A DNA stretch of 64,000 nucleotides, from NCBI GenBank assembly GCA_040285825.1, contig JAUPSS010000003.1, forward strand, positions 1,302,001-1,366,000, read 5' to 3'. Within the stretch, counting starts at the first letter, position 1; each line of letters begins with the position of its first letter. Below are positions 1 to 64,000 of this stretch, one piece after another. The notes below the pieces were generated by a model. That model saw nothing but the letters and a program-made list of their open reading frames with translations. It was not told the origin of the DNA and ran no database searches. Both the position numbers and the translations under genes were made by a program. Source of the stretch: Eukaryota sp. TZLM1-RC. Taxonomy: Eukaryota; Protista; Metamonada: BaSk clade.

Positions 1-1245
1 TTTTAGATCATGCTTATCTAAGTCCAAATCTTGAAAATTTTGGCGGATTAGGTTACACAAAGGCTTCTATTCTTACTTCATGTACTTTTATTGGTGGATG
101 TAGAAATGCAATTTTCGAGTTTTCTGAAAGATTGGTCGATTGGGAAGATTGATTAATGACAACGCAAAGTTCTACTGTTTTTGCATTAAGGGATGAAATT
201 TCAAAAATTGAAGTAGAAAAATGGAGTCGATGCTTTCCCCAATCATTCAATGGCATTATTCCAGAAAAGAATCTATTAAATTTAAAATACACTCTTCGAA
301 CTTTGCAGAAACGATTGACTGGAATGTATGAAAATGATCTTTATAATTATATATGCAACTCGGCTGTTTTAAATCAAGATCTTCACTCATTGTTATTGGA
401 AAAGGGTGTTTGTGAAAACAAGTCATCAGATTCTTCACTTTTTGTAACCGTTGTACCACGAAGATTTGGATTGTGTGCCCCTAATGAAGCATTTGTAACA
501 AAAATGAGATTATATTTGAATATCCCCATTAATCAGTTATTATCAAAAGATAAATGTATTTGTTTGAATTCACCTCAACTCATTTTGCGCCATGCTCTGA
601 ATTGTTCTAAATTGATAACTTACCGTTCTTCATTACATGATGCTGTTAGAGACACTGTTTTTAATATGGCACAAACTGCAAGAATATCGTGTATCAAAGA
701 GCCTCTGCTGAAGGAAACACTGTCTCTGAATAATTTTGGTTCTGATGATAAAGGTGATGTATAGTGTGATTGGATTGATAACTCTGAAGCTATTGTTGAC
801 TTTATCTCATGTAATGTTGCAAATGATACTTTGGTTCACAGAAGAAAACTTCCTGTGACTGCTCTTGATTTTAAAGCAAAAGAAAAACATAGAAAATATG
901 ATGAAGATATTGAAGAGGCTTATGCTGATAGAAACACACAGCTGGTTTTATTGCTTTCCCATTTTCGATAAATGGAAGATTATCAGATGAAGCAGAAACT
1001 TTTTTGAATGATTTCCAAAAAATGGTACAAGAAAAAACAATGAAAAGATTTGATATCTTTTTATGGCGCTCTCGGAACCAATTTGTCATTTTAAATAGAT
1101 TACGTCGGTTTTTCAATCGAATTAGAGAAGCTTTAGCTAGACAGCAAGCAGATCAAGATTTTGTAGAGGAAATTTTGGTTCATTGAATTTTGTCCCATTA
1201 GTTATGAGTCAATTTTATTAAGTGTGCAAGATGAATAAAAAATTT
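1..1245 (+). mobile_element. 3' part of CRE-like non-LTR retrotransposon (family R1, ends ...EEILVH*), degenerate
   Basis: Zn-knuckle C..C...RHALNC...SLHDAVRD, RLE core KGDV*CDW...IVDF, A-rich tail; near-identical to 27870-29525. Confidence 0.85.
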
Positions 1246-1423
1246 TAATTCAGCGAACCATTTTTTAAAAGAAAAGGTTATGCTTAAGTAATTAACAATA
1301 ATGGTTTTTCAGTTTGTGTAGAGATGGCCAGAGAGGACTGCTTTAGACATAAATTTAAATCTGGTTAATGACTGTGAAAAATATCTTCAAGATTTCAATG
1401 AACAAAGTACTGGTTAGTTTTGA

Positions 1424-1662
1424 GAGACAACCTTAGAATACGCATAATCTGATCTGTCCTGATCGGAATGAGCCATCGGAAGATCACGGTGTATCCACAA
1501 GGGTAGGACCTTCGATGATGACTTTGTAGTCCTCGTCGAAGAAAGTACAACGTAGAGTGTTACTACAACTCTCGTAGTGTTGATTTGCAACTTGAGATAC
1601 TGGAGAGGAGGTTGGTTGTTAATTTGGTGCGTGAGTGTTGCGAAATTGAAAGTAACCACTTC
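1424..1662 (+). ncRNA. candidate structured RNA of unknown identity
   Basis: GC-richer non-coding island with several hairpins (GATCT..AGATC, TATCC/GGGTA, CTTCGATGA/TCGTCGAAG, AGAGT/ACTCT) closed by GCATAATC/GATTTGC; G-U pairs favour the + strand. Confidence 0.35.
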
Positions 1663-1695
1663 AGTTGCAAATCAGTATAAACCAGACCTACAACA

Positions 1696-3183
1696 ATGGG
1701 CCGTCAAAATCCTGCTGAAAAACGCCCTAGAAAACGTTCCAATAAAAAGACACAGTCTTCTTCTGTTGTTGGCCGCTCCTTGATCAAAAAAACCTTTGGA
1801 AATGCTCGTCCTGTACTTGTTGATCCTTTTGCTCAAACCCTTTCCAACAATGAACGTATACAAGCAGTTGAATCTGGACCTAACCAGTTCTCAGTTACAG
1901 AAGTATCTGATCTTACCAATCTTATGGATGTGGCAGCTCTCTCTCAGCGAAACTTTGAAGCTGAGCGTGAACGAAACACCGTGCTTCTCTCGACTGCCTT
2001 TTCCAAACCTCCATCAGCTGAAATGGAATTTGAGGCCCTCTTGGATGGCCACGAACGTCTCACCATTCCCCGTAGACCAGAATGGACTCCATCAATGTCT
2101 GCTGAGCAAGTCAAACTTAACGAACAGGAATCTTTCCTTGAATGGAGAAGGAAGCTTGCCCATCTTGAAGAGGTTGAAGGTCTTGTTTTAACTCCCTTTG
2201 AACGTAACTTGGACTTTTGGAGACAATTGTGGAGGGTGGTTGAGCAATCCGATCTTGTCCTGCTCATAGTTGATGCTAGGAATCCTTTCCTTTTCAGATG
2301 TGCAGACTTGGAGAAGTTTGTCAAGGATTCAGGTGCTCAGTTCCTGTTCCTGGCCAATAAAGCTGATCTTGTCCCAGTTGAGTATAGAAGGGCTTGGAGA
2401 AAATATTTGGTAAACTCCCTTGGTAGCGAGGTTTTGTTCTTTTCAGCAACACATGCCAGTCAAAATGACCCCTTGACCCCTTTTGATGACGTGGATGGTT
2501 TCCCTTCTGTGAATTGTAATGATTTGTATTACCAAGATAACGGAGGTGATGAAGTTGAAGAAGAGATTCGAGTATTGACTGTTAATGGTGTCTTTTCTTT
2601 ACTCAAATCCAAAGCACTTTCTGTATCGGATCACTGGAAGCAACCCGTTTTCAAAGTAGGAATGCTCGGGTATCCAAATGTCGGAAAATCTTCCTGCATC
2701 AACGCACTTGCAGGGAAAAAGTGTGTTTCTGTGGCTGCAACTCCTGGAAAGACTAAGCATTTTCAAACAATTCCCCTATCTGAAAAGCTTCATTTGCTTG
2801 ATTGTCCTGGACTGGTTTTCCCTGCTGCCCTTTACTCAAAGTCAGAGCTAGCAGTGTATGGTATTCTCCACGCAGACACCCTTCGCGACACAGTTTCTCC
2901 CGCTTCTATTATTCTCGACAGGGTTGACATTTCTGTAATCAATTCTTTTTATGGAACATCAATGACGACCAAATCACCCAATCCTCATCATCTTCTCTCT
3001 GCCATAGCCCAGCAGAAAGGCCTTTATTGTGGTAAGGGACAACCAGATGTTCATAGAGTGGGTCGTTTAATGTTAAAGGATGTTTTTAATGGAAGATTAT
3101 TGGTTATCAGTAGGCCTTATGGCACTGATAGCGAGGAGTTATCCCCAGTGCATGAATGTTCGGTAGGTTTAATTGGAAAGTAG
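1696..3183 (+). CDS. LSG1: large subunit GTPase 1 (circularly permuted YlqF/YawG GTPase)
   Basis: LTIPRRPEW, LTPFERNLDFWRQLWRVVE, DARNP, NKADL, GYPNVGKSS, DCPG in G4-G1-G3 order. Confidence 0.95.
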   Translation: MGRQNPAEKRPRKRSNKKTQSSSVVGRSLIKKTFGNARPVLVDPFAQTLSNNERIQAVESGPNQFSVTEVSDLTNLMDVAALSQRNFEAERERNTVLLSTAFSKPPSAEMEFEALLDGHERLTIPRRPEWTPSMSAEQVKLNEQESFLEWRRKLAHLEEVEGLVLTPFERNLDFWRQLWRVVEQSDLVLLIVDARNPFLFRCADLEKFVKDSGAQFLFLANKADLVPVEYRRAWRKYLVNSLGSEVLFFSATHASQNDPLTPFDDVDGFPSVNCNDLYYQDNGGDEVEEEIRVLTVNGVFSLLKSKALSVSDHWKQPVFKVGMLGYPNVGKSSCINALAGKKCVSVAATPGKTKHFQTIPLSEKLHLLDCPGLVFPAALYSKSELAVYGILHADTLRDTVSPASIILDRVDISVINSFYGTSMTTKSPNPHHLLSAIAQQKGLYCGKGQPDVHRVGRLMLKDVFNGRLLVISRPYGTDSEELSPVHECSVGLIGK

Positions 3184-3682
3184 TCTTGATTTTTTGGTAA
3201 TCTTAGTTTTTTAGTTTATTAATTTTTTCCTTTTTGTTCATGTATCTATTTTTTATATTGATCATTACTAACATTTAATTCATTTTTCGAATCAATACAT
3301 ATTTAGTTGTACTCGAATGTCAATAAAAGTCTAACAATTCATTTGACTCAGTGTCAGTCAAACAATCAAAAACAATTTACACTAAAATAAATATATTAAA
3401 ACATTCGACCAAAAGCGAAAACCATTTTGTTTCACACATTGTTGAAAATACTGTCAACAATTGAATTGAAAGAATTATGAAGTTCTAAAAAACTCAAAAT
3501 AACCCTTTGAAAAATGATAAATAATCAATTGGTTTTTCATATTGACTAATTGATTGAGGAATTTCAACTTTTAAATTCGAAAAATCCTTTTGGCATTGAT
3601 TGATGTTTATAGTCTACTTTCCTAGAAATCTTCAATTTTTGTTAAAATACTAATCTTCTGATATGAATTCAGTCACAACTAA

Positions 3683-4140
3683 TCAGGACTGAGTCGAAAC
3701 CTTTACTTTCAACCAGCTTGAGGCCTCCAACTCACTAGGACAACGTGTTTTGTTACCACTGCCAGCCTTGTTGAACCAACAGTAGTGGTTCTTGAAGCCA
3801 CTTGAATCATAGAAGGCGGTTATCCTTACTTCATGTTTGGTTTGACGTAAAACAGCTGAGATGAGAAAACAAAGAAAGGACAACTTTTCGTGATATAAAG
3901 ACATTCAATTTGTCCGCTGCTGGAGGAAGCAACGAAAGTGAAAGCATCAGTGGATCGAGGAAGTAAATCTGATGGCGCAGGATCAAGATAACCTCGAGTG
4001 AAGGTACAACCTTGAAAGTATAACTTATCGTTGCTGTTGTTGTTTGAAAGCAAAAAAGCAAGACGTACTTGGTTCTCACTGGCAGCAAGTACAACAGAAA
4101 AGCTGAGGAGACTCAATAAGAGTAACACATTGGTGTGCAT
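3683..4140 (-). CDS. small secreted beta-rich protein, two exons (intron 3856-3884)
   Basis: hydrophobic signal peptide; removing a 29-nt GT..CAG intron joins ORF 3826-4140 to ORF 3683-3904 in frame (..YITK-T-VLRQTKH..). Confidence 0.6.
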
Positions 4141-4249
4141 CAGAATTCTGTTGTTGATTTATAAGTTGAATAAGGATATAAAAATATATAATTAGTAAGT
4201 TTAAATTTACAATAACGTCTTTTTTTATATTTTTATTTATCAAATAGCG

Positions 4250-4815
4250 AATAAAAAACCATCAAATAAACAACTGAAGCTCCACATCCTCAAAATTTTA
4301 CCCTCCTCAATCGAAACAATCAATTAAGATTCAGAAAAATTACCAACAGAAGAAAGTGAATCAGAAATTTATTTCACCATTCCATCATAAATAGATAATA
4401 CAATACTGTTTTGCCAGTAAAGACGATTGAATTTCTTCCAGTTTGATTTGGCAAAATAGAATTGTGTTTTCTATCTTTAAGGGGATGTTGAAGATGGTTT
4501 CTGATGCTTTGCTTTCTCTGGGATCTCACTATGAGAGAGTTGCATCTAGTGTTTATGTTTTGGGAGAGATGGATTTTTTAGATGTTGATTTATAGGTTTT
4601 GAATAAAATTAAAATTAATAAAAACAAAAAAAAATATCTTCCAGTCGATTCCTTTACAACTACATTGAAATCCTGCAGGAAAGCCAAAGCAGCCTTATCT
4701 AAAGATCCAAACCTGGAAAAACAAATGAAAATAAATTATATTGGACATGAGAATTTTCATTGACAGAAGAAATAGGTTTCGCGTATTTAGCAATTTTATA
4801 TTTCCCCCAGCAAAA
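4250..4815. mobile_element. cluster of non-LTR 3' tips (R2 on -, R3 on +, R2 on -)
   Basis: WQNRIVFSIFKG..DFLDVDL* plus poly(A) on +; DFEDVE and KYAKP fragments on -. Confidence 0.75.
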
Positions 4816-5164
4816 AAGTTCTCTGGCCTGAAAAAGTTTTACAATAACATATGTTGCTGACTTTCTTCTGTTTATTCAAATTACAGTGCTACTCGATTGA
4901 TTGTTTCAAAATAGATCTTTAATTGTCAATTGCTGATTGAATTACTTTGGGGTGTACTAAAAATACAATTGTGGATATCAAATGTTCACTCGATTCAACC
5001 TCTTCATTTTAGTTTCCTACTCACCAAACTTTCTTTTCACGTCAAAATTCAACTTTCGTAGCAACTTGTTTCGAAAGAGAACGATTATTTTTCTATGCAA
5101 ACTGGTAACTGGCTTACACAGACAAATTCTTGAAACAACTGAATCTTGAAATGTAGTTATGGCT

Positions 5165-5870
5165 TAAATGCACTTGTTCTAATTCACCATAGCTCACTTT
5201 GCATCATGCTCTGAATTGTTCAAAGTTGATAACTTATCGTTCTTCATTACATGATGCTGTTAGAGACACTGTTTTTAATATGGCAAGAAATGCAAGAATC
5301 TAGTGTATCAAAGAGCATCTGCCGAAAGAAACATTATCATTGAATAATTTTGGTTCTGATGATAGAGGTGATGTATACTGTGATTGGATTGATAATTCTG
5401 AAGCTATTGTTGACTTTGTCTCATGTAATGTTGCAAATGATACTTTGGTTCACAGACGAAAACTTAGTCCTGTATGTGCTCTTGAATTTAAAGCAAAGAA
5501 AAACGTAGAAAATATGACAAAGATATCGAAGAAGCTAATGCTGGTAGAAATACACAGCTAGTTTTTATTGCTTTCCCATTTTCGATAAACGGAAGACTAT
5601 CAGTAGAAGCAAAAACTTTTTTGAATGAGTTCCAAAAAGTGGTTCAAGAAAAAACAATGAAAACATTTGATATCTTTTTATGGCACTCTCGAATTCAATG
5701 TCATTAATTCATTGTCATTATTAATAGATTACGTCGGTTTTTCAATCGAATTAGAGAAGTTTTAGCTAGACATCAAGCAGGTCAACATTTTGTAGAGGAA
5801 ATTTTGGTTCAATCAATTTTGTCACATTAGTTATGATTTTATTTAGTCAAGTGTGGAAGTTCAATAAAAG
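5165..5870 (+). mobile_element. 5'-truncated non-LTR retrotransposon R1
   Basis: HALNC..HDAVRD, DRGDVYCDW..IVDF, AATAAA end. Confidence 0.85.
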
Positions 5871-6264
5871 TTAGTTATGTCTGTTGTGAATCAAAAATAA
5901 TGGATTGTTTATTCCGTGAGAAGAATGGGAAGAATCTATTATTGTCTGTAGATGAATTTGGAATAAATAAGTGTACTTTGATTCAATATTCAATAAATCT
6001 ATTGGAGGAAATATTGATTGAGAATAATGCCATTGGTATTGAGCAATTCAAAATGTATTGGCAGACTATTCAAATTAATTAAAAAAAGAGAAGAAAAGAA
6101 CACTGCAAAAGTCCAAAATTAAAAAAGATGAAATTCAAAGAATTGATAATTACGCTGAGTGTAAAGTATAATCATCAATTGTTTTATAATCTCTAAATTT
6201 TTTCACGATTAAAACCTATTGTACCGACTTATCTCTCTGTGACATCAAAGGTTGACGATCTTTA

Positions 6265-7059
6265 ATGTTCTCCAAGCTTCATGAAGAACATCTCAGGTGC
6301 GCTATTTGTCTAGACTTTGCAACAGACGCAGTTGAATCAGATTGCTGTCATGCACTTTTTTGTAATCCATGTTTCGAACAACTACATAATCAGCAGTCAT
6401 GTCCTGCATGTAGATCTTCTACCATTAAAGTCTATGCAGTATTCAATGTTCGTCGGCTGATCAACGAGTTACCTGCTATCTGTTCATATTGCAACTTAAC
6501 AGTGACAAAAGGTAATCTAAAAAACCACCAAATGAAGTGTTCAACTGAGCTTTTAAGTTGCACGATCTGTAATCACCAGAGCGTTAAGCGCGCAATGGTT
6601 CAACACCTTGCTGAACATCATCCTGATACACTTATCAGTACCTTTGCTAAAAACAACACTCGTGATCAAACATCTAAGAACACAGTTGATTCAATCAATA
6701 AACAAGTCACATCATCTAGAGTGCACCCTTCTATGAATAGAGAACCTGAAGATTTTCCTCAATATTCATCAGTTCCAGTTGACCCTCATGTTCCCAGTGG
6801 AAATCCTTTCACAGGACTATCTCCAAGTCGAGAGACTTCAACATCCATTAATCCATTCACAGGACTATCTCCAAGTCGAGACACTTCAACATCCATTAAT
6901 CCATTCACAGGACTATCTCCAAGTCGAGACACTTCAACATCCATTAATCCATTCACAGGACTATCTCCAAGTCGAGACACTTCAACATCCATTAATCCAT
7001 TCACAGAAAAAAGAAACCCTTTTCGTACAGGAGATTCAACCAATCCCTTTTGTAATTAG
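6265..7059 (+). CDS. RING-finger E3 ligase-like protein with extra Zn fingers and a C-terminal NPF repeat tail
   Basis: CAIC..CCHALFCNPC..CPAC RING; CSYC..H..C and CTIC..H...H fingers; 7 NPF motifs. Confidence 0.85.
   Translation: MFSKLHEEHLRCAICLDFATDAVESDCCHALFCNPCFEQLHNQQSCPACRSSTIKVYAVFNVRRLINELPAICSYCNLTVTKGNLKNHQMKCSTELLSCTICNHQSVKRAMVQHLAEHHPDTLISTFAKNNTRDQTSKNTVDSINKQVTSSRVHPSMNREPEDFPQYSSVPVDPHVPSGNPFTGLSPSRETSTSINPFTGLSPSRDTSTSINPFTGLSPSRDTSTSINPFTGLSPSRDTSTSINPFTEKRNPFRTGDSTNPFCN
6802..7006 (+). repeat. 48-bp coding tandem repeat, ~4.3 copies (NPFTGLSPSRDTSTSI)
   Basis: near-perfect direct repeats AATCCATTCACAGGACTATCTCCAAGTCGAGACACTTCAACATCCATT. Confidence 0.95.
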
Positions 7060-7261
7060 TTTTTCCAAACTGTTCTGAATTTTTATTGTTTTAGAGACAA
7101 AACTGTATCATAGGATTAATTTGAATTACAAGGCTTGAAATTATATAAATTTTCAGTTTTTATAAACACTTTTTTAATTAATGAATAATAATTTAATCTA
7201 TTCAAAAACACACATATCAAAGTTCAACTAAATTAAATACAATTAATAATACAAAATACAC

Positions 7262-9715
7262 TTATTTAAGTTCATCCAACGAAAACTTAACTTGGGGAAT
7301 TCCCTTTATATTACCCATCATGTTTTCCAATTCTGAAAACTTGTTCTTCAAAGTATCCATTCCAACATTCTTTTTTGGAAAGAGTCTTGAATTTTCGTCT
7401 GCTTTATTGACCTTACTTGGTGGTTTAACTGCAGGTTTTTGACTGTCAACTCTCGGTGGCATGGATTTCCTGATTGTTTCTTTGTGGGGTTTCTTTTGAT
7501 CAGCAAGTGACACCTTTACTGCCCCTCCTGGAGGCCTCCTTCTGAAAGGTTTCTTTGGTTTCTGTGTGGGGTTGGGTTTTTTGAGAAAATCACGTGATGT
7601 GTCAAGCTTATTTTGAACCTTTGACACCTTTTCTGCCCACTGATTGGTCTCCAATAGTCTTGCTTGATGATCATTGCTGACATCATCATTTGTAACTGTA
7701 TCAACATTATCAAAATCAATCACTTCAACGTCGCCTTCATCTGACAAACCTTTCGGAGACAATGCTTCCGTTTCTTTGAAAACTCGATGTAGAGGACCAG
7801 GAGTGAATGGTGTAGCTGGGTATTTTGGGGGGTCTCTTTTGCCAACTGGAGTACTCTCAATCGTTTTAGACGGATCTAGAATGGATGCTGCCTGTGAAAT
7901 TCCTTCTGTGAGTGCCACATCACCTATTTTGACTGCTGTTGAAAATGACGTCATTAGATCTGGATTTTGACCTTCAAGAAGACCTAAAGCTTTCGCTTGG
8001 TCAGTGAGAACCGAGACGAAGAACTTAATTATTGATTTGGAATCTTTTTCTGATAATAAAAGATTACTGTTTCCATTTTCAACTTCCTTTTGCAGACTAC
8101 TTCGAACACTTCGCAGTTCATCAAGTTCAACCTGCTGCAACTTCTTTTTAGTGAAATCTTCTACAAATTGAACTAGCTCATTATTATTATTGATTTTTGA
8201 TCTAATCTGTGACGTGACTGATTGCACTTCACGTGTAAATGACTGATACTCGCCTTGGTGATGTTTAATTTGACTAGTTAGCTCCTCCAACTCAGATCGT
8301 AATTCCGGAATCACCTTTTTAGCATAGCAAACAGAAGGCTTATCTGTACCATCATCAAGACCAAGCACAAAGTCAAGAGAAGTCAATTCCTTTTCAATCT
8401 CTTTCTTTCTCCTTCTTAAACTTTCCTTCTTTCTATAATGATCATCCACCTTGACAAATAAACCAGATAATTTCTTCTTATACAGATTGGCCACTTCCAA
8501 TTCCTTTTTCACAGTATCCACCACCCTTGAGGAATTATTTTTCAACTCCTTCTTTAATTTTTCAATTTCCTCTTTTTGTTTGTTAATTAGCCTAGTTTGT
8601 TCTTTTAAGGTTGCCACATACTCAGAAACGTGCTTCGCTACACTTCTTATATTAGCTTTAGGCAAGACTCTTATATTCTTAGCTCTATTGGCATATTTTA
8701 AAGTATTGTGAGTATCTTCAAATGAATCAAAAGATGGGGAGATATTGGAAATCATGACTGTTCTACAATTACCTCCTAAAGAATCCTTTAAAAGTCTAGT
8801 AAGTTTGCTATTCCTATAGGGAACATGTGAAGTAGACTTACCCTTTACTAGCTCATTTATACAACTACCCAAGGCTAACAGACTCTTGTTAATACTAGCC
8901 CCCTCAGCCAGTCTAGCTCCTTTGTTCTTAGTTCTGCTGGCTCTTTCGGATCCAGCTAGATCAATTAGGGATAATTTACCAATTCTTTTATTTGACATTG
9001 TCCCGCTCGCTTTGCATTGGCTCTCAACTGAGAGCTGCAAGACTGCATGGGATCTTGATGATGTGGCATTGGCATCAGTTGGGCATTGAGATCGGTTGTT
9101 GTTACCTTCCTGAAGAAGTTCGAGGACCTGGGAGGTATTGGTTGGATAATGAGTGGAAAGGTTTGACACAATGATACCGCGAAGGGAATCTTCTCTTATG
9201 TCCAAAGGATCCTTGTTGGTTGGGTTGAGAAGATCTCTAAGAGTTTCATTGTAGACTTCTAGGTAGGTAAGAGAGAGCTTAAACTCAGTTTCTTCTGAAT
9301 TCTGTTGAACTAGGTCAAAAAGGTCTTGAATACAAAAGACCATAACACCAGGGCCTGCTTTTTCGTTTCCTAACATTGTGTGAGTCTTACCTGCACCAGT
9401 GGCACCATAAGCAAAGACAGTAGCATTGTATCCTTGAAAGACATCATTGATCAGTGGTTTAGCAGTTGCTTCATATACTTCACGTTGAGTAGCGTTGCAG
9501 TCAAAGACACGGTCGAAAGCAAATTTGGAGTCTTTGGGCCGGCGAGAGCCAGGAATAGTTACACGACGAGTACCAAAGGAATCATCAGGATCAAAGCAGA
9601 TTACATGGTCATCGACAACGCGCACAACGTTGCGAAAGCCACCTTCAATTTCTCGCTGATTTTCAGGACGAACACGAACAATGACTTGGACGGAAGTAGC
9701 TTTACGAGAAGCCAT
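7262..9715 (-). CDS. kinesin motor protein, probably kinesin-8 (KIF18/KIF19-like)
   Basis: VIVRVRP, AYGATGAGKTHTM, SSRSHA, DLAGSER, HVPYRNSKLTRLLKDSLGGNCRT, EDTHNTLKYANRAK; likely ATG at 9715 (MASRK). Confidence 0.92.
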   Translation of the reverse strand: MASRKATSVQVIVRVRPENQREIEGGFRNVVRVVDDHVICFDPDDSFGTRRVTIPGSRRPKDSKFAFDRVFDCNATQREVYEATAKPLINDVFQGYNATVFAYGATGAGKTHTMLGNEKAGPGVMVFCIQDLFDLVQQNSEETEFKLSLTYLEVYNETLRDLLNPTNKDPLDIREDSLRGIIVSNLSTHYPTNTSQVLELLQEGNNNRSQCPTDANATSSRSHAVLQLSVESQCKASGTMSNKRIGKLSLIDLAGSERASRTKNKGARLAEGASINKSLLALGSCINELVKGKSTSHVPYRNSKLTRLLKDSLGGNCRTVMISNISPSFDSFEDTHNTLKYANRAKNIRVLPKANIRSVAKHVSEYVATLKEQTRLINKQKEEIEKLKKELKNNSSRVVDTVKKELEVANLYKKKLSGLFVKVDDHYRKKESLRRRKKEIEKELTSLDFVLGLDDGTDKPSVCYAKKVIPELRSELEELTSQIKHHQGEYQSFTREVQSVTSQIRSKINNNNELVQFVEDFTKKKLQQVELDELRSVRSSLQKEVENGNSNLLLSEKDSKSIIKFFVSVLTDQAKALGLLEGQNPDLMTSFSTAVKIGDVALTEGISQAASILDPSKTIESTPVGKRDPPKYPATPFTPGPLHRVFKETEALSPKGLSDEGDVEVIDFDNVDTVTNDDVSNDHQARLLETNQWAEKVSKVQNKLDTSRDFLKKPNPTQKPKKPFRRRPPGGAVKVSLADQKKPHKETIRKSMPPRVDSQKPAVKPPSKVNKADENSRLFPKKNVGMDTLKNKFSELENMMGNIKGIPQVKFSLDELK

Positions 9716-9805
9716 AAAATTATGTGAAGAGGGGTACAAGTGTAAGATAGGGTAGGAATATCTCCCTTGTGTAAGAGTGGAAGAATTTTACCTTCAATAT
9801 ACTGT

Positions 9806-10500
9806 CTCTGAGTTTCATTTGAAATGCATACTTTCTTCAAGCATCATTCAAACTTATTCCAAGATCTTTCATCCTTGGTGAGATCGTCCACAGATGTTCT
9901 AGAATCCTCGAATAATTGGCCACCAATCTGAATGAGCCCATTTCTCCTCTAGAACAATACGTAGCTTTGAAGCTAGTTTCTTTGTGGTCTCTGAAACGCT
10001 TCTCGTCTTGTTCCATAGTAGTGCTCACTAATTGCAATTTCTAGCTTATTTAGTGATGCAGAAATGTCTCTAGACCAAACTTGATTACATTCCGGACAAC
10101 TGAACTGGCGTTGTGAACTTTAACTTCACCATTAACTTCTCGATAGATCTTTTGATGTAGCATCTTGCAGTACTTCACCTTTGCAGATGTCATATATTGA
10201 TCTCCGATCTTGACATCAGCAAATGAACATTGTAACAACTTGAGAAACGCCTTGCGTGGAGTTTCACTTTTTGACGTGATGTACCACCATCTCCATTGCC
10301 AAACCACACCTTTACTTCTCGACCGTCTGTAAATTTTTTCACTTTGTTGATAATTGAGCTGAATCTGTTCTCTTTTCCTATAAAGAAGTCAAATGTGTTT
10401 CTCCCCAATGCTTTTCGGGCACTCAGATATAATTGCTGCTTTAGCAATGATCGTCTTACGTTATTACCTTCATAATCCTTATAGTCACTGATAGTTGAAA
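9806..10500 (-). mobile_element. Fanzor family A, 3' half plus putative omega-RNA (degenerate)
   Basis: VWFGNG, KTPRKAF, IGD(Q)YMTSAK, CPECNQVWSRDISAS; ~200-nt conserved 3' region shared with the copies ending at 16812 and 26442. Confidence 0.8.
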
Positions 10501-10504
10501 GGAT

Positions 10505-11010
10505 ATATTTCTACGAAAACACATTTTTAAAAAAACGCACTTCTAGCTTTTGACCAATTCATGCTATCTTGATAGAGGTTAAGCATACTTTAGATCTATC
10601 ACTATATGATATCACGATCAAATGATAGTTAAAGCAGCAACATCATAATACATAAATAGACACTAATCTATGGGGTTTCTGGAACGCCTCAGGTCTTTCA
10701 TTGTAGTAGTGCTCACTTATGGAAATCTCCATCTGGTTTCTGGAGGCTGAGATGTCCGTGTTTGACATTGAGGGCATACAAACTTTTCATTGTGCACCCT
10801 CCCATCATCGTGATACACCTTTTGATTGAATACCTTACAGCAATTCGTTTTGGCAGATGTGTAGAATTCATCTCCATTACGCTTCACATATGTAAAATGT
10901 TTCTGAATCTCCTTCAAAAAGCGCGATATTCAAACTGCCTCAATTTTGTTTTTTAAAAAAAAAGACACAGTTGAAGAAGTTGATTCAGGTGACAGTAGCA
11001 GTATCTTTAA
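10505..11010 (-). mobile_element. Fanzor family B, internally deleted copy
   Basis: GDEFYTSAKTNCC, CPQC, DISAS; 3' region matches 17515-17720; 10935-11010 resembles 19680-19750. Confidence 0.75.
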
Positions 11011-11019
11011 GAAAATTCA

Positions 11020-12085
11020 CCTAGAAATTGGGTGTCATTTGGAGTGTATGGAAAAATCCAAGAATGCTACAGATTTACTGTAATAAAAGGCTATAACTTA
11101 AGACAAATATGAAGGCCTATCACCAACACTATCCTCTACCAAATAATCTACAATTGCCTTGATGTTGATACATGCAAAATTGTTACGATTCCATACCTTA
11201 TCCTTTCCATTCACATTGTTCTCTACAAACATCAGATCCACATCTTAACAAAGCATGACATTTCACAGTAGGGCACTTCTCTCCCATCCATGGCCTAGGA
11301 TTCACAACTTCAAGAAATACATTTACTGGGTTACAACAAGTTGGACACTTTGAAGATGTGTTTCTCTCATCAACTAAACATACTGTGTCACCATTTTTCT
11401 TAAAGAAATTTCTCCATCCAACTCCTCTACTTGATCGATGGTGCTTTAAATTCTTTCTCTTATTGCAATTGTCACCTAAAATTAGGATAGTGTCTTCATC
11501 ATTCCATTGCTTTTCAGCCATTCTTTTGATAACATAGCCTCTGTTTTCTGATGATGGACATATCTTTGCATTTTTTGAATGCGCCATATCATTAAACAGT
11601 AGTAATCAAATGTAAAAGTCATGTCTGTCAGCTTGGAAGCAACAGAAGAATAGACATTATTATAAATAAAAGATTTTGATGATTCTTTTGATAAAGTAGC
11701 TTCTGTTTTTTCCATTATGATTATATTGTGTAAAATGTACTCTTTTTTTTCAACTTTTTGAATTTTTGGTGAACTCTCGATACCGTTAACCACTCCAAAT
11801 CTGTCAATCTCAGCCATTCATATTGTTTATCTCTTTTTAGTTGGTCTTTTGCAATAAGTTTGAATCTTTTTTCACTACAAAGGTAAAGTAAATCACTTTT
11901 ACCAGGGTCAATATGTACTTTGTGTTTTGCTGATAGAAATTCAACATCCAAATCATTCACTTAGGTCTCAGTGGTTGCAAACTCCCAGTATCAATCTTGA
12001 ATGACATGCCAATACAATCCTCTCTTGCTAGCTCAAGACAGGCTGCAAAACCATTAGTTTTCACGGTGTTGTTAAATTTGTAGCC
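11020..12085 (-). mobile_element. Fanzor1 family C, RuvC half (pseudogene)
   Basis: HIDPGKSDLLY (RuvC-I), LILGD, KHHRSSRGVG, VDERNTSSKCPTC (RuvC-II), CHALLRC, WNRN..AC.NI. Confidence 0.85.
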
Positions 12086-12087
12086 TT

Positions 12088-13705
12088 TTGAGTAAATGGT
12101 CCAATAAATTCAAAAATATGACCAAAATAAATTTTATTTTTCTGGACTCATATGTTGAATGTCAGCTGTTGAATCCACTCCGAATTATTTTTCAATGTGG
12201 AAAATTAATTCAATGTGGAAGTAGTAGTGGTGGAACAACATTGGTGGTGGACAACAATTTTTCCGAGAACAACATGAAGAAAGATCAACATGAGAAGCGA
12301 ATGACGAAGCGATTGAAAAAATGGAGGTTGTATGAAATTTCGTAAAACTGAAACAGCCATCTCTTGATTTTTGCAGATCTTTCAACAAACTTCGGGTCAA
12401 ATTTTTTTCTTCTTTATTAGAAGTAAATGAATCTATGATTCGAAGTCATGTATTTTGTTCTGCTGATTTGGATGGAATTGGTTTCACTAAATCTTCGATT
12501 TTGTGTAAAGCAGCATTTTTAGGAGGTAGAAACAATTTTATTTTTGAATTTTTTCAAAGGTTCCCTTTTGATGTTCATCTGATCAATGGTGAATCAAATT
12601 TTTACCTAAATCAACTTCAATTTGAATTAGATCATTTGCTCAGTGATATCTGGATTGAGTGTTTTCCTCAGAATGCTCAAGAAACTCCCAACCGATCACT
12701 CCCACATTTACGTTTTTGCCTGAAAAAGCTTCAGCACCATCTGGTTAAATTATATGAAAGCTTGAATTATGAAGTAAGACTTGGCTTGGCCAAAACTGAA
12801 ATCCCGCTTTCGGTAATTTTTTAAAGGACATTCATAATAGTTCTGCTGCTGCTTTAGTAACCCAAATTCCCTCTGTTTATGGACTATTGTTAAAAAACAA
12901 TGAATGGCTTTTAAACATGCGTTTTCGTTGTTTTCTGTGGCCAAACAATTTGCCCAAACATTTAACTTGTAAATGTGGTAAACCTCTTTTGTTTACTCAT
13001 CTTTTGAACTGTAAACATTTCATCACATTTAGAAGTAAAGTGCATAATAATGTCATGGACCAAATTTATGTAAGGTGTAAATCATATCGAGCAGATTCCT
13101 TTTAGAGCCGTTGTTATCGAAATTAATTCTTGATGACCCCAATATTGATAGCACGCGCTACAACAGAGCTTCTATGGGTCTGACAAGAGGTGATGTGGTT
13201 GTTCCCGGTTTAAATGGTAGTTTTACTATTTTAGAAGTCATGTCCATTGACCCTTGTAATTCCTCTAACGAACATCTCATTAACTCGGATGTAAATAATC
13301 CTCTTTTTGCAGACGAAAAATATAAAATTGCTAAATACGCGAAACCCACTTCCTCTTTAAATGAAAATTCTCATGCCCAATATAGTTTATGTCCCTTTGT
13401 TTTTCTTTGCTTGGATCTTTAGGTAAGGCTGCAATGGCTTTCCTGGAGGATTTTGCAGTAGCTGTAAAGGAAAGAACTGGAAGAATTTTCAATCGTGTTT
13501 ACTGGCAAAACAGGATTGTATTTTCTATTTTTAAGGGAATGGTGAAATTAATTTCTGATTCACTCTCTTCATTTAGGAAATTTTCTGAAGTTTTAGTAAT
13601 TAGTTGTTTTGATGTTGGTGAGGTAGATTTTGAGGATGTGGAGTTTTAGTTGTGTATTTTATGTTTTCATGTTCCCTATTAGATAAATTAAATATGCAAA
13701 AAAAA
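12088..13705 (+). mobile_element. non-LTR retrotransposon R2 (ends DFEDVEF*), with an inverted fragment at its 5' side
   Basis: CKCG..HLLNC..VH, RGDVVV, WQNRIVFSIFKG, poly(A) at 13698; similar to 58585-60560. Confidence 0.85.
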
Positions 13706-13767
13706 GACAGCCATCTTTCATTCCGCCACCGACTCTTCTCGACTTTCTGTGTTGATTATAGCTCAAT

Positions 13768-14424
13768 ATGCCTTACAACTTTGATTTCCTTGTGGTACTT
13801 GATGATGTTCACCAGTTATTATGATGTTATTTAACTGATATTTGAAAAGTTACTTGCAGTCACTAGTGGCGCAGCTACTTCATGGCTGTGGGCGATCAAG
13901 CTGTACAAACATATACTGTGCTTCTTGTTCTGAATGTAATCGACCTGCAGATGTGAATCAAGCAGCTATCATGGCATTGGGTTTGGTGAAAACAGGTCGT
14001 TTGGACCTTTTATGCCCTCCAGTGTCAAAGGAAGCTTCCCTTCCTCCTTTGGATCTATCCTCAAGAATCGATTTTGCCCTACTTTAAAGAGGTACGTATA
14101 GGTATGCAATAAAAGAAATAGCTCCTATCAACCATCTACTCTATATCTCAACCCTCATTTCATGCCTCTTTGATATTTCTTTCTTTAATGTCCCCTTCTT
14201 TGCTCGTTTTCACAATACAGGTAGGTGGGTTGTTACCTCCTTCACTCATGACCTCTATTAGCTATGTCTTTGCCCTTGTCTTAAACACTACACGATCTCT
14301 CTTAGAAAACCCTAAGCTATACAAGCTTTCTCATTCTCCTTCTAACCTTTTCTTCACATTTCCCCTTCCGAAATCTCCCTTAGCGTCTGGTGGAGAAACT
14401 ATTAGTTTTTTAATGTTAATCTGA
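13768..14424 (+). pseudogene. N-terminal fragment of a UBE3A/HECT-like ligase (AZUL Zn finger), apparently truncated
   Basis: QLLHGCGRSSCTNIYCASC..NQAAIMALGL matches the AZUL pattern; no HECT domain follows; exon structure unresolved. Confidence 0.6.
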
Positions 14425-14639
14425 GCTCAATTTTCCATAATGGATTTATTCTATATCTGTTCAAAATTTTGAGATTTTGTCAACTTGTCTGTGACAAAAT
14501 GTTTCAACTGCTAATTCCATATACTGTTGAAAAAAAATTTGTGAATTAACTGGATGCTAATTATTCATAAGCATGGGTTGCTCATGATTTGGAGATTGTT
14601 TTTTTATTTTCTCAAAGCACCTCAATAAAATACAATAAA

Positions 14640-15120
14640 ATTTATTGTCTTTTATAGTGAAGAAATAAGAATCATGATATTACGAAGACTTATGAACACA
14701 GAGAGGTAAGTAAAATGAATGAATGAAACCTAGACTGGAAGTAGGTTAAGGTTAAGTATCAAGCACCAACAAAGAATGTTGGTTATCGAAAGTTTTTGAA
14801 AAAAAAAGCAACTTCCGTCTATTGCTACTGGATGAATATAAAACAAGTTGTCCATGTCATGCATGTGAACTCGAGGGAAAAGAAGGCGAAAATGTAAAGA
14901 AGCATCGAGTACCTAACCCAAGACCTTACAGGAGAGCAAAGACTCCAACGGTCTTTAGACATGGATTACTCACTTGCAAGAAGCGTGGATGTATATGAAA
15001 TCATAATGTCAATGCTGTTCTTAATATGATTCATATTGTAGATCAGTATCTCAAAGGAAATGAAAGACCTGAAACAATCCTTTGAAAGACCTCTAAATCA
15101 TTTCATCTTCAGTAATCTCA
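14640..15120 (+). mobile_element. Fanzor1 remnant (family E)
   Basis: YQAPTKNVGYRKFL, LDEYKTSCPCHAC, PNPRPYRR, RHGLLTCK, *NHNVNAVLNM, ERPE. Confidence 0.8.
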
Positions 15121-15159
15121 ACGGTTTACTACTATTTGACATTTTTGTGCTAGTAGCCG

Positions 15160-16137
15160 ATGTCACTTGTTACACCTCCTGTTAGAACTTCTTCCATAAT
15201 TAATATTCCCCCCAAAGGTCACAATGGACCTAAAGAAACTTCAACACCTTTCGGTCTCAATGTTCCAAAACTTTCATCATTAGCTGATGACTCATCTGAT
15301 GAAGAAGCTCCTTCTCCTCAACCAACAGTGAACACTACTTCAGAGAAACCCCCGCCGTCTCTCTCTCCCGGTTCTCTCCCTTCCCCTACGCTCGTCAACA
15401 AGGGTTCAGTTCACGCAAACTCTTCTGCAGATCTCCACTCTTCCTCTCTTTCAAAGACACACACACAAGGATCCTTAATACCAACAACGTTTCGCAGCCT
15501 TCCTAAACCTGAATCCAATGCTAATATCTCTGTTATTGATTTTACTGCTGCTCCGACCGACGGAGACTCTCTTCATCAACAATCAAAAGTTGTGGAGCTT
15601 GCTGATGGTGCAGTAATTGTGAATTCAGATCCATTAACCATTAAACTACACGGATTTTTAGAACACTTGTTTTCCAATTCAATATCAAAAAGAGAATTTG
15701 CTTTGAAAGAAATCTGCCAAATTGTTTGGCTTGGTGGTTTTAACTACCAAGTTTATGTAGGTTCAACTGGTGTTCTGGAGCTTTGTGTGGAAATTTTATC
15801 AAATAATATAGAACCTTTTTCTTTGAAAACAAAATCACTACAATTACTAGCTATTGCTTTAAGAAATTGTAACTACAACCAAAGTAGAGCTAATGAAAAC
15901 GGTTTATTATTAATACTTTCAGAATTACTCACAGAAAGTAATAAAATGATTAGAATGTGGGCTTGTAATGTAATGTTCAACTTACTGTGGAATAATTTTG
16001 ACATTCAAACTACATGCCGACTTTACACATCTGTACTTTCTGCCAGGCTACGGTCTGTTGCTAATGAAGACTGGCGAGTTTGGAGTCACAACGATGCAGT
16101 AGAAATATTAAAGTTAATGGATTGGAGAATTGATTAG
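15160..16137 (+). CDS. protein with Ser/Pro-rich N-terminus and ARM-like repeats
   Basis: intact 325-aa ORF; ARM-type helices (NQSRANENGLLLILSELL, RMWACNVMFNL). Confidence 0.75.
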   Translation: MSLVTPPVRTSSIINIPPKGHNGPKETSTPFGLNVPKLSSLADDSSDEEAPSPQPTVNTTSEKPPPSLSPGSLPSPTLVNKGSVHANSSADLHSSSLSKTHTQGSLIPTTFRSLPKPESNANISVIDFTAAPTDGDSLHQQSKVVELADGAVIVNSDPLTIKLHGFLEHLFSNSISKREFALKEICQIVWLGGFNYQVYVGSTGVLELCVEILSNNIEPFSLKTKSLQLLAIALRNCNYNQSRANENGLLLILSELLTESNKMIRMWACNVMFNLLWNNFDIQTTCRLYTSVLSARLRSVANEDWRVWSHNDAVEILKLMDWRID

Positions 16138-16237
16138 GATAAATGTACAGATTTGAGAGTTTAACAAATAATTTAAGAATTTGGTTTTTAAACAAATTCT
16201 TTCAATTAGTATGAAATTACCAAATAAAAAGGTGATT

Positions 16238-16780
16238 CTATTTTTTAAGTGTCTCTGCAATTGACTCCCATAATTCAGCAATTCCGTCCCCTTCGTTGTT
16301 GGTAACGTGGACAATGACGTCATCAATTGATTGAGCAAGGGTTTCTGACTGGGTGACACTATCATGGCTAATCAAATCATCATCAGTTTCCTCTTCAGAT
16401 TCAGAATGATAGATCAAGTAGAGTGTTGAAGAAGACGGCATTGATGTTAGGATTGTGTTAATACCAGAAATGACTTCTTCCAGATCAGAGCTTCTTTGAT
16501 CAATTACATAAAGGATTACATCAGTGGACGTGTGGGACTTCCAACGTGTAACTTCCCCACTAAAGTCCTTAATGCACAGAGATATACCGGAATGTGCCAC
16601 GCGTGTCAAATTAACACCAACACTGGGTGCATTAGGAAACCGGACATAAGGTTGATTCAAGTGAGAGGTCAATTGATGTAAGAGTGATGTCTTAGTGGAA
16701 GGATTGAGACCGAGAATAACCAATGAAAACTCAGGGACATGTGTTAGCTTATGGTAGATGTATCTAGCAGTAGTGAGCAT
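16238..16780 (-). CDS. divergent Arf-like small GTPase (ARFRP1-like), degenerate G motifs
   Basis: EFSLVILGLNPSTKTSLL, PSVGVN, DFSGE, ILYVID, EGDGI.E. Confidence 0.7.
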   Translation of the reverse strand: MLTTARYIYHKLTHVPEFSLVILGLNPSTKTSLLHQLTSHLNQPYVRFPNAPSVGVNLTRVAHSGISLCIKDFSGEVTRWKSHTSTDVILYVIDQRSSDLEEVISGINTILTSMPSSSTLYLIYHSESEEETDDDLISHDSVTQSETLAQSIDDVIVHVTNNEGDGIAELWESIAETLKK

Positions 16781-16811
16781 GGGTTATAAGTACAGGAAAG
16801 TCAAATACTAT

Positions 16812-17512
16812 CTGCGGTTTTCATTTGAAATGCATACTTTCTTTAAGCATCATTCAAAGTTATTTCAAGAACTTTCATCCTTGGTGAGATCGTCCACAGA
16901 TGTTCTAGAATCCTCGAATAATTGGCCACCAATCTGAGTGAGCCCATTTCTCCTCTAGAACAATACGTAGCTTTGAAGCTAGTTTCTTTGTGGTCTCTGA
17001 AATGCTTCTCGTCTTGTTCCATAGTAGTCCTCACTAATTGCAATTTCTAGCTGATTTAGTGATGTAGAAATGTCTCCAGACCAAACTTGATTACATTCTG
17101 GACAACTGAAATGGCGTTGTGAACTTTAACTTCACCATCAACTTCTCGATAGATCTTTTGATGTAGCATCTTGCAGTACTTCACCTTTGCAGATGTCATA
17201 TATTCATCTCCGATCTTCACATTAACAAATGAACATTGTAACAACTTGAGAAACGCCTTACGTGGAGTTTTCACTTTTTGACTTGATTTACCACCGCCTC
17301 CATCGCCAAACCATACCTTTACTTCTCGACCGTTTGCAAATTTTTTCACTTTGTTGATAATTGAGCTGAATCTTTTCTGTTTTCCTATAAAGAAGTCAAA
17401 TGTGTTTCTCCCCAATGCTTTTCGAGCACTCAGATATAATTGCTGCTGTAGCAATGATCGTCTTACGTTATTACCTTCATAATCCTTATAGTCACCGATA
17501 GTTGATAGCATA
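16812..17512 (-). mobile_element. Fanzor family A, 3' half plus putative omega-RNA
   Basis: WFGDG, IGDEYMTSAK, C..C..WSRDIS; ~90% identical by eye to 9806-10500. Confidence 0.85.
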
Positions 17513-17514
17513 TA

Positions 17515-19750
17515 TTTCTACCAAAACACATTTTTAAAAAAAACGCACTTCTGGCTTTTGACCAATTCATGCAATCTTGATAGACGTTAAGCATACTTTA
17601 GATCCATCACTATATGATATCACGATCAAATGATAGTTAAAGCAGCAACATCATAATACATAAATAGACACTTATCTACAGGGTTTCTGGAACGCCTCAG
17701 GTCTTTCATTGTAGTAGTGCTCACTTATTGCAATCTCCAGCTGGTTTTTGGAGGCTGAGATATCCGTGTTTGACATTGAGGGCATACAAACTTTTCATTG
17801 TGCACCCTCCCATCATCGTGATACACCTTTTGATTGAATACCTTACAGCAATTCGTTTTGGCAGATGTGTAGATTTCATTCTATTAGGCTTCACATATGT
17901 AAAATGTTTCTGAATCTCCTTCAAAAAGCGCTTCCTTGGGGTTTTCACAGATTGTCTTGATGGCCCATCACCTCCACTACCAAACCAAATTATGGTTTCT
18001 CTTCCATTAGCCATTAGTTTATTTTCTCAATAAATCATACTGTCTTCTTATAAAAAAATCAAACTTGTTGCGGTGCAGGACTCGGCGATCTCCATTTATC
18101 AGCAGTTGGTCTATTATAGTTCTCGGACGGAAGTCAGGATTCCTGATTTCTTCCTGTGTCGGTACCCATGCCATTGGCGTTGCTGTTTCATACAGACATT
18201 TGCGGAAATTCTGTACGAAATAGCAATTTGGTGATGCATGTGTCAAGAATGATCTTCTTTGCCTTTGAATTTAGAGCAAGACCCGAAAGTTGATGGTCAA
18301 CATTGTTATTATCTATATTTGATCCAATTGAATACTTACACAAATTTTTGTGGTTAGGATCAATTGCACAAAATGAATATTCAATTGGATCAACTGGAAG
18401 AGGCTCATAGGCGTCATCAGTTCTTCGACGTTGCCTGGGACGGACCTGTTGTTGAACTCTGCAGTTACGTTTCCGACTCTTGGCAGACATATCGTGTTGT
18501 CCACTGGCTCTGGCGGTTTCAAATTCTCTTGCTGAGCGGCGATTCTTGGTTCTCTTAGGAGCTGTTGAAAATGTTACCCTGAGAGATTAAACCATCTGAT
18601 GCAAGGGTATACGTGGCAAAGTTTTTTTGTTGAAGAGCTTCAATGGGTTCCTCAGTAGTTATCGGTCTGGATTTAAACGCAAGAAGTGTTTCTCAACTTG
18701 TTTACTGAAAGAAATAAAACCTGGTGAGTAGCTTGCGAATGAAAGCGAGATCGTGTCTCTTCATTGTTACACCCGCCATGTTCTCGAGGAAGGACAAAAT
18801 AAGGATGCCGGCGGAGAAGATAAAAGTCATCGATTCAGCGTTTAGTTGGATGTCAGTTTCTTCTAAGAGGGCTTGGAACCCAGCAGGGTCACCTACTTGT
18901 TGGTTAAACAAATCAGTTATGTGTGCTTGATGTTGCTCATACCAACCAAGTAGCTGCTCTGAAACGGCGGAATCTTTAAGAACGGCAGCAGCACATCTTT
19001 TCGGAGCTGGACAGTCAAAGAAGACTGTCATTGTTTTGTAGAAGTTAAATTTCCATACAACTGGGCCATCTGTCAATATTTGGTGAAAGCTGTTCGCCGT
19101 TTGGAGTGCGCGAAAGCTTCGGATGTAAAAATGGCACCAGTTGTCAGTCCTTTTATCACAACCCAGAGCGGTAAGGGCCACCTGGTTGGGTCAGAAGCAT
19201 AAGAGAGAGCCACGTAGACCTCCCGGTGGTTCTCAAAGGGTTACCAGATTGGAGGATTGACCATCACCACAAAGTCCTGGCATTGATACCAGAACTGTTG
19301 ATGGTACAACCAGTGGGCCATGTTCGGATGCATCAGTATAAAATACTGAGCAAGACGACAGGTCAAGACGCTGACAGTTCGTATGTAACGAAACTGTTGC
19401 TCCTTTGCTTCTCTTGCAGCACCGGTGAAGAATTTGGCAGCTGCAACAGCAACGGTTGTCTTCCTTGCGGTATTTTGGCGCTCGGGACGGTTAACCTCCC
19501 AGGGGAGTACAGCCCTCGACGTGGCAACTCTAAATTTGCCTGTGGGAATGTCAGTCAAAAAAAGATCAGACAGTCAACAATAGGATTTCATTTATTCACA
19601 ACTTCTGGCATTATAAAAATACAAAACATGAACACAATGATAATTAAACACTATAATACGTGATACTCAACTATTTGATACTGCTGCCGCAACTATTTTC
19701 ATTCTTGAAAAGAGTACAGTTGAAGGAGTTGTTTTAGGTGATAACATTAG
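17515..19750 (-). mobile_element. Fanzor family B, near full length with frameshifts
   Basis: N-terminus from 19558, SDG motif, FCAIDPNHKNL (RuvC-I), IIWFGSG, KTPRKRF, DE.YTSAK..CC, CPQC, DISAS. Confidence 0.85.
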
Positions 19751-19863
19751 CATATTCAATCAAGAAAACGTGTTGTTTCAATGTGTTCGTATAATGTTTT
19801 TTTTCATTATGTAATTAAGTTAACACTTCTTTTATCTTTAAATAGAAACCACTCAACCTAACA

Positions 19864-20160
19864 ATGACTCTTGACAAGACAACAGTCACAACTTCTCTTT
19901 TACACGAACTTTATCTTCTACGATGTATAAGACTTGGGTTAGTCTCCTTCCACCGAACGTTTTGATGATTTTCAGAAATCGTTTCCTTCCATAACCTCAC
20001 ACTTGAAACTCCGTGATTATGCCTTTGGTGCCTATTCAGCTGCTGTTCTTCAAATCTAGTCCGTCGTTACAATATCACCTCCTTGGATCTCAATGACAAC
20101 ATCCTGATGCTAATCCTATCTGAACCTCTCCTCTCAGTGTACGAGTGGAAAGCCAAATAG
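19864..20160 (+). pseudogene. degenerate 5' fragment of an LRR-like host gene
   Basis: MTLDKTT.., LKLRDYAFG, ITSLDLNDN in broken frames. Confidence 0.35.
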
Positions 20161-20179
20161 GAAGTTGTGACTTTCTTAG

Positions 20180-20815
20180 TTTATTCATTTAATAAGGAAT
20201 ATGAAAACATGAAATACACAACTAAAACTCCACATCCTCAAAATCCGCCTCCCCTACTTCAACACAATTAATTACTAAAGATTCAGAAAATTTCCCAAAA
20301 GAAGAGAGTGAATCAGAAATTAGTTTTACCATTCCCTTAAAAATAGAAAATACAATTCTGTTTTGCCAGTAAACACGATTGAAAATTCTTCCAGTTCTTT
20401 CCTTTACAACTACAACAAAATCCTCAAGGAAAGCCATAGCAGCCTTACCTAGAGATCCAAGCAAAGAAAAAACAAAGGGACATAAACTATATTGGGCATG
20501 AGAATTTTCATTTAAAGAGGAAATGGGTTTCGCATATTTAGCAATTTTATATTTTTCGCCAGCAAGAAGAGGATTATTTACATCTGAGTTGATGAAATGT
20601 TCGTCAGAAGAATTACAAGGGTCAATGGACATAGCGTCTAAAATAGTAAAACTACCATTTAAGCCAGGAACAACCAGATCACCTCATGACAGACCCATAG
20701 AAGCTCTGTTGTAACGCGTACTATCAATACTGGGGTCATCAAGAATTAATTTCGACAACAAAGGCTCTGAAAGGGAATCTACTCGATATGATTTGCACAT
20801 TACAAAAATTTAGTT
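20180..20815 (-). mobile_element. non-LTR retrotransposon R2, 3' end
   Basis: DAMSIDPCN..WQNRIVFSIFKG..DFEDVEF*. Confidence 0.85.
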
Positions 20816-21439
20816 GTGATTTTTGGAATCAGCATTTGGCAATCAGCAATTCTTCTTAGCCCAACACCTCTGATTGTGCTGGATTTACCTTATCGGCTTG
20901 TCTTAGCGTTCCAATCACCAAAGCCAATTACAATATTGTCAGCCTTAGCTTTTAACTTGGCTTTCAATCGGTTAACCCAGACAGCCTCACTCTTTTATTA
21001 TTTATATGTTTGTTCAGAGTGTGGCGTCTAAAGAGAGGGTATTGATAAATCGGGCAGAGCAATTCGTGTAGTAATTTTTTAATGTACCTCTTGAATTGTT
21101 GCAGATTCAAAAGATGTTTTTTTGGAATGTTCTGATAATTTATCAGATGTTTCTTGTACTGACACCTCGGATTGCGTAGATGGTAAATTAAATTCTCTAA
21201 ATGTAAAATCGGGAAGAGATTTAATGATTTCCTCTTCACCGTTGATTCTTGTTGTAACTGCAGTTTTGAAAGAGTTTTCACTGCTCTTAATCCTAATAAT
21301 GATCGAGTTTCAGTAGTTTGTTTCCGTTTTTCTGAACTTCTCTGTTTGAAGTTCAAAGTTTCGTCTACCAGCAGTGTAAGGTTCAATAATTAGTTTGTTT
21401 CTTTTTTCTTTTAATGATTTTTTTGTTTTTTTTTATTTT

Positions 21440-22422
21440 ATTTTGTTTTTGCTCAGGTCATATTGTTTCCTTTGGACTCAATGTGACTTTTCTCTGCAGC
21501 ATATGATTGACTGATTTAGTAAGGAAGTTCCTTTGGATTCGGAGTTTCTGATACTGATACCAGTTTGGTTATCACATTCGTTGGGGTCTTCTCCAGCAAT
21601 GACCTTACCTTTTAAACAATTCAGTTCGTCTTCACAAAGATAATGAATATATGATTCATCCTTTTGTTTTTGTTTGACTTTACATTTTTTCAAATCAGTC
21701 TTCATGTGTTAAACTGAAACTCCACAGCCATCTGTCAGAACACTGTCGTCAAAGAAGTAAGCATTAGTTTTTTTTGTTCATGGCACTATGCTGCATGTTG
21801 AGTACTTTTTTCCAAGTTTTAAGTATTTTTATCAAGGTGATTAGTTTGATCACTTTCTTGAGTTTCATCAAACTCTGTGAAAGGAAGCTCAATGGATTCG
21901 TCAATTTTTTTGATTAATTAGTAATAATTTGCATACTTCTGGTTTCAATTCGCATATACGCTGGAGAGAGTGATGTTCCAGTCAAACTGTTTGATATCAT
22001 GTTCAGCCAAGTAGTCTGGTTGATAATTATTTAAGCAATTATCAAAATTGGAGATCATTAAAAGGAAATTAATTAGGAAATAAATGAATAAAAGTTTCTG
22101 AAGAATCATCAGTAACGACAGAATAGCTATTAAAATGGGTGGAAGCCGCAAAAGTATGTTTCTACCTAGTAAGCAATTGCGATACATTTGGGTCAAACTC
22201 CGCAATAATTACAGAGATAAGTGTGATAACATTCTTTTTAACTAAAACATCAGGTGGATTAAAATATGTTTTGTCTTTTGACTTTCATATTCCTTGATAG
22301 GACCCAATTTTGAAATATTCCAACTATGTTTGTATTCAATTTCATGATTTGTTTCAATGTCAATACACCACAAATTGATGTAATAGGAATGAAACATTTC
22401 TAATGAATTAAGGTCAATTGTT
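21440..22422 (-). pseudogene. remnant exonuclease-Fanzor element (third locus)
   Basis: manual translation: WCIDIET (ExoI), NVITLISV, YQPDYLAEHDIKQFDW (ExoII-like), then SVLTDGCGVSV..DLKK..YI..KVIAGEDPN (Fanzor TDG motif and RuvC-I). Confidence 0.7.
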
Positions 22423-22424
22423 TG

Positions 22425-22592
22425 TTATTTTTAAGGGAATGGTGAAACTAAATTTCTGATTCACTTTCTTCTTTTGGGAAATTTTCCGAATCTTTGGCAA
22501 TTAATTGTTTTGATGTAGGGGAGGCAGGTTTTGAGGATGTGGATTTTTAATTGTGTATTTTATGTTTTCATATTTGTTGTTGAATAAAAAAA
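22425..22592 (+). mobile_element. non-LTR R2 3' tip
   Basis: FKGMVKL..FEDVDF* followed by AATAAAAAAA. Confidence 0.75.
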
Positions 22593-23049
22593 TTGTTTGC
22601 TATGTAGTTTAATCCATTTTTAGATTATCCTGTGGAAAGGACTCATTACTAGACAAGTGATAAAATAGCCTCAGATGGCTCTGAAGTCACACGAGGTTTT
22701 TGTCTTTGAAGTAACTACAGCAGCTCTTGTTAGCTGTGGCTAAACGTGACCTTCCCCTTTAGTTAGGTAGATCACGTCATAGGTAGATTTAAATTGTAGT
22801 TTGTATTTTATTATTCCTGATTTCTTATATTCTGGTTCATAAACTTTCCGTTTATTTTAGATTATAAACAACAGTGCACGAAAAGCAACACCCTACCTCT
22901 AGAAGTTGTTTTACGTTTCGTAGTTGCACAAGTAGCTGATTTCTTTTTGGTGACATAAATGTTTAACACTGGTGAAGGAATAAATGATATTGAAACCTAA
23001 TAATCAGTTTAGTATTAAATGCGTATTATTATGGTGCAATTTTATCAAT

Positions 23050-25000
23050 AGCAACAACAAAATCATACAAATATTTGCAAGATGATGGATTCAGCAAATG
23101 ACTATCTTCAGGGAAACGATTAAATTCAAAAAAAAGATTTCGTCCTCCACCAACAAAAGCTGCTTGACAAAAAAATTGAAGATTTTGTAAAGCAAACACC
23201 ACCAAATTTTGAAGAGAAGAACAAGTGAGCTCGAATTAAATCAGGACTCACTTCCAGTAGGGAAGCAAAGAATGTTGCACGAAGTTGATTAAATGAGCAG
23301 CAAAAATCGATAGATAAAGACGGTGCTGTCGACCTTAATAAGTGAATAGTTGTTCCTGAATAACAAATTCTCAAAATCAAAAATTCAAATTTTAGATATA
23401 TTTCTGTATCTCTCACTCAGAAATTGAATCAACCTCAGTACGAAGTGCGATTTCTGTAAAATTTTTAGTTGTTTTATCAACATTTCCTAACCAGCAACCC
23501 AAGAAACGAAAAGCTTCTTGAGAATAATTGGTAATAGAAATATTACAATGATTAATTTCAAACTCTTTGAATTCATTACCAATTAATAAACTTTTCCTGG
23601 GATTCAAGTGAAGTCCACTATCTTCATATTATGAAGCAATTTAAATTGAAGCTTTCTGGACAACATCAAACGACCAATAAGGGAGACGTCATCCATATAA
23701 CCTAACAATTTTTAAAGAATGATATTTTTCTTTGATTGCTTCCAAAGATTTTTGAATTGCAATACAAAATAATAATGGGTTTAAAAAATCCCAATGTTGT
23801 ACAACAGATGAAAATTTTAAAGAAAATACATCATAAACCAATTCACAACCAATGGTTTCACCGAGAAACAAGTAGAAATATCGTGATTGTTGAATCACTT
23901 CGCGAATTGCTTTTCTTTTCACACTATTGAAAGCTTTACTAAAATCTAAATTGAAAATAAAATTGTTTCCTTGGGCGTTAAAAAACACAAGTCAGATGTA
24001 AGAGCAGCAACTGAAGCTCCATCTTTCGTTTGAATACCAAATTGCAATGGCGACAAAAATTTACCAGCTTTTTTCGCAATTCTCGTAAAAATAATTGAGG
24101 TAAATAAACGAAAGAGAGATTCATCTACAGCATTTGGACGAATTTCTGACGGTTTAAATTCACTTCCAGGTTTTATTTCAGCAATGATACGTGTAGTAGT
24201 AAGCTCAGGTGGAGGAACCACTTTTAAAGAGACCAATTGTTGAAAACAAAACGCTAAATCATCTGTGATTTCAGGTGTTTTATTACAGGCAATTTTTCAA
24301 AATATCAAACGAAATCCCAGAGGGTCCAACAGCTTTACCTATTGGTATTTTTTTAATTGAAGCAAGAACTTCAAAAACATTAATTGGTTCATTAGTTCAA
24401 AAATTACAAATATTAGGTTTTGGACAAATAGAATTTTCGTCAGGATGGAGCTTCTTCAATTTTTCAACTGTTTCAAGAGTTGGTTGAGCAATAACAGAGG
24501 AAAGCAACGACTGAACTCCAGCACCATATCTTCCTCGAAGACACGGTTTTCTCTGTTTAACTTTTTGTAATGGATTTTGTATAAAGACAGCATTTTTGTT
24601 GACAATAGATTTTTTGGCGAAAAAGTTCCAAAAACTAACTATATCCCATTCATTTTTCTTCGAGTTACTTGTAAATGAACGAAGTTCAACAGACAATGGA
24701 ATTGAAGAAGCAAAGCTGACTTCAACAGGAAACTTGACTGGGTCTTAGAGTACCTTGTACTTTACAACATCAACAAAATAGCAATGGTCTATCGTGATTG
24801 ACTTCAGTAATGGATTTCTGACATAAATGACATGTATTCACATTAATATTTGGATCATCATGACTTGAAATCAAATATTTCCGATTATCAGACAAGTGTA
24901 CTTTTTCAGACAAGGATATTTCAGGACTTGTTACATTATGATTACTTGCATGAACTTCCACATTGTTGGACTCATGAAAACAACTGTTGAGCACATTAAA
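23050..25000 (-). mobile_element. CRE-like non-LTR retrotransposon, N-terminal/RT region, degenerate
   Basis: GPSGISF, IRPNAVDESLFRL, PLQFGI, LDFSKAFNSVKR, PLLFC, YMD, FRFLG. Confidence 0.8.
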
Positions 25001-25303
25001 TTTTATGGGATGGTTTGAGATGAAATGGTCACTTTTTTAGAACTTGAGGACTTTCCTTTTGTTTGAAATACTCATCCAGCTGATGAATAATATTGGGAAC
25101 AGCATTTTAACTGTTTTCTGTACTCAAATAGTTGATGACTTAAATATTCATTAAGGTGAGTTCGTTTTTACTTTTGACATTGTTTTGCCAATGCTTTGAG
25201 AATTTAATTTGAAAAGTCCAAAATAAACGCTTGTTTACAAATATACAATTAGAGTACATCAAAAAGCCAAAACGATAAATACAAAAAGCCAAACCTGCAT
25301 ATC

Positions 25304-26412
25304 CTAACCTCTTCGCTTTGGTAAACTGGGGTTGAAATGACGAATCTCCTCATAAATCAAAGCTTTAATCTCTGCAGTGGACAGCTGTTCAGTTTCCCAT
25401 GGACAGGAGAATGGAGATTCAGCGACAGGTTCGTCTTGAGGGTCATGCAGCAACTTGAGATAGGGGTGTGCAAGAGCTTCATCAACTGTAATTCTGTTCG
25501 CAGGATCAAACTGTAACATTTTCTCAAGTAAATCTAGAGCTGCTGAGGACGCATTAGGAAACACCTTATTAAGAGGAACCCTGGGATAGAAAGGCATCTG
25601 CTTCAAGTGGTTTCTAATAGCTCCAGAAGCGAGGGCATCAATTTCATCACTGGAAGGACTTCCTAGCACGGAGATAATGGTCTGCAACTGACTACGAGAA
25701 CATGAACCGGGGAACAGTGAACGACGAGCTAGTAGCTCACCAAAAATGCAACCGACGCTCCATACATCCATAGCTCTGCCATAGCTAGAAGAACCAGGAG
25801 TAGCAAGCAAGACTTCAGGGGCACGATACCATCTAGTGGCAACATATTGAGTGAGGAACTCTTGAGAGTCTTCGTCAGGGTTAGCGACTCTGGCCAAACC
25901 AAAGTCACACAGGCGAAGATCGCAGTTCGCATTCAAGAGGATATTCCTATTGTTAGATTGCCAAGTAAGGATATATACCTAGGTTTTAAGTCACGGTGAA
26001 TGACGTGAGCAGAATGGAGAAACTTCAACGCCCGTAAGATTTGATAAACAAAGCACTGACAATGTTCTTCAGTGAGCGGCTGTGGGCTTTGAATAATTCT
26101 ATACATATCAGTTTCCATAAACTCAATAACCAGGTAAACATCTTTGAAGGATTTGTAAGATTTTGGAGCTATGATATCAATAAGAGAAATAATGTTTTCG
26201 TGGTCAAGATGGCGGAGTAGTTGAATCTCACGAAGGGTACGTTTTCCATCAATGGGGTTGTCAAAGGCGTTGTTGATCTTCTTTATGGCAACCTTGGCAT
26301 TTGTCTCATTGTCTTTCGCACAAACGACAATGCCATAAGCACCTTGTCCAAGAGTAGATAAAACAGTGTAACGTTCTGGTATCTCAAAGTCGCTACCGAA
26401 GATCTTGCGCAT
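25304..26412 (-). CDS. mitogen-activated protein kinase (ERK-like), two exons (intron 25947-25978)
   Basis: GQGAYGIV, VAIKK, KRTLREI, HRDLKP, DFGLAR, TQYVATRWYRAPE, HDPQDEP; 32-nt intron GTATAT..CTAAC..TAG restores the frame. Confidence 0.93.
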
Positions 26413-26441
26413 AATGGTTTGTATCCAAAAATAGTCTATTT

Positions 26442-27850
26442 CTGTGGTTTTCATTTGAAATGCATACTTTCTTCAAGCATCATTCAAACTTATTCCAAGT
26501 ACTTTCATCCTTGGTGTGATCGTTCACAGACGTTCTAGAATCCTCGAATAATTGGCCACCAATCTGAGTGAGGTCATTTCTCCTCTAGAACAATACGTAG
26601 CTTTGAAGCTAGTTTCTTGTGGTCTCTGAAACGCTTCTCGTCTTATTCCATAGTAGTGCTCACTAACTGCAATTTCTAGCTGATTTAGTGATGCAGAAAT
26701 GTTTCTAGACCAAACTTGATTACATTCCGGACAACTGAAATGGCGTTGTGAACTTTAACTTCACCATCAACTTCTCGATAGATCTTTTGGTGTAGCATCT
26801 TGCAGCACTTCACCTTTGCAGATGTCATATATTCATCTCCGATCTTCACATTAACAAATGAGCATTGTAACAACTTGAGAAACGCCTTACGTGGTGTTTT
26901 CACTTTTTGACGTGATGTACCACCACCTCCATTGCCAAACCATACCTTTACTTCTCGACCGTTTGCAAATTTTTTCACTTTGTTGATAATTGAGCTGAAT
27001 CTTTTCTGTTTTCTTATAAAGAAGTCAAATGTGTTTCTCCCCAATGCTTTTCGAGCACCAGATATAATTGCCAATTTAGCAATGATTGTCTTACGTTAGT
27101 GCCTTCATAATCCTTGTAGTCACCGATAGTTGATATTTCAAGCAGATAATGGTTCAATTTCTGCACGTCATAAACATCTATTGATGAGTGGGTCAGTGAA
27201 GCGGAGTGATTGATTTTTCGTTGCTTTGGTACCAAGAAGATATTGGATACGGTCGGCCCTGAACGTGTTCCAATGCTGGAACCACATAGATTTGAGTGGT
27301 TGATGGCCCAGAACACCATTTCAGTTTCGTCATCAGGTACCTGCCACTCAGTAGCTTTTGGTTTCTGACGAGGTCTTGGCCGTTCAACCTTGGCTTGCAA
27401 GGTATGTTTTCTATTCCGAGTGGTTTCGTAGTAATCAAGTTCCCCTCTGGATCTCTTATCAGCCAAGGCTTCTCCAGACAATCTCACTCGTGCTGCTTTT
27501 GGGTGCGTTCTGAAAGTTATACGGACACTATCACCATTAGAAGACATGGTGTAGTCATTAGTTTTTGTTTTAAACAATAAATAAGAGTTTTTCAAAATTG
27601 CATATCTTGACTATCTGGACTAAAATTGACTACTCCAGTCTAACGTACTCCTGATATACATGAACTTCTAAAGTCTAATGAGCAGAAGATTTTTGAACTT
27701 ACTGAACTCCAATTGAAACTGTATTGAAGACACTTGTAATGTTAGTCAACATGGCTTCCTTGCAAAGATTGATTTTGACCAATTTCATATTAATGCAGAT
27801 GATAAATGAATAATTAATGATAATAATTTGTGTAAATACTAGTGGATAAT
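26442..27850 (-). mobile_element. Fanzor family A, longer copy with frameshifts
   Basis: SSNGDSV, VFWAI(..)NHSNLC (RuvC-I region), WFGNG, GDEYMTSAKVKCC, conserved 3' region. Confidence 0.85.
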
Positions 27851-27869
27851 ATTTATATAATTCTGATAT

Positions 27870-29525
27870 TTATTGAACATGCACACTTAATTAAATTAAC
27901 TCAATACTAATGGGACGACTATCATTGAGCCAAGATTTCCTCTACAAAATCTTGATCTGCTTGCTGTCTAGCTAAAGCTTCCCTTATTCGATTGAAAAAC
28001 CGAGGTAATCTATTAATAATGGTAAATTGAATCCGTGAACGCCATAAAAAAATATCAAATCTTTTCATTGTTTTTTCTTGTACCATTTTTTGGAAGTCAT
28101 TCAAAAAAGTTTCTGCTTCATCTGATAATCTTCCATTTATCGAAAATGGGAAAGCAATAAAACCAGCTGTGTGTTTCTATCAGCATAAGCCTCTTCAATA
28201 TCTTTATCATATTTTCTATGTTTTTCTTTTGCTTTAAAATCAAGAGCAGTCACAGAAAGTGTTCTTCTGTGAACCAAAGTATCATTTCCAACATTACATG
28301 AGATAAAGTCAACAATAGCTTCAGAGTTATCAATCCAATCACAGTATACATCACCTTTATCATCAGAACCAAAATTATTCAGAGACAGTGTTTCCTTCAG
28401 CAGAGGCTCTTTGATACACGATATTCTTGCAGTTTGTGCCATATTAAAAACAGTGTCTCTAACAGCATCATGTAATGAAGAACGGTAAGTTATCAATTTA
28501 GAACAATTCAGAGCATGGCGCAAAGTGAGTTGAGGTGAATTCAAACAAATACATTTATCTTTTGATAATAACTGATTAATGGGGATATTCAAATATAATC
28601 TCATTTTTGTTACAAATGCTTCATTAGGGGCACACAATCCAAATCTTCGTGGTACAATGGTTACAAAAAGTGAACAATCTGATGACTTGATTTCACAAAC
28701 ACCCTTTTCCAATAACAATGAGTGAAGATCTTGATTTAAAACAGCCGATCTGCATATATTTTTATAAAGATCATTTTCATACATTCCAGTCAGTTGTTTT
28801 TGTAATGTTCGAAGACTGTATTTTAAATTTAAAAGATTCTTTTCTGGAATATTGCCATTGAATGATTGGAGAAAGCATCGACTCCATTTTTCTACATCAA
28901 TTGTTGAAATTTCTTCATTTAATGCAAAAACAGTGGAACTTTGCGTTGTCATCAATAAATCTTCCCAATCTGCAAATCTTTCGGAAAACTCAAAGATTGC
29001 ATTTCTACATCCACCGATAAAAGCACATGAAGTAAGAATGAAAGCCTTCGTCCAACCTAAACCGCCATAATGTGGACTAAGATAAGCATGGTCTGGAATT
29101 TGAAACATTTTACATCCCAGTAATTGTGACAAAACTTTTGCACGTAACTCATTAAACTTCTGAGCCAAAGGCCTAGTGACAAGAGGATTTGTAGATCGAA
29201 ATATATGATTGAAGTTGGAACTAAAACACAGTCTTATAATGGTAAATTTGATATGTTTCTGTATATCTAAAGTCATCATTCGGTCAATTTTATCGGAAAT
29301 TGAGTTCAACTTTTCAAACAATTTTTTGGTAATTTTATCATTAATTCTTAAAAACGAACCCAGATGACGAATAGCATCAATTGAATATAATTTGGCTTGA
29401 ATTTCAATACCATCAACTATTGTAGAAACTGGGGAATTCGATAACAAAACACATTTAAGTAAATTAAGTTGAAGGCCAATTTTGTTAAATAATTCTTTAA
29501 AACATCCAGTTGCTTCTCTGACAAT
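27870..29525 (-). mobile_element. non-LTR retrotransposon R1, 5'-truncated
   Basis: RHLGS thumb, GGLG, CCHC knuckle, KGDVYCDW RLE; 436-aa ORF. Confidence 0.9.
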
Positions 29526-29724
29526 CTTTTATATTATATAATATATATAATAATATACAATACTTACCACATAACTAATAGTTCCAAAATAAAATATTAT
29601 CGATTCATCTTTTATTGTAGTGTTCGTGCAAGTGTTGGTAAAAGAAATAGTGTTGGTGAAAGAAGTGGTGTGGTGAAAGAGGATTTAATAATTATGTGGA
29701 CAAAACGAAAACCACAAATGGAAA

Positions 29725-29885
29725 CCACAAATTTAGAAGACCTCAATAAGAGTCTTCAAATCCAACGTATTTTGATATAAGCCGATCATCTCCGGATGGT
29801 CAAGTTTAGACATGTGGATGTGGTTGAAGAATTAAAAATTGACATTTCGGATAAAGAATGCATTTCTAGTGAAAACCACAAATAG
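29725..29885 (+). ncRNA. orphan omega-RNA-like Fanzor 3' end
   Basis: ends AATGCATTTCTAGTGAAAACCACAA, matching the family A terminus TATGCATTTCAAATGAAAACCACAG; internal CGATC..GGATG also shared. Confidence 0.45.
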
Positions 29886-30361
29886 TAGTTTCAGTCCACC
29901 ACTGAATGGGAAGAGGACAAGAGGTGAAGGCAGGAGAAGGAAACTGGAAAAAAACATAGAGTTTAGACGGAGTAACAACGACCAGAAGAGCTAGAGGGTC
30001 AATCGAGCTGATGTTGATGACCACTAATAGAGATACAGTGGATAGGCATTTGATACCATTGTGGAAATCAGCAATCAACTTGAAATTGCAATCAGCATGT
30101 CAGACATCGTGTCAAACAGCGAGATTATTTTGACTCTTACCATTTTTCTAACATCATGCAGCAAAAGGAGAACAAGGATAACGAGGTTACGGACTCAGTT
30201 CCCACCTCCTCCTTCAACCTGTTTTTCACAGAACAGATGAGTACTTCCTCCCGAACTCCTCAGTCGGGAACAGTCATCCTGATTTACAGGAATAAGCGGA
30301 AGGTCAGAGCCTCGATTTCTTATCGAAATCGCCGGTCTGATCCTTCCGTGGGGGTAGAGTA

Positions 30362-33300
30362 TTGCACTTTTTCAGTCATCATGTGAGTCATGAAATGGGT
30401 GCTGTTGAATCAGACATGGTGCTAATCACCTTGGATATGGGATGTTCTTCTTTGTGTTTTGTTTTGAATTGTTATTTTCATGTTATTGAGTATGTTATTT
30501 TTTGTGGTTTAGATTCTTGCACTTTAGATATGGGATGTTGTGTCTTAAATTGTTATTTCAATAATGTGGAGTTTGATTATTATGTTTATAATTTATCTTT
30601 TCAATCCAGTAGCTGTCAACATCTTCTATCAACAAACCCATATACTGTTGATTTAACAATGAATGGAGATGTTGAAGCAAATCCTGGTCCCAGAAAGAGA
30701 AGATCTAATTTTAAATCAACTCCTCCATCAAAAATTATGAGAAATGCGATTTTTGACCAACAAACATCAAAGCTTAAGCTAAAAAAACAATAAAAAGCAC
30801 TGAACAGAGAAATTTGTATTGAGAATACAGTGTTCAATATTGAGAACAGGAAGATTTTGACAAAAAAACCATTGAAACCGAGTATGGTCAAAAAAATTGA
30901 ACCAAGTGGTAGTGGCTTCAACCTCATCCATTGATTCAATTCAAATCAATGACCACAAATCAAAATCTTCCCATTGTTATGTGCTTTGACCTTGAAACCT
31001 ATCAGGATGGTCATCTTTATCAAAATCATGATGGCCAATTTCTCCCTCTTGACGAGATTATCAACAAAAGGAGAAAAGAGGGTGCAAATTTCTTGAAAAA
31101 GAAAACTGATGAGCAAATGGGTGAGTGGATTTCTGATCAAAAAGTGTTTTTAATTTCGATTGTTGTTGGTAAGTTTGATCGTCATAATTTCTTTTTGGAG
31201 AGTAAATATTCACTTATATTGAGAATGAGTCCTCAAATCAGATTACCAGACATTGATATGGATGTTCAGGCAGAAATATTCTCTGACGAAAAAACCTTGC
31301 TTCGTAGGTTCCTAAACATTATTGGTGATCATCAACCCCATTGTTTTCTTAATCACAACTTAATGCAGTTTGATTTACAGGTTTTGAAAAATCGATTAAA
31401 CTATTTTGATTTACCATTTCCCACTTTTCCAGATGATACAGCAATTGATGTATTCAATCAACTTTCACCAAGATGGAGGGAAGTAGTTATCAGGGAAACT
31501 GGCTTTTTTCTTCTAGATACTTTGGTTTTTGCCAAAATAATTATCAAAATACCCTACGGACATGGATTAGGCACTCTGGCATATAAAATGATAAATGAAA
31601 AGAAAATCAAACTTCATCAGGAACTTTCTCATATTATACCAATTGATTGTTTAGCTTCTTCTCCTCTGAGGCAAAATTCAATTCAATATGGGCTTTATGA
31701 TTGTTTCCTTTGTCTGAATCTTTTCGTGCTGTTTCAGAAAGACAAAATTATTTTATCATCTTATAAAACCATTCGAGCAACCGTCAACTCAATGGTTAAA
31801 CATTCAAATGTGATATTCAAATTGAGAGAAACTGCTGTAAAATTTCAACAGTTACGTATTCACACCACTTGTTGTTTAAAGCTGTATTTACAGTCTTGTT
31901 TTGAACGTAATTTGTCATTACCACGAATATCTGCCCAATTATATGAATCATTAATGGCCAGAATTCGTTATATTTCAGCTGAGTATTATGGGCAAGAAAT
32001 GGTGAAACCAAAAAGTGTATTTCCAGAGGATTTTGAAAACTTTGTTTATGGTGAAGGAGATTATAGATTATCGACCACCTTTGAACAACAAAGGTTGAAC
32101 AAAACATTGAGTTATGTAGACCATTTGAGATATAGGCCTGAGTTTTTTCCACGATTTCCAACTGATGGCTTCAGTAGACCACCTCAGTATATGGCCCCAG
32201 TAATGTTTGCCAATTTTGAGAATAATTTGAAACTAAATTATGAAAAACATATCAATCGTTTTATTAATGTTGACTTTGACAAACCAGATGTGGAAAATGT
32301 GTTAGCAGAAATGCATAAGCTGGGTGAATACTCAACGCCATTGTCTACAATGGTTTCACTATATAGATTTAGGCTTCGTCAATTCAAAAACTTGTTTTTA
32401 GTTGATGATAGAGATTGCTTGAGTTCATTGTTTCATCATCCTGAAAATATTTCAGACCTTCTGAATGATGAATTGTTAAACAAACATTGATGGATGATTT
32501 ATCATCTACACAGACGCTGAAAATGTCCAATACAATAGCCCAAATTACGAAAATCAAACCACCTGAGCAATTTGACTTTTGGTCTAATATTCTCGATTTA
32601 AACCAACCAATGTTCAAACAGAAGAGCTATAAATTCAACAACATTATACACACAGAGGATTTAATATTGCAGTAGAATTTGTTCGTCAGGATTTTCAAGG
32701 TCAGAAATGTAAGCCAGACAACAAGGCTAGTATTTCTGATTTATATATTCATGATGTTGATGTTGATGCTTTTCAAGACAAACGAATTGTTGTTTGTGAT
32801 CCTGGAAAACGTGATTTATTGTATTTTGGCAGCAAAAAGACTGATGAAGAACTAGCCATGGTGCCTGAACATAAAACTGAACAGCAAAGAAATAGTCGGG
32901 TGAGGAATCAAGACAAAAAGTACAAATGGTTGAGAATGACTCAGATGTCCTGGTCTTTGAAAAGTAGGATGAATGAAAAACAGAAACGATGGGCGACAAA
33001 GTATACTGAGGTAGGTTACGACAGGAACTAAATGATAGAGTCTAAAGATACGACAAACACCGAATATGCAAACACCGAATTATCAGCATTTGCTGCAAAT
33101 TCAGCAACTTTTATAGATTTTTCCTACTTTGTGGTTGCCAAACTTCGGCAAGTTTTTTTTGACAATTGACTTTTATAGTCTTGACTTGTGGAGCATTCAT
33201 AAAATGCAAGCTTTTATTCACAAGCAAAAGACTGAAAGTTGGTTGTTAAAAAGCCTTGTTCAGCAGTTTGGCAATCCAAAAGACACTTTAATACTAATGG

Positions 33301-33680
33301 GTGACTGTGGTAAAAAAGGTTCGAAGAATTTGAAACATCATAGACCTACTCGAGGCATTGGATGGATCCAATTTCTGCAAAGGAATGGATTTGAAGTATT
33401 GATGATTAATGAAGCTTTCACTTCAGGAAAATGTCCTGTTTGTTTTGAAAAGGTTGCTACGTTTTTGAGAGTAACAAATCCCAGATTGTATAGAAGAGAA
33501 AAGACTCCTGTTACTACATGTCATGGTTTATTAGCTTTTAACAGTGAGAGTTGCAAACTCAGTAACAAAGGCTCAACAAAGCTTTTCAATAGAAATAAGT
33601 TGGCTTGTCTGAATATGTTTGCAATTGCTGAAGCCAGAATGAATGGTAATGAAAAATCTCAGTATCTGTGCTGTAGATAG
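30362..33680 (+). mobile_element. 2A peptide - DEDDy exonuclease - Fanzor1 fusion (element X1), frameshifted
   Basis: GDVEANPGP at ~30665-30691; FDLET, NHNLMQFD, YGLYD; in-frame Fanzor N-terminus YKTIRATV..KLYL..LPRI, NFENNL; CDPGKRDLLY, LMGD, INEAFTSGKCPVC, CHGLL, FNRN. Confidence 0.85.
30668..30691 (+). other. 2A-like StopGo (ribosomal skipping) motif
   Basis: DLTMNG-DVEANPG/P matches D(V/I)ExNPGP; followed by an RKRR NLS-like motif. Confidence 0.85.
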
Positions 33681-33765
33681 TTTTTGTAATTATTCCACAC
33701 GAAAATTGATCGTGTATTTTATGGGAATTTCCCATAAATGGTTTTTATGTAATTTACTTGACCAA
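33681..33765 (+). ncRNA. putative omega-RNA hairpins of X1
   Basis: ACACGA..TCGTGT and TTTATGGGAA/TTCCCATAAA stems right after the Fanzor stop. Confidence 0.5.
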
Positions 33766-33779
33766 CAACTTTTTCCAAT

Positions 33780-36700
33780 GAAACCCAGCTTTAATTTATC
33801 AGGTGGAGGGCAACAAAGTGATGATGTTAATTAGATGATGAACAAATTACTGATTCGATCAACAACTTTATCAATCAGTCATCAACTCCACTGTCACATC
33901 ACAAAATACTTGTTTGGCCCATCGCATCAGCGCTATTGTTTTTTAGGTGATTTGTTCAAGATGATTTTTGCTCACAATTGATCAATTCTGACGATGAAGA
34001 AAATACATTGATTCTTCTACCCTATAATAATGCATTTCATCAATCAATTTTGATTGCATCGGATGACGAACAATTTACCATTGGGCAACATTGGGTACTT
34101 CTTGCATTCTGGATCAAATCCAGAACAGTAAAAGCTTTTCTTTTTGATAGTCTTCGTCATAATGAAGATCAACATCAAAAAATTAATTCAATAATTTTTG
34201 AAAAACTTGGAATCAATATCAGTCAGAATTTATCAGAATTGTTTCAATCAAAATTGTATGATTGTGAAATATTCACCATATTGTTTGCAAAAAGAATGAT
34301 CAATTTGTTTTTGTCAAATCAGCACAATTCAATTGATCCAGCTCATGTTAAACATTTTGTCAACCAAGACAAAAGATGTTTTTATAGCTGTGTTGACAGT
34401 GAACGAAAATTATTTGAGACACAGAAATGCTCCTCTGTACAAAAAACCATCAGAAAAAGGCGAGCTGATGTATTGAGCAGACCTTGGGAACGTTTAAAAA
34501 CACTTTTCAATGAGAATCCACTGACTCAATTTAAATACCCTTTAATGACATTATCAAATGTCAAAACACAATTTATTCTCAAAATTCTACATTTTGATAT
34601 TGAAACTTTGCTGTTGGGTAAAAAGTTCAGTGATGAGGATGAAATAATTGTCATTGCTGCAAGAGAACATTCCATCTCTTACTGTCAATCTACAAGAAAG
34701 ATTGTTGCAAATTCTGTTTCTCATATTTTTACTCGAGAACAGATTGAATTAAATCTTTGTTTTTGTGATCTTGTAGAAAAATCAACAAGCAGAAATGAAC
34801 ATTATTGCAAAGTTGATGATAAAGATATCACTTTATATCATCATTCCTCTGAAAAAGAATTGCTGAGTTCATTTAAAGAATTATTAGAAACTTATAATCC
34901 TCATATAATATGTGGTTTTAATATTCTCAAATTTGACATCCCACATATTATGCAACGTTCTGAAAATGAGGACTTTTTTAAGGGTGAAATCGATGCTACA
35001 GAATGGGTTCAATTCTATAACTCAAATTTAATAGAATTGAATCACAAACACTTGAACCCCTTAATTGCTGGTCGATTTGTTGTTGATACTTGTAGTATTT
35101 ACACAAATTATTATCAACCACGCAAACTAAACACAGTTTCTAAAATTTTATTAGGGGAAAGTAAAATTGACCTTGATCCTCAATATATTGCAAAGTATTG
35201 GAAGGTTCAAGAAGATGATACCTTCTCAGATTTTTCCTTATCCCAAAGAAGAACTGCAGTTGCAGTTTATTGTTTAAGGGATACTGATTTAACCATGAAA
35301 TTATTTAATTTCTTTAACAATGACCAATTCATGGAAACTGTTAAACATAAACCTTATGATGGTTATAATGACAATCTAAAAAATGTCATCAGAGATCCGA
35401 AAATGATTGAAGTGATCGATGAGACAGTAATTAGGTGTCAGAAAATTTCTATTGTTGGTTTAGAATTCATTTGTGGTTATTATTTGCATCTTTTTGACTT
35501 AAACCCAAATGCTATTTTACCAAAAATTGAAACCCAATTATTTCGTGACGCTTTTCTTGTGGTCACGTCCCAAAGCGATGAGGAAAGTTCCCTTAACGCA
35601 AAGACAAAAACAGCTTTGCAAAATTCTCGTTGTTGTCCGTTGTTGGATTTCTATCACCAACACTTTAAAGAAAAACTTGTTCCAAAAGTTTTATCAAAAA
35701 AAGGAATCAGTAATATTTTGTTTTACACAATTGACAAACTGATTGTGAATTTCAAAAATAACATCCAGGAGCATTACTTTGCTTACTTGGATCGGTTTGT
35801 TGATGTTTTCTATGATGTCAAGAGAAACAACAATGTCCTGAAAAAGCAAGGTAAGAAAAACTTCCCATCATTCATCAAGATAAATCTCTCCTTCTAGAAG
35901 GATGTAGAGATATTGATGGCGAAACTTCTGCAATGAGAAACAAAGTCTCATCAATTACTTCGCTTTTCATTAATGACCAGATCCCTTTTTTACTTCCCAG
36001 TAATTTTAAAAGGGAAAAGTATTCAAAATTTGATTTTTCATCATAATCAAATTACTATTTGAGGGCAATGTTTTATATTAATAATTATTTAGAGGATGAG
36101 GAGAGTAAACTCTTTCATGCTCTGCCTTTGAAGAATTCTTGTATTCCCTCGTATATCAGAATTGACAAGACAAGTTTATTGGACTTGTTCTTTGTCCAAT
36201 TCAAGGACATTCTTGGTCCAAGGTCGTCTTACCAATGCAATAATCAAGCTGCTGATTTAGTTTTATGGGACACCGTTGTAAAAATGGACGAGATTAAAAA
36301 CACGGAACTTTATTCAGAAAATTCCAAGTACATCATGTCTAGTATCGAGACTGATGGAATAGCAGTAAGTTTCATTCAATCTAGAATGGACTTGAAAAAG
36401 TACAAAGTAACTGCAAAAGAATTGAAAGATAAAGAAGAATATATTGATGACCCCAGCTTCAATCCTTCTGAATTCCAAGATATGACCCTTGCTGCTGCTG
36501 ATCCAGGACAATCTGATCTACTCTATTTTTCTGCCAATTTAGCTACCTGAATGACTCATTCAAAAAAGCCCGAGAGAGATAAATATGTTCAATTCAGGTA
36601 CACTCAAAATCAATGAAGATTTGAGTCGAAAAGTTCCAAATTCAAAAGAATAAGAGACAGCATACGGAATGACACTCTTATCACAATAAGTAACTCTACT

Positions 36701-37571
36701 GGTAGAGTGATTGATCTATCCAATTATGAACCATCTGAAAAGCAACAACAAAGGATGGATTTAAGCAGCAGTAAAATTAATCAAATGACTGAAAGAACAA
36801 TTAGTTTATTAAGAGGAAAAGTACCTCAAGAAATCAATATTCCCCACGAAATTGATTACTCATTCAATTTGAGAAATAATGATCACACGACTAAATCTGT
36901 AGCAGAATGGGAAGCAACTTTATCCCAATTCAATTCCAAAAGCTGCAGGTTTGATAGATTTATGGAGTATATTAAGAATTATGTGAATAGTATTGTTGGT
37001 GAAGTCTATCATCAATAAATATTTAGGAAACTAAGATGGTGGGCTGAGATTAATCGCACAAGATCTGATGCGAAGATGGTCAAGAGATTCAAATCAGTAA
37101 TTGGTGATCCAGGCCAAGTAGTTATTGGAATCGGAGACTGGGAACAACGAAAACACATGAAATTCAAAGAACCTACTAAAGGAAAAGGTTTGAGATTTCT
37201 ATTTAAATAGGCTGGTTATAAGGTCTTTTTGATTGATGAGTTTCGAACCAGATGCTGTTGTTGCAACTGTAAGAAAGCGGAGAAAACAGTTGAAACATTC
37301 CAATGGTGCAGAAATCCTAGGCCATGGAAGAGGCATGAGATGTCTATTCGTCACGGGGTAACCATGTGTAAATCATGCGAAAGTTTGTGGAATAGAGATC
37401 GAAATGCTTCGCTTAATATGTTGGCAGTGATGGAAGCACATGTAAAAGGTGGAGATAGACCGGAATACCTGCAGAGATTCAAGGTTGACAAAGGTTCAAA
37501 GAAAAAGGTATCAAGAAGAAAATCTTCCACTTCCCAAAAACTCAGTCCCTCTACATTGGTGTAAAAAGGAC
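33780..37571 (+). mobile_element. Ulp1-type protease - DEDDy exonuclease - Fanzor1 fusion (element X2), with stops and frameshifts
   Basis: LDDEQI, LPYNN, HWVLL, FDSL, QSKLYDC; FDIET, GFNILKFD, YCLRD; in-frame Fanzor N-terminus; LPLKNSCIPSYIRID, ETDG, ADPGQSDLLY, GIGDW, KEPTKGKG, IDEFRT, CKSC..WNRD.NASLNM. Confidence 0.9.
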
Positions 37572-37605
37572 ACTTATTTCATTGTTATAGACATCATCTG
37601 TTTCA

Positions 37606-38880
37606 ATGAAACCATGTGAACTACCTCTTGAAGTGCCAGATTTCTACAATAAAGAACGTCTCAATGCTCTCTACAGACCATTTCGGCACTCAGACCCTGT
37701 CATGGTTCGAGACCTCACCTCCTTCTGGAGGTCAACAGTTTCCAGATACCTTCTTAAACAATGTACTTGCTCAATCAGAGTGTCCTCTTTTCAAGAAGCT
37801 TTTGACTATGAAGGGAAACGTCCCTCTTGTATACCGGAACTTGCCCAGCAGCTTTGGAAAAACAGTGAACTCTTAGAACCATGGAGATTTGCTGAATACT
37901 GCCTGTCTTCCTTCACTTCCAAAGCTATTTCTTTCTTGATCAAGTCCCCTCTTGAATGGGTAATTTCCAGAGTAAAATCTCCGTTTTCTGCTGATGATGT
38001 TCTCATCCATGTCAACACTTGTATGCAATTGTCTGATGAACTCTTTTCTTGGCTTATGGACCATTGTAGCACCAGTGTATTCTCATTACAAACATTTCGC
38101 TCAATTGTGACCACCAGCCCAGTTCTCTCCAGCAATACGTCAAAGTTAGATATCGAGGTTATTTTAATTATGCTTTTGCGCAAATTAAAACTGTTTCCTA
38201 TCTATTCAGATGATTCTGTTTTGGTCAACCTAACTCAATCAGGTTCTTTATTAAAATCTTTTGGAATTGTTGGGGTCTCTACCTCAAAATTAAAGTCTTT
38301 TTCTAATAAAGATTTGGAATCTTTGTTAAAGCTCAAGATATTGGAATTTAATTTTAAATTTAAAACTGAATCATTGTGCCATGATATTGATCATTTTTCA
38401 CAAATTTCCAAACATTTGCTTAAACAATCAAAAAAAATGGAAGCTATTTCTGTTTTAAAGAGAAAGCAACATTTATTCAAAGTTTATAAAGAAAAGGCTG
38501 GTATTTTGGAAAATTTAACTCAAATCATTACTGCAATTGAACAAGCCCATGATTCAAAGCTAATTATTTCCACCCTCAAAGAAGGAAATAGCATTATTCA
38601 AAAGATTTGTCCGTCTGCTGATGATGTGTCTGCCATAATGGATGATTGTTCTGTATCGCTAAGCTTAGTTCATGATGCTTCAGCAGTAACTTCAATGGTT
38701 GAAGACAGTGAAGTAATTGATGCTGAGTATCAGCAGTTGGAGAAGGAAATTGCGTCTTTGGCATTAGAGACCGAACCAATACCTAGCCATCGACCTCTAA
38801 TAGAAGAAGAGAAAGAAGAAGTAGTAGAAAACGAGAAGGAAGAGGCTGATGAACCAAAGACACTGGTTGAGCAACAATAA
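37606..38880 (+). CDS. CHMP7: CHMP7-like ESCRT protein (N-terminal winged-helix-like region plus Snf7 domain)
   Basis: RLNALYRPF..FW..P.C N-terminus; KMEAISVLKRK..LENL..AIEQA..LKEG..DDV..MDD..EYQQLE Snf7 pattern. Confidence 0.75.
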   Translation: MKPCELPLEVPDFYNKERLNALYRPFRHSDPVMVRDLTSFWRSTVSRYLLKQCTCSIRVSSFQEAFDYEGKRPSCIPELAQQLWKNSELLEPWRFAEYCLSSFTSKAISFLIKSPLEWVISRVKSPFSADDVLIHVNTCMQLSDELFSWLMDHCSTSVFSLQTFRSIVTTSPVLSSNTSKLDIEVILIMLLRKLKLFPIYSDDSVLVNLTQSGSLLKSFGIVGVSTSKLKSFSNKDLESLLKLKILEFNFKFKTESLCHDIDHFSQISKHLLKQSKKMEAISVLKRKQHLFKVYKEKAGILENLTQIITAIEQAHDSKLIISTLKEGNSIIQKICPSADDVSAIMDDCSVSLSLVHDASAVTSMVEDSEVIDAEYQQLEKEIASLALETEPIPSHRPLIEEEKEEVVENEKEEADEPKTLVEQQ

Positions 38881-39139
38881 AATTTCTATTTCCATTTGTG
38901 GTTGATTTACATTAAGCGTTATAGTAAATAAGGACAAGTTCATGAACACTTCATAAACGCTTTTGGAAAATGTTTTTTGATGAATAGATGCTTTATTTTT
39001 CCAAAACTTACACTCATCATTGTAAATTACAAGATGTAATATTATTGAACTTACAGGAGCCATGATTTTGAATATCCTGAATGAGTTTAATTTGAAAATG
39101 AGATACATTCAGTCAAACAATAATTCCATTATGTTGCTG

Positions 39140-39265
39140 CATACTATCCATTGGTGCCAATAATGCACCACAGCATACCATTATTGAGTCGATTCTCCAT
39201 AATGCTGGTTGGAAGGCTTGTTGGAATGTCGTTTTTCCACCAACATACACAATATAATGAATTAG
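39140..39265 (+). pseudogene. possible IS630/Tc1 DDE transposase relic
   Basis: NNAPQH..ILHNAG..VVFPPTY resembles DNAPxH..G..FLPPYSP; short and degenerate. Confidence 0.25.
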
Positions 39266-39284
39266 TAAAAGAAACTCGTTTATT

Positions 39285-39885
39285 GACACTCAGAAACAAT
39301 GTTTTTAATATGGCAAGAAATGTAAGAATCTGATGTATTAAAGGGCCTCTGCTGAGAGAAACACTGTCATTGAATAATTTTGGTTCTGATGATAGAGGTG
39401 ATGTATACTGTGATTGGATTGAGAACTCTGAAGCTCTTGTTGACTTTGTCTCCTGTAATGTTACAAATGCCACTTTAGTTTAAAGAAGAAAACTTAATCC
39501 TGTAAGTGCTCTTGAATTTAAAGTGTATGAGAAACATAGAAAATATGAGAAAGATATCGAAGAAGCTAATGTTGATAGAAATAAACCACTTGTTTTATTA
39601 CTTTTCCATTTTCTATAAACGGAAGACTATCAGTAGAAACAGGAACTTTTTTGAATGACTTCCAATAAATGGTTCAAGAAAAAACAATGAAGAGATTTAA
39701 TGTTTTTTTATGGCGGTCGCGAATTCAATTTGCTATGTTAATAGACTACCTCAGTTTTTCACCGAATAAGAGAAGCAATGGCGAGAAAACAAGCAGATCA
39801 GGATTTTGTAGAGGAAATGTTCATTCATTGCAGTTAGTCCCATTAGTTCTGATTTAAATTTATTAAGTGTTGTAGTTCAATAACA
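39285..39885 (+). mobile_element. non-LTR R1 3' part
   Basis: DRGDVYCDW, VQEKTMKRF, homologous 3' UTR. Confidence 0.85.
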
Positions 39886-41626
39886 AATACTATTGAAACT
39901 TCTATTTTGTGCAATTGATCATAACCACAAAAATTTGTGTATGTATTCAATTGGATCAAGAATGGATAATAACAATGTTGACCATCAACTTTCGGGCGGT
40001 GTTCTGAATCCAGAGGCAAAGAAGATGATTCACCCCCCGGTCCTGACCCATGCAACACCAAATTGCTATTTCGTACAGAATTTACACAAATATGTTATGG
40101 AATAGCAATGCCTTTGATGTGGGTACCGACACATGAAGAAATCAGCAATCCCGACTTCCGTCCGAGAACTATACTAGACCAACTGCTGATGAAAGGAGAT
40201 CGCCGAGTCCTGCGCCGCAACAAGTTTGATTGTTTTATAAGGCAAAAAAGAATAATGGGATTAATTGAAAAAATTAAACAAATAGCCAGTGGAAGAGAAA
40301 CTATAATTTGGTTTGGTAGTGGAGTTGATGGGCCCTCAAGACAAGCTGTGAAAACCCCAAGGAAGCGTAGTATAGTGTTTATTGAATAATTTGCTTATGT
40401 TTTATATTTTTATAGATACAAAAAACAGTGAATAAATGAATTTTATTGTTGACTGACTGATCTTTTCTCGATTGACATCCCCACCACAATGGCAAATCCA
40501 GAGTTGCTACTTCGAGGTCGTGTTCTTTCTTGGAAGTATAGCCATCCTCAAGAAAGGACAACTGTTGCTGTTGCCGCTGCCAACTTTTCCGCCGGTGTTG
40601 CAAAAGATGCAAAAGAGCCACAGTTTCGAACTTGCGAACTGTTAGCGTTTTGGGCTGTCGTCTTGCTCAGTATTATATACTGATACATCCGAACATGGCT
40701 CATTGGTTGTACCATCAACAGTTCTGGTATCAATGTCAGGATTTTGTGGTGATGGTCAATCCTCCAATCCGGTAACCCTTTGAGACCCACCGGGAAGTCT
40801 ACGAGGGTCTTTTTAATGCTTCTGACCCAATTATGTGGCCATTTTCCTCTGGGTTGTGATGAAGTAACTGGCAACTGGTGCCATTTTGACATCCGGAGCT
40901 TTTGTGTACTTCAAATGACGAACAGCTTCTGCCAAATTATGACAGATGGACCAATGCAATGGAAGTTCAACTTCTATAGAACGATGGCAGTCTTCTTTCA
41001 CTGCAAATCTCCGAAAAAATTTGCTTCTGCCGTTCTCAAAGATGCATCCGTTTCTGAGCAGCTACCTGGTTGGTACGAGCAACATCATGCTTACATTAGC
41101 GATTTGTTCGACCAACAAGTAGGTACCCCTGCTAGGTTCCAGGCCCTCTTGGAAGAAACTGACCTCCATTTGAACACTGAAACAGTGAACTTGATCTTCT
41201 TCTCCAATTTCCATGTTTTGTCGTTTTTCGAGAATACGGCGAGTGAAACAATGAATAGGCTCGCTCTGGCTTGCTCCGTATGCTACTCTCCAGGCTTCAT
41301 TTCATTCAGCCAACAACTCGAAAAACACTTTTTACGTTTAAAACCAAACCAACACATCTAACCTTTTTACAGGAAGAACCTTGCCACATATACCATTGCA
41401 TCGAATAATATGTTAGTGAGAGTAAGCTTCTCAACAGGTTCCCAAGAAAACCAAAAATCGCCGCACCACCAGACCATTCGCAAATTGTTAGAGCCAGTGA
41501 AGAACACGCTATGCCTGCCAAGAGTTGAAAGTGAAACTCGAGACTTTAAAAACAGGTTCGCCCTAGGCAACATCTAAGAACTGATGACGCCTATGAGCCT
41601 CCTACCGTTGATCCAATTGAATACTT
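39886..41626 (+). mobile_element. Fanzor family B copy with permuted order (RuvC-I..KTPRKR segment precedes the N-terminal half)
   Basis: 39890-40368 matches the reverse complement of ~17930-18385; 40368-41626 matches the reverse complement of ~18380-19660. Confidence 0.8.
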
Positions 41627-41629
41627 TGA

Positions 41630-42266
41630 TTTTGAAAAAAGCAACTGAAATGTTTTATATAATTATTTAACAAAAATGTTCTTCAACTGAACTTATTTAA
41701 ATGTTGTTTACTTTCAAAATCTCCAATTTCAACAAAAGTTTTTGGAATTGAAATTCAATCCATGTTATTTTCATCTGATGCAATTCGTCAGCTATGTTCG
41801 TTCTTAGGCAATATTGATGAAGTCTCCAAACAATTATTTGAACAATTGAATTTTATGTCGGAAAAAATTGACCAAATGATGAAATTGGATGTATAGAAAC
41901 ATATCAAATTTAGCATAATAAGACTGTGTTTCAATTCAAATTTCAACTATATATTTCAATCTATTAATCCTCTTGTCTCTAGACCGGTGGCCCAAATGTT
42001 CAATGAATTGTGTGCTAAAGTTTTGTCTCAACTGGTAGTGTGTAAAATGTTCCAAATTCCCACTTATGCACATCTTAGTCCACATTATGGCGGTTTAGGT
42101 TGGACTAAGGCTTCTATTCTTACTTCATGTGCTGTTATTGGTGGATGTAGAAATGCGATATTTGAGTTTTCTGAAAGATTTGCAGATTGGAAAGACTTAT
42201 TAGTGACAATGCAAAGTTTTACTATTTTTGCATTAAATGAAGAAATTTTAAAAATTGATAATGAAA
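41630..42266 (+). mobile_element. non-LTR R1, part upstream of the gypsy insertion (continues at 49831)
   Basis: ..KIDNE|KWNQCFPQSFN is continuous across the insertion. Confidence 0.85.
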
Positions 42267-45200
42267 TGTAGGTATCTCACTAGTGAGTACCTAAGTATAT
42301 AGAATAACATTAAATAAAATTATCTTTATCTTAACCCGCCTTAACTAACCCATACATACACAGCTAGCATAATGCCTAACGGCAACAATAATTATTGTGC
42401 GTCACAGGCACACCAAACAGCAAACAGCAACAGCGCTGTAAACGACAAAAAGATGTCTGGGTATGTCAGACATCTTTCAGAGGAGACCTTTCTAACCCTC
42501 CTCTTCACATTATTTCGAGTATAATGAGTGCTCCAACAAAGGAAACGAGTACCCCTCCTTCCTCAACGAGTTCGGATGTATTTCATCCCACTCCTGGTCA
42601 AACGAGTTTGAGTGTTTCACACTCCACTCATGGAACGTTGAGTTCGGGTGCAACCCACCTCACTCCAAATTTATTTAGTTCGGGTCAACACCCCACTATT
42701 ATTCATACGAGCAGAGATCCTCGACTCCCTCCTCCAAATCCGAGTTCGGGTCAAAACCCCACTCCTAACCTAACTCTTCCGAGGTAATCCCTCCCAACAA
42801 CAACGCCCATTCAACGGCTACCACAGCCTTGACTACGGCCAAAGTCTCGCAGGATAAAGCTCTTGCCACTAGCCCAGAGTTAGAGGCGCTTCTCGCCACT
42901 TTCTCAAAAGAAGAAAGTGAGAAACAGGAGCCAACAGACTTTGTGGAGTCTCTCCCTTCAGATACGTCCCTGTACCCAGACTTAGAAAACTGTGTTTCGG
43001 TACAAACCTTAAAGGAGACTTTAGAAGGATTCAGGGAAGATCCCCTCACCTCACAAGTCATCAAAAACTCTATAGAGCTTCTTGACAAAGAGAGTAAGGA
43101 GTTGACGGGTAGACCTGCTGAACGCAGAATAGGACTATCCCCACTAGACTCCTCTTATAAATCCATCATGTCCAAGCCTCGCGCTGACAGATTCGATTTT
43201 ATCGGAAAAAAGGCCACCCTCGACATATATTACTTTAGAATACTGTGGTTGGAGGTCATGGAGTATGGTCGAGACTTCTCTAACAATTTGGATGGAACAT
43301 ACACCTCCTCCCAGACTGGTTTAGGCCAGGTCTGGACAAAATTTATGAAGACAACAGCATATCTGGAGTGAATTATATGGTAATAAGAGAGGTTTACAAA
43401 TATTACCCATCGTCATCATATCCTGATCTCGTTGAGATGAGACCTGCATCTCAGCCGTTCAGGCTAATTTTCGTCGAACAAGGAGTCACCTTCAAACGAG
43501 ATCATGGCAACATGAAAACGACAGTCATCTCCACCTATAGGTCTCCCCCCAATCACCACAATGTCAAATTGGGGACACTTCTTGGACGTCCTCACTATCC
43601 AACCATCGGACTCATCTGTCCCAATGAAAGAATCGACCTCACATCAAACAGGTCCAGGATTGAGCAGACAAGATCTCCTCATCTCGATCAGGAACATTAG
43701 CCGGAATCCATGATCCACGTCAAGTTCTTGACCTAAATCTACAATCTGACGTTGGATACCACTATAAAACAAAGGCTGTAGACCATGATACGCTCCATGA
43801 GCCCCAGACTCGAGTTTCCAGAGACTCAAATGAAAATAGTACACTTTCTACTGGAATTCGCTCTCTGGGACAGCACAGGCAGAGGAGGAACGACAAATGT
43901 CGAGAAAATAGAAACGCCTCAAACAAGTTCAGTTCAGCAGCAGAAACAAATTGCTGACATGGTCAACAGTCTATCTCAGTTACTAGCAATACAAGGAGGT
44001 GCTACAACTGAGATACAACAACAAATAGATTCGTTAAAGTCTCAGCTTGACTCGCTTCGGACACCCAAAATTTACAGAATAGACCCCAATTTCATTAACA
44101 AAATAGGGCCACCTATTCATGCTTACGACCTTTTCAGGTCCATTCTGGCGACGACCAACCCCCTGGGAATCTCGGGTTGCATCAGTGCAAGAATCATTTC
44201 CTTCTGGAAACAACAACAGATCCTTAGCATGTTATCTACAGACGCAGAAATTTTACTGCTTCTTTGTAGGAGGAGCCAATTCAACTCGCTCCATGACGCC
44301 AAATTAGCTCTCCACAAACCCCAATTCAATTGGCGTAAGGTCAATTCAATCGAAGACGCGGAAAGGGAGTTTGCAATATACATGGAAAATTTTGGAGACA
44401 TCCTGAGAATGTCTACATACATCACTGATGTATCAGCTAGGATCGAAGATGTGGATCACTCGAGTGGAGTATTCACTCTTCCAATGTCAACAGTGGCTCA
44501 TGCCTTTTTAACAGGCATCAACAACTTGGCTTTCACTGAGCCCCTGTTCGAAGAATTCTGTAAAGAGAGCTATTGGAAGGACAAGCTAGTGAGCTTCCCC
44601 CAATTAACAAGGAAGGTGCGAAATGATTTATTATCATGGATGAAAGTTGCGCAAAATAGGGAAACGGTCCAGCTATTGAGGAAAGCTGCATCCAGACCCA
44701 AAATAGAAACAGGTGATTTTCACAACTCAGCCGGGAAAAAGAGAACAAGCCAACCAGATTCATCCATCCCCAACCTTAAAAAAGAAAAACATTACAGAGG
44801 AGGCCAAAAGTTCTGTACTTTTTGTCAGAAACCAGGCCATGTAATTGCAGAATGCGAAGATCCCAAATGCACCAGATCTCTGGTTCCACTAAATCAACGA
44901 AGAAGCGCCGGCAGAAGTAGAGGCCGAGGAAGACCATTCAGAGGTAGTTATGATAGTTTTAAAAATATTCATAGAGGCCATAGTAGAGGCCAAGGTAGAT
45001 ATAGGGGCCGAGGTGGCCGTGGTACGAGAGGAAAAAAACATCGTGCATATATGTTTTATATACACCAATCATCGCACGCTTCAGCTCCCGAATTGAGCCA
45101 TACTTATACAACTAGCCAATCGGAACATTCAGCTCAAGCATCCCTCTCAAATCCACTCTCTTTCGGTAATGATAATAAAGTAGATAAATATTTGAGTTTA

Positions 45201-48200
45201 AACAGTTCAGAAAGAGATTCATACAATCGAGCAGATGAATCTGCACCTTGTATGAACCACAACAGATCCAAGCAGCCTCAGTTCTTAGAGCTTCAGGTTA
45301 GAATCAACGATACGGTCATAAAAGGCATGATAGACACAGCTGCATTTTGTTCTGTCATTTCCCTCGACTTAGCAAATCGGTGTTCAATGTCCATAAATGA
45401 AAACGATATAACACAATTCATCCCTGCTAGCAATGTATCAACGAATTCGCTTGGGAGTGCACAAGGCATTCTGACGTTCAATGTTGGCAGCATCGCGAAC
45501 CAAGTATCAATAAACAATACTCTCCCCATTATACCAGGTTCGAACAAATTTTTAATTGGGGTAGACATGTTACAACAACTTGGGCTACTGACATCTGACC
45601 GTTTAGTTATTTTACTAGACGAAGAGCGCCGCACCCTGCTAAACGCTGAAGCCATTTTTGATAACAGAATTAAAACTCACCAAATTGGCCACGTAGAATC
45701 AACTTCTTGCAGTGAAGAAGATTTTACTCAGCAATTAGATAGATCTGGATGTGAGATTAATTTAGATGATAGTGAGTATAATAACAGTTTGTCTGATATA
45801 TTAGCTCAATACAAGGACGTGTTCAGCGAAAAGCCCAATAAAGATGGAATCGATTGTCCACCTATGACGATCCCCTTCTACAATACTAATACAATTGTAC
45901 ATAAACCAGCTCGGGGCCTCAACCCAAAGAAATTACAAATAGCCAATCAGATTTTTGATGAATTGATTGAAATGGGCTATGCAATTGAATCGAACTACAA
46001 GTTCAGTTCCCCAATAGTATTAGTGATATACCTTGATGATCGAAAACCTAGGTTGACGGGCGATTTCAGTGGTAAAGATGGAGTTAACGCGCATACAATT
46101 CCGGTCGAGTCTAACTTGCCATTAATTTCAGATGTTTTGGAATTTCTGAGTCAGGCCAACTTTATTGCCACTTTAGATCTCCCAAAAGTTTTTTGGCAAA
46201 TGAAAGTAGCCGACGAAGATGTTGAAAAGACGTCTATCTCTATTCCTGGCAGATCCATTATGTTTAAAAGGGCATGCTTCGGACTATAGAATATCCCAGC
46301 GATTTTTCAAAATGTAATGATGGAAATTTTCCAAATAAAAGGAGTATTTATTTACATCGATGATATAATCATAATAGGATCAACCCTTCAAGAATTCTTT
46401 GACAGAATACAGAGGGTACTGCAATGCGCAAGGGATAGAAGAGTCAACATTGGATTGAGAAAATGTAAATTCGTTACTGACAAACAACCAATTGACATTT
46501 TAGGCAGCACTTTCCAATTCAAACAACGAAAAATTAGCAAAAAACGAGTAGATGCTTTAATAAACATACCTGCTCCAAAAACTATCAAGGAAGTACGGTC
46601 ATTAGTTGGCTCAGTCAATTTCATAAGAGATTGGCTCCCAAATATTTCACAACTAATAGCACCCATAAATGAGCTAATCAAGCACAAACAACGTCGTGTA
46701 AATTGGGAAGCCAAACACGATCATCTATTAGATCAAATAAAACAACTGATTATTAATCACATGCCTCTGGAATTACCTTCACCAGACAAACGCATTCTGA
46801 TTAGCACCGTTGCATCTGACATCGCAGTAGGAGGAGTCATTTGGCAAGAAATCGCACCTTATGCACCCATTGGAACTGCATTAAAAGATAGAAAAGTAAC
46901 ACCAATTTCCTTTTATAGTAGGATTTTAACCGATACTCAAAGGCGTTGGTCTACTTTACAAAAAGAATTATATGCGATACTATTAATACTAACAGAAAGT
47001 CATCTGGAAAGCTTTCTCATTACTAGACACCTGACCATTTTCACAGATCACCGGAATATTGCATTCCTCGCCACGGCTCCTGAAAAGAACAGAATCGTCA
47101 AAAGATGGTTACCTATCTTATCAGAATTTGACTTTGATATCGTACACGAAACAGGAGAAGACAATCACTGGGCTGACATGATGTCAAGAAACATAGATAC
47201 AAACTTAGAAAATCCGGAAATAAATCACATCAACTACCCACATAATCCCTTTTGGCATGGTGAAATACCACCCCCTGACGACGATTCTGATTATGAAGAT
47301 CCAGATCCAATCCACATTTTTGAATTAGCAAAGCACCCAGATTTACCCATTTTTTCAAATTGGTGTTGTTGTCGAACTTAAATTGAATTAGTAGGTATCT
47401 CTGTATTTTGACTGATGACGTGATACTCGTTTATGAATCAGTTTTATTAATAAACTTAGATTTCTCTCTCTCCCCTTCGTGTGTTCATCTGCCTAACGGC
47501 ATCAATAATTATTGGCCCTTCCTATTTCAGATGACTGTTCCCTCTGTTAACCTGACGTCTCTTTCTTCCATGAAAGTTGAAAGTGTTCTTCTGTTCCTAT
47601 AGGAGTGAAAGATCTATTCTTCTGTGACTTCTAAGAAAGAGCTTGTTCCAGCAAGACTCTTGGTCGATTCTTTTCTGTTAGAGTCCCTATCTCTCCAGAA
47701 ATCCGACGTCTCTTCCAGTGACGATGTTCTTCTTAGACATCTTCAATCTGTCGTATCGTTCGCCACGTACGAAGATTTTAGTCTGGCTATGTCAGAACTG
47801 AAGCTTGATGTCCGTATTGGTGACGTCCGAGAACGTATGTCCTGTTACCTGCGACGTTTCCTCCAGGTAAAGAGTAGGGCTTCCGGACTGAAGTTACCAG
47901 ACACAGCTTTTCTGAATCGATTTGCCAGAGGAATTCTTCCCGTAGGTCTTCAACGTTCTCATACCAACGATGCACCGGAGTATTTAACAAACCCCATATC
48001 TTCCCTCTATTGAGCCAGTACTGTATTTGTCCTCAGAAAAATGGGAAAAAGTAGTGTTGTTGTCGAACTTAAATTGAATTAGTAGGTATCTTGGTATTTT
48101 GATTGATGACGTGATACTCGTTTATGAATCAGTTTTATTAATAAACTTAGATTTCTCTCTCTCCCCTTCGTGTGATTATCTGCCTAACGGCATCATTGGC

Positions 48201-49830
48201 TCTCAAAAGTTAGATCAGAGCAACAACTAGCCATTAGCAATAATGATCCATTATTCAAAAACGCTACACTATGCAAAAACACAGAAATCTGGTTAAATAA
48301 TAATAATAAAATGATAATCCCGACCAAACTAAGAAAAACGACACTCAACCTAATACACGGTTTAACCCCAATCAGGCCACCCTAGCAAAAACGAAAGTCT
48401 TCATAAACTTTCCAAAAGCGATTGCTACTGGCCAAACATGAGAAAAGATCTCATCAAACATATAGAACGTTGCCCTACTTGCCAGAAAACAGCACCAGTA
48501 AAGCAATCAAAGACTCCCACAACTGGTTCCCTGTGGGCTAATTGCCCTTTCGCAAGATTAAACGTGGATACAATTGGACCACTCAATAAAGACAACAACG
48601 ATAATCAATATTTTCTAGTTTTCGTCGATTCATTTACAAGGTACAACACTTGTATCTTTAAAAGAACTTAATGCCTTAGAAATAGCAGATGCTTTGATAT
48701 GGAACGTCTGCGCTATTTTTGGCATACCTATGTCTATACATAGTGACAATGGCTGAGTTCGCCAACGAAATATTTAATTTGCTTTGCCAAAGAATGTCAA
48801 TTGAAGTGTCTAAATCAATTCCTTACCATTCTGAAAGCAATGGATTGGTTGAAAGAAAACATCGAGATGTGATACAATGTATAAGGAAATTATTAATAGA
48901 TTACAACGACTATGATTCATGGTCCACATATGTACCTATAACTCAACTATTAATTAATTCAACCAAAAGTAGAATAACAAATCACACTCCATACGAACTG
49001 ATGTTTGGGTCATCTATCAGCCCAAGATCAGATCCTGCTAACATCCTAGGAGGCATTTTCGATTTTGAATCCAATGTACCACTTTTGCAAGACCTCAAAT
49101 TTAAGAATGAACGTCTTCAAAAAAGATGGGAAGAAGCAGAGCATCACCAACTATTAAATACACCCAGTCATACGAAAAACATAGATGAAAATACATTTAA
49201 TATTGGTGACTATATTCTTCGAAAGACTAAACAACCTAATAAATTGCATGGATCTTGGTTAGGCCCATATCTGGTTTTAGAAACCCCTTCCAACTCCACC
49301 TTATTAATAAAGAACCTGACGACTGGTGAACAAACAAAGGTATCTAAAAGGGACTGTAAAATTTATAACGCTGACGATCCTAACGATGTCGATCTACTTA
49401 GAGCAATCGCAGCCACAGATTCAGGAAAATATGTCATCGAAGAAATCCTTGACGAGTACAATACTGCTCAAGGACCCTTCTGTACTGTAAGATGGTTTGG
49501 TGGAGATACTACCGAGGAACCACTCCATTCTATCAGAAATTCAGAAGCGTATCAACGATTTAATAAGAAACCTAATAAAAGAGAACGTAAATCTGTTAAA
49601 TCCAACAACGCAGCTCGGGCTCTCCCCGTGCCTCAGCAAAAGCGTTATCCGCAAAGGAAGCGGAAGAACAACTGTAAATAATTTTAATTGAGAAAACGGG
49701 AGAAGGTAGTGTAGGTATCTCACTAGTGAGTACCTAAGTATATAGAATAACATTAAATAAAATTATCTTTATCTTAACCCGCCTTAACTAACCCATACAT
49801 ACACAGCTAGCATAATGCCTAACGGCAACA
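42267..49830 (+). mobile_element. Ty3/gypsy chromovirus-type LTR retrotransposon
   Basis: identical 121-bp TG..CA LTRs (42267-42387, 49710-49830), 4-bp TSD GAAA, PPT 49691-49709; gag CTFC..GH..EC, protease IDTAA, RT YIDD, RNase H, integrase HHCC/DTIGP/SNGLVER, chromodomain YVIEEIL..VRWFG. Confidence 0.95.
47364..48195 (+). mobile_element. nested 832-bp non-autonomous LTR element (gag remnant only)
   Basis: 141-bp LTRs 47364-47504 and 48055-48195, TSD TTGG, PPT AGAAAAATGGGAAAAAGTAG. Confidence 0.92.
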
Positions 49831-50856
49831 GAAAAATGGAATCAATGCTTTCCTCAATCATTCAATGACAATACTCCTGAACAAATTCATTTGAATTTAA
49901 AATACACACTTCAAACATTACAAAAACGAATGACCAAAATGTGTGAAGATGATTTTTTAAAACATTTATGCAGCTCTGCTGTTTTAGATCAAGATCTTCA
50001 TTCATTACTATAAGAAAAAGGTCTGTGCGATAATAAGTCATCAGGTTGATCACTATTTGTCACCATTGTGCCACGAAGGTTTGGGCAATGTGCCTATAAT
50101 GAAGCTTTTGTAACAAAAGAGAAATTATATTTGAATATCCCTATTGTCCAGCTTCTATTAAAAAAAACAAGTGTTTGTTCTAATTCATCACAGCTCACCT
50201 TACGTCATGCTCTGAATTGTTCTAAATTGATAACTTATCGTTCTTCATTACATGATGCTGTCAGGGACAATGTTTTTAATATGGCACGAACTGCAAGAAT
50301 CTGATGTGTTAAAGACCCTTTGCTTAGAGAAACATTGTCATTAAAGAAGTTTGGTTCTGATGACAGAGGTGATATTTATTGAGATTGGATTGAGAACTCT
50401 GAACTGTTGTTGACTTTGTCTCCTGTAATGTTCCAAATGACATTTTGGTTCAAAGAAGGAAATTTAATCCTGTAAAAGCTATTGAATTTAAAGTGTATGA
50501 GAAACATAGAAAATATGACAAAGATATCGAAGAAGCTAATGCTGATAGAAACAGACCACTTGCATTTATTACTTTTCCATTTTCTATAAACGGAAGACTA
50601 TCAGTAGAAACAGGAACCTTTTTGAATGATTTCTAATAAATGGTTCAAGAAAAAACAATGAAGAGATTTGATGTCTTCTTATGGCGGTCGCGAATTGAAT
50701 TTGCTATGTTAATAGACTACCTCAGTTTTTCACCGAATAAGAGAAGCAATGGCGAGAAAACAAGCAGATCAGGATTTTGTAGAGGAAATGTTCGTTCATT
50801 GCAGTTAGTCCCATTAGTTCTGATTTAAATTTATTAAGTGTTGTAGTTCAATAACA
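49831..50856 (+). mobile_element. non-LTR R1 3' part, downstream of the gypsy insertion
   Basis: RHALNC..HDAVRD, RLE motifs, 3' UTR. Confidence 0.85.
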
Positions 50857-53800
50857 AATACTATTGAAACTTCTATTTTGTGCAATTGATCCTAACCACA
50901 AAAATTTGTGTGGTTATTCAATTGGATCAAGAATGGATAATAACAATGTTGACCATCAACTTTCGGGCGGTGTTCTGAATCCAAAGGCAAAGAAGATGAT
51001 TCACCCCCGGTCCTGACCCATGCAACACCAAATTGCTATTTCGTACAGAATTTACACAAATATCTTAATGAAATAGCAATGCCTTTGATGTGGGTACCGA
51101 CACATGAAGAAATCAGCAATCCCGACTTCCGTCCGAGAACTATACTAGACCAACTGCTGATGAAAGGAGATCGCCGAGTCCTGCGCCGCAACAAGTATGA
51201 TTGTTTTATAAGGCAAAAAAGAATAATGGGATTAATTGAAAAAATTAAACAAATAGCCAGTGGAAGAGAAACTATAATTTGGTTTGGTAGTGGAGTTGAT
51301 GGGCCCTCAAGACAAGCTGTGAAAACCCCAAGGAAGCGTAGTATAGTGTTTATTGAATAATTTGCTTATGTTTTATATTTTTATAGATACAAAAAACAGT
51401 GAATAAATGAATTTTATTGTTGACTGACTGATCTTTTTTCGATTGACATCCCCACCACAATGGCAAATCCAGAGTTGCTACTTCGAGGTCGTGTTCTTTC
51501 TTGGAAGTATAGCCATCCTCAAGAAAGGACAACTGTTGCTGTTGCCGCTGCCAACTTTTCCGCCGGTGTTGCAAAAGATGCAAAAGAGCCACAGTTTCGA
51601 ACTTGCGAACTGTTAGCGTTTTGGGCTGTCGTCTTGCTCAGTATTATATACTGATACATCCGAACATGGCTCATTGGTTGTACCATCAACAGTTCTGGTA
51701 TCAATGTCAGGATTTTGTGGTGATGGTCAATCCTCCAATCCGGTAACCCTTTGAGACCCACCGGGAAGTCTACGAGGGTCTTTTTAATGCTTCTGACCCA
51801 ATTATGTGGCCATTTTCCTCTGGGTTGTGATGAAGTAACTGGCAACTGGTGCCATTTTGACATCCGGAGCTTTTGTGCACTTCAAATGACGAACAGCTTC
51901 TGCCAAATTATGACAGATGGACCAATGCAATGGAAGTTCAACTTCTATAGAACGATGGCAGTCTTCTTTTACTGCAAATCTCCGAAAAAATTTGCTTCTG
52001 CCGTTCTCAAAGATGCATCCGTTTCTGAGCAGCTACCTGGTTGGTACGAGCAACATCATGCTTACATTAGCGATTTGTTCGACCAACAAGTAGGTACCCC
52101 TGCTAGGTTCCAGGCCCTCTTGGAAGAAACTGACCTCCATTTGAACACTGAAACAGTGAACTTGATCTTCTTCTCCAATTTCCATGTTTTGTCGTTTTTC
52201 GAGAATACGGCGAGTGAAACAATGAATAGGCTCGCTCTGGCTTGCTCCGTATGCTACTCTCCAGGCTTCATTTCATTCAGCCAACAACTCGAAAAACACT
52301 TTTTACGTTTAAAACCAAACCAACACATCTAACCTTTTTACAGGAAGAACCTTGCCACATATACCATTGCATCGAATAATATGTCAGTGAGAGTAAGCTT
52401 CTCAACAGGTTCCCAAGAAAACCAAAAATCGCCGCACCACCAGACCATTCGCAAATTGTTAGAGCCAGTGAAGAACACGCTATGCCTGCCAAGAGTTGAA
52501 AGTGAAACTCGAGACTTTAAAAACAGGTTCGCCCTAGGCAACATCTAAGAACTGATGACGCCTATGAGCCTCCTACCGTTGATCCAATTGAATACTTGTT
52601 GATTTTGAAAAAAGCAACCGAAATGTTTTATATAATTATTTAACATAAATGTTCTTCAACTGAACTTATTTAAATGTTGTTTACTTTCAAAATCTCCAAT
52701 TTCAACAAAAGTTTTTGGAATTGAAATTCAATCCATGTTATTTTCATCTGATGCAATTCGTCAGCTATGTTCGTTCTTAGGCAATATTGATGAAGTCTCC
52801 AAACAATTATTTGAACAATTGAATTTTATGTCTGAAAAAATTGACCAAATGATGAAATTGGATGTATAGAAACATATCAAATTTAGCATAATAAGACTGT
52901 GTTTCAATTCAAATTTCAACTATATATTTCAATCTATTAATCCTCTTGTCTCTAGACCGGTGGCCCAAATGTTCAATGAATTGTGTGCTAAAGTTTTGTC
53001 TCAACTGGTAGTGTGTAAAATGTTCCAAATTCCCACTTATGCACATCTTAGTCCACATTATGGCGGTTTAGGTTGGACTAAGGCTTCTATTCTTACTTCA
53101 TGTGCTGTTATTGGTGGATGTAGAAATGCGATATTTGAGTTTTCTGAAAGATTTGCAGATTGGAAAGACTTATTAGTGACAATGCAAAGTTTTACTATTT
53201 TGCATTAAATGAAGAAATTTTAAAAATTGATAATGAAATGTAGGTATCTCACTAGTGAGTACCTAAGTATATAGAATAACATTAAATAAAATTATCTTTA
53301 TCTTAACCCGCCTTAACTAACCCATACATACACAGCTAGCATAATGCCTAACGGCAACAATAATTATTGTGCGTCACAGGCACACCAAACAGCAAACAGC
53401 AACAGCGCTGTAAACGACAAAAAGATGTCTGGGTATGTCAGACATCTTTCAGAGGAGACCTTTCTAACCCTCCTCTTCACATTATTTCGAGTATAATGAG
53501 TGCTCCAACAAAGGAAACGAGTACCCCTCCTTCCTCAACGAGTTCGGATGTATTTCATCCCACTCCTGGTCAAACGAGTTTGAGTATTTCACACTCCACT
53601 CATGGAACGACGAGTTCGGGTGCAACCCACCTCACTCCAAATTTATTTAGTTCGGGTCAACACCCCACTATTATTCATACGAGCAGAGATCCTCGACTCC
53701 CTCCTCCAAATACGAGTTCGGGTCAAAACCCCACTCCTAACCTAACTCTTCCGAGGTAATCCCTCCCAACAACAACGCCCATTCAACGGCTACCACAGCC

Positions 53801-54443
53801 TTGACTACGGCCAAAGTCTCGCAGGATAAACCTCTTGCCACTAGCCCAGAGTTAGAGGCGCTTCTCGCCACTTTCTCAAAAGAAGAAAGTGAGAAACAGG
53901 AGCCAACAGACTTTGTGGAGTCTCTCCCTTCAGACACGTCCCTGTACCCAGACTTAGAAAACTGTGTTTCGGTACAAACCTTAAAGGAGACTTTAGAAGG
54001 ATTCAGGGAAGATCCCCTCACCTCACAAGTCATCAAAAACTCTATAGAGCTTCTTGACAAAGAGAGTAAGGAGTTGACGGGTAGACCTGCTGAACGCAGA
54101 ATAGGACTATCCCCACTAGACTCCTCTTAAAAATCCATCATGTCCAAGCCTCGCGCTGACAGATTCGATTTTATCGGAAAAAAGGCCACCCTCGACATAT
54201 ATGACTTTAGAATACTGTGGTTGGAGGTCATGGAGTATGGTCGAGACTTCTCTAACAATTTGGATGGAACATACACCTCCTCCCAGACTGGTTTAGGCCA
54301 GGTCTGGACAAAATTTATGAAGACAACAGCATATCTGGAGTGAATTATATGGTAATAAGAGAGGTTTACAAATACTACCCATCGTCATCATATCCTGATC
54401 TCGTTGAGATGAGACCTGCATCTCAGCCGTTCAGGCTAATTTT
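50570..54443 (+). repeat. second copy of a segmental duplication of ~39600-43471 (offset ~10,971 bp), including permuted Fanzor B, an R1 fragment, a gypsy 5' LTR (53239-53359) and gag start
   Basis: near-identical sequence and ORFs at a constant offset. Confidence 0.93.
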
Positions 54444-55337
54444 GGCCAATCAAGATTATGTGGTTACTTCTTAAATGATAATCAATGTGGAGTTATCCCT
54501 TGTCCAACTGGCAGAAGATACATGACAAAACCTTCACCCAGTAAACACTCTCCCAACCAATATTCCGTTCAAAATTTCAACCAATATTTGAACCATTGGA
54601 ATTTGGTCAGGAGGAAAGTGTATTTGGAAAGTAATCGCCAGAAATGGAAAATAGTTAAATTTGATAACCGCAGACGAAAAGAGAGACGGTTCAGAGAGAG
54701 TCTCAACAAATTTCAAAGGCTGGCTGGACATCCTGAAAAACTGTATCTTGCTGTGGGTTCTGCTAATTTCCCTTCTCATTGCCGAAAAGTCAATTGATAT
54801 GGATCAGCAAGGGCTTTCAGAAAATGGTTGTGTTATCAAAAGGACGTGAAGCACTTGTCAACCAGTGAATTTAATACAAGCAAAATGTCAAGTTGTTGCA
54901 TGGCCGAGAATATTCAAGCAGGCTCATGGCAGATGCGTATTTGTACTGAGTGTCAAATAGTATATGACAGAGATATTTCCGCTGCAAAAAATATTCAAAT
55001 TAAGAAGAAAGCGGAATTGTGGCCGGAAAGATACATTTGCCCAGATGCTCTGTTGAGAAGATGAATGGGGAACCTGAGCAAACAGAAACAAAAACTTTTG
55101 AGACCGATCTACAAATGCCCTAGTAGCATTTGGTAGATCCACTTAGATACATCAAGTCGCGAGGCTTTGTTCTGTGAAAGCAGTAGGTGTATTTAAGTGA
55201 GGTAGCCCATTGATGAAGATCATGATTGTCTTTGTCAAATGATGCTACATGTCTCTTACAACCTGTGAGTAGACATTGAGAAAGTTGAAAACAGGAGTGA
55301 ATTTCACAGGGGAATGCATGATAAGTGAAATTCACAG
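54444..55337 (+). mobile_element. Fanzor family D, 3' half plus putative omega-RNA
   Basis: KWKIVKFD, LAVGSANF, SEFNTSKMSSCC, CTEC..YDRDISAAKNI; terminal stem GTGAATTTCAC..GTGAAATTCAC. Confidence 0.85.
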
Positions 55338-55376
55338 TTAAAAATAAACATTTTGCCCACTGTAACACCCACAACA

Positions 55377-56210
55377 ATGATCATTGAAGGACCTGAAATA
55401 TCTCCACGGCCTTGTATTAGACCTGTACCTGTCAGGGAAAGTCATCCTTTTCTTTCTGATCGTGATGATTCACGTCCTTCCACTGCTAGAAAATCTTTGG
55501 CCCCTTCCTCCTCCAACATCATCACAGGGGAAATCCCTGAACCCTATAGACCCACTCGTAAATTGGTTAAGTCAAGGTCTACCAACTCTAGCAATGTGTT
55601 GGTTAACGAAACATCACCAAGTTCATATCGTCCCATCAGGCGCCCAATTAGTAATCCTGCTGATCCGTCTGCTGCCGGTGTTTCTACGAAACAAGAGGTT
55701 GAAAAGAAGCAGCGTTTCCTTCGTCGTCAATGTGCTCCTCCCGAAACCAAGGAAGAAGAATACAAACCGTCAAGACGAATGATCTCCAGTGAGATCTACT
55801 CACATACAGATCCAGTAGGCACATATCAAGAACCAAGTGTAACACCAAGACGTGTTGTTAGTGCAGACTACTTGAAACATACTTCTAAATCCTCAGATGA
55901 AATCAAACCATACTCCAAGAAGTTACTCGCTCCTAAAGTTGGTATAACCGAATGTTTTCACAGTGGTTCTCCGGAGTCTTCTTCCTCTCGTAGGTCTCTA
56001 AGGGTTTTTCCTGATAAGAGCAGAGGTGTTGGGGAAGATGTCATCAAGTACCAGTATCACCAGGGGACAATGCGGACGGAACGACCCCAAACAGCTGAAG
56101 AGAAGAGAAGAGTAATTATGGACCACACACCAAGAATTACCCAAGAATCTAGACAAATGTCTAGTTTGTTCAAAGCCAAATGTTCACAGTCTAATATTAT
56201 TATTGGATAG
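55377..56210 (+). CDS. hypothetical basic Ser/Pro/Arg-rich, probably disordered protein
   Basis: intact GC-richer ORF; recurrent Y(R/K)P.R(R/K) and SNI(I)(T/I)G motifs. Confidence 0.7.
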   Translation: MIIEGPEISPRPCIRPVPVRESHPFLSDRDDSRPSTARKSLAPSSSNIITGEIPEPYRPTRKLVKSRSTNSSNVLVNETSPSSYRPIRRPISNPADPSAAGVSTKQEVEKKQRFLRRQCAPPETKEEEYKPSRRMISSEIYSHTDPVGTYQEPSVTPRRVVSADYLKHTSKSSDEIKPYSKKLLAPKVGITECFHSGSPESSSSRRSLRVFPDKSRGVGEDVIKYQYHQGTMRTERPQTAEEKRRVIMDHTPRITQESRQMSSLFKAKCSQSNIIIG

Positions 56211-56934
56211 AATGATTTAATTGTATAATAAAGTTGAGTTTTTAGTATTTAGCATCAAGGCTTTCGTTATTCAAGTGTTTTGGAACAGTGAATTAAATTG
56301 GGATGTCATTACAACTTCTACAAGGAAAAGATTATATATCATGACAACCAGTCTTTTTTCCGCGTCTTCTTGGTCTTCGTTTCTTCATTTATTTCGGATA
56401 GATTCGAAAATTGACCAGCAACGTACACAAGCAATTCCAGTTGATGGACCTTGACAGATTGATGAGAAAAGATCAATATAGAGAGAGATGAAGATCATCA
56501 TATTACCAAAAGTGACATCATTAATACAAGTTGATGTAGATGTAACGCTTTTTAAGGAGACGTTCAAAAATCAAGGTTTGGTGGCAACACTAATCCCAAC
56601 CATATTGGGACATCTTTTGTTGATGAAAGACCAAAATGGAGAAATAATGTTTATTAAAACATTTTAATCTTTCATCTAGTTATTTTTTTTCAATTGATTT
56701 AATTTATTCCAACAAAAATGTAAACAAAAAACCAGATGCAATTCTAGGTAAAAGTACTCAAAATTGGAAAAATAAAACAAGCGGCCTACACGTAGCAATA
56801 GAATTAGGAAGCGTAGCTAATTCTTTGAAGATTTAGATGATTATAGTTATTTAGTTATAGTTTCGTTTAGTGTTTATATCAGCTGATTGATTTTGAAAAA
56901 AGGGAGAAATAGTGTTGGTGCCCTTAATTCTAAT

Positions 56935-57677
56935 TCGATCTTTTATTTGGCCTGATAATCTTCCTCATGGATTAATTTGTAAATGTGGAAAGCCTTTCAC
57001 TCCAACCCATTTATTTAATTGTAATCGTTTTATTACTTTTCGATCAAAAGTGCATGATGCAGTTCGTGATCAGCTCTATTGTATGTTTAAGTCCTACCGG
57101 GTTGAATCTTTTTTAGAACCTTTGCTTTCAAATTTGGCTGATGAATCTGACGGAAATTTTTTTGGTGACAGCCGTGGTGATGTGCTAGTTCCCGGACCTG
57201 GTGGATCAATGATCATTATTGATGTCAGATCTACTGATGTATCAAACAGCTCAAATGAAAAATTGGCACAATCTTATAATTCACCTTTACGTAGAGCTGA
57301 AGAAGCGAAAATTATCAAGTTCACAGAAAAAATCAATAATCTGAATTCCAACTCAAATACTCAATTCCTTCTTTGTCCTTTTGCTTTTTCTTTATTTGGA
57401 ACCTTGGGTAAAACTGTGTTGACTTTGTTGGACGATTTCTCATCTATTGTCAAAAATAGAACTGGAAGAATATTTGATCGAACTTTTGGCAAAACAGAAT
57501 TGTATTTTCTAATTTTAAAGGAATGTATAGTCTTGTTTCTAGCTCGTTGTTATCACTAGGAAAATTTTATGAAGAAAAAGCTTTAGGTAAGTGTTCTATA
57601 GTAGATGTGGAGTTTGAGGAGATTGATTTTTAGTTTTTTATAATTTTGTTTGAATTCAATATTTATCGAAAAAAAAG
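56935..57677 (+). mobile_element. non-LTR retrotransposon 3' end (family R4)
   Basis: CKCG..HLFNC..HDAVRD, RGDV..IIDV, poly(A). Confidence 0.85.
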
Positions 57678-57744
57678 CGCTCTTAGGCTTATATAATATT
57701 AATAGAAAATAAATTCACTTTATCTTAACTTGACGACTTAAGGC

Positions 57745-58580
57745 AACAATGAGGTAAATTTTCAGGTCAGATAAAGGAACGAAATCTCATCTTCAAAGTG
57801 CAGGCAGAATCAGTTAAGAGAGTGCCATAAACTTAAGGAATTGTTGTTACTAAGGCAGAAGATGTACTATCACACATATCTTGAAAAAGCCTTGCCAACA
57901 ATGGGATTTTGTTCTTAGCCAAGCCACGTCTAATATCACAATCCAAGCTTTCAAAAATCTTTGTAATTGTATTGGCAAACTTTCATCCAAACATCGCAGC
58001 GATGTCATTCGATAGATGGAATATTATAGAAATAGTAAAGAATGAAATTGGCGAACTGACTAACATTAGACAATTTTGACTGAAGTATTTTGCAACAAAG
58101 CTGCAAATTAAGGAGAGATCGGTCCAGAATTTCTTAAATTGATTGGGGGAAACATTTGGTTCAGAGGTGGTAATCTTTCAAGCTGAAAAGATAACTCATT
58201 CAATTATGAACCGGTATTTGAATCCAACAAATGAGAATCTTCAGGAAATCTACAAGCAAGCTCATAAATGAAATCTTGCCTCCACCCACAAAAGCTGATT
58301 GACACAACATAGAGGATTTTGTAAGTACAACAGCTCCAAAACTTTCTACAGAAAAACATTCCTGCATCTACATCCAATAAATCATTAAAGAATTCTCTCA
58401 TCAAGAATTAATGGGTCGACAAAAATCTAATGCTATGGAAAATACGCAAAATCTCAAAATGTTGGTTATTCTTCCAGTATAGCAATTTTTAAGCATAAGA
58501 AATTTCATATGTTTTTCTAAATCTAAAGAAGAAATTGAATCAAGTTTTTCAATAGTCAGCAACACCAATATACTTTCGAT
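57745..58580 (-). mobile_element. degenerate non-LTR fragments
   Basis: LVTTIP*VYGTLL..MRFRSFI; EKHMKF..NCYTG..ILR. Confidence 0.65.
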
Positions 58581-58584
58581 TTGG

Positions 58585-60560
58585 GTTTTGAAAATGCTTT
58601 CAACTCCGTAAAGCATAACTGTAATTATAATGTGCTCCTTCAAGAGTTTCCTGAACGTTCAGCATATTTTCATTTATTTTATGGAAAAAAGTCGGACTTA
58701 ATTTTTGACACCTTTACCCTAGAATCTTCTTCTGGTGTGAAAAAACGTGACCCTCTTGGCCCATTGCTTTTTTGTTTGGCTGTTTTGTTTATTATTGAAA
58801 TGATCCAAACAGAATTCCTTGAATTGCGTATTGTTGCTTATATGGATGATATTTCCATTATCGGTTCTTATGAAAGCATTTGTAGGGTTTCTCAAGGCAT
58901 TGCCGCGAAATACAAAGAAATTGAATTAGCTTTGAATCCATCTAAATGTCTCTTGATTGGTAGAACAAAACAATTTTTATTGATTGATGGTGCTCAGATT
59001 CCTTTTATCAATAATGACCAACAAGCGTTCAAGTTTCTTGGATGTTGGCTTGGTAATTTGGGTGAAATTTATTCCCAGTTGAACAATTTATTGAAGAAAT
59101 TTGACAAGGATCTTAGTTTTATTGCTGAATGTGACATTGAAAAACACATCAAACTTTCTATTTTAAAAATTTGTTATACTGAAAAATTCACTCATATTTT
59201 AAGGTCAACTCCCCCTTCGGTATCTCTTGATTTTTGCAGATCTTGCAACAAACTGCGGGTCAAATTTGTTTCTTCTTTATTAGAAGGAAATGAATCTTTG
59301 ATTCGAAGTCATGAATTTTGTTCTGCTGATATGGGTGGAATTGGTTTCACTAAAACTTCGATTTTGTGTGAAGCACCATTTTTAGTAGGTGGAAAAAAAT
59401 ATTATTTTTGAATTTTTCCAAAGGTTCCCTTATGATGATCACTTGATCAATGGTGGATCAAATTTTTACTTAAATCAGCTTCAATTTGAATTAGATCATT
59501 TGCCAGTGATATCTGGATTCAGTGTTTTCCTCAAAATGTTCAAGAAATTCCCAACCGATCACTTCCAAATTTACGTTTTTGCCTGAAAAAGCTTCAGCAC
59601 CATCTAGTTAAATTATATGAAAGCTTGGATTATGAAGTAAGACTTTGCTTGTCCAAAACTTAAAATCCCGCTTTTGGTAATTTTTTAAAGGATATTCGGG
59701 ATAGTTCTGCTGCTGCTTTAGTAACTCAAATTCCCTTTGTTTATGGACTTTTGTTGAAAAACAATGAATGGCTTTTAAACATGCGTTTTCGTTGTTTTCT
59801 GTGGCCAAACAATTTGCCCAATCATTTAACATGTAAATGTGGCAAACCTCTGTTGTTTACTCACCTTTTGAACTGTAAGTGGTTTATTACATTTAGAAGC
59901 AAAGTGCATAATAATGTCAGGGACCAAATTTATGTAATGTGCAAATCATATCGAGTGGATTCCTTTTTAGAGTCGTTGTTATCAAAATTAATTCTTGATG
60001 ACCCCAATACTGATAGTACGCGTTACAAGAGAGCTTCTATGGGTCTGAAAAGAGGTGATCTAGTTGTTCCCGGTCTAAATGGTAGTTTTACTATTTTAGA
60101 CGCCATGTCTATTGACCCTTGTAATTCTTGTAACGAACATCTCATTATCTCGGATGTAAATAATCCTCTTTTTGCAGGCGAAAAACATAAAATTGCTAAA
60201 TATGCGACACCCAGTTCCTTAGTTAATGAAAATTCTCATGCCCAATATAATTTATGTCCTTTTGTTTTTCTTTGCTTGGATCTTTAGGTAAGGCTGCTAT
60301 GGCTTTCCTTAACGATTTTGTTGTAGTTGTAAAGGAAAGAACTGGAAGAATATTCAATCGTGTTTATTGGCAAAACAGAATTGTATTTTCTATTTTTAAA
60401 AAAATGGTGAAATTAATTTCTGATTCACTCTCTTCATTTAGCAAATTTTCTGAATCTTCAGTAATTAATTGTTGTGATGTGGGTGAGGCGTATTTTGAGG
60501 ATGTGGAGTTTTAGTTGTGTATTTCATGATTTTATATTCCCTACTAGATTGATTAAATTG
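58585..60560 (+). mobile_element. non-LTR retrotransposon R2 (RT through RLE), frameshifted
   Basis: FENAFNSV, GVKKRDPLGPLLFC, AYMDD, FKFLG, CCHC knuckle, RGDLVV..LDA. Confidence 0.9.
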
Positions 60561-60814
60561 TCTTTTAAATTGAATCAAGTTCAATTTCCATTTTTTCAAC
60601 ATACCCTGTAATTCATTCATAATTTATTAGATTTTGTAGAGGAAATCCTGGTTCAATGATAGTCGTCCCATTAGTTATGAGTTAATTTAATTAAGTGTGC
60701 AAATTCAATCAATACTAGAATTCCTTCATAATTTGAGGCACATTTCCTAAACAGAAAAATATTTCAGTTACTGTGTTTTATTGTACTGTAAACAATTAGT
60801 CTAGTACATTTGTG

Positions 60815-60930
60815 ATAATATACTTCACTAGTGATGGCGCCCTTGTAATGGCAGGTGAAATTCCATAAATACCTCATTATTGCTTTTAAATGTCTATTAA
60901 GACACACAAGCCATCGTGTTTACCCAACAA
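60815..60930 (+). pseudogene. possible hAT transposase relic
   Basis: YFTSDGALVMAG followed by C....SHR, resembling hAT (S/T)DGAxVMxG / HCxxHR. Confidence 0.25.
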
Positions 60931-61279
60931 TATCAAATAAGCGTAGTTTATTATATGTCTCTTTCCTTAACATAGTTCACTGATAAATCAGCTCAAACTA
61001 ACATTCATCATAAAACAACACTCCAAACGCTAAACAAGTGTTTTGTGATGACAGGGATCTTAAAAAAGTTGTTCAAGATCTATCAGTCAAAGACGGGATG
61101 TGCTCATGCGGCCATTGTTGGGATTGTGCAAAGTAAGAGAATTGAGATTCAGTATGAGGGGTTAATCTCCGGTGTTTAAACTTGGTGTGCAAAACACATG
61201 TTCATAGTAGACTTAGTAAACGAGTACTTGCTATTGTGCACATTGAAATTCATTAAGCGGCTTTCAATTTTTGTATTGT

Positions 61280-62160
61280 TCACTTTTAATTGGAACAAGC
61301 TTTCACATATTTTTTGTTAGATGCTCAAAATAGTTCTTCATCTTGTTTAATTTCTCAAATTGCTCAAATTTATGGTCTTCTTTTAGATGATGCCACATAT
61401 TCTTGTACAATGCGCCTTCGATGCTCTATTTGGCCCAATAACGTTGTTAATAATTTGATTTGCAAATGTGGATCAAAAATTTCTCCAGATCACTTGTTTA
61501 ACTGTAAACATTTTAATACTTTTCGATCAAAAATCCATGATGCAGTTAGAAATCAGCTCTATTGTATGTCTAAGTCTCACAGAATTGTCTCCTATTTGGA
61601 ACCATTACTTTCTCGCTTGGTTGATGAGGACACTTTGAATTCTTTTGGTCGTAACAGAGGTGATTTAATGCTTGAAGAATTTGATGGGACCACTATCATA
61701 ACTGATGTGAATTCAATCGATGTGTGTAATGATTCTTTCATACCATTAGCTCAGTCAAAACACAAGAATCCGCTGTCTGTTGCCGAAAACACTAAAATTG
61801 ATAAATATAGAGCAAAGTTGGTTTTCTTGGATGATGAATCTCACACTCATTATGTCCTTTGTCCATTTGCTTTTTCCTTACATGGTACGCTTGTACCACT
61901 TGCTTTATCTATTTTTGGATGATTTTGTTGAAATGTAAAACACCATACAGGAAGGTTTTTTGAAAAAAAAACGTTTTGGCAGAACAGAGTTGTATGTTCA
62001 ATTTTTACAGCTGTTGTCCCGTAATTGTCTCCTGCTTTATTATCTCTTGGTCGCTTTTATGAAGGAAAAACTACCAGTCAATTTTTGTTGGCTGATTTGG
62101 GATATGAATATTTAGTATCTTAAATCTTGTGTTTAGCTTTTTTGAAAATAATAAATTCAA
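61280..62160 (+). mobile_element. non-LTR retrotransposon 3' end (family R5)
   Basis: CKCG..HLFNC..HDAVRN, RGDL..ITDV. Confidence 0.85.
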
Positions 62161-62184
62161 AATTATTGAAAACCAATTCTTGAA

Positions 62185-62540
62185 CATTTTTTTTTAAATT
62201 TAATTTTATTCTAAACCTATAAATCAACATCTAAAAAATCCATCTCTCCCAAAACAAAAACACTAGATGCAACTCTCTCATAGTGAGATCCAAGAGAAAG
62301 CAAAGCATCAGAAACCATCTTCAACATCCCCTTAAAAATAGAAAACACAATTCTATTTTGCCAAAACAATCTGTTGAAATTTCTGCCAGTTCTTCTCTTT
62401 ACAATCATTTCAAAATCATCCAAAAAACGTAAAGCAGTTGGTGCAAGTGAACCAAAAAGGGAAAATACAAATGGATACAAATTGTATTTTGCATGCTGTA
62501 GACTGGCCAATTTGGACAAAGGTTCATTGTATTTTTTGAA
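62185..62540 (-). mobile_element. non-LTR R3 3' end
   Basis: WQNRIVFSIFKG..DFLDVDL* plus A-tail; matches 4440-4633. Confidence 0.85.
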
Positions 62541-62594
62541 TTTAAATTCTTGAACATTTTTGTTCTCTATTTCTAACCCTAAAATTGCTTGGTT

Positions 62595-63674
62595 ATGATT
62601 GAACTCCCAAGTGATTGGTATGACGCCATTCTTGATGGTGTACCCTTCGATGTTGGAGTCAGATGTGCTAATGGGACTCTTTGGTCGTCAATCAAACCAT
62701 CTACAAACTTATTGTCTCTTGAAGTAGAAGATAGCACGTTTAGCATTATTGACTACTCTCAGGATCGGCGTTACATAAAACTGTCTACACCAGACTTCAT
62801 GAGCACCTTCTTTTCCCCTTATCATCATTTTTCAAATGTTCATCCTTGCTCATCATTTATTTATTCAATGGATATTGCTGAGGTTGAATCGATTGGTATA
62901 TCTGGTGCCGAAAACGGTGATTTGAGAGCTTGGGACGTTCGTTCGGGAGAACCTCTCCGTACTTACGAAGGCCATGTAGGTGATATCAACCATTGTTGTT
63001 TGTTTCCTTCAAAAAAAGTCTTACTCAGTTGTTCATCTGATTTGTCTATTCGAATTTGGGATCTTTTTACTGGTAGGTGTGCAAGAACGCTCAATCCCCA
63101 CAGATCCAGTATTCGTAAAGTACTTCCTGTGCGTGTTGGGCGTGAGGTGGTCAGTCTAGAGAGACTGGGAATGGTGTGTGTAACTGAGGTAGCAAATGGG
63201 TGTGTTCTGTGGGAGCACCATTTCGATTCAGCCATGGACATTGATGTTTGCCAATCTCACATTGTAGTGTTGACCTCAACATCATCCTTTTTCGTTTGCA
63301 TTGATTCACATAACATTACTGAAGTAATCCACCCAGCGACATTTGAGCAGCCTAAATCGATTGGTTTTATTGATGATGAAACTGTTGTAGTTGGAGGTAG
63401 GTCCGGGATTCTAAACGCTAATATCAAAGGAGAAACCATTACCATTCGTCCAATTGATGGTACTATCACTAAGATTCTGTTCAGCAATAACAGAGTATTT
63501 TTCTCCATTACAAGTACAGTATATTCACTAAGTATAGAAGATGTAACAGTTGGTAATTGTGCTTCTTTATCTGTGTTTCAAATACCAAGAGCTCATGACG
63601 TTTTCAACTTCAGTGTGAGCAAGAGTTTATGGGTAGCATCAAATGAGGGAATATCACAGTTTAATTTGATATAA
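62595..63674 (+). CDS. WD40 protein, PAAF1/Rpn14-like proteasome assembly chaperone
   Basis: N-terminal IELPSDW..AI; EGHVGDINHCCLFPS..LLS.SSDLSIRIWD. Confidence 0.75.
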   Translation: MIELPSDWYDAILDGVPFDVGVRCANGTLWSSIKPSTNLLSLEVEDSTFSIIDYSQDRRYIKLSTPDFMSTFFSPYHHFSNVHPCSSFIYSMDIAEVESIGISGAENGDLRAWDVRSGEPLRTYEGHVGDINHCCLFPSKKVLLSCSSDLSIRIWDLFTGRCARTLNPHRSSIRKVLPVRVGREVVSLERLGMVCVTEVANGCVLWEHHFDSAMDIDVCQSHIVVLTSTSSFFVCIDSHNITEVIHPATFEQPKSIGFIDDETVVVGGRSGILNANIKGETITIRPIDGTITKILFSNNRVFFSITSTVYSLSIEDVTVGNCASLSVFQIPRAHDVFNFSVSKSLWVASNEGISQFNLI

Positions 63675-64000
63675 AAGATGATAACGCCTAATTGTTTGAA
63701 GTATTGATGATAATCAATTTCATGAAACTAAGAGAACAAACCCTGGAATATTCTCAAAGTACATCACCTGTCTACTTCATTACAGTAATTGAATTAACCG
63801 AATGTTCCAGTTTTTGTAGATCCAATCAATGAGTAACACGTTGCTTCTAGTGGCGTCAGATTGAATAATTGTAGAGCCCATTTGTTCTTGATTTTGGATT
63901 TGCTAATTTTATTTAAAATAAAATTCAGTTTACGCTTTTTTTTCTTCATTGTTTTTCTACAAAGGTTTAATTCAAATTTCATAATGTCATTCAAAAACAA

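What the first reader, a model, noticed from the sequence alone, without database searches (positions are those of the whole stretch)
30362..37571. Fanzor nucleases fused in frame to a PolB-type 3'-5' exonuclease: two divergent tandem elements
Seen: ORFs 30931-32490 and 33978-35897 each carry a complete DEDDy set (FDLET/NHNLMQFD/YGLYD; FDIET/GFNILKFD/YCLRD). Each runs without a stop into a Fanzor1 N-terminus, and the RuvC-I/II/III and Zn-finger motifs follow in broken frames. No polymerase motifs (SLYPS, YGDTDS) are present, and the two elements are not alignable by eye at DNA level. Known: Fanzors are omega-RNA-guided TnpB/Cas12 relatives; these exo motifs are those of family-B polymerase proofreading domains. 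Inference: a natural RNA-guided nuclease plus exonuclease that could trim cut ends (favouring deletion or homing) or mature its guide. I do not know of a description of this architecture.
Basis: partly seen in the sequence, partly recalled or inferred. Interest (0 to 1): 0.95.

Follow-up and report, generated by a model that had tools for sequence, protein, structure and literature searches.

The report
Dead exonuclease-Fanzor fusions at gene start
Two broken copies of mobile genes in the protist Skoliomonas each join an RNA-guided DNA cutter (Fanzor1) to a DNA-polymerase-type proofreading exonuclease in one protein, a natural design I found in no paper, and they sit side by side most likely because both families insert at the start of host genes.

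Summary
Confirmed. Both ORFs carry a family-B-polymerase 3'-5' exonuclease (PF03104 above cut-off; all DEDDy residues present) that runs in frame into a Fanzor1 N-terminus, with no polymerase domain. Both copies are dead. Nine paralogous loci and short-read contigs show the fusion is a real multicopy feature of Eukaryota sp. TZLM1-RC (Skoliomonas). Changes shared between E1 copies are under purifying selection in the exonuclease (dN/dS 0.25, p=0.007); E2's exonuclease is inconclusive. The two families are only ~21-23% identical. E1 has a 2A peptide plus NLS in front and a GtFz1-type D-E-N triad; E2 has an LSGG site plus a Ulp1-like protease in front. The pair is not a duplication: E2 ends at a host start codon in 5 of 6 copies, and three copies have variable 5' ends with 7-10-nt duplications beginning at that ATG. 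Most likely role of the exonuclease: trimming 3' DNA ends left by Fanzor cleavage (inferred, about 0.5). No fusion was found outside this genome or in papers.

The parts
30632..30691 (+). 2A/StopGo-like peptide ending in DVEANPGP (motif 30668-30691), end of the E1 leader
   Evidence: sequence; in L007 and P0170/P0175 it is in one ORF with ExoI
30692..30703 (+). basic NLS-like RKRR directly after the 2A site
   Evidence: sequence; function inferred
30791..30930 (+). E1 linker, broken in this copy by a nonsense codon (30791-30793) and a frameshift near 30915-30930
   Evidence: L007 reads through
30967..31740 (+). E1 PolB-type DEDDy 3'-5' exonuclease (D30988, E30994, D31372, Y31687, D31699)
   Evidence: Pfam PF03104 38 bits; residues kept in all copies that cover them; shared changes dN/dS 0.25, p=0.007
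31741..33680 (+). E1 Fanzor1, broken: 313-nt deletion at 32470-32474 (GAATT microhomology), frameshifts near 32656 and 33153, stops at 32673 and 33029; RuvC-I D32798, RuvC-II E33411, zinc finger with substitutions, RuvC-III N33594
33660..33736 (+). E1 conserved 3' end, three predicted stem-loops ending in a TGGGAATTTCCCA hairpin; candidate omega-RNA scaffold
   Evidence: boundary shared by 4 of 5 copies, degenerate in L006; fold z=-5.2 for 33640-33740, partly flank; no compensatory changes; no RNA data
33737..33777 (+). 41-nt spacer, inferred to be the original upstream sequence of the Snf7/CHMP7-like host gene
   Evidence: no match in other copies; lies between the E1 end and the left duplication
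33778..33785 (+). left copy of the target duplication ATGAAACC
   Evidence: expected by chance within 12 nt of the junction 4e-4
33791..37605 (+). E2 element, 5'-truncated copy (88-94% identical to L001, L002, L003, L008, L009)
33796..33807 (+). LSGG, candidate cleavage site for the Ulp1-like protease
   Evidence: sequence; in L001 in one ORF with leader, protease and ExoI; cleavage is inferred
33900..34330 (+). Ulp1/C48-like cysteine protease (H34089, D34146, Q34245, C34263; the G after C is E in this copy only)
   Evidence: Atlas top hits Peptidase_C48, 0.86, 184 shared features; Pfam C48 E=0.03 in P0151, below cut-off; residues kept in 5 of 5 covering copies
34572..35321 (+). E2 PolB-type DEDDy 3'-5' exonuclease (D34596, E34602, D34935, Y35268, D35280)
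   Evidence: Pfam PF03104 57.4 bits; Pol delta E=3e-8; model matches PolB exonuclease domains, best E=1.6e-9
35322..37564 (+). E2 Fanzor1, broken: frameshift near 35870 and five in-frame stops; RuvC-I D36500, RuvC-II E37238, C4 zinc finger, RuvC-III D37397
   Evidence: shared changes dN/dS 0.28, p=6e-8
37514..37608 (+). E2 conserved 3' end, three predicted stem-loops; the last stem is closed by the host ATG; candidate omega-RNA scaffold
   Evidence: z only -1.7, no compensatory changes; no RNA data
37606..37613 (+). right copy of the target duplication, also the first 8 nt of the host ORF
37606..38880 (+). intact host Snf7/CHMP7-like gene whose start codon is the insertion site
   Evidence: PF03357 35.3 bits

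Best explanation
These are dead copies of two old, diverged families of a Fanzor1 mobile element with no recognisable transposase. Each family's single gene encoded a polyprotein: a leader released by a 2A skip (E1) or probably by a Ulp1-like protease at LSGG (E2), then a PolB-derived 3'-5' exonuclease fused to an active Fanzor1; the omega-RNA scaffold is the element's 3' end and the guide is the flanking host DNA. Shown: the architecture, multicopy status, intact catalytic residues, selection on E1's exonuclease and on both Fanzors, fixed 3' ends, E2 docking at host start codons with ATG-anchored duplications. Inferred: after guided cleavage the tethered exonuclease chews back the free 3' ends (the displaced non-target strand first), so the cut cannot simply be re-ligated and the empty site is destroyed or forced into template-dependent repair. 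The two copies are neighbours because E1 landed 41 nt upstream of the Snf7-like start codon and E2 landed on that codon.
For: Domains and residues. Natural ORFs from different copies overlap to cover leader to RuvC-III in E2, and in E1 all but one T-run whose length differs between copies. Short-read contigs of sister copies span the exonuclease-Fanzor junction of both families (records 3, 7, 14). The junction is collinear in E1 and E2 and falls where stand-alone Fanzors begin. Shared changes: E1 exonuclease dN/dS 0.25 (p=0.007), E1 Fanzor 0.24, E2 Fanzor 0.28. D-E-N triad is natural and active in GtFz1; SpuFz1 leaves 5' overhangs and a flexible non-target strand (PMC11423790). Nearest relatives of the domain are DNA polymerases. 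Docking and duplications. Precedent for DEDDy domains proposed to process cleaved 3' ends in Dada transposons (PMC3706591).
Against: No activity, RNA or protein data; no RNA run held the DNA. No intact copy among the 11 examined. E2's exonuclease shows no significant constraint (shared dN/dS 0.69, p=0.31). Single origin of the fusion is neither shown nor rejected. E2's right junction rebuilds CA-ATG plus the whole guide, so how it avoids cutting itself is unexplained. With variable 5' ends and duplication lengths it is unclear that the element ever excises, which restorative homing needs.
Confidence: 0.5

Rival explanations
1. The exonuclease serves insertion, not defence of the site. The element moves through RNA, copied by a host-genome non-LTR reverse transcriptase primed at a nick beside an ATG; the fusion opens or marks the site and trims the primer or flap to the short CAAUG match at the RNA's 3' end.
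For: E2 has a precise 3' end, variable 5' ends, 7-10-nt duplications starting at the ATG and 4-5 extra bases at two 5' junctions, the pattern of target-primed reverse transcription. No transposase lies in the element; non-LTR elements are abundant. DEDDy exonucleases travel with rotifer retroelements (PMC5408684).
Against: No poly(A) tail and no reverse transcriptase in the element. Flanks of different copies are only marginally alike past the ATG (p=0.075), so guide-directed choice of new sites is not shown. Duplications were seen in 3 of 6 copies, none clearly for E1, and none in three other docked ends. The insertion pattern does not need the exonuclease.
Confidence: 0.2
2. The exonuclease trims the 3' end of the omega-RNA, whose precursor runs on into the host gene.
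For: E2 transcripts would read into host coding sequence and need a defined guide end; some DEDDy enzymes act on RNA (PMC5408684).
Against: All nearest matches are DNA-polymerase proofreading domains, not RNase D/Rrp6 types; other Fanzor1 proteins mature their guides without such a domain (PMC11423790).
Confidence: 0.12
3. The exonuclease is captured cargo from a viral or host polymerase with no role tied to Fanzor, or it works after being separated from Fanzor.
For: Restricted to one genome in my searches; E2's exonuclease not significantly constrained; the polyprotein has processing signals.
Against: Five catalytic residues kept in two families about 80% diverged; E1 selection; only about 10 residues and no 2A or GG site between ExoIII and the Fanzor start; the polymerase half is cleanly absent.
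Confidence: 0.13
4. The fusion is an assembly artefact or a chance join of neighbouring fragments.
For: Long-read assembly of a repeat-rich genome; some frameshifts lie in homopolymers.
Against: The same junction occurs at eight other loci on three contigs and in short-read contigs.
Confidence: 0.02

Closest known systems
Fanzor1 (SpuFz1, PpFz1, GtFz1; PMC10432273, PMC11423790, PMC3627910)
   Same: WED/REC N-terminus, DPG at RuvC-I, alternative glutamate before the zinc finger, RD/RN at RuvC-III, structured conserved 3' end, multicopy element without its own transposase. E1's D-E-N triad is as in GtFz1.
   Different: N-terminal PolB exonuclease in the same chain, 2A or Ulp1-like leader, about 1,200-1,450 aa instead of 600-700 aa, no long terminal inverted repeats found, E2 docking at start codons with variable duplications.
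Family-B DNA polymerase proofreading domain (Pol delta, herpesvirus and giant-virus PolB; PF03104)
   Same: ExoI/II/III motifs, fold, about 30% identity for E2.
   Different: No palm/fingers/thumb; followed directly by Fanzor; donor lineage unresolved.
DEDDy accessory exonucleases of Dada DNA transposons (PMC3706591) and rotifer LTR/Athena retroelements (PMC5408684, PMC6431247)
   Same: A 3'-5' DEDDy exonuclease carried by a mobile element and proposed to process 3' ends; Dada is also target-specific.
   Different: Those are RNase D/WRN-like and sit in a DDE transposase or a separate ORF, not on an RNA-guided nuclease.
Engineered exonuclease fusions such as TREX2-SpCas9 (PMC13370227, title and abstract only)
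   Same: A 3'-5' exonuclease tethered to an RNA-guided nuclease.
   Different: Man-made, different nuclease and exonuclease families; here natural and untested.

Membership tests
Fanzor1 | RuvC-I DPG motif | tested here: met
   CDPGK at 32798, ADPGQ at 36500; kept in most copies
Fanzor1 | Alternative RuvC-II glutamate just before a C4 zinc finger | tested here: met
   E33411 and E37238; E1's finger has substitutions in this copy; intact L001 piece scores PF07282 above cut-off
Fanzor1 | RuvC-III RD (or GtFz1-type RN) | tested here: met
   E2 D37397; E1 N33594 in all 5 copies; N is natural and active in GtFz1
Fanzor1 | Fanzor1-size REC/WED N-terminal half, best matches to Fanzor1 | tested here: met
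   best PDB hits PpFz1, SpuFz1, GtFz1; 30-35% identity of E2 to 600-700-aa Fanzors
Fanzor1 | Expressed omega-RNA from the element's 3' end extending into the flank | tested here: inconclusive
   conserved foldable 3' ends with sharp boundaries, no covariation, no Rfam match, no RNA run
Fanzor1 | RNA-guided, TAM-dependent DNA cleavage | not testable with these tools
   needs biochemistry; these copies are broken
PolB-type DEDDy 3'-5' exonuclease domain | ExoI DxE, ExoII NxxxFD, ExoIII YxxxD and the fold | tested here: met
   (fold tested for E2 only)
Family-B DNA polymerase | Polymerase domain (PF00136; SLYPS, YGDTDS) | tested here: not met
   no PF00136 hit; the chain continues as Fanzor
Ulp1/C48 protease (E2) | H-D-Q-C catalytic set and family match | tested here: inconclusive
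   residues present in 5 of 5 covering copies; Atlas 0.86; Pfam E=0.03, below cut-off
2A/StopGo peptide (E1) | D(V/I)ExNPGP in frame with the downstream protein | tested here: met
   motif and frame in L007, P0170; skipping itself not tested
Cut-and-paste DNA transposon (Mariner, hAT, MuDR, ISL2EU hosts of Fanzor1) | DDE transposase, terminal inverted repeats, fixed-length duplication | tested here: not met
   no transposase inside; only a 5-7-nt inverted match at a 5' point shared by L001 and L008; duplications of 7, 8 and 10 nt
Non-LTR retrotransposon or its passenger | Precise 3' end, variable 5' truncation, variable duplication | tested here: met
   E2: (3 of 6 copies show the duplication)
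Non-LTR retrotransposon or its passenger | Own reverse transcriptase or a poly(A)/repeat tail | tested here: not met
   neither is present

The most novel reading that the evidence does not exclude
A transposase-free mobile element in which Fanzor, its tethered exonuclease and the element's own RNA together direct insertion at host start codons (the omega-RNA's last stem is completed by the target ATG), with reverse transcription supplied in trans: a natural RNA-guided, end-trimming insertion system that also rewires the 5' end of host genes.
Probability: 0.15. Interest if true: 0.95.

Novelty: new variant of a known kind. Interest (0 to 1): 0.74.

Why it matters
Described Fanzor1 proteins are stand-alone nucleases. 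A natural proofreading-exonuclease fusion kept in two deeply diverged families would show that evolution has built what engineers build to bias editing towards deletions, and would give a compact template for that. The insertion pattern bears on an open question, how Fanzors without a transposase spread, and it predicts a testable ATG-containing TAM and guides made of host coding starts. Elements that part essential genes from their upstream DNA without killing them may also supply new promoters. Limits: every copy seen is dead, the family is known from one genome, and no function has been measured.

Tried and rejected
Searches outside this genome found no fusion: phmmer over 1.84 billion representatives returned exonuclease-only (113) or Fanzor-only (51) hits, and only a TZLM1-RC paralog had both; three word-indexed searches returned only TZLM1-RC proteins (length-limited, so blanks are weak); the metagenome scan returned three complete polymerases; viral scans returned three ordinary 645-aa Fanzors without exonuclease or nothing (one search failed). 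First structure model failed (pLDDT 32); the second is usable for the exonuclease only, so domain orientation is unknown. I considered E1 a nuclease-dead Fanzor because of RuvC-III N; rejected after PMC11423790. I considered a programmed frameshift at the T-run near 33153; rejected because the run differs between copies. A loose end at 33734 first suggested E1 and E2 share a 3' end; alignments show different ends, so it is probably one E1 copy joined to an E2 end. A reading of E2's ends as short inverted repeats with a 2-nt duplication was dropped when longer ATG-anchored duplications appeared. Trees could not decide one versus two fusions. Rfam gave nothing above threshold. Paper searches for TnpB/Fanzor with exonuclease, and for start-codon targeting, found nothing relevant. 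Broken frames were searched piece by piece by reference; in local scripts they were joined with X only, for trees.
Full report
Source. Paralogs of both ORFs are annotated proteins of Eukaryota sp. TZLM1-RC, assembly GCA_040285825.1. Earlier scan notes and my own knowledge equate this strain with the free-living metamonad Skoliomonas litria; the genome paper describes a Nanopore assembly polished with Illumina reads but does not print the strain code. The window is gene-dense and full of decayed repeats.

Observation. Each scores Pfam DNA_pol_B_exo1 above the curated cut-off (38 and 57.4 bits against 23) and neither has a polymerase domain. The five DEDDy residues are present in both window copies and in nearly all sister copies. 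The E2 domain matches yeast Pol delta at E=3e-8, and a model built on a deep alignment (pLDDT 80-96 in the core) matches PolB exonuclease domains (best E=1.6e-9). About ten residues after the ExoIII helix both chains align with the first residues of stand-alone Fanzors. Downstream pieces match PpFz1, SpuFz1 and GtFz1. The two elements share no collinear DNA and are 20-21% identical over 371 aa across the junction.

Not an artefact. Four further E1 loci and five further E2 loci, 85-94% identical, were fetched; eight of them contain the junction. Contigs assembled from short reads, apparently of sister copies, span ExoIII into the Fanzor start in both families (records 3, 7, 14; probably the same sample as the assembly). 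Natural open frames in different copies overlap to cover E2 from leader through LSGG, protease, exonuclease and Fanzor to the stop, about 1,450 aa, and E1 from 2A to the stop except at one T-run whose length varies between copies. No break is common to all copies.

State of these copies. E1 has a nonsense codon and a frameshift between 2A and ExoI, a 313-nt deletion joined at a GAATT microhomology (32470-32474) that all four sisters lack, and further stops and shifts. E2 is 5'-truncated at 33791, has a frameshift near 35870 and five in-frame stops. Both are dead. None of the eleven copies examined is intact.

Was the exonuclease working? Changes shared by two or more copies approximate the active lineage. 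In E1 they give dN/dS 0.25 for the exonuclease (6 non-synonymous, 9 synonymous, p=0.007) and 0.24 for Fanzor (p=2e-4). In E2 they give 0.28 for Fanzor (p=6e-8) but 0.69 for the exonuclease (p=0.31) and 0.29 for the protease (p=0.06). Private changes are near neutral in E2 (0.9-1.2) and 0.5-0.8 in E1. This is a simple count with few events. E1's third RuvC residue is asparagine in all copies; the same D-E-N triad is natural and active in GtFz1, and the D606N change raised SpuFz1 activity (PMC11423790). So both nucleases were probably active.

Origin. In the Fanzor tree E1 and E2 group at 78/86 support with a long-branch warning. For the exonuclease, a tree holding them together is 1.6 log-likelihood units better than the free search, p-AU 0.55. 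One old fusion is the simplest reading, given the collinear junction, but two are not excluded; the outgroups were all found with E2 as query. A third, much more decayed Fanzor family at 21440-22422 (minus strand) has ExoI- and ExoII-like motifs at only 3.9 bits. No fusion was found in any other organism.

Leaders. E1 has a 2A motif followed by RKRR, in frame with ExoI in L007. E2 has an unknown 200-aa leader, LSGG, and a Ulp1-like protease with H, D, Q and C. Both arrangements would release the nuclease from a leader; this is inference from the known behaviour of 2A peptides and of GG-cutting proteases of this clan.

Why the two are neighbours. All six E2 copies end at the same base followed by ATG (one with one extra base). 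In five the ATG opens an ORF of 125-424 codons: Snf7/CHMP7-like here, HSP70-like, ARS2, Elongin A and one unnamed gene. Only 1.6% of local ATGs open such ORFs and 5.9% lie in frame in them, so P is at most 4e-6. Three copies carry a second copy of the sequence starting at that ATG at their 5' side: 8 nt here (33778-33785 and 37606-37613, 5 nt from the start of homology), 7 nt in L009 (4 nt away) and 10 nt in L008 (70 nt before the point shared with L001); chance expectations are 4e-4, 2e-3 and 6e-4. L001 is unclear and L002 and L003 have lost their 5' ends. So the ATG is the host's and was duplicated on insertion. E1 ends in a hairpin 27 and 55 nt upstream of host start codons in L005 and L007, and 41 nt upstream of the left ATG copy here; L004 and L006 show no such gene. 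The pair is thus best read as two families arriving at one gene start. The order of arrival is not shown. Other Fanzor families in the window and loci also end at start codons.

Candidate omega-RNAs. Both 3' ends fold into three stems; E2's last stem pairs CAUUG with CAAUG and so needs the host AUG, which recalls the finding that Fanzor1 scaffolds include the target duplication (PMC10711439). There is no covariation and no RNA data. If right, E2's guide is the start of the host coding sequence and its TAM contains ATG. The right junction then looks like a target too, which I cannot explain.

Mechanism. I favour DNA end trimming (0.5). The domain's relatives are all DNA proofreading domains, which prefer single-stranded 3' ends (established knowledge); Fanzor1 leaves a flexible non-target strand and 5' overhangs; a tethered 3'-5' exonuclease would shorten those ends and block re-ligation. 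Rivals: a role in an RNA-templated insertion at start codons (0.2), guide trimming (0.12), cargo (0.13), artefact (0.02).

Literature. The main Fanzor papers and a 2026 review do not mention an exonuclease, and full-text searches found no natural fusion and no start-codon rule. The library lacks most subscription journals. Closest precedents are DEDDy domains in Dada transposases and rotifer retroelements.

Earlier scan notes. 106 notes on this genome hold both words, and follow-ups already describe the fusion, the 2A and Ulp1 leaders and the start-codon docking. They are not independent support. I saw the docking before looking it up. Two look-ups for target duplications returned nothing.

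Verdict. Real, a new variant of Fanzor1, dead in this window, function untested. Interest 0.74.

Noticed in passing
window 33778-33834: The left copy of the host ATG is in frame with the truncated E2 gene at LSGG, so the host gene's old upstream DNA could once have driven it; a small deletion just after now breaks the frame.
   Followed up: partly
window 21440-22422 and 20854-21500 (minus): A third, heavily decayed Fanzor family with ExoI- and ExoII-like motifs upstream; profile score only 3.9 bits.
   Followed up: partly
window 14600-15159 (+) and L006 14800-14869: Another conserved 3' end abuts host start codons in both places, each followed by ATGTCAC, and holds an internal TGACAT that could pair with it.
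   Followed up: partly
window 11222-11960 (minus), L006 13600-14760: E1-related Fanzor remnants (41-44% identical) that also have RN at RuvC-III; no exonuclease detected upstream, 5' parts missing.
   Followed up: partly
window 9799-10535, 16805-17542, 26435-27171 (minus); 29852-29890 (+): A further Fanzor-like family whose 3' ends lie about 40-100 nt upstream of host start codons (kinesin, small GTPase-like, MAP kinase); a piece of the same end sits upstream of E1 here and in L007.
   Followed up: partly
L003 8098-8647 (minus): An E1-type C-terminus joined to an E2-like 3' end that docks at an ATG with the same 15-nt spacing: ends appear to be swapped between families (also the loose end at 33734).
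   Followed up: partly
L009 14126: The one E2 copy whose ATG opens no long ORF; it still has the 7-nt duplication.
   Followed up: yes
window 30400-30600; L006, L007: E1's leader holds a T/G-rich repeat of variable copy number that reads as a Cys/Phe-rich peptide in frame with 2A.
   Followed up: no
window 37-1240, 27869-29529, 39195-42525, 50166-53497, 56900-62100: Many non-LTR retrotransposon fragments, an approximately 11-kb-period duplication and a gypsy-like element at 43785-49681.
   Followed up: no
L001 7440-9987, L002 11655-18525, L004 11720-17108, L008 10776-14128: Retrotransposons and a 1.3-kb tandem repeat are nested inside other copies of both families.
   Followed up: no
window 6754-7041: 48-nt coding tandem repeat in a RING-finger gene.
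   Followed up: no
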